DNA from: an uncultured virus (IMG/VR IMGVR_UViG_3300027416_000239)
Taxonomy: Duplodnaviria > Heunggongvirae > Uroviricota > Caudoviricetes
DNA: 64,000 bases
IMG/VR virus record: IMGVR_UViG_3300027416_000239
Direction: 5' to 3' (one strand)
Below the pieces are notes generated by a model. It was given only the letters and a program-made list of their open reading frames with translations, ran no database searches and had not been told where the DNA came from. Of the stretch, positions 1 through 64,000 are shown piece after piece (positions within the stretch are counted from its first letter, which is position 1; every line of letters begins with the position of its first letter). Both the position numbers and the translations under genes were made by a program.

Positions 1-153
1 GTCATCATCTGCTTCATCCCATAGCACATAGGGGCTAATGCTGTCGTTTTCATCTACAGTACCCAAACTTCCATACACGACACCATCATCTCCAACTTCT
101 CTAATGTAGCGAACTCGGTCGCCTTTCTTAAATTTTGCCATTTTGTTTTTCAT
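1..153 (-). CDS. Hypothetical protein (partial, runs off window start)
   Basis: Hand-translated: MKNKMAKFKKGDRVRYIREVGDDGVVYGSLGTV..., with no stop before position 1. Confidence 0.55.
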   Translation of the reverse strand, partial: MKNKMAKFKKGDRVRYIREVGDDGVVYGSLGTVDENDSISPYVLWDEADDD

Positions 154-189
154 TTCTCTTTGGTGTTAAAGGTTTCTAAATATAAGAAC

Positions 190-375
190 TTATTCTCGAT
201 TATCCAACTCCTCATTCAACTCTTCTATCTCGTCGATACGTTCTTTCAGGAAGCGAATCATCTGTTTGCGAGCTCTTTCGTCTCGCATGTTCTCAGCTTC
301 TTCCCAAATGTTGTCAAAGCAGTCGATCAAATCGTTAAACGTATTCTCAAATCGACAGTAGCTCATATTTGCCAT
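190..375 (-). CDS. Small phage hypothetical protein
   Basis: 61-aa ORF preceded by the conserved promoter and AAAGGTT-ATG leader. Confidence 0.75.
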   Translation of the reverse strand: MANMSYCRFENTFNDLIDCFDNIWEEAENMRDERARKQMIRFLKERIDEIEELNEELDNRE

Positions 376-432
376 AACCTTTATTTTTATTATTGATATC
401 TAAATATACGAACGAGAGTTCAGACTAGCAAC
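376..432 (-). promoter_or_regulatory. Early-type promoter and leader (TTG-N20-TATATTTA...TAAAGGTT-ATG)
   Basis: TTG at 431-429 and TATATTTA at 408-401 with a 20-nt spacer; resembles the Bacteroidetes TTG...TAnnTTTG consensus. Confidence 0.75.
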
Positions 433-495
433 TATTTCTTTTTAACTTTAGTGAAGTCTGGGACACTGATTGGTCCGAAGTCTGTGAAGATAGTC

Positions 496-723
496 TTACT
501 CAGCATAGATCTTCTCTACAATCTCTGTTTGTGACTCGATAGGGAAGAAGACTCCTCCACTAGACAGCGTCAATACTGTCTTGTAGTTCAACTCTTTAGC
601 GATGTGAGCTTCAACAGCCTCGATCGACACAATGTGATCTACATTGATGATTGTCAAGCGTCCAACCAGCTCTTCAACACCAACTGGATCACGCATGTCT
701 TTGATAGTAATAAACTTGTTCAT
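496..723 (-). CDS. Hypothetical protein
   Basis: 75-aa ORF with the conserved promoter/leader. Confidence 0.7.
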   Translation of the reverse strand: MNKFITIKDMRDPVGVEELVGRLTIINVDHIVSIEAVEAHIAKELNYKTVLTLSSGGVFFPIESQTEIVEKIYAE

Positions 724-785
724 AACCTTTATCTTTATTAATTATTGATATCTAAATATAGGAACTATCTCTTAAGGAGGCAACT
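724..785 (-). promoter_or_regulatory. Early-type promoter copy
   Basis: TTG 783-781, TATATTTA 760-753, 20-nt spacer; TTCCGGAA at 802-809. Confidence 0.75.
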
Positions 786-926
786 CTTTTTTAAACTTTC
801 TTTCCGGAAAGTGTAATTTATACTCGATCTAAATAACCCAGGAGAGCCGGCATAAGCCAGCTGTCCCTTCGATCAATAAATAAAGGTACCGGTGTATTGA
901 CGGCCCTACCGGCAGGCTGTATATTT

Positions 927-1082
927 TTAGTCGTTCCACTTCATGAACTCACATCCGAATTCTTCTGACTCAACATAGACTGTATCGTTACAAGGTAACC
1001 AGTCAGCATAGTTCCTAGCTATCTCGTAGTCGGTAAAGTGACCAACCACCTGGCCCTTCACCTTAACATAGTATTTGATCAT
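927..1082 (-). CDS. Small hypothetical protein (51 aa, not in ORF track)
   Basis: Hand-translated MIKYYVKVKGQVVGHFTDYEIARNYADWLPC...; abuts the upstream gene. Confidence 0.6.
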   Translation of the reverse strand: MIKYYVKVKGQVVGHFTDYEIARNYADWLPCNDTVYVESEEFGCEFMKWND

Positions 1083-1084
1083 CC

Positions 1085-1327
1085 TTATACGTTCCGGATC
1101 TTATCACCATCGATGACTACAACCTCGTCACCGTAACGTACTACCTTAACCTTCTTCTTCTCAAAGGAAGCAAAGATACCTACAAAGCCTCCGAACAAGA
1201 GCATAAAACAAACTAGCATTTCGTTTAGAGAATCAGCCATAATAGAAGTAGCAAATCCAAACATCGTAGCTACACCCAAACCAATACAACCTAAACTTGC
1301 TAACAAGAAACCAACATTAACTTTCAT
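1085..1327 (-). CDS. Small membrane protein (2 TM)
   Basis: Two hydrophobic segments; conserved promoter/leader. Confidence 0.7.
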   Translation of the reverse strand: MKVNVGFLLASLGCIGLGVATMFGFATSIMADSLNEMLVCFMLLFGGFVGIFASFEKKKVKVVRYGDEVVVIDGDKIRNV

Positions 1328-1384
1328 AACCTTTATTTTTATTTAACTTGATAAATATAAGAACTAAATCTCGATTAGACAACT
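1328..1384 (-). promoter_or_regulatory. Early-type promoter copy
   Basis: TTG 1382-1380, TATATTTA 1359-1352. Confidence 0.75.
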
Positions 1385-1389
1385 ACTAG

Positions 1390-1887
1390 TTAAAGTTTTT
1401 TTGTTGCAGCTTCAAACGCCATATCCAATTTGAACTGAAGGAAAGACAAGATATCTGACTTATCGAATAATCCTTCTTCATTCAAATCGCTAACCAAATT
1501 CCGGACAACAGAATTGAAGATTTGGTCATTAGCGATTCGGATCATCCCATCCATGTATTCAAATGCCTGAGATTCATCTTCTTCATCAAATGAAATCAAC
1601 TCAGTGATGTAACGCGGGTAATTGTAACCCTGGGTATCAACCAAGAAAAATCCATCGTCGTTTTTGAAGATAAAGAATTGCTGATTTCCATCCAAGTTAT
1701 CGATTTCCATCAAGTCATTTCGACCATCAACGTAAAGAATCGGGAAAGTGCGAATTGCATCTTTTACTTCCTGATCCAATTCATTGAACCAAGTATTGTT
1801 TGCTTCTGAAAAGTAATTCGCTTTGCGTGCGTAATTCAGTGAAACGAGTTTTTCGTAAACTTGAGTTGAGAGTTGCTGTGGAGTCAT
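1390..1887 (-). CDS. Acidic hypothetical protein; C-terminus paralogous to 1942..2127
   Basis: 165 aa; LNEEGLFDKSDILSFLQFKL resembles LLNEGFDEDDILEFLESKV. Confidence 0.7.
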   Translation of the reverse strand: MTPQQLSTQVYEKLVSLNYARKANYFSEANNTWFNELDQEVKDAIRTFPILYVDGRNDLMEIDNLDGNQQFFIFKNDDGFFLVDTQGYNYPRYITELISFDEEDESQAFEYMDGMIRIANDQIFNSVVRNLVSDLNEEGLFDKSDILSFLQFKLDMAFEAATKKL

Positions 1888-1942
1888 AACCTTTATTTTT
1901 TATTGATAACTAAATATAAGAACTAAATTTCGAATAGGCAAC
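1888..1942 (-). promoter_or_regulatory. Early-type promoter copy
   Basis: TTG 1941-1939, TATATTTA 1918-1911. Confidence 0.75.
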
Positions 1943-2127
1943 TATTTTTTAACTAATTTCAAAGTATTTTCAAAAGCAGTTCGAACTTTACTTTCCAGAA
2001 ATTCTAGAATATCATCTTCATCGAATCCTTCGTTAAGCAGTTCTAGAGTAATTCCTTCAACTCCTTCTGCTAGTTGCTCCCCGTGGATGCGGAAGACCAA
2101 ACCTTCCATCATTTCAAAATTTGTCAT
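1942..2127 (-). CDS. Small acidic hypothetical protein
   Basis: 61 aa with own promoter. Confidence 0.7.
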   Translation of the reverse strand: MTNFEMMEGLVFRIHGEQLAEGVEGITLELLNEGFDEDDILEFLESKVRTAFENTLKLVKK

Positions 2128-2193
2128 AACCTTTATTTTTATTGATATCTAAATATAGGAACTATTTTTCAAAGTACCAACTACTTTCCGGAA
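2128..2193 (-). promoter_or_regulatory. Early-type promoter copy with TTCCGGAA palindrome
   Basis: TTG 2180-2178, TATATTTA 2157-2150, TTCCGGAA 2186-2193. Confidence 0.75.
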
Positions 2194-2213
2194 AAAGTTA
2201 AAAAAGTTTTGAG

Positions 2214-2519
2214 CTAGAAGACCAGCGCTGTTACTGCATCTTCCAACTCTTCGTTGATAATGTCTTCCAACTCTACAGCCAACTCTTGCTTTAAAATTTC
2301 TTCTTCTGTAAAGCCAGGTCCAGAAAGTGCAATCGTATCCCAGAGCATAACCAGAAGGTCTCGGCGATCCATCTGACCCTGGAAGGTAAAGTCCTTGTAA
2401 TCAACATGGAAGTCAAATCGAGCACCATCATCGTTTGAGATGCTGTAAGCATTGAACTTTTCTACTAGAGTGTTAAGAGCTGTCTTAACTTTCAATCGGC
2501 GTTGTTCTGTCTTGTTCAT
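2214..2519 (-). CDS. Hypothetical protein
   Basis: 101 aa with own promoter (2520-2576). Confidence 0.7.
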   Translation of the reverse strand: MNKTEQRRLKVKTALNTLVEKFNAYSISNDDGARFDFHVDYKDFTFQGQMDRRDLLVMLWDTIALSGPGFTEEEILKQELAVELEDIINEELEDAVTALVF

Positions 2520-2579
2520 AACCTTTATTTCTTTATTGATATCTAAATATAAGAACTAAATCTCAATTGAGCAACTTTT

Positions 2580-2741
2580 TTAATGACCTTCCCAAAATAA
2601 ATCTGCCAAAGTAACTCCAGTCTTCTTTCCATTCTTTAACAAATCATAATTCGGATCCATTCCGGAAGCCAAAACATCCTCCATTAATTCTTGAGCTGTA
2701 GAGAATTCCTTTTTGTAGTAAGAGCAATCGAGTGAGTACAT
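2580..2741 (-). CDS. Small hypothetical protein (53 aa, not in ORF track)
   Basis: Hand-translated MYSLDCSYYKKEFSTAQELMEDVLASGMDPNY...; own promoter at 2742-2797. Confidence 0.7.
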   Translation of the reverse strand: MYSLDCSYYKKEFSTAQELMEDVLASGMDPNYDLLKNGKKTGVTLADLFWEGH

Positions 2742-2914
2742 AACCTTTTCTTTTTATTGATAACTAAATATAGGAAGAACTTTTTTAAGCTCCAACTAAA
2801 AAAAAAGTTTTTTTTCCGAAACTTTGTTCCTATATTAAGGGTGTTGATAAGGATGACGGGCCTGAAGTTGAGATACCTTCGGAAGAGTAGACGGGCCGGT
2901 ACGCGATAGTCTAG

Positions 2915-2983
2915 ACTTAAAGCATCACTTTAACTTAAAGCTTTACTTTAACTATATACTCCACTTAAAGTGTTACTTTAACT
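2915..2983. repeat. Tandem ~18-bp repeats (ACTTAAAGCTTTACTTTA-like)
   Basis: About 3 degenerate copies here; more at 3329-3366 and 3519-3555. Confidence 0.75.
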
Positions 2984-3326
2984 AAGATAGAGCTTCTAGT
3001 ATGAAATCCTCTCTGCCCTGGCTCCATTGTCTAAGCTCCTTGACCCCTGATACCTTCTCGTATATACTACAGTCCTTCTTCCCCAATGCCGTTAATAGCT
3101 TCTCTTCATATGCCAAAGCCTCCTGCTGGGTATCAAACTCCTTCTCTGCTGCAATAGTAATCTTGCCAAAGAGAGCCCGGTAGGAAAGATCACCCTCTAG
3201 CCTCTCATTCACATCCAATCTATACTTTGCACTCTCTCTGGAATAACCAACCTTAATAAGTTTGCTATGAGAGATATTAGTACCCCTATAATGCTCCAGA
3301 ATAATACAATAGACTACATACTTCAT
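2982..3326 (-). CDS. GIY-YIG/T5orf172-like nuclease domain protein
   Basis: YVVY...IKVGYS...R...ALAYEEKL...G-x-x-E pattern. Confidence 0.55.
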   Translation of the reverse strand: MKYVVYCIILEHYRGTNISHSKLIKVGYSRESAKYRLDVNERLEGDLSYRALFGKITIAAEKEFDTQQEALAYEEKLLTALGKKDCSIYEKVSGVKELRQWSQGREDFILEALS

Positions 3327-3372
3327 ATACTTAAAGCTTTACTTTAACTTAAATCTTTGCTTTAACATACCA

Positions 3373-3473
3373 ACGGACGACTGGCCTGACGGTTGCCTGG
3401 ACGGTTGGCTCTGACGGTTTGCTAACGGTTTTCTATTCACGGACGGTTTTCGGACGGTTTGCTATGGACGGTT
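3373..3473. repeat. Iteron-like array of (G)ACGGTT
   Basis: 7 copies of ACGGTT in 3389-3473 at 11-18-bp spacing, in non-coding DNA. Confidence 0.75.
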
Positions 3474-3637
3474 TTCTCTATATAGGAAAGTTTCCGGAAG
3501 GGAGAGGCACATGCCTGTACTTCAATCTTTACTTTAACTTCAATCATTCCTTTAAGTCCCCACACCATACCGCTTTCTATATCTCTATATCCATCTATCC
3601 ATATATGATTATATACGCAACGGTTTTCTTACAATCT

Positions 3638-3964
3638 TCACTTCCGTCTTATCTGCTTACGTTTTAGCTTAATGAGAGAAAGGAGATCAATAGCAGACTG
3701 CTTAGTTTCCTGCTTAGTTAGATGGGAGGTAAGGTAGAAGTTTAACATAAGTCTCTCATAATTTTCTATCATCCTCAGACATACCTCCAGCTGTTCCTCC
3801 GAGGTACATGATACTATGGATTTAGTAATCTTGCTATAGGCTTTGGCTCTCTTGGCTTTAAACCCCGGCTCATTTAACCCCTTATCTTTCATATCCGGAT
3901 TCATTAGATTGTCTACATTCTCTTCTAATAGAGCGTATAATGCACCTATCGGTCCTATTGACAT
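3638..3964 (-). CDS. Hypothetical protein
   Basis: Likely start MSIGPIG at 3964. Confidence 0.6.
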   Translation of the reverse strand: MSIGPIGALYALLEENVDNLMNPDMKDKGLNEPGFKAKRAKAYSKITKSIVSCTSEEQLEVCLRMIENYERLMLNFYLTSHLTKQETKQSAIDLLSLIKLKRKQIRRK

Positions 3965-3968
3965 ATTA

Positions 3969-4109
3969 TTAGTCTTCATCTGAGAAATCTTCATAGTCAT
4001 CATAATGATACCCATTCCCATTACCCCCATTCCTACTCTCACTCCCTTCATAGCTTCCGTAGTTCCGGAAGAAAGGATCCTCGTTTAAGCTGCTTATTGT
4101 CTTTGTCAT
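3969..4109 (-). CDS. Small acidic hypothetical protein (46 aa)
   Basis: Hand-translated MTKTISSLNEDPFFRNYG...DFSDED; tiles the gap between genes. Confidence 0.4.
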   Translation of the reverse strand: MTKTISSLNEDPFFRNYGSYEGSESRNGGNGNGYHYDDYEDFSDED

Positions 4110-4217
4110 GTTTATGAGTAGTTACGTGATTTGTCTCTTCTAAATCTAGATTCTTTCTCAAGGCCGGAGGCCTTTGTTGGCTCTCCTTTATCCTTTCGGT
4201 AGGAAAGGTCCGGAGAT

Positions 4218-4277
4218 ATGCGCGTGGCACCTTCGGTGCGAGAGGAGGAAACGCCCCCCTGCTCGCCCCTCGGCCTT
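4218..4277 (-). ncRNA. Candidate structured GC-rich element, copy 1
   Basis: Closely similar to 40635-40697; hairpins with a compensatory change. Confidence 0.5.
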
Positions 4278-4286
4278 TTCTCTTCT

Positions 4287-5057
4287 TTATGCTGCGACAT
4301 ACTTGTTAGCTTCTTTAAGGAAGTTCTCTACATTCACTGCACGTACTGTCTCTTCACGTACATTTAATCGCTCGTTTCCGTTGAAGTCTTTCCACTTCTG
4401 AGTGATCTCTACTTTCAAGCTCTTACCGCTAGCAGTCTGTCCTACTACCTTTAGGTTGGTTACATTATTAACCTCACCGTCAAAGCGAATAGTCAACTTA
4501 GGCTGCTTCCAGTACTCTTCCGGAAGATCAAAGCTAACACCTTCTGCACTCTTAAGCTTCTCTAATGCCTGCTCTTTCTCTTTAGCTACAGCTGCCTGCG
4601 ACAACTCTTGGATAGCGCGATTCAATTCACGAACCTCTTCGTTAGCAGCTACTAGAATCTCTTTGTGAGCATCTTTGATAGACTCTACAGCCACAATAGC
4701 CTGATCCTTAACCTTCTCTGCTACTTGAGCAAATTTACCAATCAAGATAGCGCTCACTACATCGCTGGTAGAGTAGCTTGAGAACTCAGCCTTCATAGGC
4801 TCGTCGTACCACTTCTGGAAGCGAATATCAGCTGGATTACGGAAGTAATCTTCTTTGTTTACTTTCAAAGATACTCGGGACTCAGTAACTTCTAACTCTA
4901 CTCCTTCCTGGATAAGACCGATCTCCTTAGCAGGTCCTTCAAAGAGGCTCTTAAGAGCTGCCTCCATTTCCATATCTCGCTTGTCAGTCAATAACTTCAA
5001 AGCCTCTTCTTTCTCGTTGCGAACCAGTTCCAATTGTGCGATAGCTGTCATACTCAT
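4287..5057 (-). CDS. Coiled-coil-rich hypothetical protein
   Basis: 256 aa; own promoter at 5058-5118. Confidence 0.75.
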   Translation of the reverse strand: MSMTAIAQLELVRNEKEEALKLLTDKRDMEMEAALKSLFEGPAKEIGLIQEGVELEVTESRVSLKVNKEDYFRNPADIRFQKWYDEPMKAEFSSYSTSDVVSAILIGKFAQVAEKVKDQAIVAVESIKDAHKEILVAANEEVRELNRAIQELSQAAVAKEKEQALEKLKSAEGVSFDLPEEYWKQPKLTIRFDGEVNNVTNLKVVGQTASGKSLKVEITQKWKDFNGNERLNVREETVRAVNVENFLKEANKYVAA

Positions 5058-5099
5058 AACCTTTATTTCTTTCTTATTAACAAGTTAAATATACGAACT

Positions 5100-5525
5100 T
5101 TATCCTTTGTCTCCAACTTCTCCGGAAACTTTTTTAACATGTTTACATTTTTTATGAGCGATAAATCCCCAACAGTTACAACTTAGGTTGCCCATAGCAT
5201 TCCTACGAACTACATATTCCTTATCAGAACTATCGCTCTTGAAGTTCCACTTCTGAGGTTTCTCTTTCGGCTCTTCTGGAGCTTCATAGTAGCAGTCCTT
5301 TATAGTTGTTTCCGGAAGTACTTCTACCCAGTCAGGAGTCAGATACTTCTTTCCGTCTACAGGAGAGATAAACACTCCATGATAAGGACTTCTGGATTGA
5401 TATCGAAAGCGACTAACACCTATAAAAGGACCAAAGCCTTGACCTATAGTCAGAGCACCCTCAGAGTATACTATCCTACTTCTAAGCTGTCCATGTTTGT
5501 TTAGATTTGTAAACTTCCAAAGCAT
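5100..5525 (-). CDS. SWIM zinc-finger protein
   Basis: C-terminal CNC...CKH motif (SCNCWGFIAHKKCKH). Confidence 0.75.
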   Translation of the reverse strand: MLWKFTNLNKHGQLRSRIVYSEGALTIGQGFGPFIGVSRFRYQSRSPYHGVFISPVDGKKYLTPDWVEVLPETTIKDCYYEAPEEPKEKPQKWNFKSDSSDKEYVVRRNAMGNLSCNCWGFIAHKKCKHVKKVSGEVGDKG

Positions 5526-5526
5526 A

Positions 5527-5751
5527 TCAGAATCGACCTAGATGCAAATTAAACTCTCGCTCTTCCTGCTGGTATTGATCTTGAATGCGATTAACCTCTG
5601 CCATGATCTTAATCATATCCTGAGGTTCAATTGACCCGTAGGTCTCTTTCTGGCGTTGAGCAAAGTACTCTGCCTTTTGGTAATCACGACGTGCCAAGTG
5701 GTAGGCAACTTTTGGAAGGTAACCCTGAGGGTATCGATCTGTTTTATTCAT
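5527..5751 (-). CDS. Hypothetical protein
   Basis: 74 aa; own promoter at 5752-5815. Confidence 0.7.
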   Translation of the reverse strand: MNKTDRYPQGYLPKVAYHLARRDYQKAEYFAQRQKETYGSIEPQDMIKIMAEVNRIQDQYQQEEREFNLHLGRF

Positions 5752-5964
5752 AACCTTTATTTCTTTAACTTGTTAAAGATACGAACTAATCTCTTAGGAG
5801 ACAACTCTTCCGGAAAGATTATTCGAATGTGTGACGCACTCTATCCGCCCAAGCATTTGTATAAGCTTCTTCTTCCAGATGAACCTTGTACCACTCCTCT
5901 CGAGTTACTCCCATCTGCTGGAGCTCTTCATCACTCCATATCGCATCAAATTCCTTTCGAGTCA

Positions 5965-6711
5965 TTATTCTTCAGTTGAGTTTAGAGATTCAGTATGAGT
6001 CCACATTACCTGATTCTGTCCAGCCAAGCTGAAGAAGAACTTATTAGATTCTCCTCCGCGGCGATTCTTAGAGAAGTACATGTAACGTCCTCCTTCTTTG
6101 TTGAAGCGGATGTGAAACATTCCAGTAGTCATATGCTTGATACGATTGCTACCGGCAAAGCTTCCGTCCTTATTCACTTGCTGGATAACCAGGAATGAAG
6201 TATTGTTCTCTCCTTTGTTAAGACCTTTGTTGTGAGTCTCCATGAGGTTTAGCATCCAGTTATCAATCTTCTTCTTAGAAGCGTAGCCTGGAGCACCATC
6301 AGCAACTACCTCAGTTACTTCAGCCCATGAGTCAATCAACACAACATCAAAGCCTTCCTGAAGGACATTCTCGATAACTTGCTGTGGCTTATTGTCAACG
6401 TGGTCGCCCAAGAACAAGATAGGTAACTTTCCAAACTTAGGGAAGCGCTTAACGTAACCGTACATGTCGATGGCATTCATCTCTCCGGAGATAAACAAAA
6501 CCTTCTTACCTTCCTTCTGGAGATCAGAGAGAATGTCAAGCAAGACAGTAGACTTACCCACACCAGGGTCACCGGTAACAACTAGATTGGTTCCAGGCAT
6601 GATGCCTCCTTCGCTTGAGAATAAGCGATCAACCATTCGACGGGTCTTCATAGGACGAAACAGATCACCATTGAACTGCAAATCATCCATCTGTACTAAC
6701 AAACTCTTCAT
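5965..6711 (-). CDS. RadA/Sms-like (RecA-superfamily) ATPase
   Basis: Walker A GDPGVGKST, ISGEM, Walker B VVLIDS, KDGSFAG, KNR; start MKSLL after the conserved leader. Confidence 0.8.
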   Translation of the reverse strand: MKSLLVQMDDLQFNGDLFRPMKTRRMVDRLFSSEGGIMPGTNLVVTGDPGVGKSTVLLDILSDLQKEGKKVLFISGEMNAIDMYGYVKRFPKFGKLPILFLGDHVDNKPQQVIENVLQEGFDVVLIDSWAEVTEVVADGAPGYASKKKIDNWMLNLMETHNKGLNKGENNTSFLVIQQVNKDGSFAGSNRIKHMTTGMFHIRFNKEGGRYMYFSKNRRGGESNKFFFSLAGQNQVMWTHTESLNSTEE

Positions 6712-6928
6712 AACCTTTATCTTTTTTAACAAGTTAAAGATACGAACAAAAGCACGTACCTCCAACTCTTCCGGAAAAGTTTTCTAATAAAATCTCTCTA
6801 CTGCTCCGAAGGCATTACCCTTCTTACAGATCTTAACTGCGTAGGAAGTTGTTCCGACTTTACAAACCTCTTCCCAGACCTGCCCGTCGATACTAAATCG
6901 AACGGGAGGCCTTTTGAGAGATTTCTTC

Positions 6929-7771
6929 CTAGACATATTGGAGGGCTAGGTCAAAGAGTTGCTGATTAAGCTTGAGATCTTTCTCGAAGGATTTAATCTT
7001 ACGCACCTTACGAATCTTAGCACCTTGAAGTGCACCCTGGAAGCCTCCTTGAGTGATAGCTTCTTGAACTCGATTGAAGGTAACCCAGAGATCATTTCCG
7101 GCATCTTCTGCTCGTTGAGTCTCAAGAATGTTCTCAAGAACCTCATCGGCAATCTTAACCTCCTTAGCCTGCTCAGACTCTAGAGCGATGCCTTGACGTA
7201 GCAAGAAAGCTTTGAACGCCAAATCCTTCTGCTGCTTCTCAGTCAACTCAACACTCTTCATAGTATTGATAACCTCTACCTTTTTAGGCAGCTCCTCAAC
7301 AGCATTAGTAATCAATTGCTGGAGATCTTCAAACGAGTAACCCATGTGACGGATCTTGAAGCTAGCAAACTCCTCATCAGCAATTACCAATCCATTACTA
7401 CATACCAAACGATACAAGCCCATCATGAACTTAAACGATTGAGTACCGTCGTGAGAGTTAGTCAAGATGATTTGCGGGAAGACATCATCACCTTCGTTAC
7501 CTTTAATAATCAGATTAGGATTCTGAAACTTAATCATATGCTTAGAAAACATAGAAGTCTTTCCGGCACGTCCTCGACGCTGCGCTGCCTGGACGGGTTC
7601 CCAGCCCATCGACATTAAGTCTTCAATCACACGACTCGTAGGAACGTGGACGTACTTATCAGATACTGGACGGGTTGGTGCATCTAAGAAAGCAAATGGT
7701 ACTTCCTTCTTCAACTGATCGATAGTCATTACTTGATCAGCTTTGCTGTTTGAAATCATCATATCACTCAT
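6929..7771 (-). CDS. DUF932/DUF945-family phage/plasmid protein
   Basis: NSHDG, RLVCSNG, IRH and LWVTFNRVQE motifs. Confidence 0.85.
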   Translation of the reverse strand: MSDMMISNSKADQVMTIDQLKKEVPFAFLDAPTRPVSDKYVHVPTSRVIEDLMSMGWEPVQAAQRRGRAGKTSMFSKHMIKFQNPNLIIKGNEGDDVFPQIILTNSHDGTQSFKFMMGLYRLVCSNGLVIADEEFASFKIRHMGYSFEDLQQLITNAVEELPKKVEVINTMKSVELTEKQQKDLAFKAFLLRQGIALESEQAKEVKIADEVLENILETQRAEDAGNDLWVTFNRVQEAITQGGFQGALQGAKIRKVRKIKSFEKDLKLNQQLFDLALQYV

Positions 7772-7819
7772 AACACTTTTAACTTTTAATGATACTTAAA
7801 TATAGGAACTAAATTTCAG

Positions 7820-8053
7820 TTAGGCAACTATTCCTTGCTTTTTAGCAGTTAAGTAACTAATTATTTTTCCCGAATCATCTAGATACTTTCTCTTATGCTT
7901 TGGAAGCTTTTCATTTTCTTCCTCTAACTGCTCTTCTAAACTCTTAAAGTTTCGAGGATAAGATGAGTCAGTCCAGATTACAGAATTGTTTTGATTGGTG
8001 TAGTATGTAATCGTAACTCCTTCTTTGTCTGTACGACTGAATAGTTCTCTCAT
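7820..8053 (-). CDS. Hypothetical protein
   Basis: Operonic ORF. Confidence 0.6.
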   Translation of the reverse strand: MRELFSRTDKEGVTITYYTNQNNSVIWTDSSYPRNFKSLEEQLEEENEKLPKHKRKYLDDSGKIISYLTAKKQGIVA

Positions 8054-8349
8054 AGTAGGTCGGTTACTTCCTTCAACAGCTGGAAGGTATCAATTGCATC
8101 ATCAAAGCGTTCTGCTTCTTCGTAATGGTTCATACAATTGCTTAACGCTACAGGCCATTCTGAGATGGGTAACCCAATCTCAAAGTAATTATCATCTCCG
8201 TCAAAGGCTACCTCAAAGAGATCTGCATTGCGCTTCTTGGCTGTTACAGCTACTCGGATGCCGCCTGTGATTGCATCAGCTACTTCCAGGTTACGTCCTG
8301 TAAAGAATTGTTCGAATTGTTCTGCGGAGTCAAAGTTAAACTGTTTCAT
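8050..8349 (-). CDS. Hypothetical protein
   Basis: ATGA overlaps with neighbours. Confidence 0.7.
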   Translation of the reverse strand: MKQFNFDSAEQFEQFFTGRNLEVADAITGGIRVAVTAKKRNADLFEVAFDGDDNYFEIGLPISEWPVALSNCMNHYEEAERFDDAIDTFQLLKEVTDLL

Positions 8350-8621
8350 ATTTCAATAAATGTTAATGAGTTAGTCTTCTTAGCTCTCTTATTAGTTCCG
8401 TAGATGTAGAGAGGGCCTTCATATAAATAGGTTCGCATGGGTACCCAAGGGTTGCCCTTCTCCGTACGAGTAGGTTCGGTAATGCGTCTAGGTCCATCCC
8501 AACTCCGGAAACGTCCAGACGTAACCCGGTACCATTTTTCTCCATCGGAGCTAACTTCCAACACTCCTGAGGTGTTGAATGGGAATAGTAATTTCTCTAA
8601 ATGTCCTCTTTTCTCAGCCAT
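8346..8621 (-). CDS. Hypothetical protein
   Basis: Start MAEKRG at 8621. Confidence 0.65.
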   Translation of the reverse strand: MAEKRGHLEKLLFPFNTSGVLEVSSDGEKWYRVTSGRFRSWDGPRRITEPTRTEKGNPWVPMRTYLYEGPLYIYGTNKRAKKTNSLTFIEI

Positions 8622-8766
8622 TGTTATAAAGCATTTCAAGTCGAGCAGGTACTACCTTACTCATGTTACATTTATTACAGCAGCGCTCTTTCTCATTTAG
8701 AGCTAGAGGCCAAGGATTGTGACCAAAGTCATCAAGAGGCGCTCCACATAAACTACAATCTACCAT
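8614..8766 (-). CDS. Small zinc-ribbon protein
   Basis: CSLC...HNP...CCNKC; start after the AAAGGTT-ATG leader. Confidence 0.7.
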   Translation of the reverse strand: MVDCSLCGAPLDDFGHNPWPLALNEKERCCNKCNMSKVVPARLEMLYNNG

Positions 8767-8955
8767 AACCTTTATTCCTTTCTTATTCTTCTTCGTCGTT
8801 AAAGATAGTGAAAATATCTTTGTCAAGCAACTTTTCCCGAAGTTTATTATTATGTCTATCTTGCTCAAGAAGTTTATCAGCATGCTTCTTTAGAAGGTAT
8901 TGCTTATTTTTTTCCTGATCTAATTGAGGACGTTGACGCTTACGTGGTACCTTTT

Positions 8956-9609
8956 TCATATTCTAGAAATGAATTCGTCTCCTGGACGTTGGTTAGTATC
9001 TTCCCACAACCCTAGCTCTTTTAAATGGTCGATGTGCGCTTGATCTAATTCCCAATCATGCTCCTGTACTCCATTCTTCTCAATGTAACTTTCCATCTGT
9101 GCTACCTGCTCATCAGTCATAGGAGCGGCTCCATATAAGAAAGAACAATTGTAGCATAACATCTCAATGTTGTCCAGATTATAATTGTGACGGTTCTTAT
9201 CTTTGAAATTTAATATCAAAGGTACTTTGTTGTCAAAGAGCCTAGCTTCATTAAAGCCACATTGCTTACATTCTTCCTTCAAGTAACCCTCCGCAAAGAG
9301 TTTCTGTTTGATCTTCTCAGGCTTGAAATGCTCAACCGGAACTGTACCGTTGATGAGCCCTTCCAGAGGCGGTTCTTTGCCTGTGCTGGAAAGGAACTTA
9401 GGAATGCCTTTGCCTGCCTGATTGAGATGGGTATCGTAAAGAGTTACTCCGTCTTCGGTTGTAAACAGTCTAGCATAAGTCTTGTAATGAGGAAAAGAAA
9501 CATGAAGGTATCTAGCAGCAGCCTTATTGGATTTAGTCATCCGGATTGCTCGTTCGATATCCTCTCTGGTGAGAATCTTTCTAGGACGTCCTCTCTGTTT
9601 CTTGCTCAT
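8956..9609 (-). CDS. HTH/AT-hook plus degenerate HNH-like zinc-binding protein
   Basis: RGRPRK, KAAARYLHVS helix-turn-helix, CKQC...NYNLDNIEMLCYNC. Confidence 0.6.
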   Translation of the reverse strand: MSKKQRGRPRKILTREDIERAIRMTKSNKAAARYLHVSFPHYKTYARLFTTEDGVTLYDTHLNQAGKGIPKFLSSTGKEPPLEGLINGTVPVEHFKPEKIKQKLFAEGYLKEECKQCGFNEARLFDNKVPLILNFKDKNRHNYNLDNIEMLCYNCSFLYGAAPMTDEQVAQMESYIEKNGVQEHDWELDQAHIDHLKELGLWEDTNQRPGDEFISRI

Positions 9610-9677
9610 TATCTTTTTCGTACCATTTAGGATTAGGTAAGCCGGAATAGTAATCCCAATGCTCGTCTTCAATCAGG

Positions 9678-10049
9678 TTAGTCTTCTCGCTCATCGTAGT
9701 CATCTGGAAGTACAAAGCCTTCTTCTTCATCATGATCAACGTAGCGCACTGCTCGTTCTTTTAAGCTGCCTGTATGGTCGGCTAAAGATGTTGCACTATA
9801 GTCCTGAAGTTCAGGCATCTCATCTAGAGGAGAACGCTCACCAAATTCGATAGCAGTAACATACTTGTAGACATCCTCTTCTAAGATTTCAATCTCGTTG
9901 TAGGTATGATCTCCTTCTCCTAGAGTTAGAATACGTCCACGCTTAGGAGCAGTATTAGAATGCTCAACACAAGTCACTGCATTAGGCAGCGCCTTAACTC
10001 GTAACGGATTGATTACCTCCCCGCATACTTTACAAAACCTTTTTTCCAT
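9678..10049 (-). CDS. DksA/TraR C4-type zinc-finger protein
   Basis: CKVCGEVINPLRVKALPNAVTCVEH fits CxxCGExIxxxRLxAxPxxxxCxxC, with the last C replaced by H. Confidence 0.75.
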   Translation of the reverse strand: MEKRFCKVCGEVINPLRVKALPNAVTCVEHSNTAPKRGRILTLGEGDHTYNEIEILEEDVYKYVTAIEFGERSPLDEMPELQDYSATSLADHTGSLKERAVRYVDHDEEEGFVLPDDYDERED

Positions 10050-10050
10050 A

Positions 10051-10452
10051 TTAGTTGAATTTTTGAATAGCGTTCCAGACATCTTCTGGAGTTTTAAAAT
10101 TGACTTTCTCTTCTTTCTTTCCTACCTGGACAGTTATCGTTCCGTCCCAGTCATCATCCACTTCCGGAATATCATTAAGGTACATCTGCACTAAGAAGAT
10201 TTGCTGCTTATTAAAAGCAATCCTCATTAGGTTTTCAATCACCCTGAAGAACTTATCCTCAAATGAAGTAGTATCAATTCCTATCTCAGTTGCTAGGAAG
10301 TCATTACGGTCATTTATTTCTTTGAGTATACCGATAGACTCTATGAATAGTTGTTTATCCATCTGCTCTTTTGACACAGGTCGTTCTCTGATCCTATACC
10401 GAAGGCGTAGGAACTTCTTAATCTGTGCTCGTATTAAATCTTTCTCATTCAT
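10051..10452 (-). CDS. Hypothetical protein
   Basis: 133-aa operonic ORF. Confidence 0.7.
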   Translation of the reverse strand: MNEKDLIRAQIKKFLRLRYRIRERPVSKEQMDKQLFIESIGILKEINDRNDFLATEIGIDTTSFEDKFFRVIENLMRIAFNKQQIFLVQMYLNDIPEVDDDWDGTITVQVGKKEEKVNFKTPEDVWNAIQKFN

Positions 10453-10604
10453 TTACTGATGCCAAATATACGAAGAAAAGCTTTCAGAGGCAACTGTTTT
10501 GTTTGTGCAAACTTCTTAGCAGCACTAAGTCGGCTGCTAGCAATGACCGTAGAAATAGCCTCCTGGCTCTTATCAACCCGGCTGTAAAACGAGAACCTTT
10601 TCAT
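10449..10604 (-). CDS. Small basic hypothetical protein
   Basis: Start MKRFSFYS at 10604. Confidence 0.6.
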   Translation of the reverse strand: MKRFSFYSRVDKSQEAISTVIASSRLSAAKKFAQTKQLPLKAFLRIFGISK

Positions 10605-10617
10605 ATGTAAGTGATTT

Positions 10618-10956
10618 TTAGGATTGCAATGCTTGTCTGATAATCTTATCGAGGTACTCAATATAGATAAAGAAGCCAATGATGCTCTTATCTTTTAAGT
10701 TACGATCTCTCTCTACTCGCATACCATACTGTCCTAATCCAGCATCTAATTTATCTCCCAGAGCCATAGCGATATCATTCTGCTCGGTTGGTGATAATGC
10801 TCCGAAGGTAGTAGGTAGGAATTGAACCTTGATACCTTTCTTGTTAGGATCTTCGTTAACATCTACTCGAAGGACGAACTTATGTCCTTGATAGTTTACT
10901 TTGGTAGCTTCAGAGATGACGTTAGTGATCTCATTAAGTAGTTCTTCTCTTTTCAT
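10618..10956 (-). CDS. Hypothetical protein
   Basis: 112 aa; promoter immediately upstream. Confidence 0.7.
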   Translation of the reverse strand: MKREELLNEITNVISEATKVNYQGHKFVLRVDVNEDPNKKGIKVQFLPTTFGALSPTEQNDIAMALGDKLDAGLGQYGMRVERDRNLKDKSIIGFFIYIEYLDKIIRQALQS

Positions 10957-11119
10957 ATTGATCTAAATATACGAACGTAATCCTAATTCTCCAACTGCTC
11001 CGGAAAATCTTTATTATAAATAGGAGTTGGTTTTTTCTTCTTGTTAGTCTTGATTGGCTGATATGTCTCAGCTTCCTCTGCGTACTTGTCCAAATCCTGG
11101 AGATGAACTTTACCCATGT

Positions 11120-12292
11120 CTATAAATTAATTAATTGATCTTGATACTCAACCAAACGTTCAACAGTGAGTTCCATATTACCTAACTGGAACTTACCAAT
11201 AGCTTGGTTTTCTTTTAAAATGTCTGGAAGCATCTGAATGTACTGAAAGTCTTCAGAGTTAAACGTCTTACCGTCTAAACGTACAACGATGTCGGATGTA
11301 TGGCTATTTACAATTCTCTTTGTCAAATCGTAAGCAGTGTTTGGTTGCTCTTGTTGAATATAACTATCAACCTTTTCCTGTAACAGGTCAGTGTAGATTG
11401 TATTACACCAGGGCTCTAATACTCTTAGCAATGCTTCAGTACAGTTACTTATTCTAAGATTGATATCGTACTTTGGCGAAACAATTGGCTTCATTAAAGT
11501 ATCATGCTTTACAAAGTGTCCCCACTTACGAATAAAGTTACGAGTGCTTCTCTCATTCTGCTTCAACCATTCATCAGACTCTTTACCTACTGTTGTGATG
11601 GTAGGATTGTATCTAGAACCTCTACAGGTCATATGGTAGACACATCCCTCCCAGGTTTGAATAAATTCTATTCCGTCTAAGAGGAATCGGTTGAAGATGT
11701 CTGAGTCTTCTTTTGACTGAGGAGCGTATAGAGGATCATGTCCTCCAATCTTCTGGAAGTCCTCTCTGTAGAATGCCCAAGGTGCAAAGATACCTTCCGT
11801 TGTTTGGTCCCTAACTGAATCAATATGTTTACTAACCCAGACTAGGAATTCATCCTCAGGAAAGTCTTCTGGCTCTGTTCCAAAGTTACGCAAGACCTTC
11901 TCAGGTCCGTCCGGATGTAGAGGAGGTTCGATACGAGTCAGTGATACAATCTTTCTAGGCTCAATATACTTTTCGATAGCATCGATGGCTTGAGGACAAA
12001 GATACATATCGGCATGATAGATCATAGCAACGTCTGCTGTAGCTACTTCATTAACCAATCGGTCGTAAAGTATTGTATGACCTAGACGAGTAGGACCTTC
12101 ATTACGGATGGCCTTGAAGTGAGGATCCTTCTCCATTCTCTCCTGACACCACTCCCAGGTACCGTCGCTACTAAAGTCATCTGCTACACAGACCTCTACT
12201 TCATGGTTACCTTGATTCTTTCTAATAGCTTCATAGGACCATTTTAGGTACTTGAGATTATTTCTTGAGGGTTGTATGAAACTTATTTTCAT
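11120..12292 (-). CDS. Glycosyltransferase family 2
   Basis: N-terminal ISFIQPSRN, ADDFSSDGT, HAD and ED motifs. Confidence 0.85.
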   Translation of the reverse strand: MKISFIQPSRNNLKYLKWSYEAIRKNQGNHEVEVCVADDFSSDGTWEWCQERMEKDPHFKAIRNEGPTRLGHTILYDRLVNEVATADVAMIYHADMYLCPQAIDAIEKYIEPRKIVSLTRIEPPLHPDGPEKVLRNFGTEPEDFPEDEFLVWVSKHIDSVRDQTTEGIFAPWAFYREDFQKIGGHDPLYAPQSKEDSDIFNRFLLDGIEFIQTWEGCVYHMTCRGSRYNPTITTVGKESDEWLKQNERSTRNFIRKWGHFVKHDTLMKPIVSPKYDINLRISNCTEALLRVLEPWCNTIYTDLLQEKVDSYIQQEQPNTAYDLTKRIVNSHTSDIVVRLDGKTFNSEDFQYIQMLPDILKENQAIGKFQLGNMELTVERLVEYQDQLINL

Positions 12293-12858
12293 CCTTCTAT
12301 TCTTTCAAATGTTCCTAGATTCAGATCATAACCTTTGATCTCTTTCCAGTTTGGTTTAGGTTTAAATATTGCAATCGTCTGAGGAGTATCATCAATCTTC
12401 TCAATTACATCGTAGTAATCTAATACACACCAGTAAGGAGAACGCTCACACCAATCGTGAATGACTAACACTCCGTCTTCTTTTAAGAAGCTCAGAGCTT
12501 TGTATGTACACAGTCTTCTTGCTCTACCATCGACCAGTATTAAATCAAACTGTTCCTTTGGCAACTCAATTGCATTAATATACTCTGCATAGTCTTCGTA
12601 TGTAGATTGATGGTAGAAGTTACTGCTTGGCTCTCCGGCAATGAAGTAGAGTGTAGCATTGTCTACCTTCTGCTGTGATAGCATCTCAGATACCTTATTG
12701 TACCATTGCTGATTATTCTCTACTGAATAAATTCTTTTAACGAGTTGAGAGAAGTATTGAGTGCTTCCTCCTGATCCCCACTCAAACATTACTGAGTCGA
12801 TTGTTAGGTGCTTCTCTATTAGCTCTCTTTCTCTATCGTGCATCCATGCTCCGTTCAT
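12289..12858 (-). CDS. SAM-dependent methyltransferase
   Basis: FEWGSGGST, DLILVDGRAR, IHD. Confidence 0.8.
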   Translation of the reverse strand: MNGAWMHDRERELIEKHLTIDSVMFEWGSGGSTQYFSQLVKRIYSVENNQQWYNKVSEMLSQQKVDNATLYFIAGEPSSNFYHQSTYEDYAEYINAIELPKEQFDLILVDGRARRLCTYKALSFLKEDGVLVIHDWCERSPYWCVLDYYDVIEKIDDTPQTIAIFKPKPNWKEIKGYDLNLGTFERIEG

Positions 12859-13766
12859 GACAGGTACATATGTTTAAATGATTGTTCTGTATAATATGTT
12901 TCATAGAGAGTTCTAGCGCGTTGACTGCATTGATTATAAAAGCTCTCATCGTTATGAAGTAGTCCTACTAGCTTTCGGGCTGTAGCTAGATCTCCATCCT
13001 CAACAGTTAGCTCAGGATGCAGAGTGTATTGAGTGTCTAGTCCTCCATACCCTATACAAGGAATGCCTAAGTAGGCACAGTTAAGAGCAAAGGTTCCTGC
13101 AGCATGAGTCCTCATCATATGAATACCTATCTTTCTCTTACTCAATTCTGATATCCATTGGTTCCATTCTAGATAAGGCAGTTGAGTAATTCCTAACTGC
13201 TCTTCTCCTTCTTGACGTCTACCCATCTGAGGAGAGTATATTTCATCTGTAATGCTTTTAGCTAACATAAATGAATCAAAGCCTCCGTACCAGCTCTTGA
13301 AGTTGCCTCCTATCATCACTCCTGTTCTTTCTTCCGGAGGAGTAATAGCTCCGATTGGGTCTTCAATCATTAACGATTGTAAAACTCTTACATCAGGATG
13401 GTTAGTTAGCCCTTGATAATATTTACTATCCTGTTGATTGTGTACGTAAATGATATCGGCAGCCATTAAGTTATTAAAGTAGTGCACCTGATTGGCTAGA
13501 GGATAGTCTTGAAAGTACCAGAAGGGACCCTCCTGCATGATGCCTACCTTCTTACATTTAGTCTTTAAAGCAGGTACGTTTACTTTATCTGGATGGTTCT
13601 TAGAATTAATAACAATTCCTAGATCATACTCCTGTTCAGGTACTTGAGTGAAGTTATAATGGTCTGCATTCATTGCTACCATCCAGGCAAACTCTGTACG
13701 CATGTTTGTATGCGTACGAGGAATCTTCCCGTTAAAGTTCATCTCAGTAAAGAACGCTATTCTCAT
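12855..13766 (-). CDS. Putative GT-B glycosyltransferase
   Basis: MRIAFFTE start, ALNCAYLGIPCIG C-terminal GT-B-like segment, and cluster context. Confidence 0.55.
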   Translation of the reverse strand: MRIAFFTEMNFNGKIPRTHTNMRTEFAWMVAMNADHYNFTQVPEQEYDLGIVINSKNHPDKVNVPALKTKCKKVGIMQEGPFWYFQDYPLANQVHYFNNLMAADIIYVHNQQDSKYYQGLTNHPDVRVLQSLMIEDPIGAITPPEERTGVMIGGNFKSWYGGFDSFMLAKSITDEIYSPQMGRRQEGEEQLGITQLPYLEWNQWISELSKRKIGIHMMRTHAAGTFALNCAYLGIPCIGYGGLDTQYTLHPELTVEDGDLATARKLVGLLHNDESFYNQCSQRARTLYETYYTEQSFKHMYLS

Positions 13767-14731
13767 TTGCTATAGATATCGAACCAATGCTCGATCATTT
13801 CGTCCATCAACGTTTCAAATGTATACTCAGGCTCCCATCCTAGTGAACGGATCTGACTAGAGTCTCCTTTCAGATACTTTAGCTCTTCCGGACGTAAGAA
13901 CTTTTGATTCTGTACTACATACTGGTTGTAGTCTAGTCCTAGCTTACCAAATACATACTCGCACATCTCTCTTACTGAATGAGTAACTCCTGTAGCAACT
14001 ACCCAGTCACCTGGCTCTTCTTGCTGAACGATTAGATGCATTGCACGGACATAATCCTTAGAGTGTCCCCAATCACGATATGCGTCCATATTACCTAGCT
14101 CAAGCTTATCCTGCAAGCCTAACTTAATACGAACGGTTGCCTTAACTACTTTGTTAGTTACAAAATTAGAACCTCTACGAGGTGATTCGTGATTGAATAG
14201 GATACCATTTGAGGCATGCATGTTGTATGCATTGCGATAGTTACGTACGATATTATAACCAAACACTTTAGTACAGCCGTAAGGTGATACAGGAGTCATC
14301 TTAGTAGTCTCTCTCTGGTATCCATCTTCATCGACTGAGCTACCGAACATCTCTGAAGAGGATGCTTGATAGAACTTAGCATTAGGACAATTGTTACGAA
14401 CTGCTTCAAGGATATTAACTACACCTAAAGCATTTGTCATTACTGTGAACTGAGGAATCTCATATGAAATACGTACATGCGACTGTGCTGCAATGTTATA
14501 TACTTCATCAGGTTGAATATCTCTTAAGAGCTTCTCCAGGCTACTTTGATCTAAAAGGTCTCCGTAGTAGGTAGTAACCTTTCCTTCTAAGTGATTAATT
14601 CTAGACTCTTGATGTTCAGGAGTAGAGTTACGACGAACAATACCGTGAACTTCATAACCTAAGCTTACTAAATACTCTGCAAGGTATGAGCCATCTTGTC
14701 CGGCAATACCTGTAATGAAAGCTTTCTTCAT
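13763..14731 (-). CDS. gmd: GDP-mannose 4,6-dehydratase
   Basis: ITGIAGQDGSYLA, AAQSHV, ASSSE, SPYGCTK, GILFNHESPRRG. Confidence 0.95.
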   Translation of the reverse strand: MKKAFITGIAGQDGSYLAEYLVSLGYEVHGIVRRNSTPEHQESRINHLEGKVTTYYGDLLDQSSLEKLLRDIQPDEVYNIAAQSHVRISYEIPQFTVMTNALGVVNILEAVRNNCPNAKFYQASSSEMFGSSVDEDGYQRETTKMTPVSPYGCTKVFGYNIVRNYRNAYNMHASNGILFNHESPRRGSNFVTNKVVKATVRIKLGLQDKLELGNMDAYRDWGHSKDYVRAMHLIVQQEEPGDWVVATGVTHSVREMCEYVFGKLGLDYNQYVVQNQKFLRPEELKYLKGDSSQIRSLGWEPEYTFETLMDEMIEHWFDIYSK

Positions 14732-14733
14732 AA

Positions 14734-15324
14734 TTACTTTTTAAATATATCCATTTGTGTTAAGTCCGGCCAATCTGTTACTACCCATTGACGAGGAGCG
14801 GTAGTAGTTGCTTCCGGTAATTTATCTAATCCTTTCTGAGCTACTTCAGGTGTCATGTAGTAATGGTAACCAACTGTATCAATGTTCTGATCTCTCCAAG
14901 GAGTGTTTGGTATACGTCCATCATAGGACATCTTCTTAATCGTTGTAGCAGCTTCTTTGTCGTCTGTTAAAAGTATACCTCCTCTACCTAAAGACAAATG
15001 CTTCTGGTATTGGAAGCTTACTCCCATAAACGTTCCTGGTATATAACTTCCTAGCTTCCATAGTACTGCGGCGTCGATTACCCTATCGGTTACGTAGTAA
15101 TAGTCCTGCCATTGCTCATCTTTCCAGAAAAGGTCTATGTTGAGTTTGTTGGCTAAGAATGGAATAGAGAGGTAAGTACGCTGAGGTACTCTAATATGAT
15201 CAACCTCTGTATAACGGAGAGCTAATTCAATACCATGGGTACAGCTATCAACAGCGATAGCATAAGGTGCACCGAAGAACTCTGCTACCTTATTCTCAAA
15301 CTGTGTTACTACTTCAAAGCTCAT
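14734..15324 (-). CDS. DegT/DnrJ/EryC1/StrS-family PLP enzyme (short)
   Basis: AVDSCT, IDAA and SFQYQKHLSLGRGG with the Schiff-base Lys; only 196 aa. Confidence 0.8.
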   Translation of the reverse strand: MSFEVVTQFENKVAEFFGAPYAIAVDSCTHGIELALRYTEVDHIRVPQRTYLSIPFLANKLNIDLFWKDEQWQDYYYVTDRVIDAAVLWKLGSYIPGTFMGVSFQYQKHLSLGRGGILLTDDKEAATTIKKMSYDGRIPNTPWRDQNIDTVGYHYYMTPEVAQKGLDKLPEATTTAPRQWVVTDWPDLTQMDIFKK

Positions 15325-15860
15325 TTTGTAGCTTGTATGTTTAAACTGATTAGTGTTCCGTTTACTTTATCCATATGAGGAATGTATGCCTGAGAGTGAT
15401 CATCGAATAGAGCATGCTCTGTATCTTCCCAGTCGTACGTTTCTATATTACTAAATGTAAGAACTTTTAATAAGGATTCCAACTCCTGGAAGTCATAAGT
15501 TGTCTTATGGTAGATTGTTTGTTCACCCATAGGCATCTTTCCGTACAGAGGTCCTAAGAACTTGGATAGTGGATATCCTTTTTCAAGGTATAGCTTAACC
15601 ATTGCCTCAAAGTTAGGTACAGCTAATCTAATTACACCTCCTGGTTTTAGTTTACTATGCCATTTGGTTAGAAGCTCTTTAGCTTCTTCTCTATCAAAGT
15701 ACTCAAGAACGTGACTAGCGTAGATAAGGTCTACGGAGTTGTCTTCATACGGGAGGTTAACAATGTCTTTAGAATTAAGATGAGGATAATCTCCTCCATC
15801 AATATGAACCCAATCAGGTCCAAAGTCTCTCCAGCCGCAACCTAAATTTAACTTTAACAT
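15321..15860 (-). CDS. Class I SAM methyltransferase
   Basis: KLNLGCG, YASHVLEY, LKPGG. Confidence 0.85.
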   Translation of the reverse strand: MLKLNLGCGWRDFGPDWVHIDGGDYPHLNSKDIVNLPYEDNSVDLIYASHVLEYFDREEAKELLTKWHSKLKPGGVIRLAVPNFEAMVKLYLEKGYPLSKFLGPLYGKMPMGEQTIYHKTTYDFQELESLLKVLTFSNIETYDWEDTEHALFDDHSQAYIPHMDKVNGTLISLNIQATK

Positions 15861-16393
15861 TATTTCTCTATTTTTAAAATGAATTGTCTATTTTGTACTA
15901 AACCTGATTTAATTTGGTCTTTATGTTCATTCACGAACTGATCTAACGCTCGATGAATATCGTTACCGTTATCAAAATCATCTCCGGTTATGTACCCTCC
16001 TGATTTAACTAACTGGTAGCTCATATTAAGATCTTCTAGCACAGCTTCGTAACTATGGTCACCATCTATGTATGTCCAATCTAAGCTATTAGGTTCAATA
16101 TGACTTAGTAAGTTTGTGCTAAGGTCTCTTATCACCTGTACATTTGGACTGCTCCTAAACATTCCTACTACATCGTTGTAGATGCCATCCATATCTTCCT
16201 GTGAGGTAGCTTGAGTTCCTCCGTACCATCTATCTGGATGCTGAGGTGTAAACAGCCAAGGGTCACATAAGTAGAGTACTGCTGGAGAGATTTTACTGTT
16301 AATAGTTTTAGAGAACTCTCCTTTCCATACTCCAATCTCTACTCCTCTGCTTTGTGGAGGGAAGTAATCTAATACAAAACTCTTATCTAACAT
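15860..16393 (-). CDS. Methyltransferase (Methyltransf_24-like)
   Basis: VEIGVWKG, YIDGDHSYE, GDD. Confidence 0.85.
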   Translation of the reverse strand: MLDKSFVLDYFPPQSRGVEIGVWKGEFSKTINSKISPAVLYLCDPWLFTPQHPDRWYGGTQATSQEDMDGIYNDVVGMFRSSPNVQVIRDLSTNLLSHIEPNSLDWTYIDGDHSYEAVLEDLNMSYQLVKSGGYITGDDFDNGNDIHRALDQFVNEHKDQIKSGLVQNRQFILKIEK

Positions 16394-17267
16394 TGAAACT
16401 TCTTCTTAAAGAATTAAAATCTATTCTATCAATATGCATCCGTTGAGCATCTTCCCACTTGTACATGAGGTTCTTCAAAGGCGTACAGATGATTGTACCT
16501 CTGTTAAAATAGCTTGCCATTATAGAGAAGCTACTCTGACCTGTGATGAGTATATCTGCAGCACACATATGGTGAAATGCTTCTAGATCAGAGCCTCCAA
16601 GCTGTAGTGTTACATTCTCTCTTACAAGTACTTTAAAATCTTCAGGCTGTCCTTCAGAGAAGATATGAATGTCTAATAGTTCCAATCCTAGCTCTGAGTT
16701 AAACTTATCGATAATGCCGGCGTAGTAATCTAGATCCAACCATCGGTCTGGGTTCTTACTTGCATTAATATCTCCTCTACGAATATGAATAGCGATAGAT
16801 ACTTTACTGCTATCGTACTTCAAGTCAATACCTCTATCCAAGCTCCAGTATGCTTGCTGAAGCTCTTCTACTACCTTAGAGTAGTACTGAGTAAGTAATC
16901 CAGGAAATGGATTATGCCCTAACTTAAATAATGTTTCATCTGAACTACTCTCTATTACTTCTCTTATACGTTCTATACTTTGATAGTAGTGTATGTGATC
17001 TAGTTCATCGTTATGGCATAGCTCAGGAGTACCTAACTCAACAACTGATGTGTTACTAATCTGATCAGTTGAACGATAAGCAGTATGTAGGTTTAGGAAT
17101 GCTTCATACCTCTCTGCATCTTCTGTAAAAGGACTGTACACGTACTCTAAGTCAAATAACTTACTGAGGTATAGTCCTGTAATCCAATTATGGAACTTAT
17201 GTCCTGAGCTACTTCGACCTGCGTCTGGGTCTGTGAAGTGTATAGGTGCTGACTGAATATACTTCAT
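16383..17267 (-). CDS. GT11/GT23-like fucosyltransferase-type glycosyltransferase
   Basis: AIHIRRGD, IFSE and SSFS motifs. Confidence 0.7.
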   Translation of the reverse strand: MKYIQSAPIHFTDPDAGRSSSGHKFHNWITGLYLSKLFDLEYVYSPFTEDAERYEAFLNLHTAYRSTDQISNTSVVELGTPELCHNDELDHIHYYQSIERIREVIESSSDETLFKLGHNPFPGLLTQYYSKVVEELQQAYWSLDRGIDLKYDSSKVSIAIHIRRGDINASKNPDRWLDLDYYAGIIDKFNSELGLELLDIHIFSEGQPEDFKVLVRENVTLQLGGSDLEAFHHMCAADILITGQSSFSIMASYFNRGTIICTPLKNLMYKWEDAQRMHIDRIDFNSLRRSFNVR

Positions 17268-18703
17268 AATGTCTTACCTGTATGAATGACTCTGTGGATA
17301 GTATCCCAGATGTTATATTTGTTTAGTATCAAATCCTTTGCTTCAAATAAAGCTGAGTAGTCTAACTGCTCTACTGGGATGCTTGTAATGTCTCTTACTT
17401 GAGCGATTACATCTTTGTCTAGATCAATTGTGAAGTAACTTCCTTTAGGAAAGAATCTATCGATCTGTTTACATCCTACATAGATAGGAAACGTATTACA
17501 TAGTACAGGGTCGCAGAACTTCTCTGAGAAGTATAAGTCTGTTTGTCCGTTCTCAATAGCTAAATTAAATCGATAAGGAATTAATCCATCTGTCTTATCT
17601 CTAGCTGGAAGCTCTCCTAAATACTTCTCATCTGTATAGCGAGTAGTCTTTCCGTAGATATGTAAATCAATACTGGAAGTGTGAAGCTTATCAACTACTT
17701 CAACTCTCTTATTATGTCCGCTTACTCCTAACTTACCGGAGTCAATAATGCTTAGTAGGTGAGGCTTATCTGTAGACGTATTAGAGAGTATCTCATCATA
17801 GGTTCGATTCACCCACCAGGTCTGAGGCATATGGCTGTTTCCTTTCTCGTGATGAAAGTTATATGCTGCTTGAGGTATATCATGGAAGTATATATGTCTT
17901 GGCTCTCTTCCAAAGAAGATTAATTTACTTGCATGATACTTTCCGTCTGTTCTATCTTGAGCTACTTCATAGTCAGCTTGATTGATATCATCTACAGCAA
18001 TAAGGTTCTTCCATACTCCACTACTACCTGGTGTCTGTTTACTAAACAGTTCAGTTAGTTCTTTGGAAGGTAGGAAGTAGTTATGAAAGTAAACTTTGTA
18101 AGTTGTATCAAAGTCCTGAGTGATAAAATTATACAGTAGGTGACCTAGTTTTACTTGATCCTTTTTCTGAGTATCAAAGTCAATCTCTATTCCTTTAAAT
18201 TGGCTTCTGGTTTGATAGTAGTTGCTCTTTAGAGAGTCTATTGCTCTTCTGTAATCGCCATCTACTATCTTATTGTTGAACCATTTATCGATTCTAAAGG
18301 AGCTTTCTAATCCATCTTCCCTATCTACATAGACAATCTTATACTGCTCTCCTTCTGGTATATTATCTATCCAATACTTTAATGTGCCAATAAAGCGAGG
18401 GTCTTTGATAAAGACTGTTCTGCCTTTAAGCTGTGCTAAGAAATCCCTAATGAGTGTAGTGAAAGCCTCATCAATAACTTCCGGAAGGTCTTCATTCTTA
18501 AAATAGATCTCTGCATTAGAGTAGGTGGCTAGTATCTTATTGTTTAGTTGATTAACAAAGTAAGACTCTTTAATGTCATACTCTCTGGTAAGTCCTTTAG
18601 TTGTAGCTACCCTATCGACAATACTCTCACAGCCTATCTCCTCTAGCATAGAAGCTATTAAAGATGTACCTGATTTATATAAACCAACAACAAATACTAT
18701 CAT
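17264..18703 (-). CDS. Fusion of a sulfotransferase-like P-loop domain and a GT10 fucosyltransferase-like domain
   Basis: N-terminal GLYKSGTS and IKDPR; C-terminal YRFNLAIEN...YFSEKF..P...PIYVG. Confidence 0.75.
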   Translation of the reverse strand: MIVFVVGLYKSGTSLIASMLEEIGCESIVDRVATTKGLTREYDIKESYFVNQLNNKILATYSNAEIYFKNEDLPEVIDEAFTTLIRDFLAQLKGRTVFIKDPRFIGTLKYWIDNIPEGEQYKIVYVDREDGLESSFRIDKWFNNKIVDGDYRRAIDSLKSNYYQTRSQFKGIEIDFDTQKKDQVKLGHLLYNFITQDFDTTYKVYFHNYFLPSKELTELFSKQTPGSSGVWKNLIAVDDINQADYEVAQDRTDGKYHASKLIFFGREPRHIYFHDIPQAAYNFHHEKGNSHMPQTWWVNRTYDEILSNTSTDKPHLLSIIDSGKLGVSGHNKRVEVVDKLHTSSIDLHIYGKTTRYTDEKYLGELPARDKTDGLIPYRFNLAIENGQTDLYFSEKFCDPVLCNTFPIYVGCKQIDRFFPKGSYFTIDLDKDVIAQVRDITSIPVEQLDYSALFEAKDLILNKYNIWDTIHRVIHTGKTL

Positions 18704-19461
18704 AACCTCTGGTATACTTTTCCTTCTCTAATTCTCTGTTCTGTTTGCTTCTGCTCAGCTGTCCTAAGCTTTCCTTCATTTTGTAGCTCTTGGTCTCGAT
18801 TAAGTACATAGAGTACTTCTGGACATCTAAAGATATGGTCCTTGCCAGCCATCTCTACCATCGGTAAGCATAGAGCATGATCCCATGCTGCTGCAAAGAT
18901 CTCTCCTGTAGCAGGATCAATTAGGTCTTCCCTCTCTATCTTATTAAGTAGCCAGTACTTATAAGTCTTTAGGTGTGAGTAAGGAAAATCATATTGACGA
19001 TGTAGGTTCTGCTTATCTACTTCTGGATGTATATCTGCCTGGAAGTGACCTCCTAACTGAGCTGTAGGCCACATCTGGTATTGTCCAAAGGTCATCCAAA
19101 TGTGTTCGTTCTGGTATACTTCATTTAGGTATTGAAGTACAAAGCTACTTGAGAGCCAATCATCTCCATCTACTTCGACAATAATGTCTTCATCCTGTAT
19201 CAGGTTATTACTCTCTAAGTAGTTCAATGCATACATAAATGCCTTACCTTGACTTCCGTTATCTTTATTTTTAATGACCAGGAAGCGATCATCAGCAAAG
19301 CCTAAATGAGTTAAGGTACTATAAGTAGTATCTTTTGAATTATCATCAACGTAAATAAAGAGAGCATTTTTATACGATTGGAATCTATTCATATGAATAT
19401 TCATCCTAATGTACGGCTCTACATTGTAACATGTAGTGATGATAACAAACCTATTGTCCAT
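18700..19461 (-). CDS. Glycosyltransferase family 2
   Basis: TTCYN, VDDNSKD, VDGDD. Confidence 0.85.
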   Translation of the reverse strand: MDNRFVIITTCYNVEPYIRMNIHMNRFQSYKNALFIYVDDNSKDTTYSTLTHLGFADDRFLVIKNKDNGSQGKAFMYALNYLESNNLIQDEDIIVEVDGDDWLSSSFVLQYLNEVYQNEHIWMTFGQYQMWPTAQLGGHFQADIHPEVDKQNLHRQYDFPYSHLKTYKYWLLNKIEREDLIDPATGEIFAAAWDHALCLPMVEMAGKDHIFRCPEVLYVLNRDQELQNEGKLRTAEQKQTEQRIREGKVYQRL

Positions 19462-19870
19462 CTAAGAATGTTTTATCTAATGCCTGACCTTCGTAAGGAC
19501 CTGTCTTGTATTCGTATACTAGAGTATTGTCTTCTAGGATTGTATAGGTATGTCCTCCTTCTAAAGTAAAGGAAGCATCACCTGGGTATAAGATAGGTTC
19601 AGCAATTACTTCATCATCTATATCAAAGAAGGTACAACGTACACTCCCCTGTACTACTATCCAGCTCTCTTGAGCAATCACATTACGGGTACGCTCTTTC
19701 CAGATATGCCTATGTGGCCTAAAGGTCTTACCTTCTTCCATATTAAGAAGTGCACATTGGATAAAATGATCTTCTGGTACAACCTCTACACGTCCTGGTG
19801 TTAGATCTTCTTTACGTACAATGATGTGTAGAAGCTTATTAGGATCTACTTTTGAATAAATCTTTTCCAT
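19451..19870 (-). CDS. Cupin-fold protein (WbuC/sugar isomerase-like)
   Basis: PHRH...QE...GGH cupin motif. Confidence 0.7.
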   Translation of the reverse strand: MEKIYSKVDPNKLLHIIVRKEDLTPGRVEVVPEDHFIQCALLNMEEGKTFRPHRHIWKERTRNVIAQESWIVVQGSVRCTFFDIDDEVIAEPILYPGDASFTLEGGHTYTILEDNTLVYEYKTGPYEGQALDKTFLDGQ

Positions 19871-20493
19871 TATAAAGTATCGTAGTAGTTATTTTGTTTC
19901 TCTTGTCTCTCAATTGCCTTTGCATGTCTTAGTGCTAGTTCTGTCTCTTCCATTGGCAGGTGAGCAAAGTTAGCATGTCCATGAATCTTCTCATGCACAG
20001 TACCCCACCATCTAATTCTAGGATCGTTTCTATAGATACGCCATTGATAGTCAGGATAATTAACCCAGCCTTGTTCGTTAACCTGCCAGCCCCATTTCTG
20101 AATATGAGCTTCTGTTAGTCCTTCTACAGTATTGATTCGAGGTACTCTAATTAGATCTACATCATTAGCTTCAATAATCTGAGGAAGTATCTTCATCATA
20201 TACTCTGTAGGCATCTCATCAGCATCAATCTGGAAGATAAAGTCACCTGTACAGTAGCCGTTAAGTCTATTCTTCCAAGCAGCAAAATCATTATCAAAGA
20301 ACCCTCGCCAGGTTTGAATGTTAGGGTACTTGTTAAACTCTACTAGGTAGTCGATAACTTCTTTATCGCCGTTCTTCTGATCAAAGAGTACAACGACTTC
20401 ATCCTCAGGACGTTTATGTTCCTTCAGGAAAGGTACTAGCCTTTTAATTTCTTCTAGTTCATTACAGACAGTAATGGCGTAGCTTAGTTTCAT
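19870..20493 (-). CDS. Glycosyltransferase family 2
   Basis: AITVCNE, IDADE, PDYQWR, VHE. Confidence 0.85.
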   Translation of the reverse strand: MKLSYAITVCNELEEIKRLVPFLKEHKRPEDEVVVLFDQKNGDKEVIDYLVEFNKYPNIQTWRGFFDNDFAAWKNRLNGYCTGDFIFQIDADEMPTEYMMKILPQIIEANDVDLIRVPRINTVEGLTEAHIQKWGWQVNEQGWVNYPDYQWRIYRNDPRIRWWGTVHEKIHGHANFAHLPMEETELALRHAKAIERQEKQNNYYDTL

Positions 20494-20927
20494 AACAATT
20501 CGAAAAAGCCAATTACCTCTAGAGCATCCATAAAGTCTCGTTCAGCAAAATGCTGTACGTTCTGCATATCCATTCTATGAGTTTGGTTCTCACTTAACTT
20601 CTTATCGCCTTCTTGAAGCGGTACTGCTTTAACTGCTGCCCATTTCCAATCTGTTGCTGATGTTCCATCTAGAAATACCATGCCCCTATTAGGTAAAGTA
20701 ATTGTAGAAGGTACCCAGATACACCCATCGGCATCTGTATGCATAAGATCTTTATACAATTCAGGAGATGATTCTAAGATAGCTTTAATAGGCTCCGAGC
20801 CTTCAGTCATTACTGTTGAGGTAGTAAAGCCACAGCCCATACAGAGCCAAGTTTTAACCTCTTCACTTACCTGCTGTTCGTAGCAGGCATTCGATCCACA
20901 GCGCTTACAAATAGTTAACTGTTCCAT
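20490..20927 (-). CDS. Zinc-ribbon protein
   Basis: CKRC and CMGC pairs. Confidence 0.7.
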   Translation of the reverse strand: MEQLTICKRCGSNACYEQQVSEEVKTWLCMGCGFTTSTVMTEGSEPIKAILESSPELYKDLMHTDADGCIWVPSTITLPNRGMVFLDGTSATDWKWAAVKAVPLQEGDKKLSENQTHRMDMQNVQHFAERDFMDALEVIGFFELL

Positions 20928-20928
20928 T

Positions 20929-22191
20929 TTAAATCTTTTGTAGTTTAGGAAGTGAAAGTGTTGGTAGTTTTAACTCTACCTGTTGAGCAAATGCCGGGAG
21001 ACTCTTTGATAGAATTGAATCTAATTGCTCTACCATATTATCAAAGCTAAAGTTATTACGTGACTTATACCCTTGACGTTTAGCTAGCTCTGAATACTTC
21101 TTATAGTCTTCGAATACGTTACGTAGAGCTAATCCTGCTTCACTATCTGCAGGAGTAAACCATTGTGACTCTGCCAAGATCATATTCTTAACTACGGCAC
21201 TTGGGTGTACATTCGTTAATGAACCTCCTACTAGAGTAGTAAATTCTCCATCTAAGAAGTCAATATGTCCTGACCATCCTGTGGCAATGATAGGTTTGTT
21301 AACCAGACTGAACTCTAATAGAGGACGTCCAAAGCCTTCACCCTTAGTAAAGCTAACCATAGCTTTTACCTTCTTGTGGTTGTATAGTTCGTTAACTTCT
21401 TGATCAGACATCTCTCCATGAAGTACGTAGATGTTTGGTAGAGTACCGCTAACAGTACTTCTAATCTCATCTATCTTTTTTAAGATCTGATCTCTGTCTA
21501 AGATGGAAGCGTTAGCTGATTGAGTCTTTAGAATAAGAGCTGGTTGTTTCTTTTTATTCTTAAATACTTCTAAGAAGGCTTTGATCATATAGCCAACATT
21601 CTTTCTGTCTTGTGCAAAGTCTCCTTGCAACCAATGTCCTACAAATAAGAAAGCAAAGTCTTCTTCGACACCAGATAGGTTAAAGTTAGAAGGAGTAACA
21701 AAGTACTTTTCTAAGTCTGCTCCTTCAAGCAGTACCTCAATAGGCTTCTGCAACTCTACTGTACCTTTTACTTTGCCAGCTTCTTCTACATTAAACTTAG
21801 AGCGTTGAAAGGTCTCCTTAGCATGATTAGAAGAGACTAGATTAAGATTCATTCTATTCAGTCCTTCAATCCAGCTAGGGTCACAGATCGTAGTCTCAAT
21901 GCCAGCAGTAACTCCGATGTTATATTCACCTACAGGCTGGAATTCATTAGGTACAGTTACCTGTATCCATACTTGAGGCTTTGATGTAAGGTTAGGTATA
22001 ACGAGTGATAGTAGCTCTACTTCGTTATGATCCTTTAAGTAACCGAAGCGAGTATTACCCCAGCGCTGGCTTAGAATCTTTACATCGTACTTACCTGTCT
22101 TTAAAAGAGCTTTAACTAAGTCTCTGCTTCTTGCTCCATAACCGCTGTACGTATCAATCGGACAGCTTATTGTAACATTTATCTTACTCAT
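20929..22191 (-). CDS. Glycosyltransferase family 4 (GT-B)
   Basis: SGYG, RKN and GEGFGRPLLE motifs. Confidence 0.85.
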   Translation of the reverse strand: MSKINVTISCPIDTYSGYGARSRDLVKALLKTGKYDVKILSQRWGNTRFGYLKDHNEVELLSLVIPNLTSKPQVWIQVTVPNEFQPVGEYNIGVTAGIETTICDPSWIEGLNRMNLNLVSSNHAKETFQRSKFNVEEAGKVKGTVELQKPIEVLLEGADLEKYFVTPSNFNLSGVEEDFAFLFVGHWLQGDFAQDRKNVGYMIKAFLEVFKNKKKQPALILKTQSANASILDRDQILKKIDEIRSTVSGTLPNIYVLHGEMSDQEVNELYNHKKVKAMVSFTKGEGFGRPLLEFSLVNKPIIATGWSGHIDFLDGEFTTLVGGSLTNVHPSAVVKNMILAESQWFTPADSEAGLALRNVFEDYKKYSELAKRQGYKSRNNFSFDNMVEQLDSILSKSLPAFAQQVELKLPTLSLPKLQKI

Positions 22192-23636
22192 TAGTATACC
22201 ATTGCGTGTTTAACATATCTTGCTGGTAGAGTCTCTACCTTAATAAGGTCGTACGTAGTACGTGGTACAAAGCTTTCAAACGTCTCTTCGATACATTGAG
22301 CGATATTAGCTCCCATAGCGTCAGCTGTCATCTTAGCTTCATCTGAACGTACCCAGTCATGACCTAGCATACCTCTACGATCTCTTTCTTCTTTAGGTAA
22401 CTCGTATACTTCTTGAATAGCATTAGCTACATCTCTGAAGTCACATCTGTCATCGTGAATGTATGGAGTAGGTACTGAGCCTACTAATGAGATGTTAGAA
22501 GGGAATACAGGTACTGCCCACTCACCATGCTCTTTATAAGTGCCCATATGATTAGAAGGTACTGATGGGTTTGGTGTATACCATTCTCCTGCTTCATCTA
22601 CAAACCTCATTTGGTCTTGCATACCTCCGGTAACGTTACCGATGATCATAGTACCGGCAGTCATTGATTCAGTTAGAGATAAGCCCCATCCTTCATTAGA
22701 AGAGATCAACATCGTAACATCAGCCATATTGTAGAGCCAGTTCATCTGCTCTGCTCCTAGCTTGTTCTGAGAGAAGAATACATTTACATAGCTTGGGTCA
22801 CAGATAGCTTCCCTAACAGCATATAGGTCTGTACCATTCTGATCTACTGCTTGTGTATGCATTACTAGTGCACACTTCTTAGCTTTCTCTGGTCCGATCT
22901 GATCACAGAACTGTCTGTAGGATAGAATTACATCACCTGGTGACTTACGTCGGATGTTTCTAGAGTTCCAGAAGACAACGAATTCAATATCTCTTCCTTC
23001 AAAGATACTATTTCTAAACTCTAAGTACTTAGCATACTGGTCAGAGTCTTTTGTGACTGGTGAGAAGAAGTCTGTGTTGATGCCGTGAGGTACATACTTA
23101 ATAACTTTACCTTTCCCTTTCTCATCTAATACCATTCTGTTAATGTTAACAGTCTGCTTAGAGATTCCCATCAGTAGATCACAACACTCGTAGAAGCTCT
23201 TATTGTAAAGAGGAGTAGGATAATCATCCCAAATGTTTAGATAGAGAAGAGGAATAGTCTGTCTAATCTCTCTTTCAATATCGTACAACCAAGTCCAGTA
23301 TCTAGGATCAGTAAAGTGTAGAATAGCATCTGGCTTCTCTACTCTAATAAGTTCCCTAACAATATCAGCAGTACCGTAGCCTGACGTAGCATATAGCTTA
23401 ACGTACGAGTCTTCGATACCTACTTGTTTGTTAACATCTGCCGATAGGTCAAATGCTTTCTTATCATCTGGATGGTTCATTGCTCCTCCTAGGTTAACCC
23501 AGTTGAAGTGATGTGAGGTTTGTATTACTATCTCTCTGGACATCGTAGCGATGCCGGAGTGTAGTCTCATATCATCTGATAACAGAAGGATCTTCTTTCG
23601 ATCTTCTTTTTTAACGTAACTTAATTTACTGTTCAT
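22191..23636 (-). CDS. Glycosyltransferase family 4 (GT-B)
   Basis: VPHG, RNIRRK, NEGWGLSLTE. Confidence 0.85.
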   Translation of the reverse strand: MNSKLSYVKKEDRKKILLLSDDMRLHSGIATMSREIVIQTSHHFNWVNLGGAMNHPDDKKAFDLSADVNKQVGIEDSYVKLYATSGYGTADIVRELIRVEKPDAILHFTDPRYWTWLYDIEREIRQTIPLLYLNIWDDYPTPLYNKSFYECCDLLMGISKQTVNINRMVLDEKGKGKVIKYVPHGINTDFFSPVTKDSDQYAKYLEFRNSIFEGRDIEFVVFWNSRNIRRKSPGDVILSYRQFCDQIGPEKAKKCALVMHTQAVDQNGTDLYAVREAICDPSYVNVFFSQNKLGAEQMNWLYNMADVTMLISSNEGWGLSLTESMTAGTMIIGNVTGGMQDQMRFVDEAGEWYTPNPSVPSNHMGTYKEHGEWAVPVFPSNISLVGSVPTPYIHDDRCDFRDVANAIQEVYELPKEERDRRGMLGHDWVRSDEAKMTADAMGANIAQCIEETFESFVPRTTYDLIKVETLPARYVKHAMVY

Positions 23637-23819
23637 TTATTTGATACTTATATCATTTTGATTGTGTACCTTCTCTCGGAATCTATCATCTGTAAGATAG
23701 AGAAAAATTGCTCGGTCGGCAAGCTTTTGAAAAGAAAATTTGTGGCGTACACATTGTATCTTAAACTGTTCAAATAACTCTTGCTCCACCCTTACACTGG
23801 TTAGCTTTTTATCACTCAT
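23637..23819 (-). CDS. Ribbon-helix-helix-like DNA-binding protein
   Basis: LTSVRV beta strand followed by two helices. Confidence 0.55.
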   Translation of the reverse strand: MSDKKLTSVRVEQELFEQFKIQCVRHKFSFQKLADRAIFLYLTDDRFREKVHNQNDISIK

Positions 23820-23860
23820 AGCCTTTAGTATTATATATCTATATATAAATATACCCTAGA

Positions 23861-24796
23861 CTACTTTATGGCTACATTACACAAAGGATTATTTTTAAAA
23901 GGACAAAACATACAGCTACTCTTTGAAGGCTGTTTAGGATACTCTCTTTCAAGATAGTTTCCATTATCGTCAAAAGCATCTGCTACAAAGCTATTAACCT
24001 TCTCCATTGCCTTCTTTCGCTTAACCTTTCCGGAGGCCGGTTTAAACTCTTGCACTCGCTTGGGTACAAACTCTCCTCCTTCGAAGATCTTTCTACGAAC
24101 AATAAAGTACTCAACGTCTATATTATCTACATCGGTATTGAATTGCTGGGCGAAGTACTCTTTGTATAGAAGTATCTGAGCTATTTTAGTTTCGTCCTTC
24201 TTCTCGTAATCGCTCCAGCCTCTAGTAGAAGTTTTGATATCGATAATCAAATACTTATTAGTGAAGCTGTTATAGAATACTAAGTCAATAAAACCTTTGA
24301 ATAGTACACCAGGCTTTACCTCCTGAAGGATAGGTACTTCGATACCTGCTAGGTAAGTATTCTTTGTACTGAAGTATATAGCTCGTTTCTTCTTGAGGTA
24401 GTTTAATATCTGTACCCCATCAGTATGAAACTCTTGAAGCTGTTCAGGAGTAGTGAAGTCTTGATGAGCATTATTGTAACGCTCTTTCTTATAAGTCTTC
24501 TTCATTCTATCTAAGAGTAACTCAGATAAGTCCATCTCAGTAGCAGCCTTAACACTTTGATTGTATAATACATCTAACCACTCTTGTGCTGTCTCGTGAA
24601 GAGCAGTACCAAAGACTGTATGTATGGAAGGTGTATAAGGTGCTAACTTCTTAGGGTAAGTTAGGTACCATTTGTATTGACAGCTATCATAGAGTAGAAT
24701 CTGACTGAAAGAGATATTCTTCTCTACACTATAGTCAACTTTTCTAGCTTTATACTCTTGTACTACTTTAACCTCCTTTGGGAGTTTTTTAGCCAT
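23861..24796 (-). CDS. PD-(D/E)XK nuclease (RecB/Cas4-like exonuclease)
   Basis: FGTALHE, GFIDL, IIDIKT, Q...Y, C-terminal CMFCPF..C. Confidence 0.85.
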   Translation of the reverse strand: MAKKLPKEVKVVQEYKARKVDYSVEKNISFSQILLYDSCQYKWYLTYPKKLAPYTPSIHTVFGTALHETAQEWLDVLYNQSVKAATEMDLSELLLDRMKKTYKKERYNNAHQDFTTPEQLQEFHTDGVQILNYLKKKRAIYFSTKNTYLAGIEVPILQEVKPGVLFKGFIDLVFYNSFTNKYLIIDIKTSTRGWSDYEKKDETKIAQILLYKEYFAQQFNTDVDNIDVEYFIVRRKIFEGGEFVPKRVQEFKPASGKVKRKKAMEKVNSFVADAFDDNGNYLEREYPKQPSKSSCMFCPFKNNPLCNVAIK

Positions 24797-24799
24797 AAC

Positions 24800-25159
24800 T
24801 TATTTTTTCCACAATCCTTTCTCTACCAGCTGGCAGATGATTGCATAGTTACAGATGTCCTGAAAGGTATCTGATAGAGATTCATTTTGTGTTCCTCTAT
24901 TCTTAATAATTAAATTCTTCCAACGATTGATCTTATCGCTCATTCGATACCAAAGCCCTGTAAGAGCAAAAGACCTTTCTTCTTCATTACTAAGCTGAGT
25001 ACCAGCAGTAATATTATGCATACCGTAGTCAAGATGTTTCTTACTAAATAGCTCCAGCTGCTCTTCCATGACAGCCATATAGCCATTATAAATGGTAGGA
25101 TATTCTTTCTTGAGGATCTCAGTAGCACTTGGGCCGTACTTAACTATTTCTTCTGACAT
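24800..25159 (-). CDS. DUF1599 / nucleotide-modification-associated domain protein
   Basis: KKHLDYG, RMSDKINR, ESLSDTFQDICNYAII. Confidence 0.75.
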   Translation of the reverse strand: MSEEIVKYGPSATEILKKEYPTIYNGYMAVMEEQLELFSKKHLDYGMHNITAGTQLSNEEERSFALTGLWYRMSDKINRWKNLIIKNRGTQNESLSDTFQDICNYAIICQLVEKGLWKK

Positions 25160-25166
25160 ATAACTA

Positions 25167-25460
25167 TTAATCGTTTGATTGATTCTTTTTATTAGCAAAA
25201 CCTTTTACTGTGTTCTCTTCTCGATCTAAACGCTCTTCAATCGCCTCTAAGCGTCCGGCAATAGCAGATAAAGCTTCATTGATATCTTCTACAATGATAC
25301 TATCGTTCTGTTCTAGTTGAGCAATTTGATCGATTGATACTTTAGGAGTATCTGTCTTAGTTTTTGTACCTCGTAATAGCAAGATGGTTAGCATCACGAT
25401 AGGTGCTACTAGAATAGTAAAAACAAATAAAGCAGTAAGGGTCTGTAGGATGTGTATCAT
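25167..25460 (-). CDS. Membrane-anchored coiled-coil protein
   Basis: N-terminal TM segment and C-terminal coiled coil. Confidence 0.6.
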   Translation of the reverse strand: MIHILQTLTALFVFTILVAPIVMLTILLLRGTKTKTDTPKVSIDQIAQLEQNDSIIVEDINEALSAIAGRLEAIEERLDREENTVKGFANKKNQSND

Positions 25461-25515
25461 ATACCGTATCTATTATATTTACTATAAGATACGAAATATA
25501 ATTTAAACGAGCAAC

Positions 25516-25929
25516 TTAACTTCTATCTCCTTTGTGTAGATCGATCTTGTCTAGGATCTTGTTAAGGTCTGTGCTCTTGATGATGCCTACCATTGAGGCG
25601 TTCTTTAATGCACTGAGTAGTTGGAGGATGATAAATGGTACGATGATTGTTTCTGATAACCATCCTGTTCCTTCAAAACCTTTTTCAACCATTAATATAA
25701 CTGTTAAGAAAGCTACCCACGTTATTGCTCTCTGTAATACTCTTACAGCCTTTCGTGTTTGAAAACCTTCTCTTTTGATGCCTGCGGCGATGCCGAAGAA
25801 CCCATCGATAAATACAACCGCTATTAATGCTAAGTATTGCTCTGCATTACTCATTGTGAGCTCCATAAAGTAGGTGCACATGAATGTTAAGGTTGCAGTT
25901 ATCGATAGGAACACGGACGTCGATTTCAT
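25516..25929 (-). CDS. Holin (Phage_holin_4-like)
   Basis: Multiple TM segments, D..FG, S.LKN motif; adjacent to the lysin. Confidence 0.7.
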   Translation of the reverse strand: MKSTSVFLSITATLTFMCTYFMELTMSNAEQYLALIAVVFIDGFFGIAAGIKREGFQTRKAVRVLQRAITWVAFLTVILMVEKGFEGTGWLSETIIVPFIILQLLSALKNASMVGIIKSTDLNKILDKIDLHKGDRS

Positions 25930-25932
25930 AGC

Positions 25933-26748
25933 TTATGCGATGTCTTTAGATTCAATTAGAGTATAAGTAAACTTAGTGTGACCCTTTGCTACTGAAGCTC
26001 TCACGATAGTCATGAACTCTTCGAAGTCAGCTGCTCTTTTGAAAACTTGACATCCTTCAGACCAGTTCTCTACATAAGTAGAATTGGCTCCGGCCTTGTG
26101 AATATTGATTCCGAATACACCCTCTTGGATAACTTTCTCATCATAATTCATATCTCTGTTAGCATCACGGTATACTTTTACTTTACCGCCTTGCTTAAGA
26201 GCTTCATACTTACCTTGGTGCTTACCTAAGAAGTGTGAGTTGATGTATTGACCAGGAACTAATCTAGCTACTCCGGCAGCGTTGTGATACTCCTTAACTC
26301 CTTTTGTACCAGGGTCAGTTGTATTCATCCACTCCTTGTATACCCATTTGCCTTCAGCCATATAAGATAAAGTAATCTTATCATCGAAAGCATTTGTTAC
26401 GGCTGTACCTGTGTCTGAATTACGAACACCTACAATGTTAAGTACGTAGTCACCTTCGAACCATTGATAGTCTTTTGCTTTGATAGTAGCTTCGATCTTC
26501 TCTTTGCTATACTTTGCATCAGCTGTAGGAGTGTTGTTAGGAGCTTTAACTGGTGCTGCCTCTACTACAATGCCCATCTTAGCTAGAGTAGCAGGGCCAA
26601 CAATACCGTCGGCAGCTAGTCCGTTCTTCTTCTGCCATTCCTTAACAGCAGCTTCAGTCTTAGGACCAAAGTTACCTACTTGCTCGACACCTAAGACCTT
26701 TTGGATCTTCTTTACGGTTTCGTTATTGTCACCTTTTCTTAATACCAT
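25933..26748 (-). CDS. Endolysin with N-terminal peptidoglycan-binding domain
   Basis: FGPKTEAAVKEWQ...DGIVGPAT binding motif; GINIH...WSEGCQV catalytic-like His/Cys. Confidence 0.8.
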   Translation of the reverse strand: MVLRKGDNNETVKKIQKVLGVEQVGNFGPKTEAAVKEWQKKNGLAADGIVGPATLAKMGIVVEAAPVKAPNNTPTADAKYSKEKIEATIKAKDYQWFEGDYVLNIVGVRNSDTGTAVTNAFDDKITLSYMAEGKWVYKEWMNTTDPGTKGVKEYHNAAGVARLVPGQYINSHFLGKHQGKYEALKQGGKVKVYRDANRDMNYDEKVIQEGVFGINIHKAGANSTYVENWSEGCQVFKRAADFEEFMTIVRASVAKGHTKFTYTLIESKDIA

Positions 26749-26759
26749 TGTAAACTATT

Positions 26760-27032
26760 TTAACCTTGTTCTTCTTCTTTATTCTCTTTGCTGAAGATCT
26801 TAGTAGCACCATCGATACCAAATGAACCCAATACGATAATTACGAATGAGTTGAAGATAGTATCAGAGATTACTAAGTCCATACCTAAGATACCTGTTAC
26901 GATATCGGCAGCAGCAAAGATACTCATTACTGCAAAAGAAGCAAACCCTACAATGTTCTTTTCATTGTATGAGTTATCATCCTTAAAAATGTCTGAAAAC
27001 GCCATAAATTTCTTTTTAATATAATTTAACAT
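26760..27032 (-). CDS. Small 2-TM membrane protein (holin/antiholin-like)
   Basis: Two TM segments; upstream of the lysin. Confidence 0.6.
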   Translation of the reverse strand: MLNYIKKKFMAFSDIFKDDNSYNEKNIVGFASFAVMSIFAAADIVTGILGMDLVISDTIFNSFVIIVLGSFGIDGATKIFSKENKEEEQG

Positions 27033-27073
27033 AGCACAACAAATTAAGTGAAACTTCTTTCAGATAAATAGGC

Positions 27074-27472
27074 TCAGTCTAACGCATCCACAATAGCTTT
27101 CTTGATTGCAATAGAAAATTCTGTTTGTTCGAATGGAAGATTTTCATCCTGAAGTTGAAGTAGAGTAGCTGCTACATTCATCTTAGCTGTTCCTACTCCT
27201 ACAGACTCTTTACCATCCTTAGTTACCTTAACAGTAACATAGGTTTTCTTTTGTTTAAACTCAAAAGGACCTACACGAATACCTTGAGTAGGAGCTTTAA
27301 TCTCTTCTACTACAACATAGATAGGACTGCCATCAGGACATAAAGGAGCCTGCTGTCCTACGATCTCTTCTGTGATTTGTCTTACACCGAACGTAAATTT
27401 CTCTTGTTCGATTCCATTGATTGATGCTAGAGACATTACACTAGCGACGAAGTAACATACGATTGGGTTCAT
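27074..27472 (-). CDS. Secreted protein, distant CsgG-like fold
   Basis: FGVRQITEE...GVG...AIKKAI resembles the layout of 30160..30900. Confidence 0.5.
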   Translation of the reverse strand: MNPIVCYFVASVMSLASINGIEQEKFTFGVRQITEEIVGQQAPLCPDGSPIYVVVEEIKAPTQGIRVGPFEFKQKKTYVTVKVTKDGKESVGVGTAKMNVAATLLQLQDENLPFEQTEFSIAIKKAIVDALD

Positions 27473-28659
27473 TGGATTTTATTTACTGGTTTAGTTTGGC
27501 GATGTTTACCAAGTGATACAATATAAAACCTGTTAAGATTGTTAAATGTTCGTACTGCTGCTTGAGGATACTTCAGATGGTATGTTAAACTATTAGCATT
27601 TACTTCTATATCATCCTTCTCTGCTTGAGAGTACACCCAGTTGTTATTGTAAGTGTACCCAAAGTTCTGTCCCCATTTGTATATTTGGTAAGCAGAGAAT
27701 ACATCTGAGTAAGTTACAATATCAGAACTGTCTGGTGCGTAGAAGTTCATTGTATGGTAATCCCATGATGCTATCTCAGTAGGAAACATTCTTAGATACA
27801 TTAAGTAGTTCATCTCTGACTCTGTAAATGTATTGTCTATTCCGCTTACGTTTACAATTACTCTATATTGATAGCTGTTTGGGTTAGAGAATGTTACTGA
27901 ACCTGTTGATGTAGTTGTCTGTACTCCTTGTGAAGACCAGATTGAATTAGATACTGCGTTCGTTATTTGAAAGCCTACTCCTGAAGAGTATGTTGCGTTA
28001 CTGATTAAGTTAGAAGCTAACCAAGTACTTCCGTTTGATAGTCCGATTTGTTCTTGATTAGATCCATCAGCTAGGAATGTTCTAAGTACTACAAAGCATT
28101 TAGCAGGATCGTTTTTAAAGAAGTATAAATCTATTTTAGTATTAATGCCACTCACATTGTATTTATAGCTTCCTTCGTACCTTATCCTAAATACATCTCC
28201 GTATGTAACATCAGTGTACGTCTCCCAAGATACATGAGACATATTATTATCTGTAGAGCCGTTGTCGACTGAAGTGAAGTGAAGTGTTGGTACGTTAGGA
28301 GCTGTAGCAGAGCTATTGTAACTATTATATGTAGTAGAAGGGAATGCCATCCAGGCATTAGCATGAAGGGTACCTGTTGTGTGAGTAGTAGCTCCAATTG
28401 TATAGCTATACCCTGTAGGGAAGTTAATTAAAACGCTTCCTTGGTCTGAGTTAGCTGTTGAGAAAACTACATTAGAGGCTTGTCCTCTATCCGTAGGTAC
28501 AGTTGTACCTAAAGCTGTAATAGTTCCTGAAGTACCTCCTGGTACATAATGTTCTACTTCAACACTAATGCCGGTCATGTCCTGTACACCAACAGTAGCA
28601 AAGGTTATAGTCTGTGCTAGAGTGGATAAGGGAAGAAATAACAGCAGTAGCTTTTTCAT
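27469..28659 (-). CDS. Secreted Ser/Thr-rich beta protein with degenerate dockerin-like C-terminus
   Basis: Signal peptide MKKLLLLFLPLSTLAQ; DIVTYSDVF resembles a dockerin loop. Confidence 0.6.
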   Translation of the reverse strand: MKKLLLLFLPLSTLAQTITFATVGVQDMTGISVEVEHYVPGGTSGTITALGTTVPTDRGQASNVVFSTANSDQGSVLINFPTGYSYTIGATTHTTGTLHANAWMAFPSTTYNSYNSSATAPNVPTLHFTSVDNGSTDNNMSHVSWETYTDVTYGDVFRIRYEGSYKYNVSGINTKIDLYFFKNDPAKCFVVLRTFLADGSNQEQIGLSNGSTWLASNLISNATYSSGVGFQITNAVSNSIWSSQGVQTTTSTGSVTFSNPNSYQYRVIVNVSGIDNTFTESEMNYLMYLRMFPTEIASWDYHTMNFYAPDSSDIVTYSDVFSAYQIYKWGQNFGYTYNNNWVYSQAEKDDIEVNANSLTYHLKYPQAAVRTFNNLNRFYIVSLGKHRQTKPVNKIQ

Positions 28660-30170
28660 AACATAATTTTTGTTCCAGTTGATAGCTGGTAGTTTAATAT
28701 ATCTGCATTGTACTGGTAAGCTCCTCCAAAAGAAATACTCCACTTAAACGTACTTGTGATTTTAAAATCAACGTTCGCTAGAGGAACAAATAGGAGTCCA
28801 GACTTATACCACTGTCCTTCATAATAAAATATGTACGGAGAATAGATACCAAGTAACATTACGTTACCTGATAGAGCTTGAATACCTTTAAAGTTTGTAT
28901 AGCCTCCTGCTACAATAGACCAGTTCTGGAAGTCGCTATCACCTATCTTACCTAACGTAAAGTTAGTTCCTAACATAGGAGTTACTATCCAAACCTTTTG
29001 AGCTACTAACGCTGTAGTTGTATTGAAGATATCAGTCTTAAAGTTAGTCATAGTAGAGTTAGAGAATACTCCCATGAAGCCTTCTTTCTTATATGAACCG
29101 TACAAAGTACTATTCAATACATTCTCTCCTGTGGTAAAGTTAAAGTTAATACCTTTGATGAAAGTCTGTTTAGTATTAACGTGAGTAAGAGACATATTGA
29201 ACTTAAAGTTGTCCATTCCACTCTGTTTAATATCAGAAGAGTTTCTAACAATAACAAAGTCACCGGCACCAATTAAAGCACCTCTACCAATCTTCTCTTG
29301 TTTAGATTTCTGCTTCTTACCTCCACCAGATCCTCCTCCTCCATCTCCTTCTGAGGAAGATGATTCAGAGTCTCCTCCTGAGGCTGTTGAAGTATTCTCT
29401 GTACCTCCTACAGCACCAGCATCAGTTCCACCATCAGAAGTACCTCCAGTATTAGTTCCTGTATCTACTCCTCCGGCATCACCTCCGCCACCTATTCCGT
29501 TTCCTGAATTGTCTCCTCCTTGACCTCCTCCAGATCCTCCTGTAGCACCGCCTCCTGAACCTGAGCCTCCAGATCCTCCAGTCGAGCCTGAGCCTCCGCC
29601 CGAGCCAGTAGAGCCACCGGAACCGCCACCAGTCCCAGCATTACCGCCAGAGCTACCAGAGGACCCTGATGAGCCGGATCCAGAACCGCTACCGCCAGTA
29701 GAAGTACTTCCACCAGTAGAATTGTTCGAACCGCTTCCGTTGTTGTCATTGTTACTGGTCGACCCTCCTGTTGCTCCTCCTGTTGATGATGCTGCTCCAC
29801 TTCCTAAACTCCCTCCTATATTAGCTGCTACACCTACTATGCCTGAGATATTAGTGGCTGTATTAGTACCAGTAGTTGCATTTGATCCTGTAGAGAGAGT
29901 TCCTCCTGCTCCAGCGCAGGGGTTACTTCCTGGAGGAGCAGTTGCGTTAACACTTTGTACCCAAAGCTCGAATGCTCCGGCTTGAAGCTGGGCCTGAGTA
30001 AAGGTGTTGTATTGTCCTGCATAGAATAAGGTTACACTGCCTGATGGCTGGGTAATAGTGACAGCATTAAGTATTCCGGTACAAGGATCGGTGTAGGTGT
30101 AAACGTACTGTCCGTAGCTACTGAATCCGAGTACCAGTAAAATTAATACTTTCCACCATTTACCATCCAT
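28656..30170 (-). CDS. Secreted protein with Gly/Ser-rich linker and probable C-terminal outer-membrane beta-barrel
   Basis: Signal peptide; YTYTDPC N-terminus; ~170-aa G/S/T tract; amphipathic beta strands. Confidence 0.7.
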   Translation of the reverse strand: MDGKWWKVLILLVLGFSSYGQYVYTYTDPCTGILNAVTITQPSGSVTLFYAGQYNTFTQAQLQAGAFELWVQSVNATAPPGSNPCAGAGGTLSTGSNATTGTNTATNISGIVGVAANIGGSLGSGAASSTGGATGGSTSNNDNNGSGSNNSTGGSTSTGGSGSGSGSSGSSGSSGGNAGTGGGSGGSTGSGGGSGSTGGSGGSGSGGGATGGSGGGQGGDNSGNGIGGGGDAGGVDTGTNTGGTSDGGTDAGAVGGTENTSTASGGDSESSSSEGDGGGGSGGGKKQKSKQEKIGRGALIGAGDFVIVRNSSDIKQSGMDNFKFNMSLTHVNTKQTFIKGINFNFTTGENVLNSTLYGSYKKEGFMGVFSNSTMTNFKTDIFNTTTALVAQKVWIVTPMLGTNFTLGKIGDSDFQNWSIVAGGYTNFKGIQALSGNVMLLGIYSPYIFYYEGQWYKSGLLFVPLANVDFKITSTFKWSISFGGAYQYNADILNYQLSTGTKIML

Positions 30171-30900
30171 AAGCCTCCATGCGCTTGACAAGGTTCACTG
30201 TAGCGACCTCAAGAGCACGTTGTGTAGCAATACCGACTGTAGACTGATCGAATCCCATTTTAGGATCTTTAAACATACCCTCACCAATCTGAGTAGCTGT
30301 TCCTTGTCCTGATGCTACAATGTACTGTGAGTTGTCTACATTAACCATTCTGATTTGAATACCGATGATGGTAGTGTTAGTCTTTTGGACTTTACCTTTG
30401 TTATAATCTTCTCCGTATGATACAGCGAAGTCGTAAATTTCAGCATAGACAATGTATTTTGGTACAGCTATACCTTCCATGGTAAGTTCTGTTTGACCGT
30501 TGGACATACCTTCTAACTCTGTCTCCCATGCATCTAACATCTGAGATACAATAGCATCTTTCTCTTCAGCATAGCTAAAGCGGCCTGTCATCTCAAAGTT
30601 CTCAATAATTCTATTTGATACTCCTAAACCAACTCTCTTGTCTCTAAGCTCAGGAAACATATCCCACAGCTCTTTATTAACGTTTAGTTTAGATAACTGT
30701 ACTACTTGTCTTTCACCTGTGTAGATTGGTAGAGTATTTAACTCTTCTGCCTTCTCAAACTCAGCTTGATATTGAACTACTCCAATAGAAGAGCTACAAG
30801 ACGTAGCCATTCCTCCTACAAAGAGCAAACTAAATACAACTAATACTAAACCTAGTGGAGCAAATATAAGCTCTAAAACTTCATCTCTTCTTGTTCTCAT
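30160..30900 (-). CDS. CsgG/HfaB-family lipoprotein
   Basis: Lipobox MATSC; IVYAEIYDF; IGIQIRMVNVDNSQYIVASGQG. Confidence 0.7.
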   Translation of the reverse strand: MRTRRDEVLELIFAPLGLVLVVFSLLFVGGMATSCSSSIGVVQYQAEFEKAEELNTLPIYTGERQVVQLSKLNVNKELWDMFPELRDKRVGLGVSNRIIENFEMTGRFSYAEEKDAIVSQMLDAWETELEGMSNGQTELTMEGIAVPKYIVYAEIYDFAVSYGEDYNKGKVQKTNTTIIGIQIRMVNVDNSQYIVASGQGTATQIGEGMFKDPKMGFDQSTVGIATQRALEVATVNLVKRMEAYGW

Positions 30901-30902
30901 GA

Positions 30903-31277
30903 TTACTTACCTGCGTTACGTTCTTCTTTTGCTTTCTTTAGACGAGCCATTCTTTCAGCATTTGTCTCCGGCTTCTCTTCAACTACCTCAACTGGTGCTG
31001 CAGGAACTTCCTTAACAGTCTCTCTGATGATAGTTGTCTGAGATGGCGCAGCTTTCTGTTCTGGCATATTAATAATAATCTCTGGACCAGTCACATTAAC
31101 ACTCTGTTGGTTGTTCTGTACAGGTGCAGCTACTTCTGTAGCAGCTTCTTCCTCTATACCGAACAAAGCGTCGATGTGAGTTGTTACATAAGCGCCGGCG
31201 CCTGTGATGATTGTTGTACCGATACCGAGGATAGTCTTCTTAAGAGTTGACATTCCTCCTTCTTGTTCTTCTGACAT
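30903..31277 (-). CDS. Membrane-anchored hypothetical protein
   Basis: N-terminal TM segment; P/A/E/V-rich tail. Confidence 0.65.
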   Translation of the reverse strand: MSEEQEGGMSTLKKTILGIGTTIITGAGAYVTTHIDALFGIEEEAATEVAAPVQNNQQSVNVTGPEIIINMPEQKAAPSQTTIIRETVKEVPAAPVEVVEEKPETNAERMARLKKAKEERNAGK

Positions 31278-31280
31278 AAT

Positions 31281-33203
31281 TTAGTATTTAATTATTCTAT
31301 AAACTTTTTCTCTATCATGAGCAACTAGCTTGATTAAGTATGTACCTTTTGGAAGGTTACTTAATTGGAAGCCTTGGAATTGGAAACCTTTCTGTTGAAT
31401 TTGATCTTCCCAGTACATAACCTGCTGGCCGTACATATTGTAAACTGCAGCGCGTAAAGTGCTACCTTCGTAATCGTTGTGGTGCTCAATGAAGACCCAG
31501 TTATCATAATCAGCTGATGTTGGATTAGGATATACTTTAAAGCCTTCAATAAGCTCTAACAAGCCTGGCTCGATTGACATCTTATTAACAACTGAACCAT
31601 CGTTAGGTGAAGGCTTGATGTTTAAGTCATAAGCATTCTCATCACCAGCAAACTTCTGGCTGATCTTTAGAGGAGATGTCTGCCAACCTAGAGGTTGAAT
31701 AACTTCGAAGTTGAAAGTAAAGGTTGTAGTCATGTCTGTAATCACAGATGGGTTAAGCTTGTCTTCGTGACCGGCCCAGAATACTTTTCCTTTCTCTACT
31801 GATAGGATTGAAGTCCACTTAGAAGGTGCATCACCCATATCGATAGAAGTAAATCTAAAGATATTAGTATCATACTCGATAGCCATTTGAGCTGCTCCGA
31901 TACTGTTGCCGTAAGTAAACATTACAACAGGAACTTGCATCTCATAATCCTGAGTCATTACTAGCTTAGGAATTCTAAACTGAACTGTATCGTCGATGTT
32001 CTGCATATAGACAGCTGGGTCTAAGATGTACTCAGTACCTGTACCTGGGTTAGCCATCTTACCTACTAGTACAGCTGGGTTGTTATAGCCAGTTGTAGTA
32101 GCGTCACCAATTACATAGATGTAAGGCTTTAAGCTATCCATTCCGTTTACTAACGTATCGATTGCATATCTCCTAGGAGCACTAGTCCAAGCAGGGAAAG
32201 AAGTAGCAGCTACTGCTGATTGCCATTCTGAAGGCCATAGTACAGCTACGTTATTAACGCCTGTGAATAAAGAGTTCCAGTTAGTAGTTCCTAGAGCTAA
32301 TCTGTTAAAGACTGCGAATGCATCAGAGATAGTAGCATCACCACTCTCGTTGATATCACCTTCATATAATTCAATACCTGTTAAAGTATCTTGCATTGAA
32401 GCAGCATTAGCTAATTTATAAGCATCTACAATAGAGATAGCAGAGCCGTCAGACATTGTGTCAGTCTGAGTTACTAATCTTAAATGCCAGTAAGCAGTAT
32501 CGATTGGGTGAGTAACAACCATAAGGCCAGTTGCATCTGTAGAATCAGATACGATAGTTGTCCATGAACCTTGAGTATCTGTTTTTAATCTCTTAGAAGC
32601 TGTAAACCAAACTCCTAATGCATTTGATCCATCAGCGTTTCTAACTTTGATTGGGAATGATTGAGGCTGCATCTGGAAGTTACCTCCGTAGTTATACATT
32701 CCTAAAGCAACGTCTGTACCGTTGCCAGTTGTAGCTAAGTTGTTATAGGAAGTAGAGCCTGCAATAGCAATTGAGTCAGCAATACCAGCATAAGCTGAAG
32801 AGTGAGTCAATCTTAATTTAAACATTGCTCCGTCAGCCCAGTTAAAGTTAGAGGATGTTCCTGTGTAAGAAGCGATTACGTTAATGTAATCTCCGCTCTT
32901 AAAGTAAGAGCCGTATTTGTCTGCTACAGGAGTGGCTGTTGGTCCCCAGTAAATCTGAGCGTTGGAGAATCTAACAGCATCGTAGAACAATCTGAACTGA
33001 ACAGCTTTGACATCATTTGCTGTAGGGTTAGCAAAGTGGATGTAGATGTCTGTCGTTACAGAAGTATCCTCTAATGTGAAGAGGGTATCTACTAAGATGT
33101 AAGGACTGTTGGAATTTGGAGCTGTGAGTACTTCAAGCTTACCATTCTGTCCAAAGGCAGTTAGGCTGATTAATGCAGCTAATGCTACAAATAATTTTTT
33201 CAT
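31281..33203 (-). CDS. Cohesin + dockerin + T9SS C-terminal sorting domain protein
   Basis: Signal peptide; cohesin-like AVQFRLFYD and AAQMAIEYD; dockerin GDINESGDATISDA; CTD KVYPNP...SNLPKGTYLIKL...RIIK. Confidence 0.8.
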   Translation of the reverse strand: MKKLFVALAALISLTAFGQNGKLEVLTAPNSNSPYILVDTLFTLEDTSVTTDIYIHFANPTANDVKAVQFRLFYDAVRFSNAQIYWGPTATPVADKYGSYFKSGDYINVIASYTGTSSNFNWADGAMFKLRLTHSSAYAGIADSIAIAGSTSYNNLATTGNGTDVALGMYNYGGNFQMQPQSFPIKVRNADGSNALGVWFTASKRLKTDTQGSWTTIVSDSTDATGLMVVTHPIDTAYWHLRLVTQTDTMSDGSAISIVDAYKLANAASMQDTLTGIELYEGDINESGDATISDAFAVFNRLALGTTNWNSLFTGVNNVAVLWPSEWQSAVAATSFPAWTSAPRRYAIDTLVNGMDSLKPYIYVIGDATTTGYNNPAVLVGKMANPGTGTEYILDPAVYMQNIDDTVQFRIPKLVMTQDYEMQVPVVMFTYGNSIGAAQMAIEYDTNIFRFTSIDMGDAPSKWTSILSVEKGKVFWAGHEDKLNPSVITDMTTTFTFNFEVIQPLGWQTSPLKISQKFAGDENAYDLNIKPSPNDGSVVNKMSIEPGLLELIEGFKVYPNPTSADYDNWVFIEHHNDYEGSTLRAAVYNMYGQQVMYWEDQIQQKGFQFQGFQLSNLPKGTYLIKLVAHDREKVYRIIKY

Positions 33204-33274
33204 AAGTCGTCATAGTTTAATAGAACTAACGAAAACAATTACCTGTAACAATTCTTTAATAAATAGAAACAGGA

Positions 33275-33296
33275 ATAGGGACCGTAGTCCCTTTCC
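33275..33296. terminator. Hairpin, likely intrinsic terminator
   Basis: GGGAC-CGTA-GTCCC in an intergenic region. Confidence 0.5.
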
Positions 33297-33400
33297 CTAA
33301 TTTATTCTTTCTTTAAACTTACTCCTCTTCTTCCGAGTGCTCGTTGTAGATGGATTCTTGAATACCATCATACATCCAAACAGGCTCGTTGAAGTGAATA

Positions 33401-33643
33401 CTAATCAGCGGTTTGTTCATTTCCCAGGTCTTTAACTTCTTTAGGTAAAAATTCTGTATTGATATGACCGCAAGCGGTACATGCAAAGACTGGGATAGGA
33501 AGGTACGAAGTTTGTCCTGTACCTGTGAGTAGGCCTGATACTTTGCGGATATGGAGCGCTTGCTCAAAATACAAGTGTCCGCATTCATCACACGATACTG
33601 GTGATGTTTGATCTAAACTTACGTTTACGTTAGGTTGGTTCAT
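33401..33643 (-). CDS. Zinc-ribbon protein
   Basis: CDECG...CTACG. Confidence 0.75.
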   Translation of the reverse strand: MNQPNVNVSLDQTSPVSCDECGHLYFEQALHIRKVSGLLTGTGQTSYLPIPVFACTACGHINTEFLPKEVKDLGNEQTAD

Positions 33644-34002
33644 TTCTTAGCTGCTGGCTTACGATTGTTTCTACGACGTGGGGTAGGTTTCTTAGCAGCT
33701 TCTACTACTTCAACTTTAGGAGCTTCTACTTTAGGAGCAGGAGCGGTAGCTGGTTTGTTAGCTGGCTTTCTATTAGCAGGCTTACGTCCTTTTCTAGGAG
33801 CGCCTTTAGCAGCACTAACAACATCTTTAGATTGCTTAGCAACCTCTTTAGCAGCTTCAAGTACATCTCTAGTCTCTTCAGCTACTCTTTTAGCTCTTTC
33901 GCGAATAACTTGGATGTCTTCTTTTACTTCTTCAACAACTTCGATTACTTTTTCATCAATGGTAGTTTTACCTAGTAACCAATTCCAAAAACGTTTTAAC
34001 AT
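33640..34002 (-). CDS. Lys/Ala/Pro-rich (histone H1-like tail) protein
   Basis: N-terminal amphipathic segment; RKPAN and APKVE repeats. Confidence 0.7.
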   Translation of the reverse strand: MLKRFWNWLLGKTTIDEKVIEVVEEVKEDIQVIRERAKRVAEETRDVLEAAKEVAKQSKDVVSAAKGAPRKGRKPANRKPANKPATAPAPKVEAPKVEVVEAAKKPTPRRRNNRKPAAKK

Positions 34003-34050
34003 GATAATTTAATTTAGTGTTCTTTTATATAAATATATACTGATTATGTT

Positions 34051-34551
34051 TTAATACGGTTTATCATCGTATTTCTCATGGAGAAAGTTATAAAATTCAA
34101 GTACAGTCTCACCGGCAAAGCTCTCTAAGTGAAGCATAATCTCATCCCGGTTCATCCCGAAGATACGTCCTACGTACTTAAAGAAGCCTTCTAACCGGCG
34201 ATTCTCTTCCTTCTCATGATCTTCTAAGAGACGTTTACGTCGAGCTAGATCTACAGCACACACCTCTAAGAACTTCTGCCAGTCTCCTTGAAGCTCAAAC
34301 CACTTACGGCGTAGACGATGCTCTACCAACTGAGCTTCAAACTTATAAGGAGCAGGATCAAAGTCTCCATTCTTAACTCGCTCTAGAGGAGAAGCCTTAC
34401 CGGTCAATGGACGAGTCTTAGGAGTATAGCTCTTCCACCACATAAAGCGGTTATAGGGCATCTTAAAATAGTTTTTCTTAAAAAAAGCCTCTAACCACTC
34501 TTCGGTGTGGATAGGTTGATAAGGACACTGATCCTTTTCGTCGTACTTCAT
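34051..34551 (-). CDS. Hypothetical protein
   Basis: Long ORF with promoter upstream. Confidence 0.7.
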   Translation of the reverse strand: MKYDEKDQCPYQPIHTEEWLEAFFKKNYFKMPYNRFMWWKSYTPKTRPLTGKASPLERVKNGDFDPAPYKFEAQLVEHRLRRKWFELQGDWQKFLEVCAVDLARRKRLLEDHEKEENRRLEGFFKYVGRIFGMNRDEIMLHLESFAGETVLEFYNFLHEKYDDKPY

Positions 34552-34577
34552 AACACTTTCCATGACCTTAATATACG

Positions 34578-34602
34578 AAAAAAGGGTGACCGAAGCCACC
34601 CT
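34578..34602 (-). terminator. Rho-independent terminator
   Basis: AGGGTGGC-TTCG-GTCACCCT followed by a T-run on the minus strand, after the TonB receptor gene. Confidence 0.8.
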
Positions 34603-34626
34603 CTCTTCAAATATATTTCCCGAAAC

Positions 34627-37164
34627 TTAGAAGTTGTACTTCAAGCTAGCGTTCCAAGTACGGCCGAAACCAAACCATACTGAGTTACGAACGTCGATAC
34701 CATTCCAGGTAACAGAGTTCTCATCAGCGTGGATGTTTGTTTCAGACTCAGCGATGTAAGTAGCATCAAATAAGTTGTTGACGTTTACTCTCAAAGACCA
34801 CTTCTCACCTAAGCGAGTAGTAAGGCCGGCATCTACTAAACCGTATGAAGGAAGCTTAAGAGCTCCAGCATTGTCTGGTTGAGTAAAGACAGCATCTACA
34901 ATAGAGTAGTCAGCATAAAGACCATCTACAAAGCGGTAACCTAAATCAAGAGCAATCCACTTATTAGCGCGGTAGTCAGCAGCTAAGTAAGTAGTGAACT
35001 GAGCAGCATCACCAACCTTAGCACCCTTTAAGTAAAGAGTACCTGTACCGATTGATTGCTGTTGATCGTCGAACAACTCTGCATCAAAGTCTTTAGTGTA
35101 TCTCCAATCACCGATAGAAGTCATAGCAGTCAACTTCAACTTAGGAGTTGCGTTGTATACACCTTCAACTTCAATACCGTTGTGACGTACGTCGATATTA
35201 CGGAACTGACCGTAACCCTGATCACCTTGAGCATTAAACAATGCACGAGTGATAAAACGATTACCCCACGTTGTAGAGTAAGCATTTACATTTAAGGTAA
35301 GTTTGCTGCTGTTATAACCGTAACCTAATTCTAGAGAGGTAATCTCTTCGTTCTGTAGGTCTTCGTTAATAAGGTTAGCATAGTTAGGGAATACAGCATC
35401 AAACTGAGGCTGACGAGAGATGTAACCAGTATTAAAGAATACGTTAGAGTACTCGTTAATGTTATAGTTAGCACCGCCCTTTAAGTATCCGCCTCCTAGG
35501 TTAGCAACTTCTGAGATAGGAAGTGTCGGCTGGTCGAAGAAGTCTTCTCTCTGGAAAGATTGGTTAGATAATCCACCTTGCACTACAGCAGTAAGCTTAG
35601 TATCAGCCCACTCCAGTAAACCATTAACGCCTTGCCATCCTACGATACCATTGTTGTAGTAGTCAATCTTAGGACCGTTCAAGCCAGTACCTGTAAATGG
35701 AGTAGCAGCAACAGTTGTAGTGATGAACTGACCTTCTGAGTTCTTGTTACCAGTTGAGTAGTAAGCGTCAAGACCCATCAAGTCATTCATAACACGGTAG
35801 TGGTAACCTTTGTATGTACGAAGATCAACACCGATAGAAGTTCTTAACTTACCGAACTGACCTTCTAAGTTAGAGATAGCTCCATACCAGTCGTGTGAGT
35901 TCATAGAAGCACGACGTACTAATACAGCTCTGTTAACATCGTTACTTCTGTAACCGTTAGAACCGACTAACAAGCCGTAGAACGGAGATGAAGTAAGTGA
36001 GTCAGTTGTACCGTAACCATTAGTAGTACCTTGGTTAACAGCAATAGCAGCATTGAAATCAATAAAGCCATTTGAGTCACGAGTACCTCTACCATTATCT
36101 AAGTAATGCTCAGTAAGGTCCTTGTTGTAAGGATAGAAGTCGATATCTCCATTACGGAAGTTACCGCCTCGTGGTCCTGTGCCACCACCACGTCCGGCTG
36201 AACCGTACAATGAAGTGTTTAGTTTCCAGTTGGAGTTGATGTTCCAGTCCCAGTTAATAGTAGCAAGAGGCTTATTGTAGAAGTTTCTACGCATATTAAA
36301 CTCTTCACCATTCAAGAAACCAGCATCGGTATTCCAACGACGGTCAATCCCCTCTTCACCAAAGTTCTGATAGTCACGGATAGATACCCATGCACTTCTT
36401 TGGTGGTGCCATTGACCAGCTCCTAAGAAGGAGAAGTTAAGGGCGTGATCGGAACCTTCAGGAGCATAACCTAATGCTGTGAAGTAGGTCCAACCTTCAC
36501 CGGCTGTACCGTACGCATATCCGTCACCTTGCCACTTGGAAAGAAGTACAGATGTAGCCCATCCGTTAGCATCCTTACCTGTGTTATAGACAACAGATGT
36601 TTTTGAGTAACCATTGTTACCAGAAGTCTGGGAGATAGATCCACCTTCTTGCTTCTCTGCAGCCTTAGTGAAGATGGAGATAGTACCACCTACAGAAGGA
36701 ACAGCTAAGCGGGAAGCACCTAAGCCGCGTTGGATCTGAATACCAGATGCAACATCAGTAAGGCCTTGCCAGTTGGACCAATAAACCCATCCACTCTCCA
36801 TATCGTTGACCGGCTGGCCGTTGATAAGAATAGATGTATTACGCTGGTCAAAGCCACGAAGGTTGATTCGTGAGTCGCCGTAACCACCACCTTGCTTGGT
36901 AGCGTATACACCTGGAGTGCGGTTCATTACTTCTGGGAACTCTAAGTTACCCACCTTTAGTTGGATCTCTGCTAAAGACAGAGTCGATACTGCTACAGGT
37001 GTCTCTCGAACCTTAGCGATATCAATAACCCCTGAGGTTACAGTTACTTCGTCTAGCTGATAGAGCGAGTCGAGAGCTGTATAGTCAGGGGTCTCTTGTG
37101 CGAACGCTACGTTGGAAGACAACACAATTGCTCCAAGTAACATCCAGAACTTACCTTTTTTCAT
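34627..37164 (-). CDS. TonB-dependent outer-membrane receptor
   Basis: Signal peptide, LDEVTVT TonB box, plug (TPGVY, INLRGF, INGQP, GGTISI), C-terminal NNLFD...ASLKYNF. Confidence 0.92.
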   Translation of the reverse strand: MKKGKFWMLLGAIVLSSNVAFAQETPDYTALDSLYQLDEVTVTSGVIDIAKVRETPVAVSTLSLAEIQLKVGNLEFPEVMNRTPGVYATKQGGGYGDSRINLRGFDQRNTSILINGQPVNDMESGWVYWSNWQGLTDVASGIQIQRGLGASRLAVPSVGGTISIFTKAAEKQEGGSISQTSGNNGYSKTSVVYNTGKDANGWATSVLLSKWQGDGYAYGTAGEGWTYFTALGYAPEGSDHALNFSFLGAGQWHHQRSAWVSIRDYQNFGEEGIDRRWNTDAGFLNGEEFNMRRNFYNKPLATINWDWNINSNWKLNTSLYGSAGRGGGTGPRGGNFRNGDIDFYPYNKDLTEHYLDNGRGTRDSNGFIDFNAAIAVNQGTTNGYGTTDSLTSSPFYGLLVGSNGYRSNDVNRAVLVRRASMNSHDWYGAISNLEGQFGKLRTSIGVDLRTYKGYHYRVMNDLMGLDAYYSTGNKNSEGQFITTTVAATPFTGTGLNGPKIDYYNNGIVGWQGVNGLLEWADTKLTAVVQGGLSNQSFQREDFFDQPTLPISEVANLGGGYLKGGANYNINEYSNVFFNTGYISRQPQFDAVFPNYANLINEDLQNEEITSLELGYGYNSSKLTLNVNAYSTTWGNRFITRALFNAQGDQGYGQFRNIDVRHNGIEVEGVYNATPKLKLTAMTSIGDWRYTKDFDAELFDDQQQSIGTGTLYLKGAKVGDAAQFTTYLAADYRANKWIALDLGYRFVDGLYADYSIVDAVFTQPDNAGALKLPSYGLVDAGLTTRLGEKWSLRVNVNNLFDATYIAESETNIHADENSVTWNGIDVRNSVWFGFGRTWNASLKYNF

Positions 37165-37260
37165 AAGATAAAATTTAATTAAACAAAATTATAATACAAC
37201 CGTTGGTAATAAAGATACGAACTTAATTTAAACATACAAGCTCTTAATACAAATTTAATA

Positions 37261-37926
37261 TTAGAGTACCATCATCTTTTCGTGACCTACAATGATAGTC
37301 GGATCAATCCATACATCAAAACCTTTCTCCTTAATCATTTTACAGAAGGCAACATCTTCCATTGTAAAGTCTCTAACGAGTTTACCGTCAATATTATATT
37401 CAGTCCACATAGGTTGGAACCAAGGATACTCTAGAGATTCAAATACTCCCTTCTTAGTAAGCACCCATCCAAAGCCTGTGTAGTCGGCTGTAAAGAGCTT
37501 TCCTTCTTTAGCTTGGACCATCTCTCGATTAAGAAACTGAAAGTGTCCGTTCTTCAAAAAGAACTCATCATCCCAATCCTCAACTGTTGCATAGTGAACA
37601 TTATCGTTCATCATGTAAAGACCTGATACGATATCTTTATCGTGATTTAAAAGCTTAAAGAAGTGCTCAGGAGTAAAGACGATATCGGAATCAATCCACA
37701 TAATGTAATCGTAGTCAAATTGACCGCCAAAAGGCTTTTGATCTACTCCTCTTAAGTTATCTCCTCCTAAGCACATATTGCGTACGTAGTACAATAGAGG
37801 TGAGTAGTGCTGAGACATAATAGGTTGGATGCCATTCTGTAGGCAGGCATACACTAACTCAGTCCAGGACTGTAAGAACTTTCCGGAAAACTCTCTACCT
37901 GGGAGAGCAAATATAACTTTCTTCAT
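37261..37926 (-). CDS. GT-A fold glycosyltransferase-like protein
   Basis: RN, WIDSDI, GFG, EDVAFC, GH motifs. Confidence 0.75.
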   Translation of the reverse strand: MKKVIFALPGREFSGKFLQSWTELVYACLQNGIQPIMSQHYSPLLYYVRNMCLGGDNLRGVDQKPFGGQFDYDYIMWIDSDIVFTPEHFFKLLNHDKDIVSGLYMMNDNVHYATVEDWDDEFFLKNGHFQFLNREMVQAKEGKLFTADYTGFGWVLTKKGVFESLEYPWFQPMWTEYNIDGKLVRDFTMEDVAFCKMIKEKGFDVWIDPTIIVGHEKMMVL

Positions 37927-38618
37927 CGATTTTCTAAAATATATTTCTTTAAATTGCCTTCGTACTCATGCCATCCGACGTGCTTTAAGTTTACTTCAGG
38001 ATGGATATAAACTGCTTCACCTTCTTCTCTCCATAGAGAACTAAATCCCCAGTCTTCACTCTCATAGATACCGCCTTTAATACCTACATGGAATAGATCA
38101 TAGAAGGTATCTCCTGTTCCATATCCATCGATATCGTTTCTATATTTGAGGTGGGGATTGCTTTTAATTAGTCTATTGATTGCTGTCTTAGCTATCATCA
38201 AGAAGCCTGTAGGAGCGTATTTAGTCTCAATAAAACCTTCTGAGTTGATTGTAGAAGTACCAACTGGAAAGTCTACTCTTTGAGCTTCAGGATACTTTTT
38301 AATATGATCCCACTTAATATACTTCTTAGGGTACATACCCCCTACTACTTCTTTCTTAGCTTGAATAAGCTTAACAACATCCTCAGGTTCGAAGATGATA
38401 TCGGAATCTATAAACAATAAATGAGTTGCTTCCTCATCTTGAAGGAAGTGTGCTACTGCTGCATTGCGTGCTCGTGAAACTAAACTCTCAAAGAATATTG
38501 GATAGAAGGTGCAAGGTATACTTTGATCCTTGACAAAGTTTAATAACTTCATAGTGGACATCATCCACTCTGTATTGGCAGTATGATTATAACAGATTAA
38601 AGGTACAAATAACTTCAT
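37923..38618 (-). CDS. GT-A fold glycosyltransferase-like protein (paralog)
   Basis: SRARN, FIDSDI, YPKK, TGF, SEDWGF, HVG. Confidence 0.75.
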   Translation of the reverse strand: MKLFVPLICYNHTANTEWMMSTMKLLNFVKDQSIPCTFYPIFFESLVSRARNAAVAHFLQDEEATHLLFIDSDIIFEPEDVVKLIQAKKEVVGGMYPKKYIKWDHIKKYPEAQRVDFPVGTSTINSEGFIETKYAPTGFLMIAKTAINRLIKSNPHLKYRNDIDGYGTGDTFYDLFHVGIKGGIYESEDWGFSSLWREEGEAVYIHPEVNLKHVGWHEYEGNLKKYILENR

Positions 38619-38631
38619 TTATAATAATTAG

Positions 38632-38705
38632 TGCGCCTACTAGGGTTTGAACCTAGGACCTGCCGATTATGAGTCGGATGCTCTAACCAACTGAGCTATA
38701 AGCGC
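38632..38705 (-). tRNA. tRNA-CAT (Ile2-like, or Met)
   Basis: GCGCTTATAGCTCAGTTGGTTAGAGCATCCGACTCATAATCGG...GGTTCAAAC; cloverleaf. Confidence 0.9.
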
Positions 38706-38711
38706 AATTTG

Positions 38712-38794
38712 TTGGAAGGGACAGATTCGAACTGCCGTACCCGTAAGGGAGCAGATTTACAGTCTGCCGGTTTTAACCACTCACCCACCTTCCA
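38712..38794 (-). tRNA. tRNA-Tyr(GTA)
   Basis: GCAGACTGTAAATCTGC anticodon arm, long variable arm, GTTCGAAT. Confidence 0.9.
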
Positions 38795-38889
38795 GTAAAA
38801 AAGAATAGGCGTTAGGATTCGGCGTCCTATTAACAGCAACTTACTTTTACCGCTGCAGCGGTATGCTGAACTATTAGTCCTACTCTCTG

Positions 38890-38962
38890 AGCCTCCTGTC
38901 GGACTCGAACCAACGACCTACTGATTACAAATCAGTGGCTCTACCAACTGAGCTAAGGAGGC
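38890..38962 (-). tRNA. tRNA-Thr(TGT)
   Basis: GCCTCCTTAGCTCAG...CTGATTTGTAATCAG...GGTTCGAGTCC. Confidence 0.92.
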
Positions 38963-39091
38963 TTATAGGGGAGGTTATCAATGAGACGCCGTCCGGTAGG
39001 CGTACTCCCCACTCACTATCTTTTCCCGAAAGTCAACCACCGAAGTGGATTTAGAGGCTAGACTCAGTCTCTTTGCACACGTCTGGGTTCT

Positions 39092-39256
39092 TTATTTAGT
39101 AATCTTTAGGTAAAGCATATGGTAGTTAAACATCCAGAGTAGTGCGCTGAAGATCCAGCCAGCATCTGAATAGTCGCCAACTGATACGTTTAAACCAATA
39201 CCTACAATGTAAAGCAGGTACATTACCGGAAAGAAGTACTTAATGATTGTTTTCAT
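39092..39256 (-). CDS. Small membrane protein (54 aa, within tRNA array)
   Basis: Hand-translated MKTIIKYFFPVMYLLYIVGIGL...; 2 hydrophobic segments. Confidence 0.55.
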   Translation of the reverse strand: MKTIIKYFFPVMYLLYIVGIGLNVSVGDYSDAGWIFSALLWMFNYHMLYLKITK

Positions 39257-39278
39257 GTTTAAAACATTTAATAATTAG

Positions 39279-39351
39279 TCGGGATGACAGGACTCGAACC
39301 TCCAACCCCCTGGTCCCAAACCAGGTGCGCTACCACTTGCGCCACATCCCG
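39279..39351 (-). tRNA. tRNA-Pro(TGG)
   Basis: CGGGATG acceptor, CCTGGTTTGGGACCAGG arm, GGTTCGAGT. Confidence 0.9.
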
Positions 39352-39443
39352 AGCTGGTTGTTAGAGGACAACCATAACCTGCCACTGTAGCTCCACTCTA
39401 TCTTTAAATGGAATAGAGAAACCAGATGCATCTGACTGCGTAG

Positions 39444-39517
39444 TGATCCGAGAAGGATTCGAACCTTCGACCGACAGCTTAGAAGGCTGTTGCTCTATCC
39501 AGCTGAGCTATCGGACC
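39444..39517 (-). tRNA. tRNA-Arg(TCT)
   Basis: ACAGCCTTCTAAGCTGT arm, GGTTCGAATCC. Confidence 0.92.
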
Positions 39518-39634
39518 ATATTATAGAGAGGCTTCACTCCTTTAGCGCGCTTACAGCATCAGAGTCCGTACCTCAGGTTTTAAACGACCCGTCGACCGTA
39601 CCTTTGGATTTTACCTTTTCCTCCTCTCATTATG

Positions 39635-39716
39635 TGCGGATGAAGGGACTCGAACCCCCACGCGATTAAGCACCAGATCCTAAGTCTGGCGTGGCTACCA
39701 ATTACACCACATCCGC
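39635..39716 (-). tRNA. tRNA-Leu(TAG)
   Basis: CCAGACTTAGGATCTGG arm, variable arm, GGTTCGAGTCCC. Confidence 0.92.
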
Positions 39717-39762
39717 ATTCTATCTATCCAACATGTCAAAGAACCGTATATGGGTTTCCGTG

Positions 39763-39848
39763 TACTACTGGCCGGAATCGAACCGGCACGACCATCACTG
39801 GCCAAGGGATTTTAAGTCCCTCGTGTCTACCTATTTCACCACAGTAGC
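39763..39848 (-). tRNA. tRNA-Leu(TAA)
   Basis: AGGGACTTAAAATCCCT arm, variable arm, GGTTCGATTCC. Confidence 0.92.
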
Positions 39849-39858
39849 AAGTTTAGCA

Positions 39859-40050
39859 CTAGTCGTGCTGCTTTGTTTCGACATACACATCCCAGTCCGC
39901 AGCTGCAAGCTGCAGCGCAAGGATTGGATCGGTATTCGGATTTTCTTTGATTAATTCTAAGGCGTCTAAGACTATCTCGGCTTCTAATCCGTGATACATC
40001 GCCTGTGCCAGTATTTCGCTTACGTAACTCAACTCTTCTTCTTTACTCAT
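39859..40050 (-). CDS. Hypothetical protein
   Basis: 63 aa; its promoter (40051-40110) probably also drives the tRNA array. Confidence 0.65.
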   Translation of the reverse strand: MSKEEELSYVSEILAQAMYHGLEAEIVLDALELIKENPNTDPILALQLAAADWDVYVETKQHD

Positions 40051-40187
40051 AACCTCTTATTAACTCTATAAAGATACGAACGTTTTACTGTTCGGACAAC
40101 TCTTCGGGAAAACTTTCTTTATTTTTTTCTACCGAGTGCCAACTTAACGGGAGGTCGGGAGACCAATTATCGTATTCGTCTGTCCAA

Positions 40188-40322
40188 TCAATCTTCGTCA
40201 TCCCACACTCTCTTGTTTACTCGCTTATACTCCTTTTGACTTCCGTGATCCTTTTGAATCATCTTCCGGCGTATTAGCTGTGCTAGGTGTCTCTCCTGTT
40301 TTGTCTCCCTCCGGCGTTCCAT
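40188..40322 (-). CDS. Small basic protein (44 aa)
   Basis: Hand-translated MERRRETKQERHLAQLIRRKMIQKDHGSQKEYKRVNKRVWDDED. Confidence 0.45.
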   Translation of the reverse strand: MERRRETKQERHLAQLIRRKMIQKDHGSQKEYKRVNKRVWDDED

Positions 40323-40377
40323 AGTCGTCCCAATACAAAAATCTAAATTCGCTCATAACTTAAAGATAAGAACTTTA

Positions 40378-40548
40378 TTACTTATTTACAACTGTTCGGG
40401 AATACTTTTTGTATGCTTGTTCGTACGCTTCGACTCTCTCTACTTTGGGATTTTCCTTCATATAAAGGGAGGCAGTATCGTGCCATTGTGTAAAAAAACC
40501 TTCATTGAAAGCGAGGTGACCCAACTCCTCAATTCTCTTCTCACTCAT
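40378..40548 (-). CDS. Small hypothetical protein (56 aa)
   Basis: Hand-translated MSEKRIEELGHLAFNEGFFTQW... Confidence 0.55.
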   Translation of the reverse strand: MSEKRIEELGHLAFNEGFFTQWHDTASLYMKENPKVERVEAYEQAYKKYSRTVVNK

Positions 40549-40634
40549 GCTTGGGAAGTAATAGACAGTTAAACGACAAGTAATACTTTAATAAATAGCC
40601 CGGGAGCAAGGCCCGGTAGGGACTTTGAGAGAAA

Positions 40635-40697
40635 ATGCGCGTGGCACCTTCGGTGCGGGGAGAGAGACACGCCCCCTCGCCCGCCCCTTCGGCTTAA
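40635..40697 (-). ncRNA. Candidate structured GC-rich element, copy 2
   Basis: Shares ATGCGCGTGGCACCTTCGGTGCG core with 4218-4277. Confidence 0.5.
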
Positions 40698-40861
40698 CCA
40701 AACAACATCTGCTTGTGGCAGTCCTTCTTAAATACGTTGTACATCTCTCCTTGAGTATCTTCTAGGATTAGAAACTCTCCTTTGTCTTCTAAGACCTTCA
40801 AGTTCTTACCCACACATCGAGGATCGATACTACGAACAACATCTCCTGATTTAAAGCTCAT
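40694..40861 (-). CDS. Small hypothetical protein (55 aa)
   Basis: Hand-translated MSFKSGDVVRSIDPRCVG... Confidence 0.5.
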   Translation of the reverse strand: MSFKSGDVVRSIDPRCVGKNLKVLEDKGEFLILEDTQGEMYNVFKKDCHKQMLFG

Positions 40862-40981
40862 TATTGTTAGAGTTTTGAGGTTGTGGTTTCTTTTTCTTCT
40901 TTAGGATAGGGTACTTAGTCTGTGCCCAGTTATACCATTCGGTAAAAGCTAAGTAGCGTTGACGTCCTGTGATCTTACTCA

Positions 40982-42604
40982 TTACATAAATTGATTAAAG
41001 TCCATCTCTTGTTTGTTCTCTTCTTTAACGTTGCTGATAATACACTCGGTAGTCAACATAGTACGTGCGATAGAAGAAGCATTCTCTAATGCTAGGCGTG
41101 TTACCTTAGCAGGATCGATAATCCCTTCGTCGAACATATTTACATAGTCTTCAGTACGGAGATTAAATCCTTGCCAGAAGTTATCCGATTCAACAATCTT
41201 TTCTAGAATACTCTCGATTCTATCTTTTGTAAAGCCTGCATTGCTTAAAATAGTATCAAAAGGCATTCCAATAGCGCTCATTAGAATTCTATAACCTTCT
41301 ACTTCTGAGGAGTTTAAGCCTTCTGGTATCGTTAGTACCTGTGCTGCATTAAGGAGTGCAATACCTCCTCCGGGTAGAATACCTTCTTCTAGAGCTGCTT
41401 TAGTAGCGTGAAGGGCATCCTCTACTCGGTCTTTCTTCTCTTTCATCTCAAGTTCAGACTGACCTCCTACGTGTACGATAGCCACGCCTCCGATCAATCG
41501 TCCTAAGCGGTCCTGTAGGGTCTCCTTTTCAAAAGGTGATTTACTATTATCGATAAGAGCTTTAATCTCCTCAATGCGAGCACTGATAGCTTCCGTGTCT
41601 CCTTTACCGTCTACAATCGTAGTATCGTCTTTACCGATAGTGATCTTACGAGAAGAACCTAACCAGTCTGGGTTGAATTTATCAAGTCGCATACCTTTCT
41701 CAGTACTTACTACTTGACCTCCTGTTAACACAGCAATGTCTTCTAGCATAGCTTTCTTACGATCTCCAAAGTCTGGAGCTTTAACTGCTACTACTTGAAG
41801 GATGCCTCGCATCTTATTAACGACCAAAGTGGAGAGAGCCTCGCCATCGATGTCATCAGCGATGATGAGCAATGGTTTGTTCTGTGAAGAGCAAGCCTCA
41901 AGGATTGGCAGTAGCTCTTTTGCGGCAGTGACTTTCTTATCTGTAATCAAAACGAGAGGGTTGCTCAAAACGGCAGTCATGGAATTGTTATCCGTGACAA
42001 AGTATATAGACTTGTATCCTCGATTAAACTGCATACCCTCAACAACCTCGAGGTAAGTCTCACCTGTGCGAGACTCCTCAATCGTCACTACGCCTTCTCG
42101 TCCCACCTTGTCCATCGATGAAGCGATAAGCTCTCCCACTTCTGGGTCGTTGTTAGCTGAGATAGTTGCTACTTGACGCAACTGATTCTCATCTGTAATC
42201 TCTCTAGCATTCTTCTCTAAGTAATCTACAACGGCTGTAGTAGCTTTAGCAATACCGCGACTGACATCAGTAGCATTATGGAAGTCTAAAGAACCTAAAC
42301 CGTGTTTGTAAATCTCAGCTGCTAGCAGAGTTGATGTAGTAGTACCGTCACCGGCACCGTCTGCTGTTTTAATAGATGCCTGCTTAACAAGCTGTGCACC
42401 CATATTCTCAACTGTATCTTCTAATTCAACAGCCTTAGCTACTGTAACACCGTCTTTAGTAGAGATAGGGTTACCTTGCTGCTGTTCGATAATAACGTTA
42501 CGTCCGTTAGGACCTAGCGTAGCTGTTACAGCATTTGAAAGTTTCTCTACACCGTTAAGAAGACCTTTACGGGCATCATTTGAAAATTCTATACGTTTAC
42601 TCAT
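40982..42604 (-). CDS. groEL: Chaperonin GroEL
   Basis: TLGPNGRNV, TKDGVTVA, AGDGTTT, KAPDFGDR, EEGILPGGG. Confidence 0.97.
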   Translation of the reverse strand: MSKRIEFSNDARKGLLNGVEKLSNAVTATLGPNGRNVIIEQQQGNPISTKDGVTVAKAVELEDTVENMGAQLVKQASIKTADGAGDGTTTSTLLAAEIYKHGLGSLDFHNATDVSRGIAKATTAVVDYLEKNAREITDENQLRQVATISANNDPEVGELIASSMDKVGREGVVTIEESRTGETYLEVVEGMQFNRGYKSIYFVTDNNSMTAVLSNPLVLITDKKVTAAKELLPILEACSSQNKPLLIIADDIDGEALSTLVVNKMRGILQVVAVKAPDFGDRKKAMLEDIAVLTGGQVVSTEKGMRLDKFNPDWLGSSRKITIGKDDTTIVDGKGDTEAISARIEEIKALIDNSKSPFEKETLQDRLGRLIGGVAIVHVGGQSELEMKEKKDRVEDALHATKAALEEGILPGGGIALLNAAQVLTIPEGLNSSEVEGYRILMSAIGMPFDTILSNAGFTKDRIESILEKIVESDNFWQGFNLRTEDYVNMFDEGIIDPAKVTRLALENASSIARTMLTTECIISNVKEENKQEMDFNQFM

Positions 42605-42927
42605 AGTAATTCGTGATCTGATTCTGGATTATATGTTTCTTGTACTTTACAGAGAACTTCTCGAGATTGAGCAATGTAGAACTCTTCGCCTTCAAACTCT
42701 ACTCGGAGGGTTCCAATCTTAGGTAGCAATACAATATCACCTACATTAAAGTTAACTGGGATAAATTTACCGTATTCGGACATACGTCCAGGTCCTACAG
42801 CAATAACTTCGCCCATCTCAGGACGTTCTTTACCCATATCAGCGATGATGATGTTACCGTACATCTGCTCAGTCTCTTCTATAGGTTTAACGACCAAGCG
42901 GTCATTCATAGGTACTAATCTTTTCAT
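42601..42927 (-). CDS. groES: Co-chaperonin GroES
   Basis: PMNDRLVV, GEVIAVGPG, VGDIV. Confidence 0.93.
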   Translation of the reverse strand: MKRLVPMNDRLVVKPIEETEQMYGNIIIADMGKERPEMGEVIAVGPGRMSEYGKFIPVNFNVGDIVLLPKIGTLRVEFEGEEFYIAQSREVLCKVQETYNPESDHELL

Positions 42928-43205
42928 ACTGGGATGCGATTATTTAATTGTGTGATTACATTATCATAGGCCTTCAGAAAGTCTGTAAGATCTACTGTCT
43001 GTTGATTAAGACTTTCAACTGTAAGGTATCGAGCTGCTCTTTTGATTGCTCCTTCTAGACTGCTATAATAACCTAAAGGTAAAGTAGAACCTTCGATCAT
43101 TAAAGTGTACTGAGTTTCATCCATACTAATATAGTACGGTGTTAACATATCGTCTTTGATTGTTACTTGGGGCTTTACATGCCCAGCCTTTTTTCCTCTT
43201 GCCAT
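42924..43205 (-). CDS. Hypothetical protein
   Basis: 93 aa; own promoter. Confidence 0.7.
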   Translation of the reverse strand: MARGKKAGHVKPQVTIKDDMLTPYYISMDETQYTLMIEGSTLPLGYYSSLEGAIKRAARYLTVESLNQQTVDLTDFLKAYDNVITQLNNRIPV

Positions 43206-43265
43206 AACTTGTTTTGATTATACTCTTAATATACGAAAAAGAGTACAGGGAGCCAACTCTATAAC

Positions 43266-43706
43266 TTATTTAATTTTAACTTTCGTAGGTTTATTTTCCT
43301 CAGTGTGAGGGATATTAATTGTTAAGAGACCATCCTGCATCTTAGCATCGATAGCTTCCATGTCAAATCTACGAGCAATCTTATAACCTAAATTGAAGGA
43401 ACGTTTGGCAATTCCTTTGTGATACACTCTGAGGTTCTCAGGATCTTTTTTAAGCCTGTCCTCTGAGTTATGTACAATACGGAGTACGTCACCTTCCACA
43501 TTAATCTCAACATCTGATTTGCTAAGACCTGTGCAGGCAATCTCGAAAAATAGTCCGTGTTGTGTTTCGTAAATGTCGACCGGGTGTCCGATCTTGTTGT
43601 CTACCGGAGAATTAAAGGTAGAGTTCTGATTGAAGAAATCCTTGAAAAGGATATCAAATGTTGAGGATACGTTATTATCCCACAACTTGTAGTTGATTTG
43701 TGTCAT
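43266..43706 (-). CDS. Small heat-shock protein (Hsp20/IbpA-like)
   Basis: PVDIYE, HKGIAKRSF, AKMQDGLLTINIP, IKI-like tail. Confidence 0.92.
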   Translation of the reverse strand: MTQINYKLWDNNVSSTFDILFKDFFNQNSTFNSPVDNKIGHPVDIYETQHGLFFEIACTGLSKSDVEINVEGDVLRIVHNSEDRLKKDPENLRVYHKGIAKRSFNLGYKIARRFDMEAIDAKMQDGLLTINIPHTEENKPTKVKIK

Positions 43707-43813
43707 AGTCCTTAGATCTATTTAGTTAGTAATTTATGTAACCCGACTCCCATTCGGTGAGTCATCTTATGAGCGGCTCCCTGCTCTTTCATATAAATAT
43801 ATACGATTTATTT

Positions 43814-46156
43814 TTAGTGGCCGTCTCTCCAGTTATAAGAAATCTCAGGAGGTGCTTTTAGAGTTACTCCTTCAAGCTTGGTAGTACTCTCCATAATCTC
43901 TTTTACGATAGGAGCTACAAACTCTGCCTGGTCTTCTGGTACGTTAATGATCAACTGGTCATGTACCTGTGCTTGAACACGGCCGTCGATCCCAAGCTCT
44001 TTCAGCTTGCGATTGATCTGTACTGCCGCTCGGTTTACGACAGCCGCTGCAAGGCTCTGCAGTTGGTAGTTCAAACAGTTATTCAGTCCGTTTCGGTAGT
44101 CACGGTACCATTGTAGTACTTGATCCTTGCCATAACGTTCTGAAAGGTCTTTCCGGAACTTCCAGTCCATGATCTGGTCTCCGAAAGTATCGTACATCTT
44201 TTTAACTTTAGGTAGGTGACGGATACGGCCTACCTTATTCTTAATAAAGCCATGCTCTTTAACCTGCTTACGAGAGTTAATACGCCACTGCTTAAGTTGA
44301 GGAAATCCATTTAGGTAACCATCTACAAGTACTTCGGCTTCTTTCTGAGAGATGCCTAGTGTCATTCCTAGAGCGTAAGCTTCCATACCATATGCAATAC
44401 CGAGGGAGTAAGCCTTAGCTTGGTTACGCTTAACAGGGTCTAACTTCTTAAGGTAGTTAGGAGCTCTCTTATCAGCTGATACTCCGTCAGGGTACTTATC
44501 TCGCTGCTCATCTAGCTTCTCAGTTCTGATAGCAACAGTAGAGTAGAAGTCCCATCCGTTGTTAAAGATCTCCTGAAGGTTAATGTCTCCTGATACAGAA
44601 GCAAAGCAGTGAGGTTCCAATGACTCGTAGTCAGCATCGATAATTTTACGTCCTGGTCCTGAGGTTAAGAAAGCACGGACGATATTAGTATACTTGACGA
44701 TGATAGGAGCATCTTCTCCTTCCTCTTTAGGCTTAGGTAGTTGCTGAGCATCTGAACCATAACGGCCTGATACAGTACCGTTCTGTTTAAAGTAGAAGTA
44801 GTAACGTCCGTCTTCGTGATTATCTACAAAGCGATCGATATAAGTAGACTTAATCTTAAGTAGCTTGTTATAGATACGAAGATTCTCAGCCCATTCGTAG
44901 TCTTTAGAGAGCTCTTCAATCATATCCATGTCAAACTTATCACGACCGGACTTAGTATTAGCTCCTGATACAAGAGGTTTAATACCCATATAGTCAAATA
45001 CAAGTTCACCTAAGTGTTTCTTAGATTGAATGTTGATATACTCCCCATCATTCTTCTCTTTCCATAATGCCATAGAGATTTTAAGTACCTCCATTTCATT
45101 CAGCACATCTAAGTTTCCAGTTAAGAGGTACTCTTTAGCAGGAGAATCTTCTAGCTCTCCTACAGTCTTTTGAGTAATAGAGTACTTACCGGTCTTCTCA
45201 GATTTAGGCAGAGGTAAAGAGTAACGCATAGCTAAGTATTGTGCCCATGTTCCTTTATGAGAAGGTGGGAACTCTTTTAGAGCAGTATCTACAACCCATT
45301 CTTTACCGGCTGGTAGAGCTAGAATAGAGTCAAGTACAATCTTTTTATTCTTCTGAAGATCTTCAATAATCTCTTTCTTAGTCTCTTCTAGTAGCTCTAA
45401 GTCTAAATCTACTCCCATCTCTTCCATAGGAATAGTTACTTCACGGTACAGAGGCATAACTTCCTCTTCAAAGAAGAACTGCTCTAAGTTCTCTTCTTTA
45501 AGTTTCTGAATAAAGTAAGTACATACTCGGAGAGTTAAGTCAGTATCGGCAGCGGCATACTTTGATAGTACGTCCATGTCTGCTTTGTAGATCTCAAAGC
45601 TTTCCTTAGTTACTGAGCCTCCGTTACGTTTGATAGACTCTTTCAGTTCGATCTGCTCTTCGTTAGCAGCCTTCTCTACATCTAGACCGATGTGCTCTTG
45701 AATAGAAATAGCTAGAGGCTTAAGACCGAATACTCCCATACCTGCTCCTTCTTCTTGGACGGTATGTACTAGCAGAGCAGTATCAACCCAGAGACTATCT
45801 AGTAAGTTAACACCGTAGAAGTTCTTAGTAAATCGGCAGTCAAACGATGCGTTGTGCATCACAAGCTTCTTACCGACTAGCATACTTAAGATCTTCTTAG
45901 CTAAGGTATGACAACCGATGCCTTCGATCTGAAGTTCATCTAGAGTCTCAGTAGCGTGATTCCAAGCCATAGTTGGCATATAGAAACCAATACCAATATC
46001 ACCTGAGACGGAGAAGCCGACTACTTTACCCTTACGCATGTTAAGGGAGTCGGTCTCGGTATCGTACGCAATAACGTTTGATTCGTTAATGTGCTGGATG
46101 AGTAGGTTAACAGTTTCCTTATCTGTAACCGTATAATACTTTTTTTCTATCGACAT
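43814..46156 (-). CDS. polA: Family A DNA polymerase with 3'-5' exonuclease
   Basis: DTET, HNASFD, YAAAD exonuclease motifs; TVSGR, DADYESLE, RNQAKAYSLGIAYG, QVHDQ. Confidence 0.93.
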   Translation of the reverse strand: MSIEKKYYTVTDKETVNLLIQHINESNVIAYDTETDSLNMRKGKVVGFSVSGDIGIGFYMPTMAWNHATETLDELQIEGIGCHTLAKKILSMLVGKKLVMHNASFDCRFTKNFYGVNLLDSLWVDTALLVHTVQEEGAGMGVFGLKPLAISIQEHIGLDVEKAANEEQIELKESIKRNGGSVTKESFEIYKADMDVLSKYAAADTDLTLRVCTYFIQKLKEENLEQFFFEEEVMPLYREVTIPMEEMGVDLDLELLEETKKEIIEDLQKNKKIVLDSILALPAGKEWVVDTALKEFPPSHKGTWAQYLAMRYSLPLPKSEKTGKYSITQKTVGELEDSPAKEYLLTGNLDVLNEMEVLKISMALWKEKNDGEYINIQSKKHLGELVFDYMGIKPLVSGANTKSGRDKFDMDMIEELSKDYEWAENLRIYNKLLKIKSTYIDRFVDNHEDGRYYFYFKQNGTVSGRYGSDAQQLPKPKEEGEDAPIIVKYTNIVRAFLTSGPGRKIIDADYESLEPHCFASVSGDINLQEIFNNGWDFYSTVAIRTEKLDEQRDKYPDGVSADKRAPNYLKKLDPVKRNQAKAYSLGIAYGMEAYALGMTLGISQKEAEVLVDGYLNGFPQLKQWRINSRKQVKEHGFIKNKVGRIRHLPKVKKMYDTFGDQIMDWKFRKDLSERYGKDQVLQWYRDYRNGLNNCLNYQLQSLAAAVVNRAAVQINRKLKELGIDGRVQAQVHDQLIINVPEDQAEFVAPIVKEIMESTTKLEGVTLKAPPEISYNWRDGH

Positions 46157-46159
46157 ATA

Positions 46160-46684
46160 TTAAAGATAAGAAATTTCATTTAGATTACAAACTAGGTAGT
46201 TTTCTACCAGAGTATTCCAGTTATCATTAGTCGGACGAATTGCACGCTTCTTGCGACTACCCATCGTCATCCAATTAATCATTTTACGCTCACGGCGTTC
46301 GTGTAGATTAAATGCGCTTTGGTTAACTATTACCTGACGAGGTACGTTAAATACTTCTCCTGTATCACAGACGATAAGTAGAAAATCAAAATCTAAGTCT
46401 GAATGTAGAGTTACAAGATTTCGTTCTGAAGATTTAGGTACGTGCATCTTAGGGCTAAGATACTTTGTAGAATACCTTCCAAGCTTACCTGTACCGTCGA
46501 TATTATTTTCACGAGGTGGTGCTGGTGTGTATTCTTTATCTCCAATAATTTCTTTTATAACTAACAAGGCTACTGCTTCACCGTACAGGCCACTTAGCTG
46601 ATCAGGGTCAAGTTTAAGCTTTGATGCTAGCTCTCTACATTTATTAAGCGTCTCAATCAGCTCTACTACTTCAGTCTTACTCAT
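46160..46684 (-). CDS. Putative PD-(D/E)XK-type endonuclease
   Basis: GLYGE...IDG...STK...FDFLLIV pattern; own promoter. Confidence 0.45.
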   Translation of the reverse strand: MSKTEVVELIETLNKCRELASKLKLDPDQLSGLYGEAVALLVIKEIIGDKEYTPAPPRENNIDGTGKLGRYSTKYLSPKMHVPKSSERNLVTLHSDLDFDFLLIVCDTGEVFNVPRQVIVNQSAFNLHERRERKMINWMTMGSRKKRAIRPTNDNWNTLVENYLVCNLNEISYL

Positions 46685-46717
46685 AACCGTTACTTTTTAA
46701 TACTCTATAAAGATAAG

Positions 46718-46736
46718 AAAGGAGCCCGTAGGCTCC
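46718..46736 (-). terminator. Probable terminator hairpin
   Basis: GGAGCC-TACG-GGCTCC followed by TTTCTT, after queF. Confidence 0.55.
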
Positions 46737-46739
46737 AAC

Positions 46740-47654
46740 TTATTGACGTAAAGTTTTTCTCATTCGTTTACCCGAATCAGTAAACCATCCTGGGATCATA
46801 TCTTTATGTGTAGCTCGAATAGGATTAATATCCAATCCACCACGACGTGTATATAAACATGCTACCATAAGCTTCTCAGGTTGATAGGCTTGCTGAAGGT
46901 GAGTAAATACCATCTCACAGATCTCTTCATGGAAGTGAGATACTGTACGGTGACTAACGATATACTTGGCTAGTGACTCAAGCTTAATTGAGTTATGACC
47001 TTGCATATGGATGTAGATATCACCCCAGTCAGGCTGGTTAGTTACTCGGCAGTTACTACGTAGCAAGTTAGAACTTACTTTAGTTGTAACAGACATTGGA
47101 AGATTGCCGCCAATCTCAAGCTGACCTGCATCAGACTTAAAGGCTGTAAACTCAATGTTGTCAAGGTTTACTGTTGCACCTAAGTCTGTAAAGCCATCAA
47201 ACTCAAACTCTGGAGTGTATGTATTGCCGAAGAAGGTACAGGTTACATTTCCTCCTAGTAGGTCAGTTAGGTCTTTAGCTACTGTTGTTTCAATCTCCTT
47301 GATACACTCCTTAGCTGTCTGACCCATCGGAGTCATATTCAAAGAGTTCAAGTATAATTTGATAGACTTTGACTCAACGTGAAACTCTGTATTAGCTGGG
47401 CATACAATCTTTAACATACCTGCTACAGGCTGACCTTTTTTAGTAATAGCTGAAACTTCATAAGCGTTCCAAGCATCTACTCCTACGAATGGAAGATTAC
47501 TCTCCTCAATTCCGTAAGCTTCTCGGTTTAAATAACGAGGTACTGCTACTAGCAACTCAGCATTGTACTGATCTGAGTAACCTTCTCCACCTACCTTACC
47601 GAGGTGTTTACCAGCAATCTCAACGACTGCATTGTAGTTCTTTACTTCTTCCAT
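46740..47654 (-). CDS. queF: 7-cyano-7-deazaguanine reductase (bimodular QueF)
   Basis: ESKSIKLYLNS QueF motif, CRVTNQPDWG, FHEE, YTRRGGLDINP. Confidence 0.92.
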   Translation of the reverse strand: MEEVKNYNAVVEIAGKHLGKVGGEGYSDQYNAELLVAVPRYLNREAYGIEESNLPFVGVDAWNAYEVSAITKKGQPVAGMLKIVCPANTEFHVESKSIKLYLNSLNMTPMGQTAKECIKEIETTVAKDLTDLLGGNVTCTFFGNTYTPEFEFDGFTDLGATVNLDNIEFTAFKSDAGQLEIGGNLPMSVTTKVSSNLLRSNCRVTNQPDWGDIYIHMQGHNSIKLESLAKYIVSHRTVSHFHEEICEMVFTHLQQAYQPEKLMVACLYTRRGGLDINPIRATHKDMIPGWFTDSGKRMRKTLRQ

Positions 47655-48173
47655 TTACTTTATGTATTTTAAAATTTGATCTACTCGCTGCAATGGTGAG
47701 CCAGTAACAGTTAAATAATGACGGTCAGTTAAATCGAGTTGATACTTAAACTCTTCATCAATAATCTTTCTCCAAGCTTCATCTACACTGCGCTGACCAT
47801 CATCCACAGCATCGAATTCAATAGGGAAATAAATATAGTGCGTATACTCATCCTGCACTCTAGTCCAAGTATCTTCAATAAAGTCTAAGCCTTGAGAAGA
47901 TAAAGCAGGCATATGCTTAGAGTATACAACTAAGTCTAGATAACAACGATCTAGAATCAAACTATGAGGCTTAAGCAAAGCCTCTAAGTGAAAAGAAGAA
48001 ATAGCTAACTGAGTCTCAGTAGTACCTGCTTCGTTAATAGGAAAGCCAAACTTAGCTACCGTACGAGTACTTTCGTTAATAAACTCATACTTAGGTAGTT
48101 TAGCTTTCAATAACTCATACACAGTAGTCTTACCAGTACTACTAGCTCCTACTAATGCAATTCGTCTAACCAT
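47655..48173 (-). CDS. P-loop nucleotide kinase (AAA_28/dNMP-kinase-like)
   Basis: GASSTGKTT, LDRCYLD, DDGQR. Confidence 0.75.
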   Translation of the reverse strand: MVRRIALVGASSTGKTTVYELLKAKLPKYEFINESTRTVAKFGFPINEAGTTETQLAISSFHLEALLKPHSLILDRCYLDLVVYSKHMPALSSQGLDFIEDTWTRVQDEYTHYIYFPIEFDAVDDGQRSVDEAWRKIIDEEFKYQLDLTDRHYLTVTGSPLQRVDQILKYIK

Positions 48174-48712
48174 AGTTTATTATGTAAAAATTCTATCCAC
48201 ATCTCTACTGATGTGTCATGTAAGATACGAAAAATATCGTTCTTAGGCAACATCTTATGTATACTTTCTCGCTCCACTAGAACTTCTCCTTCATCTACTC
48301 CGGCAGTTACTTTGTGAATAACACAGCCAGCAGTCTTATAGTTACCTTCCCAGGCTCTATATTGAGGATCTTTTCCTTTTAGGTCTGGATATTTAGTAAT
48401 CAATCCTGGATGTCCGTTATAGATTTCATAGCGATTACAGATAGAAGCAGGCATTACTCTTAACCATCCGTGTAAAGTTACAACAGGGTTATCACTTATT
48501 GCACTCATCAGCCATACAAGCTCATGCTCCTCAGGTCTATTCTGAGTATACTTTAATAGGTCTGTAGGAATCTCAGGATGTATAGTACGTAAATGAGAAG
48601 GCCTGATATTAGTAATAATAAGGTCAGGCCAGCGACCTAACTGCTTACTAACCTGAACAATCTCAGATCCAGTCTGACTAAAGAATGCTATCCACGGACG
48701 AGTTGCTACCAT
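48152..48712 (-). CDS. PurN-like formyltransferase (candidate preQ1 formyltransferase, DpdN-like)
   Basis: FFSQTGS, LHGWLRV, NGHPG, GCVIHKV, VDEGEV. Confidence 0.8.
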   Translation of the reverse strand: MVATRPWIAFFSQTGSEIVQVSKQLGRWPDLIITNIRPSHLRTIHPEIPTDLLKYTQNRPEEHELVWLMSAISDNPVVTLHGWLRVMPASICNRYEIYNGHPGLITKYPDLKGKDPQYRAWEGNYKTAGCVIHKVTAGVDEGEVLVERESIHKMLPKNDIFRILHDTSVEMWIEFLHNKLWLDELH

Positions 48713-49505
48713 GTGCGAACCATCTAAAGCGTTGAACATTATAAACTGCTGAAGTAACCTGCTCAGAGGTAGGAGTCATATTAATCATCTCAAATAACTT
48801 GATTGATGCCTTATCCCACAACCCTTGATCTTTATACTCGATTCCCAACAAACCGTGTACTACTGGGTTAGAAGTATCTAGTGAGTAGATCCAATCGTAG
48901 TCTTTATAGAAAGCAAACTCTTGAGGAAGTCCACAGCCTAGTAGGTGGTGAGGGATATCTGGGTTGATTACTCCATCACGTAACATCTTACCTAAGAGCA
49001 CAACTCTGCCTAGCATCCAGCTAACATACTTGTTAGGGTGTGGTACGAGCTGTTCGTAATAACTGTAATCGAAAGAGATAGCCACCATATCTACCTTTGC
49101 TATATTAATCATGTAGTCATAGCAATTGATAAGCTCAGAGTAAGTCTTTCCCTGTAGTACTCCAATCTTTTTACTAGGTGCTGCTAGATGATCTGCATAC
49201 TTAAAGTTCCACTCAGCCATATTAGCACAAGTACGCTTTACATTCTCTAATGCATCAGGTACGATGTACCAGGTAGGCTTTAAATAATCAATCCAGAAAG
49301 CAAAGCGTTCTGAATCAAAAGCTTTTCCTAATTCAAAGATAGAGTTATCGAGAATAATCTCTCGTCCTTTATCTCGTGCTTCTACAAACTTATCTAAATA
49401 AGTTTCGTTCTCTTCAAAGAGATGTACTAAAGCGTAATCATAATCCGTATACTGCTGAATAGTGTCAAAGCTAGCAATAGGACTCTCGTGTGCAATCTTA
49501 ACCAT
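48678..49505 (-). CDS. TGT/DpdA-like TIM-barrel protein (candidate deazaguanine transglycosylase)
   Basis: ILDNS, VPD, VLQG, HHLLG and SLDTS resemble the TGT/DpdA DSG, PD, QG, HxLG and SxDS motifs; que-gene context. Confidence 0.65.
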   Translation of the reverse strand: MVKIAHESPIASFDTIQQYTDYDYALVHLFEENETYLDKFVEARDKGREIILDNSIFELGKAFDSERFAFWIDYLKPTWYIVPDALENVKRTCANMAEWNFKYADHLAAPSKKIGVLQGKTYSELINCYDYMINIAKVDMVAISFDYSYYEQLVPHPNKYVSWMLGRVVLLGKMLRDGVINPDIPHHLLGCGLPQEFAFYKDYDWIYSLDTSNPVVHGLLGIEYKDQGLWDKASIKLFEMINMTPTSEQVTSAVYNVQRFRWFAHGSNSSVDSIL

Positions 49506-49695
49506 TGGCGTTTCCTAAATCGTTAAATAACTTGTTTAATTCTAACATACTATCTTGAAGTTTACCTAAATTATCTTCAAGCTCTTTAGCGCTCTTGATC
49601 TGCAAGGCTTCCTCTACTACTTCTAAAGGTACAACCCAGCGTTGTAGGTCTTCTAAGAAGATACTATTTTGTTCTACCAGTTCTTTTGGACTCAT
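49498..49695 (-). CDS. Hypothetical protein
   Basis: 65-aa operonic ORF. Confidence 0.6.
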   Translation of the reverse strand: MSPKELVEQNSIFLEDLQRWVVPLEVVEEALQIKSAKELEDNLGKLQDSMLELNKLFNDLGNANG

Positions 49696-50198
49696 TGCTT
49701 AGCGTTTTCGATTTCTTCTGGAGTAAAGAACTGCTCAAGATTAGGAGCGAAGTAGTTAATAGATTTCATAACCTTATCGTCCGCTTTGCGATAAACAACA
49801 TAACGGTTTCCCACCTTACGGAAGTAACACTCGCCGTGCTGTTGAGAACGGAGAGCAATAGTCTCTTCTGCTTCTTCTACAGTCGCACAGCTCTTAGACA
49901 TATTCGATGCCTGTACCTCTCGGTAAGCTGGTACGATCTTATTCTTCAATCCAAACACCATGGTAGCATTTCCAATAGCTACGTAAAGTAGATCGCAGAT
50001 AGCATCTAGTACTTCTACAATATCTTTCTCTTCAATAGCGTGTGCTAGTTCGTCAGTCTCTTCTTTAATAAAATCTACTACGAAGTTAGTAAGTTTCTTA
50101 TCATTAGGAATAATAGGAGTGTAATTGTTCGGCTTACCGAACGTATCGTTGAAGATCTCTACTTCGTCGATAAATGGGACACTTTTTGCTCGTTTCAT
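49692..50198 (-). CDS. MazG-like/PRA-PH (all-alpha) NTP pyrophosphohydrolase
   Basis: EETDE...EVLDAICDLLYV...EVQASNMSK. Confidence 0.85.
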   Translation of the reverse strand: MKRAKSVPFIDEVEIFNDTFGKPNNYTPIIPNDKKLTNFVVDFIKEETDELAHAIEEKDIVEVLDAICDLLYVAIGNATMVFGLKNKIVPAYREVQASNMSKSCATVEEAEETIALRSQQHGECYFRKVGNRYVVYRKADDKVMKSINYFAPNLEQFFTPEEIENAKQ

Positions 50199-50905
50199 TT
50201 GCATGCGTAACCTTTAACAAATTCATAAAATTCTGCTCGTGCTGAGTCTTCGTACATAAAGCTACCTGATAGCTTAGAAGTCTTCATTGACGCACCAGCG
50301 TGTTTAGTACCGCGGCATGATACACAATTGTGAGTAGCTTCTACCATAACTGCTACACCTACATTACCTTCACAAACAGTATGAACTGCATTATGAATAG
50401 CAACAGTAAGCTGCTCTTGAATAGCACCTCTACGTCCGAAATGCTCTACAATACGATTGAGCTTAGATAGACCGATTACCTTACCTCCAGGACCTGGAAT
50501 GTAAGCAATATGAACTCGACCTTGAATAGTCTGGTGGTGATGCGAACACATCGAGGTCAAAGGAATATTACCCTCAAATACAATACCATCATAACCATCA
50601 GCAGGGAAGGCTGTGATCTCAGGCATAGGATTGAATCGTCCTGCCCATAAGTCGTTTACATAAGCCTTAGCTACTCGACGAGGAGTATCAGATGAGTTAG
50701 GGTCATCACGCCAGTCACATCCTAGAGCATCTAGGAATTCTCCGAATGCCTTTGCAGCATTCTCAATAATAGTATGCTTCTCTTGATCTGTTAAGTGCAT
50801 AGAGTTCATAGAATGAACTTTAAACTTCTCAGCCAGTTGAGAAGAGACACCATTAGCGAACCCGGCTTGAGCGAGTTCTACATCATAACGTTTTTTATCT
50901 GCCAT
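50195..50905 (-). CDS. folE: GTP cyclohydrolase I
   Basis: TPRRVAK, SMCSHH, GLSKLNR, QEQL, HNCVSCRG. Confidence 0.95.
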   Translation of the reverse strand: MADKKRYDVELAQAGFANGVSSQLAEKFKVHSMNSMHLTDQEKHTIIENAAKAFGEFLDALGCDWRDDPNSSDTPRRVAKAYVNDLWAGRFNPMPEITAFPADGYDGIVFEGNIPLTSMCSHHHQTIQGRVHIAYIPGPGGKVIGLSKLNRIVEHFGRRGAIQEQLTVAIHNAVHTVCEGNVGVAVMVEATHNCVSCRGTKHAGASMKTSKLSGSFMYEDSARAEFYEFVKGYACK

Positions 50906-50908
50906 ATA

Positions 50909-50940
50909 ATTTGTTTTTTTAGGTGGTGCTTCGACACCTC
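50909..50940 (-). ncRNA. Candidate preQ1-I riboswitch aptamer upstream of folE
   Basis: AGGUG-UCGAAGCAC-CACCU-AAAAAAAC; 5-bp P1, UCGnAG..AC loop, A-rich tail; lies between promoter and ATG. Confidence 0.65.
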
Positions 50941-50962
50941 TTATTAATATACGAAAACTATT

Positions 50963-51469
50963 TCAGAGTGCAAACACACTTCTGTAATTTCTTGCATAAC
51001 CTTTATCGTTATCCATTCCAAAGCCTACTACCCATTCATCCTTGATAGTGAATGCATGATAGGAAGGTACTGGGGGTATCCTAGAAGTTTCTCTAGTCAG
51101 TAGAGTAACAATATTAATCGAGGCTGGGTGTTTGACCTGAAGGTATTCAATCACAGCATCCATTGTATTACCCGAATCGTAAATGTCGTCTACGATATAG
51201 ACGTGCTTTCCTTTAACAGGCGTCTCTAAGTCTTTGGTGATCTGAATATCACCTTGTTTCTTTTTACTGACGTATGATCTTATTCTCATAAAATCACATT
51301 CTACGTCTACTGTAATGTTGCGTACTAGGTCTGCATAGAACATAAATGCTCCATTCAATAACCCTACCATAACGATTGGAGTTTTATCTCCATTGTGCTC
51401 TGCTGAGATCTTCTTAGCGATGATCTTAGTTTGGATATCAATATCCTTTGCGTCAATTAACTGTTGCAT
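50963..51469 (-). CDS. hpt: Hypoxanthine/guanine phosphoribosyltransferase
   Basis: LLNGAFMFYADL, SY, IVDDIYDSGNT, WVVGFGMD. Confidence 0.9.
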   Translation of the reverse strand: MQQLIDAKDIDIQTKIIAKKISAEHNGDKTPIVMVGLLNGAFMFYADLVRNITVDVECDFMRIRSYVSKKKQGDIQITKDLETPVKGKHVYIVDDIYDSGNTMDAVIEYLQVKHPASINIVTLLTRETSRIPPVPSYHAFTIKDEWVVGFGMDNDKGYARNYRSVFAL

Positions 51470-51845
51470 ACTTTAATCTAATTCTATCTGAGATTGGAAT
51501 TGGTTCATTATTTTCATCAATACGTACAAACTTAATCTTAGTGGAGAGTATTACCGACTGACTTCCTGAGTATACGTTATGTGCTCTAGCTTCAAGATAG
51601 AGAGTTAAAGACGTATTTCCAACTTCTGCTACCTTTCCATAAATTTTTAACAACTGACCTTCTTTGGCTGGTTTCTTAAAAAGACATTCGTCTATCTTGA
51701 TAGTAACCATTCTAGGAGTATCAGCTACCTCCATTGCCATAGCTGCTCCAGCAGCATCCAACCAGGCTAACAGCTTACCTCCAAAGAGGTTAGCATGAAA
51801 GCCGAGGTCAGATTTCTTAATAGGATGCGTACTAATTAATTGCAT
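51453..51845 (-). CDS. Hotdog-fold acyl-CoA thioesterase (YciA-like)
   Basis: NLFGGKLLAWLD, FKKP, VGNTS, FVRID. Confidence 0.85.
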   Translation of the reverse strand: MQLISTHPIKKSDLGFHANLFGGKLLAWLDAAGAAMAMEVADTPRMVTIKIDECLFKKPAKEGQLLKIYGKVAEVGNTSLTLYLEARAHNVYSGSQSVILSTKIKFVRIDENNEPIPISDRIRLKYATVN

Positions 51846-52455
51846 TTCTGCAAGGACATTTATAATCTGAGAGCTCTGATGTTACAGGTTTCTCGTTCTT
51901 AAAATAGTAACATTCTCGGCGATTTGCAACTTTTAGTTCCTTATAGTATCCGGAAGGGATAGCAGCACCGCCAGGTACTCTTTCAGGATTAGTTGAGAAT
52001 TCTACTCGGATAAAGACTTGTACTTCGTGTCCTAATGCTAATTCTCTTTCTCGAGTCTCTAGCTTCTTCCATACACCTCTATTGAGAGATTGGTGCTGCA
52101 AGGAAGAGTTAACGTATGTAAATGTCTCCAATAGCATTTCACGGGTACAGTTAAAGTCTGCGGCAGGAGCCATATGACCTTTGTCCCATTCGTTGGCTAC
52201 ATAGTCATCGTTATCGGAAGTATGAATTCCTTTTTCTTTGTGGAAGTCCATTCCTGATCTAGAAGCAGTACCTGTAGGACAAGCTACACCGTAACGTACT
52301 GATAAAGGATTCTCTAGAGGTTCTGAATACCAGATTCTAAAGTAAGGAGTGTTCCATTCAACGCTGTCTCTTAAAGATTTCTGACCAGAGGCTGTAAAGG
52401 AGTAAACCGAGAATGCCACCCATAACAAGAAAGTAAAGTGCTGCCATTTTTTCAT
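51832..52455 (-). CDS. Secreted DNA/RNA non-specific endonuclease
   Basis: Signal peptide; DKGHMAP, LNRGVWKKLE, IPSGYYK. Confidence 0.88.
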   Translation of the reverse strand: MKKWQHFTFLLWVAFSVYSFTASGQKSLRDSVEWNTPYFRIWYSEPLENPLSVRYGVACPTGTASRSGMDFHKEKGIHTSDNDDYVANEWDKGHMAPAADFNCTREMLLETFTYVNSSLQHQSLNRGVWKKLETRERELALGHEVQVFIRVEFSTNPERVPGGAAIPSGYYKELKVANRRECYYFKNEKPVTSELSDYKCPCRNAIN

Positions 52456-52457
52456 AA

Positions 52458-53105
52458 TTAATAGTTTAGTGATTTTGAGATTACTGGGAATTGTTCGATA
52501 AAGATCTTCTTGATCTCTTTTGCTACATCTTGAATCTCTTTCTGAGCATGAGCATCATCTCTGAGATCTAAGAAGTGGATCCATGAACGAATAGAACCGG
52601 TCATGTGAATCTTAGTTTTAGTAGATAGTGGCAATACCATTCGAGCTACTTCTCTTGCTACACCTTCATCAAGGAGTCGCTTATAAAGATCTTGGGAAGC
52701 TCTAAAGTGTTTACCGATCTGAGCTGAAGCTGCAGTACTGTATCCGGCATAGAATACGTCTGGGTTAAATACTTCAGTGGAGCTTTGTCTATTATCTTCA
52801 GCTTGTTTTCTTAGCTCTACACTCTCAAACATACCGTCAATTAAGCTTACATCCTGGTAACGTTGTGAGAACTCTTGGTAGGTAAAAGAGCGGTGACGAA
52901 TTAACTGAATACCAATAGCTTTAGAAGTCTCAATCTCTACAGACATATATCCGTGCTCGAATGGAGACCAATGCTTATGCTTGATAAGGTAGTGTAGTAG
53001 CCTTTCAGGCTTCTCTACCTTGTCGGTACGTTTAGAGGATACTCTAGCAATTTTTACAATTGCATTCTCCGCGTCCGGAGTTACATGATTTAGGGTTACT
53101 TTCAT
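52458..53105 (-). CDS. thyX: Flavin-dependent thymidylate synthase
   Basis: HWSPFEH, QLIRHRSFTYQEFSQRY, EVARMVLP, HAQKEI. Confidence 0.95.
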   Translation of the reverse strand: MKVTLNHVTPDAENAIVKIARVSSKRTDKVEKPERLLHYLIKHKHWSPFEHGYMSVEIETSKAIGIQLIRHRSFTYQEFSQRYQDVSLIDGMFESVELRKQAEDNRQSSTEVFNPDVFYAGYSTAASAQIGKHFRASQDLYKRLLDEGVAREVARMVLPLSTKTKIHMTGSIRSWIHFLDLRDDAHAQKEIQDVAKEIKKIFIEQFPVISKSLNY

Positions 53106-53287
53106 ATTTGTTGATATTCAATTTTTGGGATCTCTCTACAAAAATAGAGTAGACCGTCTTTACGGAAGGTATGTGTACAAGACCAGTACTGTTTAAGAAT
53201 TTCAACATCCCATTGACGATCCTCTCTAAGTACTCTCTGAACTTCATACCAGTCATCATTTAATGTTATTATATCTTTTCTTCTCAT
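53102..53287 (-). CDS. Hypothetical protein
   Basis: Operonic, 61 aa. Confidence 0.6.
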   Translation of the reverse strand: MRRKDIITLNDDWYEVQRVLREDRQWDVEILKQYWSCTHTFRKDGLLYFCREIPKIEYQQI

Positions 53288-53535
53288 TTATATTCTAATC
53301 CGAAATGCTTATAGTTAGCATGTACAGATGCTTGATCACCCATCCTAATAGCCCATTCTTCACTGTCCCAAATAGCTTCTACTGGGCAAGCTGGAATGCA
53401 AGCTCCGCAATCAATACATTCATCTGGGTTAATGAACATTTGCTGTAGGTCCTCGTATATACAGTCAACAGGACATACATCCATACATCCACTGTCTTTA
53501 ACATCTATACACTTAGAACCTATAATATAACTCAT
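53284..53535 (-). CDS. Ferredoxin (7Fe/2x[4Fe-4S] type)
   Basis: CIDVKDSGCMDVCPVDCI and CIDCGACIPACPVEAI. Confidence 0.92.
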   Translation of the reverse strand: MSYIIGSKCIDVKDSGCMDVCPVDCIYEDLQQMFINPDECIDCGACIPACPVEAIWDSEEWAIRMGDQASVHANYKHFGLEYK

Positions 53536-53894
53536 TTCCAGAGTACTTGAACACAGATTAATACTAGAGCTAGAAGGAGACTAATAGCAGTCTTAGTGGA
53601 TATCGGCTCTCCCATATAGTACCATACGCAGAAGGCATAAACTATCATTCCTGTACCGAATCCTATAAAACGAGCAGGCCATAGTAAACCGTCAAAGCCA
53701 GCGACTGCTGTTCTGGTAGCCCAGATAAAAATGAACGAAATAGGTATACCAAATAGAGCAACAGCCCATTCGTACTTTTTAAACCAGCTCCAGATAAACT
53801 GTCCGTTAAGCTGGTAGAAGGTTATTACTTGTCCTAGAAAGAACAGACTAGCTCCAAGAAGTATACTCTTTATATTCAAAACGTGTATTTTCAT
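53532..53894 (-). CDS. 4-TM small membrane protein (SMR/DMT-like)
   Basis: Four hydrophobic helices; GE motif before the last helix. Confidence 0.6.
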   Translation of the reverse strand: MKIHVLNIKSILLGASLFFLGQVITFYQLNGQFIWSWFKKYEWAVALFGIPISFIFIWATRTAVAGFDGLLWPARFIGFGTGMIVYAFCVWYYMGEPISTKTAISLLLALVLICVQVLWK

Positions 53895-54029
53895 TTGAGG
53901 CTACTAAGCCCTGTTTGGTTAATGCATCTAATTTATAGCCGTAGATACTTAGGGCTTTAATAACGTGTGCTGGTTCGATAGCGCTATTACTCCACATCAA
54001 CCATAAAGCTCCTAAGTATCCGTTTGGCA

Positions 54030-54806
54030 TTATACTTCTCTCTTAGTATCGTAGGCAATGATGTGATCACGTCCGGTCATATTGTAACCGTGCTCGGCAC
54101 ACATCTCAAATACGATTGGGTACATTTCAATTAAAGTCTCACGAGTATCACCTGCAGGCATAACAAAAGTCTTGTCTTTAGGAATATTCATCTCAACCCT
54201 AAATGCTTCAATCTCTACTAGATTCGCTGCGCTACCGTCCCATACCGGCTTAAAGTGGTAATCAGTATGATAGTCCAAAGTCTGACGGATAGCATCTTTG
54301 TTGATACGGAACTTGTTATGTTGCTTAATCATCTTCTCATCTGCAATAGCGCCTTGAGGTGTAACAGCTCCTACTACGGGTACGCTATTAGAGAACTTAG
54401 GAGATAGAGAGATAAGATCAAGAGGATAGTCCGTCTCAAGGAAGTGAGAACCTTCAGTCTCAATAGTAACAATAATACCTCTTTCTTTAGCAAAGTGAGT
54501 AATCTCATTTACTAAGGCTGGGTGCATTGTTGGGCTACCTCCTGTTAGCATCATCTCCTTTACGTGAGGATTCTCATCGTAAATCTTAATAATATCGTTA
54601 AATGAATAACCACCTTTCTCTGGATGGATAGAGGTATACCAGCTATCACACCAACCTCCTTCACCGAAGTAGCAGCGGTGAGTACATCCTGTAGTACGTA
54701 CAGCGATAGTAGGACGTCCAAAACGACTACCCTCTGATTGTACACATCGGTAAAGCTCTACAATCGGCAGTACCTTATTATAATCTTCAATTCTCTTAAG
54801 CGCCAT
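54030..54806 (-). CDS. queE: 7-carboxy-7-deazaguanine synthase (radical SAM)
   Basis: VQSEG, RTTGCTHRC...WCDS, LTGGSP, IETEG, SLSPK; start MALKR. Confidence 0.9.
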   Translation of the reverse strand: MALKRIEDYNKVLPIVELYRCVQSEGSRFGRPTIAVRTTGCTHRCYFGEGGWCDSWYTSIHPEKGGYSFNDIIKIYDENPHVKEMMLTGGSPTMHPALVNEITHFAKERGIIVTIETEGSHFLETDYPLDLISLSPKFSNSVPVVGAVTPQGAIADEKMIKQHNKFRINKDAIRQTLDYHTDYHFKPVWDGSAANLVEIEAFRVEMNIPKDKTFVMPAGDTRETLIEMYPIVFEMCAEHGYNMTGRDHIIAYDTKREV

Positions 54807-55254
54807 AGATTGCTGAGTTTTTGTGGTTCTCCATAAATTTAACTTTAATGACCTTAACTCGGCCGTCTGTCTCTGTCTGTACGAAGTCATTTAGCTTGTG
54901 GTAAAGAAATTCAGCAAATTTCTCTGCACCTACTGCCTCTACTACTCGTAACTGAATAACGCCTCTGTCGGCCATATCTCTGAAGTTATCTAGTTCAGGA
55001 TCGTCTTCTGCTACAACTACAGTATGATCGAACATATGCTCCATCCATTCTTTAGGTTGCATACCGTCGATCAGGTTCTTAGCTCGCTTCATACCTCCGA
55101 AGTCCCATACCCAGTTACGGTGATCGAGATCTCCTTCAAACGTTACTTCAAACTCTACATCATAGCCGTGTAGGTACTGACAGTGTGTAGTATTCGCTTT
55201 CCATTGACGGAAGCAAGTACTAAAGCCATCAAACTTCTTTCTTGACTTATACAT
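54796..55254 (-). CDS. queD: 6-carboxytetrahydropterin synthase
   Basis: HCQYLHGY, WDFG, FDH, AEKFA, E...NSA. Confidence 0.9.
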   Translation of the reverse strand: MYKSRKKFDGFSTCFRQWKANTTHCQYLHGYDVEFEVTFEGDLDHRNWVWDFGGMKRAKNLIDGMQPKEWMEHMFDHTVVVAEDDPELDNFRDMADRGVIQLRVVEAVGAEKFAEFLYHKLNDFVQTETDGRVKVIKVKFMENHKNSAIYGA

Positions 55255-55507
55255 TTGTAAAATTATTATATTGTTCAATATAGTGACTTAATGGCTTAGC
55301 GCCAACTGTACGAGCAAATTCTTTTCCAGAATCATCAATCAGTACTACAGTAGGTACACTGCGGACTGTGTATTCCATCGTTAGGAGCTCTTCCGTATCG
55401 ATGTTAATTTTTTCTACAGCAATTCCTTCTGCTGCTACTTTTTCCATTGTTGGACCTAACATTCTACAAGGACCGCACCAAGGTGCTGAGAAATACAAAT
55501 ACTTCAT
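55247..55507 (-). CDS. Thioredoxin
   Basis: WCGPC; VRSVPT. Confidence 0.92.
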   Translation of the reverse strand: MKYLYFSAPWCGPCRMLGPTMEKVAAEGIAVEKINIDTEELLTMEYTVRSVPTVVLIDDSGKEFARTVGAKPLSHYIEQYNNFTNV

Positions 55508-55710
55508 ACTAATTCTTCGATTATGCCGACTGCCTCACTCAAGACCAGTACCACCATTGCTGTTGGGATATCAACAATAAGCAGTGCGTAACCAAGAATA
55601 CGGACTCCGGATTTAATAAATGAGATAATTTGATGCCATTTCTGATCAGGCATCTTTTCAATGTTCTTACTTTTCGGAAGAACAGGCTCTACTAATAACT
55701 GTTTTTTCAT
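55504..55710 (-). CDS. Small membrane protein
   Basis: Hydrophobic C-terminal half. Confidence 0.6.
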   Translation of the reverse strand: MKKQLLVEPVLPKSKNIEKMPDQKWHQIISFIKSGVRILGYALLIVDIPTAMVVLVLSEAVGIIEELV

Positions 55711-56300
55711 TCTACTATAACTTTAATTGTATCGTTTACTATTATCTGAGTACCTAGATCGTAGTTATAACGCGTTCTTGTGAAGACATTAATCGTATCT
55801 CCCACCATCTCTTCAAACACCAGTACTTCACACCGGGGCTGGTATGTGTGCATAGCATTCACAAAGTTTGTACTTCCAAACGTATAACCTACTGCATTTA
55901 TAATGTAGTTAGGATTTGTAATATAGATTGTAGTATCTCCTGTTGAGATAGGGTAATTAAAGCTTGGGGAAGTATATTGGGAAGTAAATGGAGAGTACAG
56001 AGGTATTTGCATAGCAATGGTATCAAATACATACCAGGTATCGCTATCATATACTACTTGAAGTAGCGGTACTCCATTTATAACATATTGAGGATGTAGG
56101 GAATCTAACTGACCGATAACCTGGAAGTAATTTATACCTGAATATTGTAAATGCCAGTATCCGTCTTGATAATAAGTTCCAGGATGTTGAATAGTATCTA
56201 CTCTATGAATAGTAGTACATTCCTGACAAGGTTCAGGAACATAGGGCTCAATCGTTTCACAAGCCCAGAGCAGAGGTAATAATAGTAGTAACTTTTTCAT
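55707..56300 (-). CDS. Lipoprotein of unknown function
   Basis: MKKLLLLLPLLWAC lipobox. Confidence 0.7.
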   Translation of the reverse strand: MKKLLLLLPLLWACETIEPYVPEPCQECTTIHRVDTIQHPGTYYQDGYWHLQYSGINYFQVIGQLDSLHPQYVINGVPLLQVVYDSDTWYVFDTIAMQIPLYSPFTSQYTSPSFNYPISTGDTTIYITNPNYIINAVGYTFGSTNFVNAMHTYQPRCEVLVFEEMVGDTINVFTRTRYNYDLGTQIIVNDTIKVIVE

Positions 56301-56331
56301 CCGGTGTTTTTATAGTGGTGCTCCGACACTC
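56301..56331 (-). ncRNA. Candidate preQ1-I riboswitch aptamer heading the lipoprotein-trx-queD-queE unit
   Basis: AGUG-UCGGAGCAC-CACU-AUAAAAAC-ACCGG-AUG; the loop can pseudoknot with CCGG next to the start codon. Confidence 0.65.
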
Positions 56332-56347
56332 TTAATATAAGAATAAA

Positions 56348-56373
56348 TAGGGAGGGAGACAAGCTCCCCCCTA
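56348..56373 (-). terminator. Terminator hairpin after queC
   Basis: TAGGGGGGAG...CTCCCTCCCTA followed by TTTATT on the minus strand. Confidence 0.6.
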
Positions 56374-56374
56374 A

Positions 56375-57199
56375 TTAATTTGCGTGTGCTGCTAAAACTT
56401 TTTCAACATGCTCACGTGCTACCTCCCAGCTCACTGGGCCGGTCTCATCAGCGTACGCTACAGGATCAGGTCGTCCTAGCTTAATAAAAGCTTCAATACG
56501 CTCTACTGAAGAAGCTGATTTGTAGTCTGAGTACCAAGTCCAGGCATTAGTCTCTGGACGGTGATAGTACTTGATTGGCTTATAAGAGGTGTTAGTACGC
56601 TTATAAACTTCATCAAAGTCTATTCCTAGCTTCTCACATAATACCAGTCCGTCTTCTAGAATAGTAAACTTATCGCCTTCAAGATAAGGAGTCCAATAAG
56701 ATACGCGCTCAGCGTCCCAGTTACCAGTGCGGAAAGCAGCGTCATCTGCATCCCGAAATTCCTGTCGGCAGTCCGGATAGATCGCATGATCACCAGCATG
56801 AATGCCCAACGCAATGGAAGTTTCTTCCTGAGTTTCATTTGCAATAGAAAGTGCTACAGCTTGAGAAATTGAACTGAAGATTTTGTTTCGGTTCGGTACA
56901 ACAGTAGCTTTCATATTCTCTTCTGCGTAATGACCTTCAGGTACTTCAGCACCACCTGTTACTAGAGCCGAGTTGAGCAGGTCAACCAAGCCGTCTAGTT
57001 TGATTACTCGGTAATTAACAGAGTGACCGTTATCACTCAAGTACTTTACCAACTCTTGAGCTCTTTCAAGCTCTACTCTGTGCTTTTGACCGTAATCAAA
57101 AGACATTGCTGTTACTGTATCAAACTCTTTAAGAGCTTTTAGAAGTAACGTAGAGGAGTCCATCCCTCCTGAAAGACTAACAACAACGTGTTTTGCCAT
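56375..57199 (-). CDS. queC: 7-cyano-7-deazaguanine synthase
   Basis: SLSGGMDS, FDYGQKH, VPNRN, YPDCR. Confidence 0.93.
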   Translation of the reverse strand: MAKHVVVSLSGGMDSSTLLLKALKEFDTVTAMSFDYGQKHRVELERAQELVKYLSDNGHSVNYRVIKLDGLVDLLNSALVTGGAEVPEGHYAEENMKATVVPNRNKIFSSISQAVALSIANETQEETSIALGIHAGDHAIYPDCRQEFRDADDAAFRTGNWDAERVSYWTPYLEGDKFTILEDGLVLCEKLGIDFDEVYKRTNTSYKPIKYYHRPETNAWTWYSDYKSASSVERIEAFIKLGRPDPVAYADETGPVSWEVAREHVEKVLAAHAN

Positions 57200-57243
57200 T
57201 TTAAATATAATTTATAACTGCCAGGTATTTTAAGCGTATAGGC

Positions 57244-57741
57244 TTACGCTATTCCTAATTTTCTTTCTAGTCGAGCAAACTCTGGATCGATTACATCATC
57301 CCAGTAGTACTCACCTTCGAATTCGTCTTCAGGCTCAGGTTCGGTCTCAACAGTTAGGTACTGGCCGGCATCTGTAATCTTAATTACTCCAATAGGATCG
57401 TATGCTTCATCCCAATAACGTGCTGTAAATGTAGCATCCGGATCAATAGCCATCAACTGTCGATGCATTTCTTTCAATAGATCTGATGGTGGATACCAAG
57501 CTGATTCAAAGCTAACTTCAAATTCATTCTCATAGGTGCTATAATCGTAAATTGTAATCCACTTTGAACCTACTTTATCAATAAATAATTCAGCATCAGC
57601 ACCAAATACATCTACAATATGTGGAGTTTCCTTTTCATTTGGATACTTCCCATCATTCATATTTTCAAACTTTCCATACAAAAAGTCAACTGCTTCTTTT
57701 GAAGCAACAATTTTTACATCTGTTCTACAAGTATTTGCCAT
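57244..57741 (-). CDS. YubB/DUF1281-like ferredoxin-fold protein
   Basis: MANTC start, GSKW, FESAWYPP. Confidence 0.6.
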   Translation of the reverse strand: MANTCRTDVKIVASKEAVDFLYGKFENMNDGKYPNEKETPHIVDVFGADAELFIDKVGSKWITIYDYSTYENEFEVSFESAWYPPSDLLKEMHRQLMAIDPDATFTARYWDEAYDPIGVIKITDAGQYLTVETEPEPEDEFEGEYYWDDVIDPEFARLERKLGIA

Positions 57742-57926
57742 TATTCTTCAATATAATATTCAGTTCCACCATCTTTAGTACGAACATTTTCCATTTCATC
57801 GTAAACTTCATCCATTACCTCATCTACGAGATCATCGTCGCCTGAGTTATACCGCTGTAACTGTTCTTCAGTTAGCTCTACTGCGTAGTAACGGTAGTCT
57901 GTTTCTACTCTAATTAATTTAGCCAT
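57741..57926 (-). CDS. Small acidic hypothetical protein
   Basis: 61-aa operonic ORF. Confidence 0.6.
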   Translation of the reverse strand: MAKLIRVETDYRYYAVELTEEQLQRYNSGDDDLVDEVMDEVYDEMENVRTKDGGTEYYIEE

Positions 57927-57928
57927 AA

Positions 57929-58378
57929 TTAAAGCTTTTCAGTATCAAAATATAAAACTACTTTACTAGTAGGCATAAAGATAGTAACCATCTTTATTCC
58001 CTGACCGTATTCCTGTACCAGGATAGTAACCTTTTGTCCATCGTGTACTTGAAGAGCATCAATCCAGAGGTACTGGCCTTGGTCATTTTCTCGCATCTCA
58101 TAATCGTAAATAGTAAATGCAAACTCTTCACCGGTTGATACTCGGACCATTTTCATGTAACCGCTTCCGTTATCGTTGAAGTACGAAAGCCAAACATTAT
58201 TATCTGAATGACGATCGACTAAATCGAAGAACATCCATTCGTCTTCTACATCACTCCAAACCATACGCTGGGTGGAAGTATTGCGAGTGATTAGTACACT
58301 CGGTTCCTCAGTAGGCTTTTGACCGTAAGCGCTAAGAGCGGTTAAGGTAACAAATAGACCTAAGATTAATTTTTTCAT
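57929..58378 (-). CDS. Secreted hypothetical protein
   Basis: Signal peptide ending AYG-Q. Confidence 0.7.
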   Translation of the reverse strand: MKKLILGLFVTLTALSAYGQKPTEEPSVLITRNTSTQRMVWSDVEDEWMFFDLVDRHSDNNVWLSYFNDNGSGYMKMVRVSTGEEFAFTIYDYEMRENDQGQYLWIDALQVHDGQKVTILVQEYGQGIKMVTIFMPTSKVVLYFDTEKL

Positions 58379-58897
58379 TTTTCGGTACGGTACTTACCGC
58401 GGATTACATCCACAATAAACTGCAAGAATAGGAACGCCATAGTTCCGATTGCAATAAAAGGCACAATAGCCATAAAACTGTCCATTACTTTGTTCTTTTT
58501 AATTTATACTTAATATATGAAAAAGCTGGCAGGATTCCAACTCCTGATGCTGAAATTGTAAAAAGATTTGGATGCCAGTGCTCTCCACAAAAACCTAACG
58601 AGTGCTTAATAAGCTCAATCATTTTCTGGTATGTGTTTTTCGTATAGTGTAATTGAATTTGCTACGTGCTGTACTAGCTTCTCTCCATGAAGCATAGTCA
58701 ATCCTTTAGCTCTACCCAGTACAGTTCTAACGATCTCTACTTTTCTATCTCTTGACATATGGTGTCCTCGCTTCACTTCTTTTTGCGTTTTTTACGTAAT
58801 ATACTAAATAACCGCTCTTGAACTGCCTGACGCAGTTCTTTAATAGATCGACGGCGCTTACGAGCAGCTTCCGACTTCATTATTCGTTCAGCTTTTT

Positions 58898-59164
58898 TCA
58901 TAACGTATTATTTTTTAGAATTCGAACTAAATCTTTTAGATCTCCTTCTCCTTTGATACTTAGGGTTCTAGAGTCAAAGATCATAGCTTCCCAGCCGTTC
59001 TTTGCCGCTTCATCATCTGAGTTAGACATTATACAGATATCCCCGATATCAGCGGTGTAGTAGTAAAAGGTGTATTCGTAACCTGATTCTTCTGGAGTGA
59101 CTTCGTTACGCTGAAAGCCTAGCTCTTTAAAAATTTCTTCTGTCATAACACTACGATACATCAT
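58898..59164 (-). CDS. Hypothetical protein
   Basis: Operonic ORF. Confidence 0.6.
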   Translation of the reverse strand: MMYRSVMTEEIFKELGFQRNEVTPEESGYEYTFYYYTADIGDICIMSNSDDEAAKNGWEAMIFDSRTLSIKGEGDLKDLVRILKNNTL

Positions 59165-59387
59165 CTAAACTTACACCATGCTCACTCATAAACTCAAATA
59201 ACTTTTCTCTAGCTTGAACATAAGCATCGTACTTATCTTTGCTAAATCCTTCATCAGGCATATACTTATACTGAGCTCTTAGCCATTGATCCATATCCCA
59301 ACAAACATTCCACCAATCTTGAGCTTTAGTTGCAAGTTCAAACTCTTGATTGTCTTCAGGCAGATTAAATTTTAAGATAGCTTCCAT
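59151..59387 (-). CDS. Hypothetical protein
   Basis: MEAILKFNLPED start. Confidence 0.65.
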   Translation of the reverse strand: MEAILKFNLPEDNQEFELATKAQDWWNVCWDMDQWLRAQYKYMPDEGFSKDKYDAYVQAREKLFEFMSEHGVSLDDVS

Positions 59388-59719
59388 AATTCGTATACTG
59401 AGTTCTTAGTCTTAAATTTAAGAAAATTTTCTCGTTTTTCCAACACCTCTGTAATAGGAGTTGTTTGCCAAGTAAAAAACTGATTGAATGGAGACATAAT
59501 CAATGAACGTTCTACTGCTGGTTCATCGTGTTTGGATTTAAACTTACCTTCTTCATTCCATTCAACCCACATTACTTCCTTAGATTCATTGGTTAGTCCG
59601 TCTCGTTCACGAACCAGTTTCCAATTGAATTCGTTTTCAATTACATTTTGTTCAAGAGCAACCTTCAAGACATTATCTTCTAATGTCATTGGGATTTTGG
59701 TTTGTTTTAACTTGCTCAT
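59372..59719 (-). CDS. Hypothetical protein
   Basis: WQTT...FKTKNSVY. Confidence 0.65.
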   Translation of the reverse strand: MSKLKQTKIPMTLEDNVLKVALEQNVIENEFNWKLVRERDGLTNESKEVMWVEWNEEGKFKSKHDEPAVERSLIMSPFNQFFTWQTTPITEVLEKRENFLKFKTKNSVYELWKLS

Positions 59720-59898
59720 TTCTCTTTGGTGTTACAAGTTATTTCAAATGGTGGTTCGTATGGATTCTTGGTACTATTTGGAGAATAAGGTGGTAGCGTT
59801 ACTTGTGTTACTTGGTTTTCTACAAGGAGTATTACTGCTTCTTCTGCTGTAATATGATTATTCTCCAATAATCTTTGAACTATTTCTGCTTTATTCAT
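59716..59898 (-). CDS. Hypothetical protein
   Basis: ATGA overlaps. Confidence 0.6.
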   Translation of the reverse strand: MNKAEIVQRLLENNHITAEEAVILLVENQVTQVTLPPYSPNSTKNPYEPPFEITCNTKEK

Positions 59899-60413
59899 TC
59901 CTCTTCTTGTTTTTGTCCTCGTCTGTAAAATCCGTGCTCAATGTCCGACGCAAGATTTTGTAAATGTTTTGGTGCTGATATTGAGATTCTTAAATCATAG
60001 TGATACCATTTAGTTTTATAATCCCACATCAGTATACCTTTAGTTAGTTTACGATGTAGGTTTGATAATTTACGATTACGAACCCTCACAATACTTTTAT
60101 CATTTCCAAACACTTCTAAAAAACGTAGAAACCATCTTGGACACCATTTCGGTTTCGCTTCATAATCCATTGCTAGTATTAGAGGGAACATTGCTTTACC
60201 AATATCACTATCTTTATCGTAAGGTATCATACCTAAGTAGCCATATTTTTCATATCCTTTAGGAAAGAAAATGTAACGTAAATCATCCCATTCTAAGTCA
60301 CGAGTATGAATCATACCTTTCTTACGACCTTTCCAGAATAACATAGATTGACCGAACGATTTAGCTTTTTGGCTAAATGTTTTATTTTCTTTTATTTTAA
60401 ATTTAGTCCTCAT
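59895..60413 (-). CDS. Hypothetical protein
   Basis: 172 aa. Confidence 0.7.
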   Translation of the reverse strand: MRTKFKIKENKTFSQKAKSFGQSMLFWKGRKKGMIHTRDLEWDDLRYIFFPKGYEKYGYLGMIPYDKDSDIGKAMFPLILAMDYEAKPKWCPRWFLRFLEVFGNDKSIVRVRNRKLSNLHRKLTKGILMWDYKTKWYHYDLRISISAPKHLQNLASDIEHGFYRRGQKQEEE

Positions 60414-60862
60414 ATAATACCTCCTATAATATCTCTGTCTTGTAAATGATCAAACTTACCATAAGTCTTAATCAAATAACCAGTTTTTACGGGTTCAAAT
60501 GAACTTACAATTCTGTTTTCAAATTCTTTACCTAAATACTCTCCAAGATCAATACCTCTGGTCAAATAAGGACCGCCAGATGGATCAACCATACTGATGT
60601 TTTTTGTATCTGAATATACTAGTGATTGGTACTTCTTAGAGATTTCAGAATACTCAAATGTGACATCGTCATACCTGTGTACTTCCTTCTCAAAGTCCTG
60701 AATATGCATATCACCTCCGTCCTTGCGGTATTGCTGATAAGCGTCTTTATAGACGTTAGGCCAACCATATCGGCACCATTTAAAACTACCTTCCCACAAT
60801 ACATTACCATCTTCCTGTTTGGTAAATGTATAAACGTCTCCGTATCTGTTTGTGTACTTCAT
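60410..60862 (-). CDS. Hypothetical protein
   Basis: NRYGD and VDPSGGPY motifs; own promoter at 60863-60916. Confidence 0.7.
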   Translation of the reverse strand: MKYTNRYGDVYTFTKQEDGNVLWEGSFKWCRYGWPNVYKDAYQQYRKDGGDMHIQDFEKEVHRYDDVTFEYSEISKKYQSLVYSDTKNISMVDPSGGPYLTRGIDLGEYLGKEFENRIVSSFEPVKTGYLIKTYGKFDHLQDRDIIGGII

Positions 60863-60917
60863 ATAACCTTAATCACTTTATACCTAAATATAAGAACTAT
60901 CTTTCAGATCTACAACT

Positions 60918-61139
60918 TTAAAATGCTTCATCTAAAGTTGCCGGACGAATATTTTTATTGTAGTTGTAGCTCTCTAGATCTTCCTCAGACATTTGAGGAG
61001 CTTTTTGAGGTACTGCTTTAGGTTTAGGAGTGCGAAACATCTCAGGTCTGTTCTCCTGCACCCAATACATATAACCCGGATCAATCTCCCATACCTCTTG
61101 GTATGTGTAATCCTTATATTTACCTGATCTGAATCTCAT
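60918..61139 (-). CDS. Small protein with FGKY-type (exonuclease X C-terminal-like) motif
   Basis: FRSGKYKD...DPGYMYW. Confidence 0.55.
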   Translation of the reverse strand: MRFRSGKYKDYTYQEVWEIDPGYMYWVQENRPEMFRTPKPKAVPQKAPQMSEEDLESYNYNKNIRPATLDEAF

Positions 61140-61705
61140 TAATGAGTATATTCTACTAAATCTTCCAAACCTTCTTTCTTTATCTTTGCTTTTAAAGAAG
61201 CAATGTAATGACCTGCTTCTGCATAGTGCTTACCTAGGTACTGGTAGTATTCAGTTTCGTTTCTAGCTCTACTTAGGTACTTATTCTGCCACAAAGCATA
61301 ATCGATTACCGAATGAGTCCAATGATCGTATTGAGCATGACCTCGATTACGTCCTATGGCTGTAGTAGCTCGTTGATAAGCTTTCTTCATACCAAAGAGG
61401 TTGTTATTCTCTTTGAAAATGTTCGAAGTATACGTTCCTGATTCAATTCGTGCTTGAGCTAATACAATATGAGGATACTTAATGTTTAGTTCCTTCATAT
61501 AACGAATTAAGTTCTCTTCTGAGAATTTCTGAGTATATACAGTATCGTGTTCAACTATTGTGATAGTTTCTTTGGATGTACGTATACCCGGGGTAATGCT
61601 TGTACTAAAGGCTAGTATCGCAAAGATTCCTCCTATAAGCATTAGAGCTTTCTTGCGATCTAACTTCTTAAACTGCAAGTTCTTTTTGTCGTAAGTATAA
61701 AGCAT
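61139..61705 (-). CDS. Membrane-anchored glucosaminidase (GH73/FlgJ-like)
   Basis: TM anchor; LAQARIESG, NNLFGMK, YAE...Y. Confidence 0.85.
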   Translation of the reverse strand: MLYTYDKKNLQFKKLDRKKALMLIGGIFAILAFSTSITPGIRTSKETITIVEHDTVYTQKFSEENLIRYMKELNIKYPHIVLAQARIESGTYTSNIFKENNNLFGMKKAYQRATTAIGRNRGHAQYDHWTHSVIDYALWQNKYLSRARNETEYYQYLGKHYAEAGHYIASLKAKIKKEGLEDLVEYTH

Positions 61706-61706
61706 A

Positions 61707-61901
61707 TTATTTTTCAGAATTAAGTCTAGCAATACTTTCGTTAATCTTCGAGAGGTTTCTCTCTAAAGATACCTGGCGCTCGGCCAGTCCGGTCATCTGC
61801 TCTACTGTCTCAAAGATAGAAGAGTGCAGTTGGTCAACGACATCAAATAGTTCGTTGAGCAGTTCGGCTCGTTTGTGTTCTAATAACTCTTTTCTTTTCA
61901 T
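61707..61901 (-). CDS. Small coiled-coil protein
   Basis: Start MKRKELL after the promoter. Confidence 0.6.
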   Translation of the reverse strand: MKRKELLEHKRAELLNELFDVVDQLHSSIFETVEQMTGLAERQVSLERNLSKINESIARLNSEK

Positions 61902-62003
61902 AACCTCTTTCGTTTCTATAAATATAAGAACTAGTTTGCATTTAAACAACTTTTTCGTATATTAAGAGAAGTTTAACTATGTATTAATATAATATTAAGA
62001 CCC

Positions 62004-62225
62004 ATGAAAAAAGCACTCTTATTCATTTCAGGGTTGATCTTGATGGCATCATGTTCAGCCCCTCAGGCTTTAGCTACAGAGCACATCTCTAAAGAGCTAA
62101 ATCGAGAAAGACAGGCTCTTATCTACGAAGATAAGGTAGTAATCGTAACTCGAACCACACTGACTCCAATGGAGTATGCGTTAATGTTAGAAAAGACTCG
62201 AAACAATCGAGACTTAAACAAATAA
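62004..62225 (+). CDS. Small lipoprotein (only convincing plus-strand gene)
   Basis: MKKALLFISGLILMASC lipobox; divergent promoter ~61935-61965; terminator follows. Confidence 0.75.
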   Translation: MKKALLFISGLILMASCSAPQALATEHISKELNRERQALIYEDKVVIVTRTTLTPMEYALMLEKTRNNRDLNK

Positions 62226-62253
62226 AAAAAGGGCCGTTAGGCCCTTTCTTTTT
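62224..62253. terminator. Bidirectional intrinsic terminator
   Basis: A-run, AAAGGGCC-GTTA-GGCCCTTT, then T-run, between convergent genes. Confidence 0.85.
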
Positions 62254-62564
62254 TAACTTACATCGAACTCTGATGTATCTGCTTTAATTCCTTTTTCTTT
62301 TAGTGCTTTAATTACTGCACCGTGAGCTTCATAAGGATCTGACTGAAAGTCAATGTCAATTCCTAAGATGTCTAGCATCCTTTGAGCTTCTTTACTATGA
62401 AGTTTCTTATCCCAGTTTGTACCGCTTCCGTCTTTTAGGTAGACGTATACTCCGTATAACATGGTCTTGCCGTCTACAAAAGTAATATCTACTTTTTCTA
62501 CGTTGTCAGCTGTAATTCCTTCAACGTCGTAGGTTCCTTCTAGGATAATATCAGATAATTTCAT
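62253..62564 (-). CDS. Hypothetical protein (possible virion protein)
   Basis: Start MKLSDIILE; TATTTATAAT motif upstream. Confidence 0.6.
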   Translation of the reverse strand: MKLSDIILEGTYDVEGITADNVEKVDITFVDGKTMLYGVYVYLKDGSGTNWDKKLHSKEAQRMLDILGIDIDFQSDPYEAHGAVIKALKEKGIKADTSEFDVS

Positions 62565-62586
62565 ATTCAAAGATTTATTATAAATA

Positions 62587-64000
62587 TTACCCATCACAGC
62601 TTAAGCAATCCTCGTTAGTTCTAGAGCCAATATCGCCGTTAATTACTGAGTCGGTACGTAGGTAGTAAAGGGTCTTGATACCTAACTTCCAAGCTGTCTG
62701 ATGAACTAAGTTGATGAACTTAGGACTGTCTGTAGGATCAAAAGCTAAGTTTAATGACTGAGTCTGGTCGATATATTTCTGACGTACGGCAGCCTGCTCT
62801 ACTAATGCTAGCTGATTGATCTCGGTAAAGGTGTAGAAGATCTCTTTGTCAGCTGCGGGCATAACAGCTTCAGGTACGTTGATAACTGAACCTCTATCCT
62901 TCATAATGATGTCCCATACCTCATCAGTATTGTGACCTTTGTCTTCTAAGTATTGTTCGAGCACCGGGTTCTTACGAATGAACGTACCCTTACCGCTATT
63001 GAACGTATAGATGTTAGCAGGTAACGGCTCGATACCAGCAGATACACCTCCGGAAATAGAACTATTGCTAACAGTCGGAGCAATCGCGAGCAAATGCGTG
63101 TTGCGCATTCCCGTGCCTTTACACCATTCTGGTTCTCCATATTCTTCAGCTAATTTTCTTGAAGCAGCTTCGGCTTGTGTTCTGATCTGTGAGAAGATTC
63201 GGTTTGTCCATGCCGTAGAAGCAACAGATACGAATGGCAATCCTTTTTGCTGTAAGAAAGTATGCCATCCTAGAACTCCTAGTCCGATTGCACGACCTTT
63301 TTTAGCTGAACGATGTGAGCGGGCAAGTGAATCCTTACCGTCGGTCTTATATAAAAACTCTTCCATTACTCCGTCTAGGAAGTAAACAGCAGTTTCAATC
63401 AAGTCTGAGTCTTTCCATTCATCATACTTAGCTAAGTTTACTGAACTTAAGCAGCAGATAAATGAATGCTCTTCGTCTGTATGTAGAGTAATCTCAGTAC
63501 AGATGTTAGTCATACTAACGTCTAGGTTGTTCTTAACGTATGCCTGAGGATTATCGTTGTTAACGTTGTCCTTAAACATAAGATAAGGCTCTCCAGTCTC
63601 TACTCTTGATTTGAGGATTTCAACCCAGAGTTCGACCGCTTCTTGATCTCGTCGTTCAAGCTTGCGCATGAACTCATCATCCACCACAACGCATTGGTGT
63701 AGGTTGAGACACTGTCTATTTGGGTCTCCTTTTGGACGTCTGATTTGGAGGAATTCTTTGATGTCTCCATGATTGATATCTAAGTTAACAGAGGCTGCTC
63801 CTCTACGTACAGCACCCTGGTTGGTTGCAATAATAGTTGAATCGTAAATCTTAGCCCATGGCACTACACCTTCTGAGTTACCGTTACCGGTGATAGCTGT
63901 TCCTCTTTCTCTAACACGGGATAAGCTAATACCTACACCACCACCTAATGAAGAGAGTCTCATCAGCTCTGCATTTGTTAGACCTATTCCTCTAATGCTA
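62587..64000 (-). CDS. nrdA: Ribonucleotide reductase class Ia alpha subunit (5'-partial)
   Basis: NQGAVRRGA, TNICTEI, AIGLG, IAPT, GIEP, KTLYY, C-terminal CLSCDG; frame open to window end. Confidence 0.95.
   Translation of the reverse strand, partial: SIRGIGLTNAELMRLSSLGGGVGISLSRVRERGTAITGNGNSEGVVPWAKIYDSTIIATNQGAVRRGAASVNLDINHGDIKEFLQIRRPKGDPNRQCLNLHQCVVVDDEFMRKLERRDQEAVELWVEILKSRVETGEPYLMFKDNVNNDNPQAYVKNNLDVSMTNICTEITLHTDEEHSFICCLSSVNLAKYDEWKDSDLIETAVYFLDGVMEEFLYKTDGKDSLARSHRSAKKGRAIGLGVLGWHTFLQQKGLPFVSVASTAWTNRIFSQIRTQAEAASRKLAEEYGEPEWCKGTGMRNTHLLAIAPTVSNSSISGGVSAGIEPLPANIYTFNSGKGTFIRKNPVLEQYLEDKGHNTDEVWDIIMKDRGSVINVPEAVMPAADKEIFYTFTEINQLALVEQAAVRQKYIDQTQSLNLAFDPTDSPKFINLVHQTAWKLGIKTLYYLRTDSVINGDIGSRTNEDCLSCDG

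Follow-up and report, generated by a model that had tools for sequence, protein, structure and literature searches.

A DpdA3-DpdN gene cluster for replacement of guanine by formyl-preQ1 in an immuto-like phage, with a proposed nucleotide-level route to the modified base

The window, by which we mean the whole 64,000-nucleotide stretch analysed here from the uncultured virus record IMGVR_UViG_3300027416_000239, carries on its minus strand, between positions 43814 and 57199, the genes of a 7-deazaguanine pathway. A first-pass annotation had listed QueC, QueD, QueE, HGPRT, FolE, a MazG-like protein, DpdA3, DpdN, a kinase, QueF and PolA, and all were found among the ORFs with the help of Pfam, PHROGs and NCBIfam. 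Read in the direction of the genes, QueC (7-cyano-7-deazaguanine synthase, 56375..57199; PF06508, E 2.6e-38; QueC-like PHROG, E 1.2e-42) is followed by a terminator-like hairpin (56371-56351), a 197-aa protein (55707..56300) with no match in Pfam, PHROG or NCBIfam, a thioredoxin (55247..55507; PF00085, E 4e-15) and QueD, of the 6-carboxytetrahydropterin synthase type (54796..55278; PTPS, E 6e-16; QueD-like PHROG, E 8.6e-40). The radical-SAM 7-carboxy-7-deazaguanine synthase QueE (54030..54890; Radical_SAM, E 6.5e-7) matches the QueE-like PHROG from residue 33 (E 1.4e-48); its real start probably lies downstream of 54890, in which case the overlap with QueD would vanish. Beyond it lie a 4Fe-4S ferredoxin (53284..53535; best Fer4-family E 1.2e-10) that might serve QueE as reductant, the thymidylate synthase ThyX (52458..53105; PF02511, E 4.6e-49), a non-specific DNA/RNA endonuclease (Endonuclease_NS, 51832..52455; PF01223, E 6e-24) that could be a source of dNMPs from host DNA, a 4HBT/hotdog thioesterase (51453..51845; PF03061, E 3.7e-14) and a 168-aa hypoxanthine-guanine phosphoribosyltransferase, HGPRT (50963..51469; TIGR01203).

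The genes from FolE to QueF then form a tight run, abutting or overlapping by 4-62 nt. They encode FolE (GTP cyclohydrolase I, 50195..50905; PF01227, E 1.6e-43), the MazG-like all-alpha NTP pyrophosphohydrolase (49692..50204; PRA-PH, E 6e-12; phrog_671, nucleotide pyrophosphohydrolase, E 2.6e-29), a 65-aa protein (49498..49695) that matches no family in Pfam, PHROG or NCBIfam and is kept in close relatives (family 20, in 3/35 of the loci surveyed below), DpdA3 (48678..49505), the PurN-like formyltransferase DpdN (48152..48739; Formyl_trans_N, E 1.5e-10), an AAA_28 P-loop kinase (47655..48173; AAA_28, E 6e-15) and a two-domain preQ0 reductase, QueF (46740..47654; QueF_N, E 3e-31; QueF, E 3.8e-19). 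By the established chemistry of these families, FolE, QueD, QueE and QueC make preQ0, which QueF reduces to preQ1.

Directly 3' of QueF stands a second terminator-like hairpin (46721..46736; a 6-bp stem, 5 of its pairs G-C, with a T-rich tail), one of 25 terminator-like sites in the region as against 9.1 +/- 3.1 in shuffles. Past it come a 174-aa protein, hyp174 (46160..46684), with no Pfam, PHROG or NCBIfam match, and PolA, a family A DNA polymerase with a 3'-5' exonuclease domain (43814..46156; DNA_pol_A, E 7.6e-57; DNA_pol_A_exo1, E 4.6e-11) and the sole PF00476 match across the 124,656-bp record. The nearest ESM Atlas clusters to hyp174 are DUF6998, Bsp6I, PvuII and DpnI-like (score 0.94, TM 0.62), and as a lead from this structural comparison hyp174 is possibly a PD-(D/E)XK restriction-endonuclease-like nuclease. 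The suggestion that PolA is a dedicated, DpoZ-like partner of the pathway was not supported: the hairpin parts QueF from hyp174 and PolA, the DpdA1 gene of Enterobacteria phage 9g adjoins a DNA polymerase too, and other DpdA3 clusters adjoin PolB.

A Pfam search with DpdA3 gave no match. The protein is, however, 65% identical to DpdA3 of Flavobacterium phage immuto_2-6A, annotated as a 'DNA guanine transglycosylase', and its predicted structure has the TGT/DpdA fold that had been expected of this ORF (AF2 pLDDT 95.8; Foldseek TGT E 3.8e-8); VIA ranks DpdA (7ui4, Z 17.3) first, then ArcTGT (Z 17.1) and TGT (Z 16.6). Homology and predicted fold thus identify it as a minimal TGT-fold guanine/7-deazaguanine base-exchange enzyme. 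D53 and D210 are invariant among 43 family members, and both conserved Asp motifs are retained; the net charge is acidic (median -8 in 43 sequences), which is weak evidence on the route discussed below, PolA being acidic as well. In DpdN, N108, H110 and D149 are invariant in 22 sequences and the conserved core begins at W16 of the ORF. Its best 15 matches among solved structures are all PurN GAR transformylases (top E 2.8e-15), in alignments that span the PurN N-terminal loop. The kinase, 68% identical to immuto_68, gives a model (AF2 pLDDT 92) that Foldseek places with the ribosylnicotinamide kinase NadR (TMq 0.79), with further matches to YorR, to deoxyadenosine and deoxyguanosine kinases and to thymidylate kinases.

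The same gene order is found in immuto_2-6A, where it runs GroEL-GroES-PolA-...-QueF-kinase-PurN-like-...-DpdA-...-NTP pyrophosphohydrolase-...-FolE-PRTase...QueE..QueD, and immuto DNA is reported to contain 345,000 fdPreQ1 per 10^6 nucleotides with the dG peak absent, fdPreQ1 replacing all G (Cui et al. 2023, PMC10516641). Because of this shared order, the close identity of DpdA3 and kinase and the measured immuto DNA, it is near certain that 43814-57199 is an fdPreQ1 guanine-replacement system in an immuto-like phage whose host belongs to the Bacteroidota. The complete 7-deazaguanine DNA-modification cluster proposed at the outset is therefore borne out, as the DpdA3 plus DpdN type, and the earlier statement that such a pair had been linked to formyl-preQ1 DNA in a Flavobacterium phage agrees with what Cui et al. 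2023 report. The two phages are nonetheless different, their DNA matching at 74% over just 273 bp. The window encodes a full HGPRT where the immuto_2-6A PRTase has 131 aa, and ThyX in place of the annotated ThyA; hyp174 is not homologous to the gene that adjoins PolA in immuto_2-6A; and fdPreQ1, measured in immuto_2-6A DNA, is predicted for the window phage. A pathway that feeds only queuosine precursors to tRNA, leaving the DNA canonical, would suit the tRNA-Tyr(GTA) encoded in the window, which has a queuosine-type anticodon. This is scarcely credible for a cluster orthologous and syntenic to one from a phage whose DNA is reported as fully substituted; moreover, a tRNA-type TGT (PF01702) was not found in the 124,656-bp record, and queuosine synthesis makes no use of DpdN. 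The gene set for swapping every G for formyl-preQ1 is already known; the further analysis concerns the route.

Bearing on that route is a survey of 35 DpdA3 loci, made non-redundant by clustering at 70% identity and each flanked by 3 kb or more on either side (8-10 kb fetched), set against 17 non-redundant DpdA1 (9g-like) controls from one phage subfamily with ~60-kb genomes. The commonest DpdA3 neighbour within 4 kb is the AAA_28 kinase (27/35 loci), ahead of QueF (26), DpdN (23), FolE (22), QueE (21), QueC (19) and QueD (17), and in four of the eight loci without AAA_28 a DUF3310 protein fills the slot between DpdN and QueF. A kinase-type gene of either kind lies within 1.4 kb of DpdA3 in 31/35 loci (median distance 523 bp, maximum 1368 bp) but in only 1/17 controls (AAA_28 0, DUF3310 1, MazG 0, DCD 0); the Fisher test gives p = 7e-9, which overstates the case because the loci are phylogenetically non-independent. 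Exceptions are locus L167, where no kinase was found within 8 kb, and L162, where it is 6.9 kb away. Mapped onto the tree of DpdA3, DUF3310 requires four changes of label, at least three of these being forced by well-supported branches, and judged from this tree the AAA_28 and DUF3310 kinase types have been swapped at least three times in one gene slot. DUF3310 is the C-terminal domain of T7 gp1.7, an annotated nucleotide kinase (residues 122-184, E 4.5e-23). The window kinase is an AAA_28 P-loop protein instead, and the small DUF3310 proteins, found in the kinase slot of 4/35 loci, are without the first two thirds of gp1.7; that they have only a 60-residue domain in common with it weakens the kinase evidence. 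The domain also occurs in lactococcal SaV proteins, reported in another role. DpdA3 itself is fused to DUF3310 in P0256 and P0257 (PHROG 'nucleotide kinase'; P0275 falls slightly below the cut-off), to DpdN in P0216 and P0225 and to QueF in P0272 and P0274, and every fusion partner is a small-molecule enzyme.

The linkage extends to more distant systems. In the Campylobacter phage CP220 (dADG), gp056 is a DpdA3 37% identical to that of the window, and its neighbour gp057 is orthologous to the kinase of the window (32% identical, E 2e-22). The Cellulophaga phage phiST (dDG) has a DpdA3 homologue, found when a relative was run in tblastn (E 7e-10), with the AAA_18-type P-loop kinase CGPG_00066 directly upstream (29.8 bits vs 29.4), plus a MazG-like gene. 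An AAA_18/33 P-loop kinase type occupies the same position in Chryseobacterium phage MA9V-3, and a P-loop protein does so even in phages as small as phiST (79 kb) and BSTP12 (55 kb). The pathways of CP220 and phiST end earlier, at CDG-derived bases, without QueF and DpdN; phiST has DpdL, and CP220 carries an HD + AAA_33 fusion protein upstream, which may be an end-healing enzyme outside the pathway. Both phages show complete G replacement, as in immuto (Cui et al. 2023).

The system had been said to look pre-replicative, and kinase linkage, kinase swaps and DpdA3 fusions lend that idea comparative support. On these grounds we favour, as somewhat the likelier reading, synthesis of the modified base on free nucleotides before replication. 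Exchange in finished DNA is a less probable but real contender, in which DpdA3 would be a very efficient DNA transglycosylase replacing every G in new phage DNA with preQ1 or fpreQ1, DpdN would act on the free base or on DNA, and the kinase, MazG and HGPRT would be general nucleotide-supply genes of one early operon. Membership of DpdA3 in the TGT/DpdA superfamily, its retained Asp motifs and, as its nearest solved structure, the DNA preQ0 insertase DpdA all suit such exchange; the last point weakens synthesis on free nucleotides, and we know of no TGT-superfamily enzyme that acts on a free nucleotide, which also counts against it. The same is true of the kinase exceptions at L167 and L162 and of the dNTP hydrolases, which lie near DpdA3 in just 17/35 loci (MazG-like in 6, DCD/dUTPase-like in 11, within the fetched 8-10 kb), and nucleotide-metabolism genes are frequent in large phages, the DpdA1 controls having smaller genomes. 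Post-replicative exchange was also the proposal of Cui et al. 2023, who argued from a DpdA in every modified phage and in whose main text 'kinase' and 'phosphoribosyltransferase' each occur 0 times. It leaves unexplained, however, the 31/35 versus 1/17 kinase linkage, its persistence in small phages, the repeated refilling of the slot by an unrelated kinase-type domain and the DpdA3-DUF3310 fusions. DpdA1 of 9g and bacterial DpdA, with the same superfamily fold and preQ0 genes, insert preQ0 or G+ post-replicatively and are reported to modify DNA partially (0.1-30% for other DpdA types), whereas replacement is complete and context-free in all three measured DpdA3 phages; attempts to demonstrate DpdA3 activity in E. 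coli failed, and in cells infected by CP220 the ADG nucleoside was reported in free form (Cui et al. 2023). These three observations support synthesis on free nucleotides, as do the matches of the kinase model to nucleoside and nucleotide kinases and the PurN enzymes that are the nearest solved relatives of DpdN.

An HPRT had earlier been put forward as a maker of the modified nucleotide. A PRTase would then join preQ0 or preQ1 to PRPP, and the kinase and a phage RNR would carry the ribonucleotide to the deoxy-triphosphate, with DpdA3 in a side role. PRTases are indeed frequent near DpdA3 (HGPRT-type in 6/35 loci, small PRTase in 6/35), and positions 62587-63963 of the window match a class II-type RNR large subunit. 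Yet the window protein passes the TIGR01203 equivalog cut-off (153.6 bits vs 150) and aligns with solved Hpt proteins (E 6.6e-31 to 6.4e-30), among them, by entry code, E. coli Hpt, with the acidic PRPP-loop motif conserved. The Asp of this loop makes contact with N7 of the purine ring, an atom that is missing from 7-deazapurines. PRTases moreover occur in 3/17 DpdA1 loci, where in-DNA exchange is accepted; most DpdA3 loci have none within 4 kb, DpdA3 being universal by construction; and DpdA3 and its fusions would go unexplained. We consider this route improbable. The small PRTases near the DpdA1 controls fit salvage of guanine set free by any DpdA, and HGPRT probably recycles guanine released by DpdA3 into GMP. 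Of the three proteins singled out earlier as likely uncharacterised, the kinase and the dNTP hydrolase keep that standing, whereas HPRT looks canonical. The acidic EExxE...DxxxD residues of the MazG-like hydrolase are invariant in seven homologues, no informative relative was found among solved structures, and dGTP is its proposed substrate.

The 2-aminoadenine (dZ) system of cyanophage S-2L reportedly hydrolyses the competing dNTP, passes the monophosphate to a modifying enzyme, raises the product to the triphosphate with kinases and incorporates it with a polymerase. Our preferred synthesis on free nucleotides resembles this logic, although the S-2L enzymes (PurZ, MazZ, DatZ and DpoZ; PMC8342488) are non-homologous and use a synthetase reaction, where the step proposed here is base exchange with no dedicated polymerase evident. 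The steps after preQ1 would run on free (deoxy)nucleotides rather than finished DNA: the MazG-like hydrolase, together with host-DNA breakdown by Endonuclease_NS, would supply dGMP and lower dGTP; DpdA3 would exchange preQ1 for the guanine of dGMP, or alternatively of deoxyguanosine; and DpdN would formylate the aminomethyl group, much as PurN acts on the nucleotide GAR. The AAA_28 kinase would phosphorylate the modified product and host enzymes would complete the triphosphate, which whichever polymerase the phage has would incorporate opposite C, while HGPRT would return the released guanine through GMP to GTP, feeding FolE again.

The window comes from a 124,656-bp IMG/VR virus record with an estimated completeness of 76%, where it occupies bases 60604-124603 read on the minus strand, and between 40 and 60 kb of the window every gene lies on the minus strand. 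With assignments from Pfam, PHROGs, and NCBIfam, the cluster reads, in transcription order and all on that strand, as QueC (56375-57199; Pfam/PHROGs), a 197-aa protein of no assigned family (55707-56300), a thioredoxin (55247-55507), QueD (54796-55278; Pfam/PHROGs), QueE (54030-54890; Pfam/PHROGs), a ferredoxin (53284-53535), ThyX (52458-53105), a non-specific endonuclease (51832-52455), a 4HBT thioesterase (51453-51845), HGPRT (50963-51469; TIGR01203), FolE (50195-50905; Pfam/PHROGs), a MazG-like hydrolase (49692-50204), a 65-aa protein of no assigned family (49498-49695), the DpdA-like protein DpdA3 (48678-49505), the PurN-like formyltransferase DpdN (48152-48739; Formyl_trans_N), an AAA_28 kinase (47655-48173), QueF (46740-47654; Pfam/PHROGs), a 174-aa protein without a family match, hyp174 (46160-46684), and PolA (43814-46156). 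The preQ1 pathway is complete by both Pfam and PHROGs, with FolE, QueD, QueE, and QueC as well as QueF (five of five) within 46740-57199, and every item of the gene inventory in the first-pass annotation was borne out. From FolE to QueF neighboring genes abut or overlap. Because terminator-like hairpins follow QueC (56371-56351) and QueF (46736-46721), the genes from the one after QueC through QueF apparently form one unit and hyp174 and PolA the following one; a scan for sigma-70 promoters gave no useful signal (42 sites versus 39.8 expected).

The ESM Atlas clusters nearest to hyp174 are restriction-endonuclease-like (DUF6998, Bsp6I, PvuII, and DpnI; score 0.94, TM 0.62), and on such a modeled likeness the protein could be a nuclease directed at host DNA, which contains G, modified phage DNA being immune. 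No homology was found between hyp174 and the gene in the same position in vB_FspM_immuto_2-6A (immuto), a Flavobacterium phage. Genes for Hsp20, GroES, and GroEL (40982-43706, minus strand) lie directly downstream of PolA; in the immuto group, chaperone genes likewise lie by the polymerase, which is PolA, PolB, or PolC, and a divergent second PolA is present (Yutin et al. 2024). A single PF00476 match was found in the 76%-complete record.

Elsewhere on the minus strand, the window carries a protein with a type IX secretion C-terminal sorting domain and a cohesin-like domain (31281-33203) and a full TonB-dependent receptor with Plug and beta-barrel (34627-37164), an unusual auxiliary gene in a phage; judged from sequence, the two point to a Bacteroidota host. 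A 12-kb block (11120-23636) with six glycosyltransferases, three to four methyltransferases, a GDP-mannose 4,6-dehydratase, and an aminotransferase fragment is a predicted phage-borne polysaccharide or glycan synthesis cluster. The window further holds a PD-(D/E)XK nuclease and, next after it, a DUF1599 protein ('nucleotide modification associated domain 1') at 23861-25198, seven tRNA genes (Met, Tyr-GTA, Thr, Pro, Arg, Leu, and Leu; 38631-39848), of which tRNA-Tyr(GTA) has a queuosine-type anticodon, and, at the right window end, a ribonucleotide reductase large-subunit barrel domain (62587-63963, E 6e-98).

The window cluster is syntenic with that of immuto, whose locus also has a DpdN homolog. 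The names DpdA3 and DpdN were coined for such systems, and immuto DNA contains 345,000 formyl-preQ1 deoxynucleosides (fdPreQ1) per 10^6 nucleotides with no dG peak, while modification is full in the DpdA3 phages CP220, phiST, and immuto and at most 30% with other DpdA types (Cui, Hutinet et al. 2023, PMC10516641). It is near certain that the window system is of the fdPreQ1 type, and the cluster is an ordinary immuto-type system of a kind already known; fdPreQ1 was measured in the virion DNA of immuto only, whereas the window phage is known from a metagenomic contig alone. How the modified base comes to replace G is a separate matter. We infer all of the steps downstream of preQ1 synthesis.

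Searches of Pfam and NCBIfam with DpdA3 gave no match. Its AF2 model (pLDDT 95.8, pTM 0.92) retrieved a bacterial TGT at first rank in Foldseek (Z. mobilis TGT, E 3.8e-8, probability 1.00, TMq 0.63-0.67), and an independent wide search with VIA placed the DNA preQ0 insertase DpdA (7ui4) on top (Z 17.3, rmsd 3.3, 234 aligned), followed by the archaeosine TGT ArcTGT (Z 17.1), TGT (Z 16.6), and QTRT2 (Z 15.3), with unrelated TIM barrels scoring no higher than 15.1. The protein is thus predicted to have a TGT-type TIM-barrel fold, on the presence of which the first-pass reading of 48678-49505 had been staked. DpdA3 is 65.4% identical to the immuto 'DNA guanine transglycosylase' over 97% of the query (tblastn, E 2e-114) and 36.7-37.5% identical to CP220-group proteins (tblastn, E about 1e-40; 37% for CP220 gp056), and it matches phrog_19058 (E 7.5e-46). 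D53 of an LDNS motif and D210 of a DTSNP motif are among the residues invariant in a 43-sequence alignment of diverse relatives; judged by these motifs rather than by residue-level superposition, they may be the TGT catalytic aspartates. A DpdA3 profile aligned HLLG...SIDtS with DpdA 7ui4, weakly (E 0.067). The net charge of DpdA3 was set aside as a weak argument against DNA binding, PolA being equally acidic. That the pathway serves tRNA only is very improbable; the tRNA-type TGT (PF01702) was not found in the 124,656-bp record.

The published route, in which DpdA3 would exchange the base in finished DNA after replication, agrees with the likeness to DNA preQ0 insertase, and we grant it perhaps a third of our confidence. 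We lean, modestly, toward synthesis at the nucleotide or nucleoside level. On this pre-replicative route, an enzyme of MazG or DCD type would convert dGTP to dGMP, DpdA3 would swap the base on a free deoxynucleotide or deoxynucleoside, DpdN and others would tailor the swapped base, the kinase would act on the tailored nucleotide, and a polymerase would then incorporate it; HGPRT would return the released guanine to GTP and so to FolE. No published proposal of a nucleotide-level route to 7-deazaguanines was found in the literature searched, which lay mostly outside subscription journals. In the main text of Cui, Hutinet et al. (2023, PMC10516641), 'kinase' and 'phosphoribosyltransferase' are absent and MazG appears for phiST only.

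The neighbors of DpdA3 were surveyed in IMG/VR loci retrieved with the window DpdA3 and two family alignments, with five annotated phages added and the window's own-genome copy left out. Of 182 loci, 180 held a DpdA3 ORF; clustering at 70% identity left 49, of which 14 were dropped for short flanks, leaving 35 with 3 kb or more on either side. AAA_28 kinase genes were the most frequent neighbors within 4 kb (27 of 35), ahead of QueF (26), DpdN (23), FolE (22), QueE (21), QueC (19), and QueD (17). A protein with DUF3310, a domain that forms the C-terminal residues 122-184 of T7 gp1.7 (E 4.5e-23; annotated as a nucleotide kinase in the T7 record), fills the kinase slot between DpdN and QueF in four of the eight loci without AAA_28. 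In a maximum-likelihood phylogeny built from all 35 DpdA3 proteins, these four loci are scattered among AAA_28 loci, the DUF3310 label requiring four changes, at least three of them forced by well-supported branches. The distance between DpdA3 and the AAA_28 or DUF3310 gene has a median of 523 bp and a maximum of 1368 bp. Among the other four loci without AAA_28 in range, the gene directly upstream of DpdA3 encodes an AAA_18/33 kinase in phage MA9V-3 and a 187-aa Walker-A protein with no significant family match in Bacillus phage BSTP12, one locus (L162) has its AAA_28 kinase 6.9 kb away, and in another (L167) no kinase was found within 8 kb. Outside the 35, phiST carries directly upstream an AAA_18 protein (29.8 bits versus a cut-off of 29.4) that is 32% identical to the MA9V-3 kinase. 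In all, an AAA_28 or DUF3310 gene is present in 31 of 35 loci and a MazG- or DCD-like gene in 17.

Distant DpdA3-like genes of BSTP12 (L105 5896-6684, misannotated as 'NadR') and Campylobacter phage CC_R7 (L106 4989-5729, left as 'hypothetical') have que genes and a P-loop protein as neighbors together with a polymerase, which is PolA in BSTP12 and an intein-bearing PolB in CC_R7, and G may be fully modified in these phages too.

As a control, 85 loci were collected with DpdA1 of phage 9g and with its aligned relatives; clustering at 70% reduced them to 18, and the 17 with sufficient flank were scored with the profiles made from DpdA3 neighbors. These 17 loci have no AAA_28, MazG, or DCD gene, one DUF3310 gene, and three small phosphoribosyltransferases (PRTases), and one of them, versus 28 of 35 DpdA3 loci, contains a small ORF whose N-terminus carries a Walker-A motif. 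For the kinase-type gene, the difference (31 of 35 versus one of 17) gives a Fisher p of 7e-9, a value to be read knowing that the control is one subfamily of phages of about 60 kb and that the loci are not independent.

The modeled window kinase (pLDDT 92) best matches the ribosylnicotinamide kinase domain of NadR (TM 0.79, rmsd 3.3), with further matches to YorR, to deoxyadenosine, deoxyguanosine, and deoxycytidine kinases, and to thymidylate kinases; the model makes it a kinase of nucleosides or of nucleotides, the fold not telling which. In dZ-like and T4 hmC-like systems a kinase is dedicated to the modified nucleotide, and the AAA_28 kinase, closely linked to DpdA3, is a candidate for such a role. 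Relatives of DpdA3 number 4189 in a large protein collection, and the family is present on more than 550 viral contigs. Fusions were sought in the 150 best representatives of 1486 clusters (E at most 0.001) and in five longer proteins. DpdA3 is fused to DpdN (P0216 and P0225), to DUF3310 (P0256, 29.3 bits; P0257, PHROG 'nucleotide kinase', E 1.3e-10; P0275, 23.6 bits, just under the cut-off of 24), and to QueF (P0272 and P0274), and every identified metabolic partner has small-molecule substrates. Four proteins (P0122, P0253, P0258, and P0265) have a partner without assignment; the N-terminal 317 residues of P0122 gave no match in the searches run. Selfish elements often target DpdA3, as seen in a LAGLIDADG intein and a homing-endonuclease fusion (P0273 and P0131), and GIY-YIG, HNH, and NUMOD3 genes lie between cluster genes (L142 5346-5954, L129 9618-10283, L066 10846-11565).

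DpdN is a short PurN-like formyltransferase (Formyl_trans_N, E 1.5e-10) with N108, H110, and D149 invariant in 22 sequences, presumably the catalytic Asn-His-Asp triad. Among solved structures, the 15 that match it best are without exception PurN GAR transformylases (best E 2.8e-15), and the alignments as printed begin at an N-terminal S-x-x-G-S loop that we take to be PurN's GAR-phosphate loop. Such a loop fits a phosphorylated small substrate, though not decisively. Five of 35 loci encode a peptide deformylase no more than 4 kb from DpdA3 (at 2805-3338 in L182; PF01327, E 2.5e-39), and four of the five, L129 being the exception, also have DpdN within 4 kb; the gene could be an ordinary auxiliary one, or its product could act on the formyl group.

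Systems of the dZ and T4 hmC type also have an enzyme that removes the competing dNTP, for which the window offers a MazG-like candidate. Its acidic motif is intact; a single-sequence search found no solved relative, and a seven-sequence profile found one MazG-related protein only (E 0.29) and no link to MazZ. Since only 17 of 35 loci have a MazG-like or DCD/dUTPase-like gene close to DpdA3, a dGTP-removing step may not be universal. CP220 gp055 (HD + AAA_33) was not counted as a dGTPase, given its likeness to end-healing HD-Pnk enzymes. A 144-aa family between FolE and DpdA3 (five of 35 loci; L097 9567-10004 and relatives) and a 209-aa family after QueC (nine of 35; L075 14423-15043 and relatives) showed no relation to MazG or DCD profiles in hhalign (probabilities at most 0.4).

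HGPRT had been put forward as a maker of the modified nucleotide, a route that now appears improbable: the protein passes the TIGR01203 equivalog cut-off (153.6 bits versus 150), its residues 4-163 align with solved Hpt proteins (E 6.6e-31), acidic PRPP-loop motif included, and PRTases also lie by DpdA1. Because they accompany DpdA1 loci too, HGPRT is better read as salvaging the guanine freed by any DpdA, which, whichever route holds, would complete a cycle that returns to GTP and FolE. Nor did PolA emerge as the dedicated partner that had been suggested. DpdA3 clusters adjoin PolA (window, immuto, and BSTP12) or PolB (CC_R7 and L168), a terminator-like site separates QueF from PolA, and DpdA1 of phage 9g lies two genes from a DNA polymerase, which rules out polymerase adjacency as a sign of a pre-replicative route. 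A DpoZ-type polymerase co-evolving with the modification, as in dZ-like and T4 hmC-like systems, was not found in the window.

Full replacement of a canonical base makes the DNA of a phage resistant to most restriction enzymes and to some CRISPR nucleases, and its mechanism determines what is required to reproduce it. We see an even chance that DpdA3 is not a DNA transglycosylase but the first free deoxynucleotide or deoxynucleoside exchanger of the TGT superfamily, and that all fully G-replaced genomes (fdPreQ1, dADG, dDG) are made before replication. Tests of DpdA3 activity in E. coli were reported to be unsuccessful (Cui et al. 2023, PMC10516641). If the nucleotide route is true, the minimal transferable module would be DpdA3 and the kinase, possibly with a dGTP hydrolase, rather than DpdA3 alone, a need that would account for these failed heterologous tests, and the module would be an enzymatic source of 7-deaza-dGTP analogs. 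Base exchange on a nucleotide would then be a third biochemical logic among known pre-replicative pathways. As the DpdA3 family is abundant, the choice of route concerns a large share of aquatic phages.

Follow-up and report, generated by a model that had tools for sequence, protein, structure and literature searches.

The RNAs closest to the element described here are the class I preQ1 riboswitches (preQ1-I), in particular those of type II. As given in the review PMC11625349, the specificity base of class I is a C, which in type II is preceded by A ("AC"); the first loop base is a U (U6), the closing G-C pair serves as the floor of the pocket, C7-G11-C30 (Tte numbering) forms its ceiling, and loop L3 is A-rich and places an adenine in the pocket. 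The Rfam consensus RF00522 has a layout similar to that of the phage motif (..GG-UUCG..-..CC..-AUAAAAAACUAAGG). Our bacterial comparison set comprised 33 loci with 18 distinct cores, in which the loop reads UCGC[AG]G..AC and an A-rich tail leads into C-AAGG; representatives sit before QueT, a Vut_1/YhhQ-type transporter or QueF. These examples replace the T. tengcongensis sequence used for comparison in a preliminary description of the present locus.

Riboswitches of viral origin have, to our knowledge, rarely been reported, and we know of no natural aptamer as small as the present motif that binds a ligand. No support was obtained for preQ1 riboswitches in Streptococcus phage Dp-1, the first 50 kb of which matched nothing in Rfam at the gathering threshold. 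A literature search found no paper that ties a riboswitch to phage DNA hypermodification or describes the motif. The Cui/Hutinet preprint on the gene cluster of phage immuto, in which the dG peak is gone, does not contain the words "riboswitch" or "regulat".

Here we describe two leaders, copy A and copy B, in a 64,000-nucleotide stretch of DNA (the window) from an uncultured member of the Caudoviricetes (IMG/VR IMGVR_UViG_3300027416_000239). They precede two gene groups for modified guanine in marine phage DNA. Judged from sequence, the motif probably serves as a metabolite sensor of very small size. We put slightly better than even chances on a fuller reading, in which the leaders would be a preQ1-I-like OFF switch of translation, miniaturised and specific to phages, providing feedback on 7-deazaguanine synthesis.

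Results

Two leaders with a common hairpin and tail

The features of both leaders and of the genes below them are collected in Table 1. Rereading of the minus strand showed that the text and coordinates first given for copy A were correct as written. The hairpin of copy A has a stem of 4 to 5 bp and a 9-nt loop; of the 5-bp P1 originally described, four pairs are conserved in the family, but the fifth, A-U, is specific to this window. The candidate -33 element lies inside the phosphoribosyltransferase gene upstream, at its 3' end, and a sigma-70-style scan reported TTTGCA-17-TATATT at the same candidate promoter. The box TATATTAA is kept in the immuto phage leader and is found 5' of nearly all motif copies, and the TTTG-N19-TATATTA arrangement is also present in the motif-less folE leaders of relatives. 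TTTG and TATATTAA would together make up a putative promoter. The motif was said to head folE and the modification genes behind it; folE matches PF01227 and is followed by genes that include DpdA and QueF. The block 3' of folE spans 46740..50204 on the minus strand, and its gene order is the same as in immuto.

Copy B begins a new unit, because QueC and a hairpin with a T-rich run (56351..57199) close the unit upstream. Its tail C is followed by ACCGG and then by the AUG at 56300. The "EELV" small protein encoded below copy B was considered as a motif-specific regulator and rejected, as it is present in phages without copy B too.

Table 1. Positions in the window of the two leaders, their parts and the neighbouring genes
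Feature	Position	Strand	Basis or remark
Copy A, aptamer-like motif	50913..50939	minus	sequence reading, covariation, R1 43.8 bits
Copy A P1 5' strand, (A)GGUG	50939-50935	minus	
Copy A loop, UCGAAGCAC	50934-50926	minus	9 nt
Copy A P1 3' strand, CACC(U)	50925-50921	minus	
Copy A A7 tract	50920-50914	minus	
Copy A tail C	50913	minus	
Spacer, AAAUUAU	50912-50906	minus	7 nt
folE AUG	50905-50903	minus	
TTTG, candidate -33 promoter element	50971..50974	minus	proposed from sequence
TATATTAA, candidate -7 promoter box	50944..50951	minus	19 nt from TTTG
folE, GTP cyclohydrolase I	50195..50905	minus	PF01227, E 1.6e-43; first gene under copy A
MazG-like PRA-PH	49692-50204	minus	Pfam; after folE, then a 65-aa ORF
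DpdA	48678-49505	minus	65% identity to annotated immuto DpdA
Formyltransferase	48152-48739	minus	Pfam
AAA_28 kinase-like	47655-48173	minus	Pfam
QueF	46740-47654	minus	Pfam
QueC	56375-57199	minus	phrog_1550, E 1.2e-42
G+C-rich hairpin, then T-rich run	56370-56351	minus	putative terminator
Copy B, motif	56306..56330	minus	heads operon with queD and queE; R1 45.5 bits
Copy B P1, AGUG with CACU	56330-56327, 56317-56314	minus	
Copy B loop, UCGGAGCAC	56326-56318	minus	
Copy B L3, AUAAAAA	56313-56307	minus	
Copy B tail C	56306	minus	
Operon under copy B	54030..56300	minus	
197-aa lipoprotein-like ORF	55707-56300	minus	first under copy B
68-aa "EELV" small protein	55504-55710	minus	
Thioredoxin	55247-55507	minus	
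QueD/PTPS	54796-55278	minus	
QueE, radical SAM	54030-54890	minus	

The minimum free energy structure computed with ViennaRNA at copy A favours a register-shifted hairpin (GGUGU-CGAA-GCACC, -6.2 kcal/mol, z -1.08), which is not kept in lineages with GGAG, UGAG or UGUG stems. Folding energies of the motif leaders are unremarkable (z -1.6 to +1.2) and weigh neither way. A search of five leaders revealed no conserved alternative fold of the ON-switch kind that would hide the AUG.

The stem covaries around a conserved loop

A descriptor of the motif (a 4-bp stem with a closing G-C pair; a loop of UCGN[AG]G, 1 to 6 nt and AC; up to 3 nt before A4-8 and C), in which stem length and loop position 9 had been loosened post hoc, matched the window twice, at copies A and B, and none of 300 first-order Markov simulations. 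A covariance model of the phage copies (R1) likewise found only these two sites in the 124,656-base phage record. For a sample unbiased with regard to the motif, 238 locus rows were collected through the FolE protein alone, with the motif pattern unused. The motif is present in 95 of these rows, in 22 distinct forms. Stem positions pair in 87 of the 88 cells, compared with 29 to 59% of cells in slid controls, and compensatory changes occur at three of the four pairs (UA9/GC8/AU4; GC21/AU1; UA13/AU9), so that the covariation sought in folE leaders of related phages was indeed there. Pairing is complete (200/200 cells) in a set of 50 sequences. A chance likeness in an A/T-rich leader, which would accord with the noise-level Rfam score and the fold z-score of -1.08, is refuted and has a negligible probability: the simulations yielded nothing against two observed sites, the observed pairing and covariation were matched by 0 of 500 shuffles, and the motif recurs before the same genes in dozens of phage contigs.

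Conservation is concentrated in the loop, the tail and one pair of the stem. This is the closing pair, G-C in all 22 forms and all 50 sequences; the other three pairs vary. The U at the first loop position is invariant, as is the specificity C 5' of the P1 3' strand (50/50 and 22/22). The loop C is kept in at least 90% of copies, with U in L030/L341 and L329, and so is the A before the specificity C, which in L039 is replaced to give U-C, the type I form. The A-G of the loop, the A-run and the tail C are also invariant or at least 90% conserved, the tail C having been part of the search expressions used to find copies. L3 is 7 nt long in 39 of the 50 copies (range, 6 to 9).

In what was searched, the motif was seen solely before folE or queD-queE operons. 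At 16 of 17 loci, the copy B type stands directly before queD or one small ORF away from it; at the seventeenth, as in this window, queD is further along. Among 10 phage records that are 94 to 100% complete, the motif is present in 6, each of which encodes QueF; QueF is also encoded by 1 of the remaining 4 (G502, complete), which counts against the proposed switch. This is a small sample of related records. The strict pattern matched 42 times over 185,579 species genomes, and 2 of these matches look real, both of them on a single phage-like 5.9-kb contig. R1 had no true match across 151 Bacteroidia genomes; one match at 26.7 bits has a 30-nt loop and so is not the motif. Within the genomes searched, the motif is confined to phages.

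The spacing of the motif bears on whether it acts as RNA or as DNA. In most of the 50 unique copies the AUG begins 5 to 11 nt past the tail C, and this distance is constrained; the motif starts 2 to 14 nt after a TATATTA-like box, and this distance varies. A position so close to the box would suit an operator at the level of DNA, an inverted repeat by the promoter bound by a dimeric transcription factor, and as none of the stems seen has a G-U pair, each forms a perfect palindrome in the DNA as well. We nevertheless regard a DNA operator as very improbable. Its half-sites would be only 4 bp, conservation is highest in a 9-nt spacer that is asymmetric and in an A-tract present on one side only, it is the distance to the AUG and not to the promoter box that is constrained, and every copy is in sense orientation relative to its gene.

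The phage motif falls outside the preQ1-I covariance models

A search with Infernal and the Rfam preQ1 model, proposed in the preliminary description, did not bear out membership: RF00522 scored copy A at 9.8 bits against a gathering threshold of 39 (E 4.2 over a 46-nt slice, 2.7 over the whole record), on par with a spurious Histone3 match at 9.9 bits. The copy A folE leader is the best RF00522 match in the whole phage record, at only that score. No PreQ1 match was returned for copy B at E <= 10, and Rfam reported nothing on the window at gathering or on 171 nt at E <= 10. RF00522 had no match at E <= 0.01 in the 151 Bacteroidia genomes. The 33 bacterial type II loci, which lie before que genes, likewise score under 39 (25.5 to 37.8 bits); the RF00522 cutoff leaves out the type II aptamers of the Tte kind in our sample.

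Two models were made from bacterial type II aptamers, R2 from 9 and R3 from 19; a MAFFT alignment of the 18 bacterial cores had two groups out of register and was rebuilt via R2. Bacterial members outside the training half scored 30 to 36 bits on R2, and copy A scored 7.8 bits, at rank 4. With R3, copy A was the top match in the window (9.5 bits, E 1.6), in an alignment that drops a base pair, two bases of the loop and one of the tail, and copy B was unreported. In the reverse direction, R1 gave true bacterial sites 9.7 to 16 bits, within noise. Formal membership of RF00522 or of the bacterial type II subgroup therefore fails.

The pseudoknot helix P2 could not be traced by covariation. Candidate registers between loop and tail pair in 16 to 42 of the 50 copies without covariation, and one G-C pair is left. 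The bases corresponding to the ceiling of the pocket (loop C, invariant loop G and tail C) are present and conserved, but they show no variation that would inform on their pairing. Loop position 9 is C in none of the 50 copies (A, U or G instead), although two outlier copies (L528 and G503) read UCACAG; the GG partner in the tail is absent from the phage copies, and a sequence resembling Shine-Dalgarno is absent from all copies except L039 (GGAG). The 50 copies thus lack the second canonical pair of P2, along with the link to a Shine-Dalgarno sequence. The match to the type II layout that was first claimed is partly supported, by the pocket bases, the gene context and the covariation, but not by the Rfam score or the P2 helix.

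The noise-level scores on the true preQ1-I models and the unsupported P2 helix would both be expected of a translational operator bound by a protein, in which a phage or host protein would recognise the loop and A-tail and, by repression or activation, keep both operons in step, with the likeness to preQ1-I being vestigial or coincidental. Copy B adds to the case, being nearly invariant even in its stem across about 27 distinct flanking contexts. A small protein beside it is only 32 to 59% identical across the same hosts, and near-invariance despite such divergence of a neighbour would fit recognition by a protein too. We nonetheless judge a protein operator unlikely. Positions of the type II pocket coincide with seven conserved ones in the loop, with the tail C and with the closing pair, which is improbable for an unrelated protein site; the stem of copy A varies freely around a fixed loop, as is typical of an RNA fold; and no candidate regulator was found.

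A hairpin of other phages that lacks the pocket bases

A hairpin lies between queD and queE at 46 of 80 QueD-anchored loci of other phages. Its AGUG/CACU stem and U-A-rich tail are common to the motif, its loop is A-rich and variable, and it has neither the pocket bases nor the tail C; it was never found together with copy B. Its existence means that a hairpin with an A-tract may serve a role that is free of ligand, and persistence of the scaffold without pocket bases is a further point for a protein operator. It also lends weight to a leader that acts through structure only, in which a 5' hairpin would shield the mRNA or keep the A-rich tract accessible for initiation independent of Shine-Dalgarno sequences, with no sensing: at these 46 loci a hairpin with a variable loop occupies a comparable place before queE, the AUG is generally preceded by an A-rich tract in these phages, and motif-less folE leaders are A/T-rich as well. 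Such a role would leave unexplained why the loop is fixed across lineages whose stems differ, why just two leaders in a 124.7-kb genome have the motif, both at 7-deazaguanine operons, and why the motif was seen only in records that encode QueF. We rate a leader acting through structure only as somewhat less probable still than a protein operator.

Discussion

We infer the ligand, the pseudoknot, the OFF polarity and the translational mechanism of the proposed switch. Both leaders would be miniature relatives, of about 25 to 27 nt, of the class I, type II preQ1 aptamer. A free 7-deazaguanine base, most likely preQ1 and possibly preQ0, would form a base pair with the invariant loop C that lies 5' of the P1 3' strand and stack upon the invariant closing G-C pair. 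The ligand would be capped by a pair between the invariant loop G and the tail C, beside which the loop C would lie, and the A-tract (L3) would dock into the groove of P1. The folded knot, 5 to 11 nt before the AUG, would bury the A-rich tract. In Shine-Dalgarno-poor hosts of the Bacteroidota type, such a tract is the presumed ribosome-loading sequence. With the tract buried, translation of the folE-...-dpdA-...-queF and queD-queE operons would drop as free base accumulates, and the resulting negative feedback would fit precursor supply to DNA modification.

A bolder form of this proposal, to which we give somewhat less than an even chance, is that the leaders would be the smallest natural aptamers known (~25 to 27 nt), a phage-only offshoot of preQ1-I that has done without P2 and the Shine-Dalgarno link, hides an A-rich ribosome-loading tract instead and places the pathway that replaces every G in the phage DNA under metabolite feedback. 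In that case, shortening of L2 may have shifted the preference of the pocket towards preQ0 or formyl-preQ1. Should a 7-deazaguanine bind to the RNA, it would set a new lower size bound for natural aptamers, provide an example of riboswitch action without a Shine-Dalgarno sequence and show a phage metering a precursor that it requires in very large amounts. Copy A is also carried by the cultured phage vB_FspM_immuto_2-6A (host, Flavobacterium sp. LMO8), so the claim is directly testable in that phage-host pair.

Three kinds of known system provide points of comparison. In phage T4, the RegA, gp32 and gp43 operators are a short hairpin or an A/U-rich element by the start codon and coordinate several phage genes; unlike the phage motif, they are bound by protein and have no signature of a small-molecule pocket. 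A second comparison comes from one viral contig (L467), which has a canonical type II preQ1-I aptamer, with loop UCGCAGUGAC and a tail of A6-C-AAGG, before a Vut_1 transporter gene. It shows that preQ1-I can ride on phage or prophage DNA, and it may be host derived. That aptamer differs from the motif in being full-sized, with a 6-bp P1 and a tail of the Shine-Dalgarno type, in preceding a transporter rather than a biosynthesis gene, and in being known from a single contig.

The third and closest system is the bacterial type II aptamer. The phage motif differs in size: P1 has 4 conserved pairs, compared with 5 in RF00522 and the bacterial examples; the loop is 9 nt long (L2, 3 nt), compared with 10 to 12 in the 18 bacterial cores; and L3 is mostly 7 nt, compared with 8 to 10 nt in bacteria with a 5-bp P1. 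Within these shorter dimensions, the bacterial cores align with the phage copies column by column over G-UCG-n-A-G. Both have (i) a hairpin closed by G-C; (ii) a loop that starts with U-C-G, has A/G-G at positions 10 and 11 and ends in A-C; (iii) an A-rich L3 that ends in C-A-A; and (iv) a location adjoining the start codon of a 7-deazaguanine gene. Every pocket position named in PMC11625349 is kept in the phage motif.

A hairpin motif precedes two operons of the 7-deazaguanine pathway

Re-reading of the minus strand confirmed the leader text and coordinates that the preliminary description had given for an aptamer-like motif before folE (copy A), and a pattern search of the window identified a second motif (copy B). 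R1, a covariance model built on the phage motif, matched exactly copy B and copy A in the window (45.5 and 43.8 bits; next best, 12.3) and the same two sites over the whole 124,656-base record. A feature descriptor, loosened post hoc at two points, gave two matches in the window versus none in 300 Markov simulations.

Features of the two leaders and their surroundings (window coordinates)
Feature	Position	Strand	Remarks
HPRT-like phosphoribosyltransferase gene	50963-51469	-	upstream of folE
TTTG	50974-50971	-	19 nt before TATATTAA
TATATTAA	50951-50944	-	folE leader, between TTTG and hairpin
Copy A	50939-50913	-	folE leader
Copy A P1 (hairpin stem), 5' strand	50939-50935	-	A-GGUG
Copy A loop, 9 nt	50934-50926	-	UCGAAGCAC
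Copy A P1, 3' strand	50925-50921	-	CACC-U
Copy A A-tract	50920-50914	-	seven A
Copy A tail C (ends A-tract)	50913	-	followed by AAAUUAU spacer
folE AUG	50905	-	after spacer
folE	50195-50905	-	PF01227, E 1.6e-43
Register-shifted hairpin	50926-50938	-	GGUGU-CGAA-GCACC, -6.2 kcal/mol
MazG-like pyrophosphohydrolase gene	49692-50204	-
AAA_28 kinase-like protein gene	47655-48173	-
Copy B	56330-56306	-	AGUG, UCGGAGCAC, CACU, AUAAAAA, C, then ACCGG-AUG
197-aa ORF	55707-56300	-	lipoprotein-like N-terminus MKKLLLLLPLLWAC...; no family match
Small EELV protein gene	55504-55710	-	68 aa
Seven clustered tRNA genes	38632-39848	-	55.5-71.1 bits on RF00005

The neighborhood is the 7-deazaguanine DNA modification gene set of immuto-type Flavobacterium phages (QueC, thioredoxin, QueD, QueE, FolE, MazG-like enzyme, DpdA, formyltransferase, AAA_28 protein, and QueF). 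The nearest named phage is vB_FspM_immuto_2-6A, with 73.3% DNA identity across folE and 65% identity between the DpdA proteins; according to one preprint, formyl-dPreQ1 replaces dG in its DNA (10.1101/2023.04.13.536721). The phosphoribosyltransferase, MazG-like, and AAA_28 genes are embedded in the cluster.

The folE start codon lies only 57 nt past the end of the upstream gene, and a search of the minus strand there revealed no terminator; copy A could therefore also act in read-through transcripts. The register-shifted hairpin rivals P1 and would mask pocket bases; it occurs where the stem reads GUG and the loop ends in GCAC, and the GGAG, UGAG, and UGUG lineages do not have it.

Copy B is preceded by QueC and a G+C-rich hairpin and followed by the 197-aa ORF, the small protein, thioredoxin, QueD, and QueE. 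Only in the window's lineage does the 197-aa ORF come first after copy B; elsewhere the small EELV protein or QueD takes that place. The EELV family (67 to 107 aa) also includes L542 397-660 (L numbers denote loci) and 14 more loci in alignment A6. Its C-terminal half is invariant (P-D-x-K-x-H-Q..SF.KS..R...L..E..GI.EELV), with no Pfam or PHROG match, and it precedes Trx-QueD-QueE in many phages, whether the copy-B leader is present or absent. This small protein may be an unrecognised pathway player.

The stem covaries and the loop is conserved

Covariation in the folE leaders of related phages was assessed on loci fetched by FolE protein alone (three scans; 238 locus rows, with some contigs repeated). 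The motif was present in 95 rows, in 22 distinct forms, and 87 of 88 stem cells were paired. Two-sided changes occurred in three of the four pairs (UA 9, GC 8, AU 4; GC 21, AU 1; UA 13, AU 9), and the closing pair was G-C in all 22 forms. None of 500 shuffles matched the observed pairing or covariation score, and 29 to 59% of cells paired in slid-register controls. The immuto leader itself also has the motif, its stem changed in a compensatory way from GGUG/CACC to GGAG/CUCC. Across a larger collection of 50 distinct copies, some of them gathered using a motif pattern, 200/200 stem cells were paired. The hairpin proposed earlier covaries, but its conserved stem is 4 bp rather than 5 bp.

The loop is much more conserved than the stem (consensus U, C, G, n, A, G, n, A, C). 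The exceptions were C to U in L030/L341 and L329, an extra U in one form, an ending of UUC in L039, and UCACAG in L528 and in phage record G503. The A-rich tract after P1 (L3) is 7 nt long in 39 of the 50 copies, and tail C mostly lies 5 to 11 nt from the AUG. The data establish that two pathway operons carry, 5 to 11 nt ahead of the start codon, a conserved hairpin of 4 bp, bases of the pocket type, and an A-tract that ends in C; the motif is very probably a real, conserved, pathway-specific cis-RNA.

Distribution of the motif

The folE-type copy was always upstream of folE. Among 17 loci of the copy-B type, QueD (PF01242) came next in 16, either directly (L105 and L135) or past one small ORF, and was followed by QueE wherever the locus extended far enough; in the 17th QueD lay further downstream, as in the window. 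In a small sample of 10 related phage records (94 to 100% complete), the motif was present in 6, all encoding QueF, which was absent from three of the four motif-less records. The fourth (G502) is a complete, QueF-encoding record with no motif copy anywhere. L386 has a plain leader, yet its FolE shares 87% identity with the FolE of L039, which bears the motif. These close relatives have either lost the motif or never acquired it.

A strict 18-base pattern gave 42 matches in 185,579 species genomes. Forty were chance-like (G+C-rich or coding, no promoter context, stems mostly unpaired), and two lay on a single 5.9-kb contig with 32 to 35% G+C and phage gene order. In 151 Bacteroidia genomes, RF00522 (the Rfam PreQ1 family) gave no match at E <= 0.01 and R1 found no true motif copy. 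Full-text searches found no paper on a riboswitch in phage 7-deazaguanine clusters.

In other phages, a hairpin without pocket bases lies between queD and queE

Among 80 loci fetched by QueD protein, 10 had the copy-B leader (R1, 46 to 60 bits) and 46 had a hairpin between queD and queE with the same AGUG/CACU stem (e.g., L542 1371-1416); no locus had both. This second hairpin consists of AGUG, an A-rich 10-nt loop, CACU, and U-A6-UU, with a 5' strand that overlaps, or is a duplicate of, the final queD codons (Y-S-E-stop). It lacks tail C and equivalents of U6, C7, and G11, and may serve in coupling or represent an aptamer that has decayed. A scaffold that persists without pocket bases leaves room for a ligand-free role, which lowers our confidence in a riboswitch somewhat. 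The loop drifts where the pocket bases are absent (AAUGAAAAAC 27, AAUAAAAAAC 9, ACUGUAAAAC 7, AUUAAAAAAC 2, and AACGAAAAAC 1), whereas those bases are fixed where they exist.

A possible mechanism

We favor, with modest confidence, a miniaturised preQ1-I-like translational riboswitch as the most likely reading of the motif; that a protein binds the conserved element as an operator instead, or that the leader acts by structure only, seems unlikely. In a riboswitch, a free 7-deazaguanine base would pair with the specificity C, the loop G would pair with tail C, the A-tract would dock on P1, and the folded leader would then block initiation. Blocking would work because the A-tract would be the ribosome-loading region in Shine-Dalgarno-poor hosts, in line with work on Flavobacterium translation. 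No alternative structure that would make an ON switch was conserved among the leaders checked. The ligand would have to be the free base because U6 reads ligand N9-H in known aptamers, as described in PMC11625349.

Comparison with known preQ1-I aptamers

RF00522 searches of Bacillota genomes gave two kinds of match. The first ('GGUUCG') scored 43 to 55 bits. The second comprised 33 loci with 18 distinct cores (loop UCGC[AG]G...AC, 10 to 12 nt; tail U-N-A-rich-C-AAGG), all at 25.5 to 37.8 bits, below the cut-off of 39; representatives lie upstream of QueT, a Vut_1/YhhQ-type transporter, and QueF, and these loci are T. tengcongensis-like type II aptamers. The gathering score thus misses 33/33 type II aptamers sampled (L264-L304), despite the queT, Vut_1, and queF context of representatives. 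A canonical full-size type II aptamer was also found on a 49-kb viral contig (L467 901-929), before a Vut_1/YhhQ-type transporter gene.

The Rfam model check that the preliminary description proposed was negative: RF00522 gave copy A 9.8 bits against the cut-off of 39 (the record's best match, yet on a par with a spurious Histone3 match) and reported nothing at copy B. Our own models of 9 (R2) and 19 (R3) bacterial type II aptamers gave copy A 7.8 bits (rank 4) and 9.5 bits (E 1.6), respectively; the latter was the window's top match, but with a base pair, two bases in the loop, and one in the tail deleted. Conversely, R1 scored true bacterial sites at just 9.7 to 16 bits. Bacterial forms have a second canonical pair in the pseudoknot helix P2, between loop C9 and a tail G, that is missing in the phage motif: position 9 was A, U, or G in 50/50 tabulated copies, the tail has no GG, and no alternative P2 register with covariation was found among them. 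In the T. tengcongensis (Tte) aptamer, canonical pairs form in just two out of the four steps in P2 (PMC11625349). Given these scores and the absent pair, the phage motif is not a preQ1-I member by any score-based test.

The type II resemblance recognized earlier holds only for pocket bases and arrangement. According to PMC11625349, the class I pocket comprises a specificity C immediately 5' to the 3' strand of P1 (with an A before it in type II), U6, an adenine in L3, a floor formed by the closing G-C pair, whose G touches the methylamine, and, in Tte, a C7-G11-C30 ceiling. The phage motif has every position listed there, each of them conserved, and G-U-C-G-n-A-G aligns column for column with the bacterial type II aptamers.
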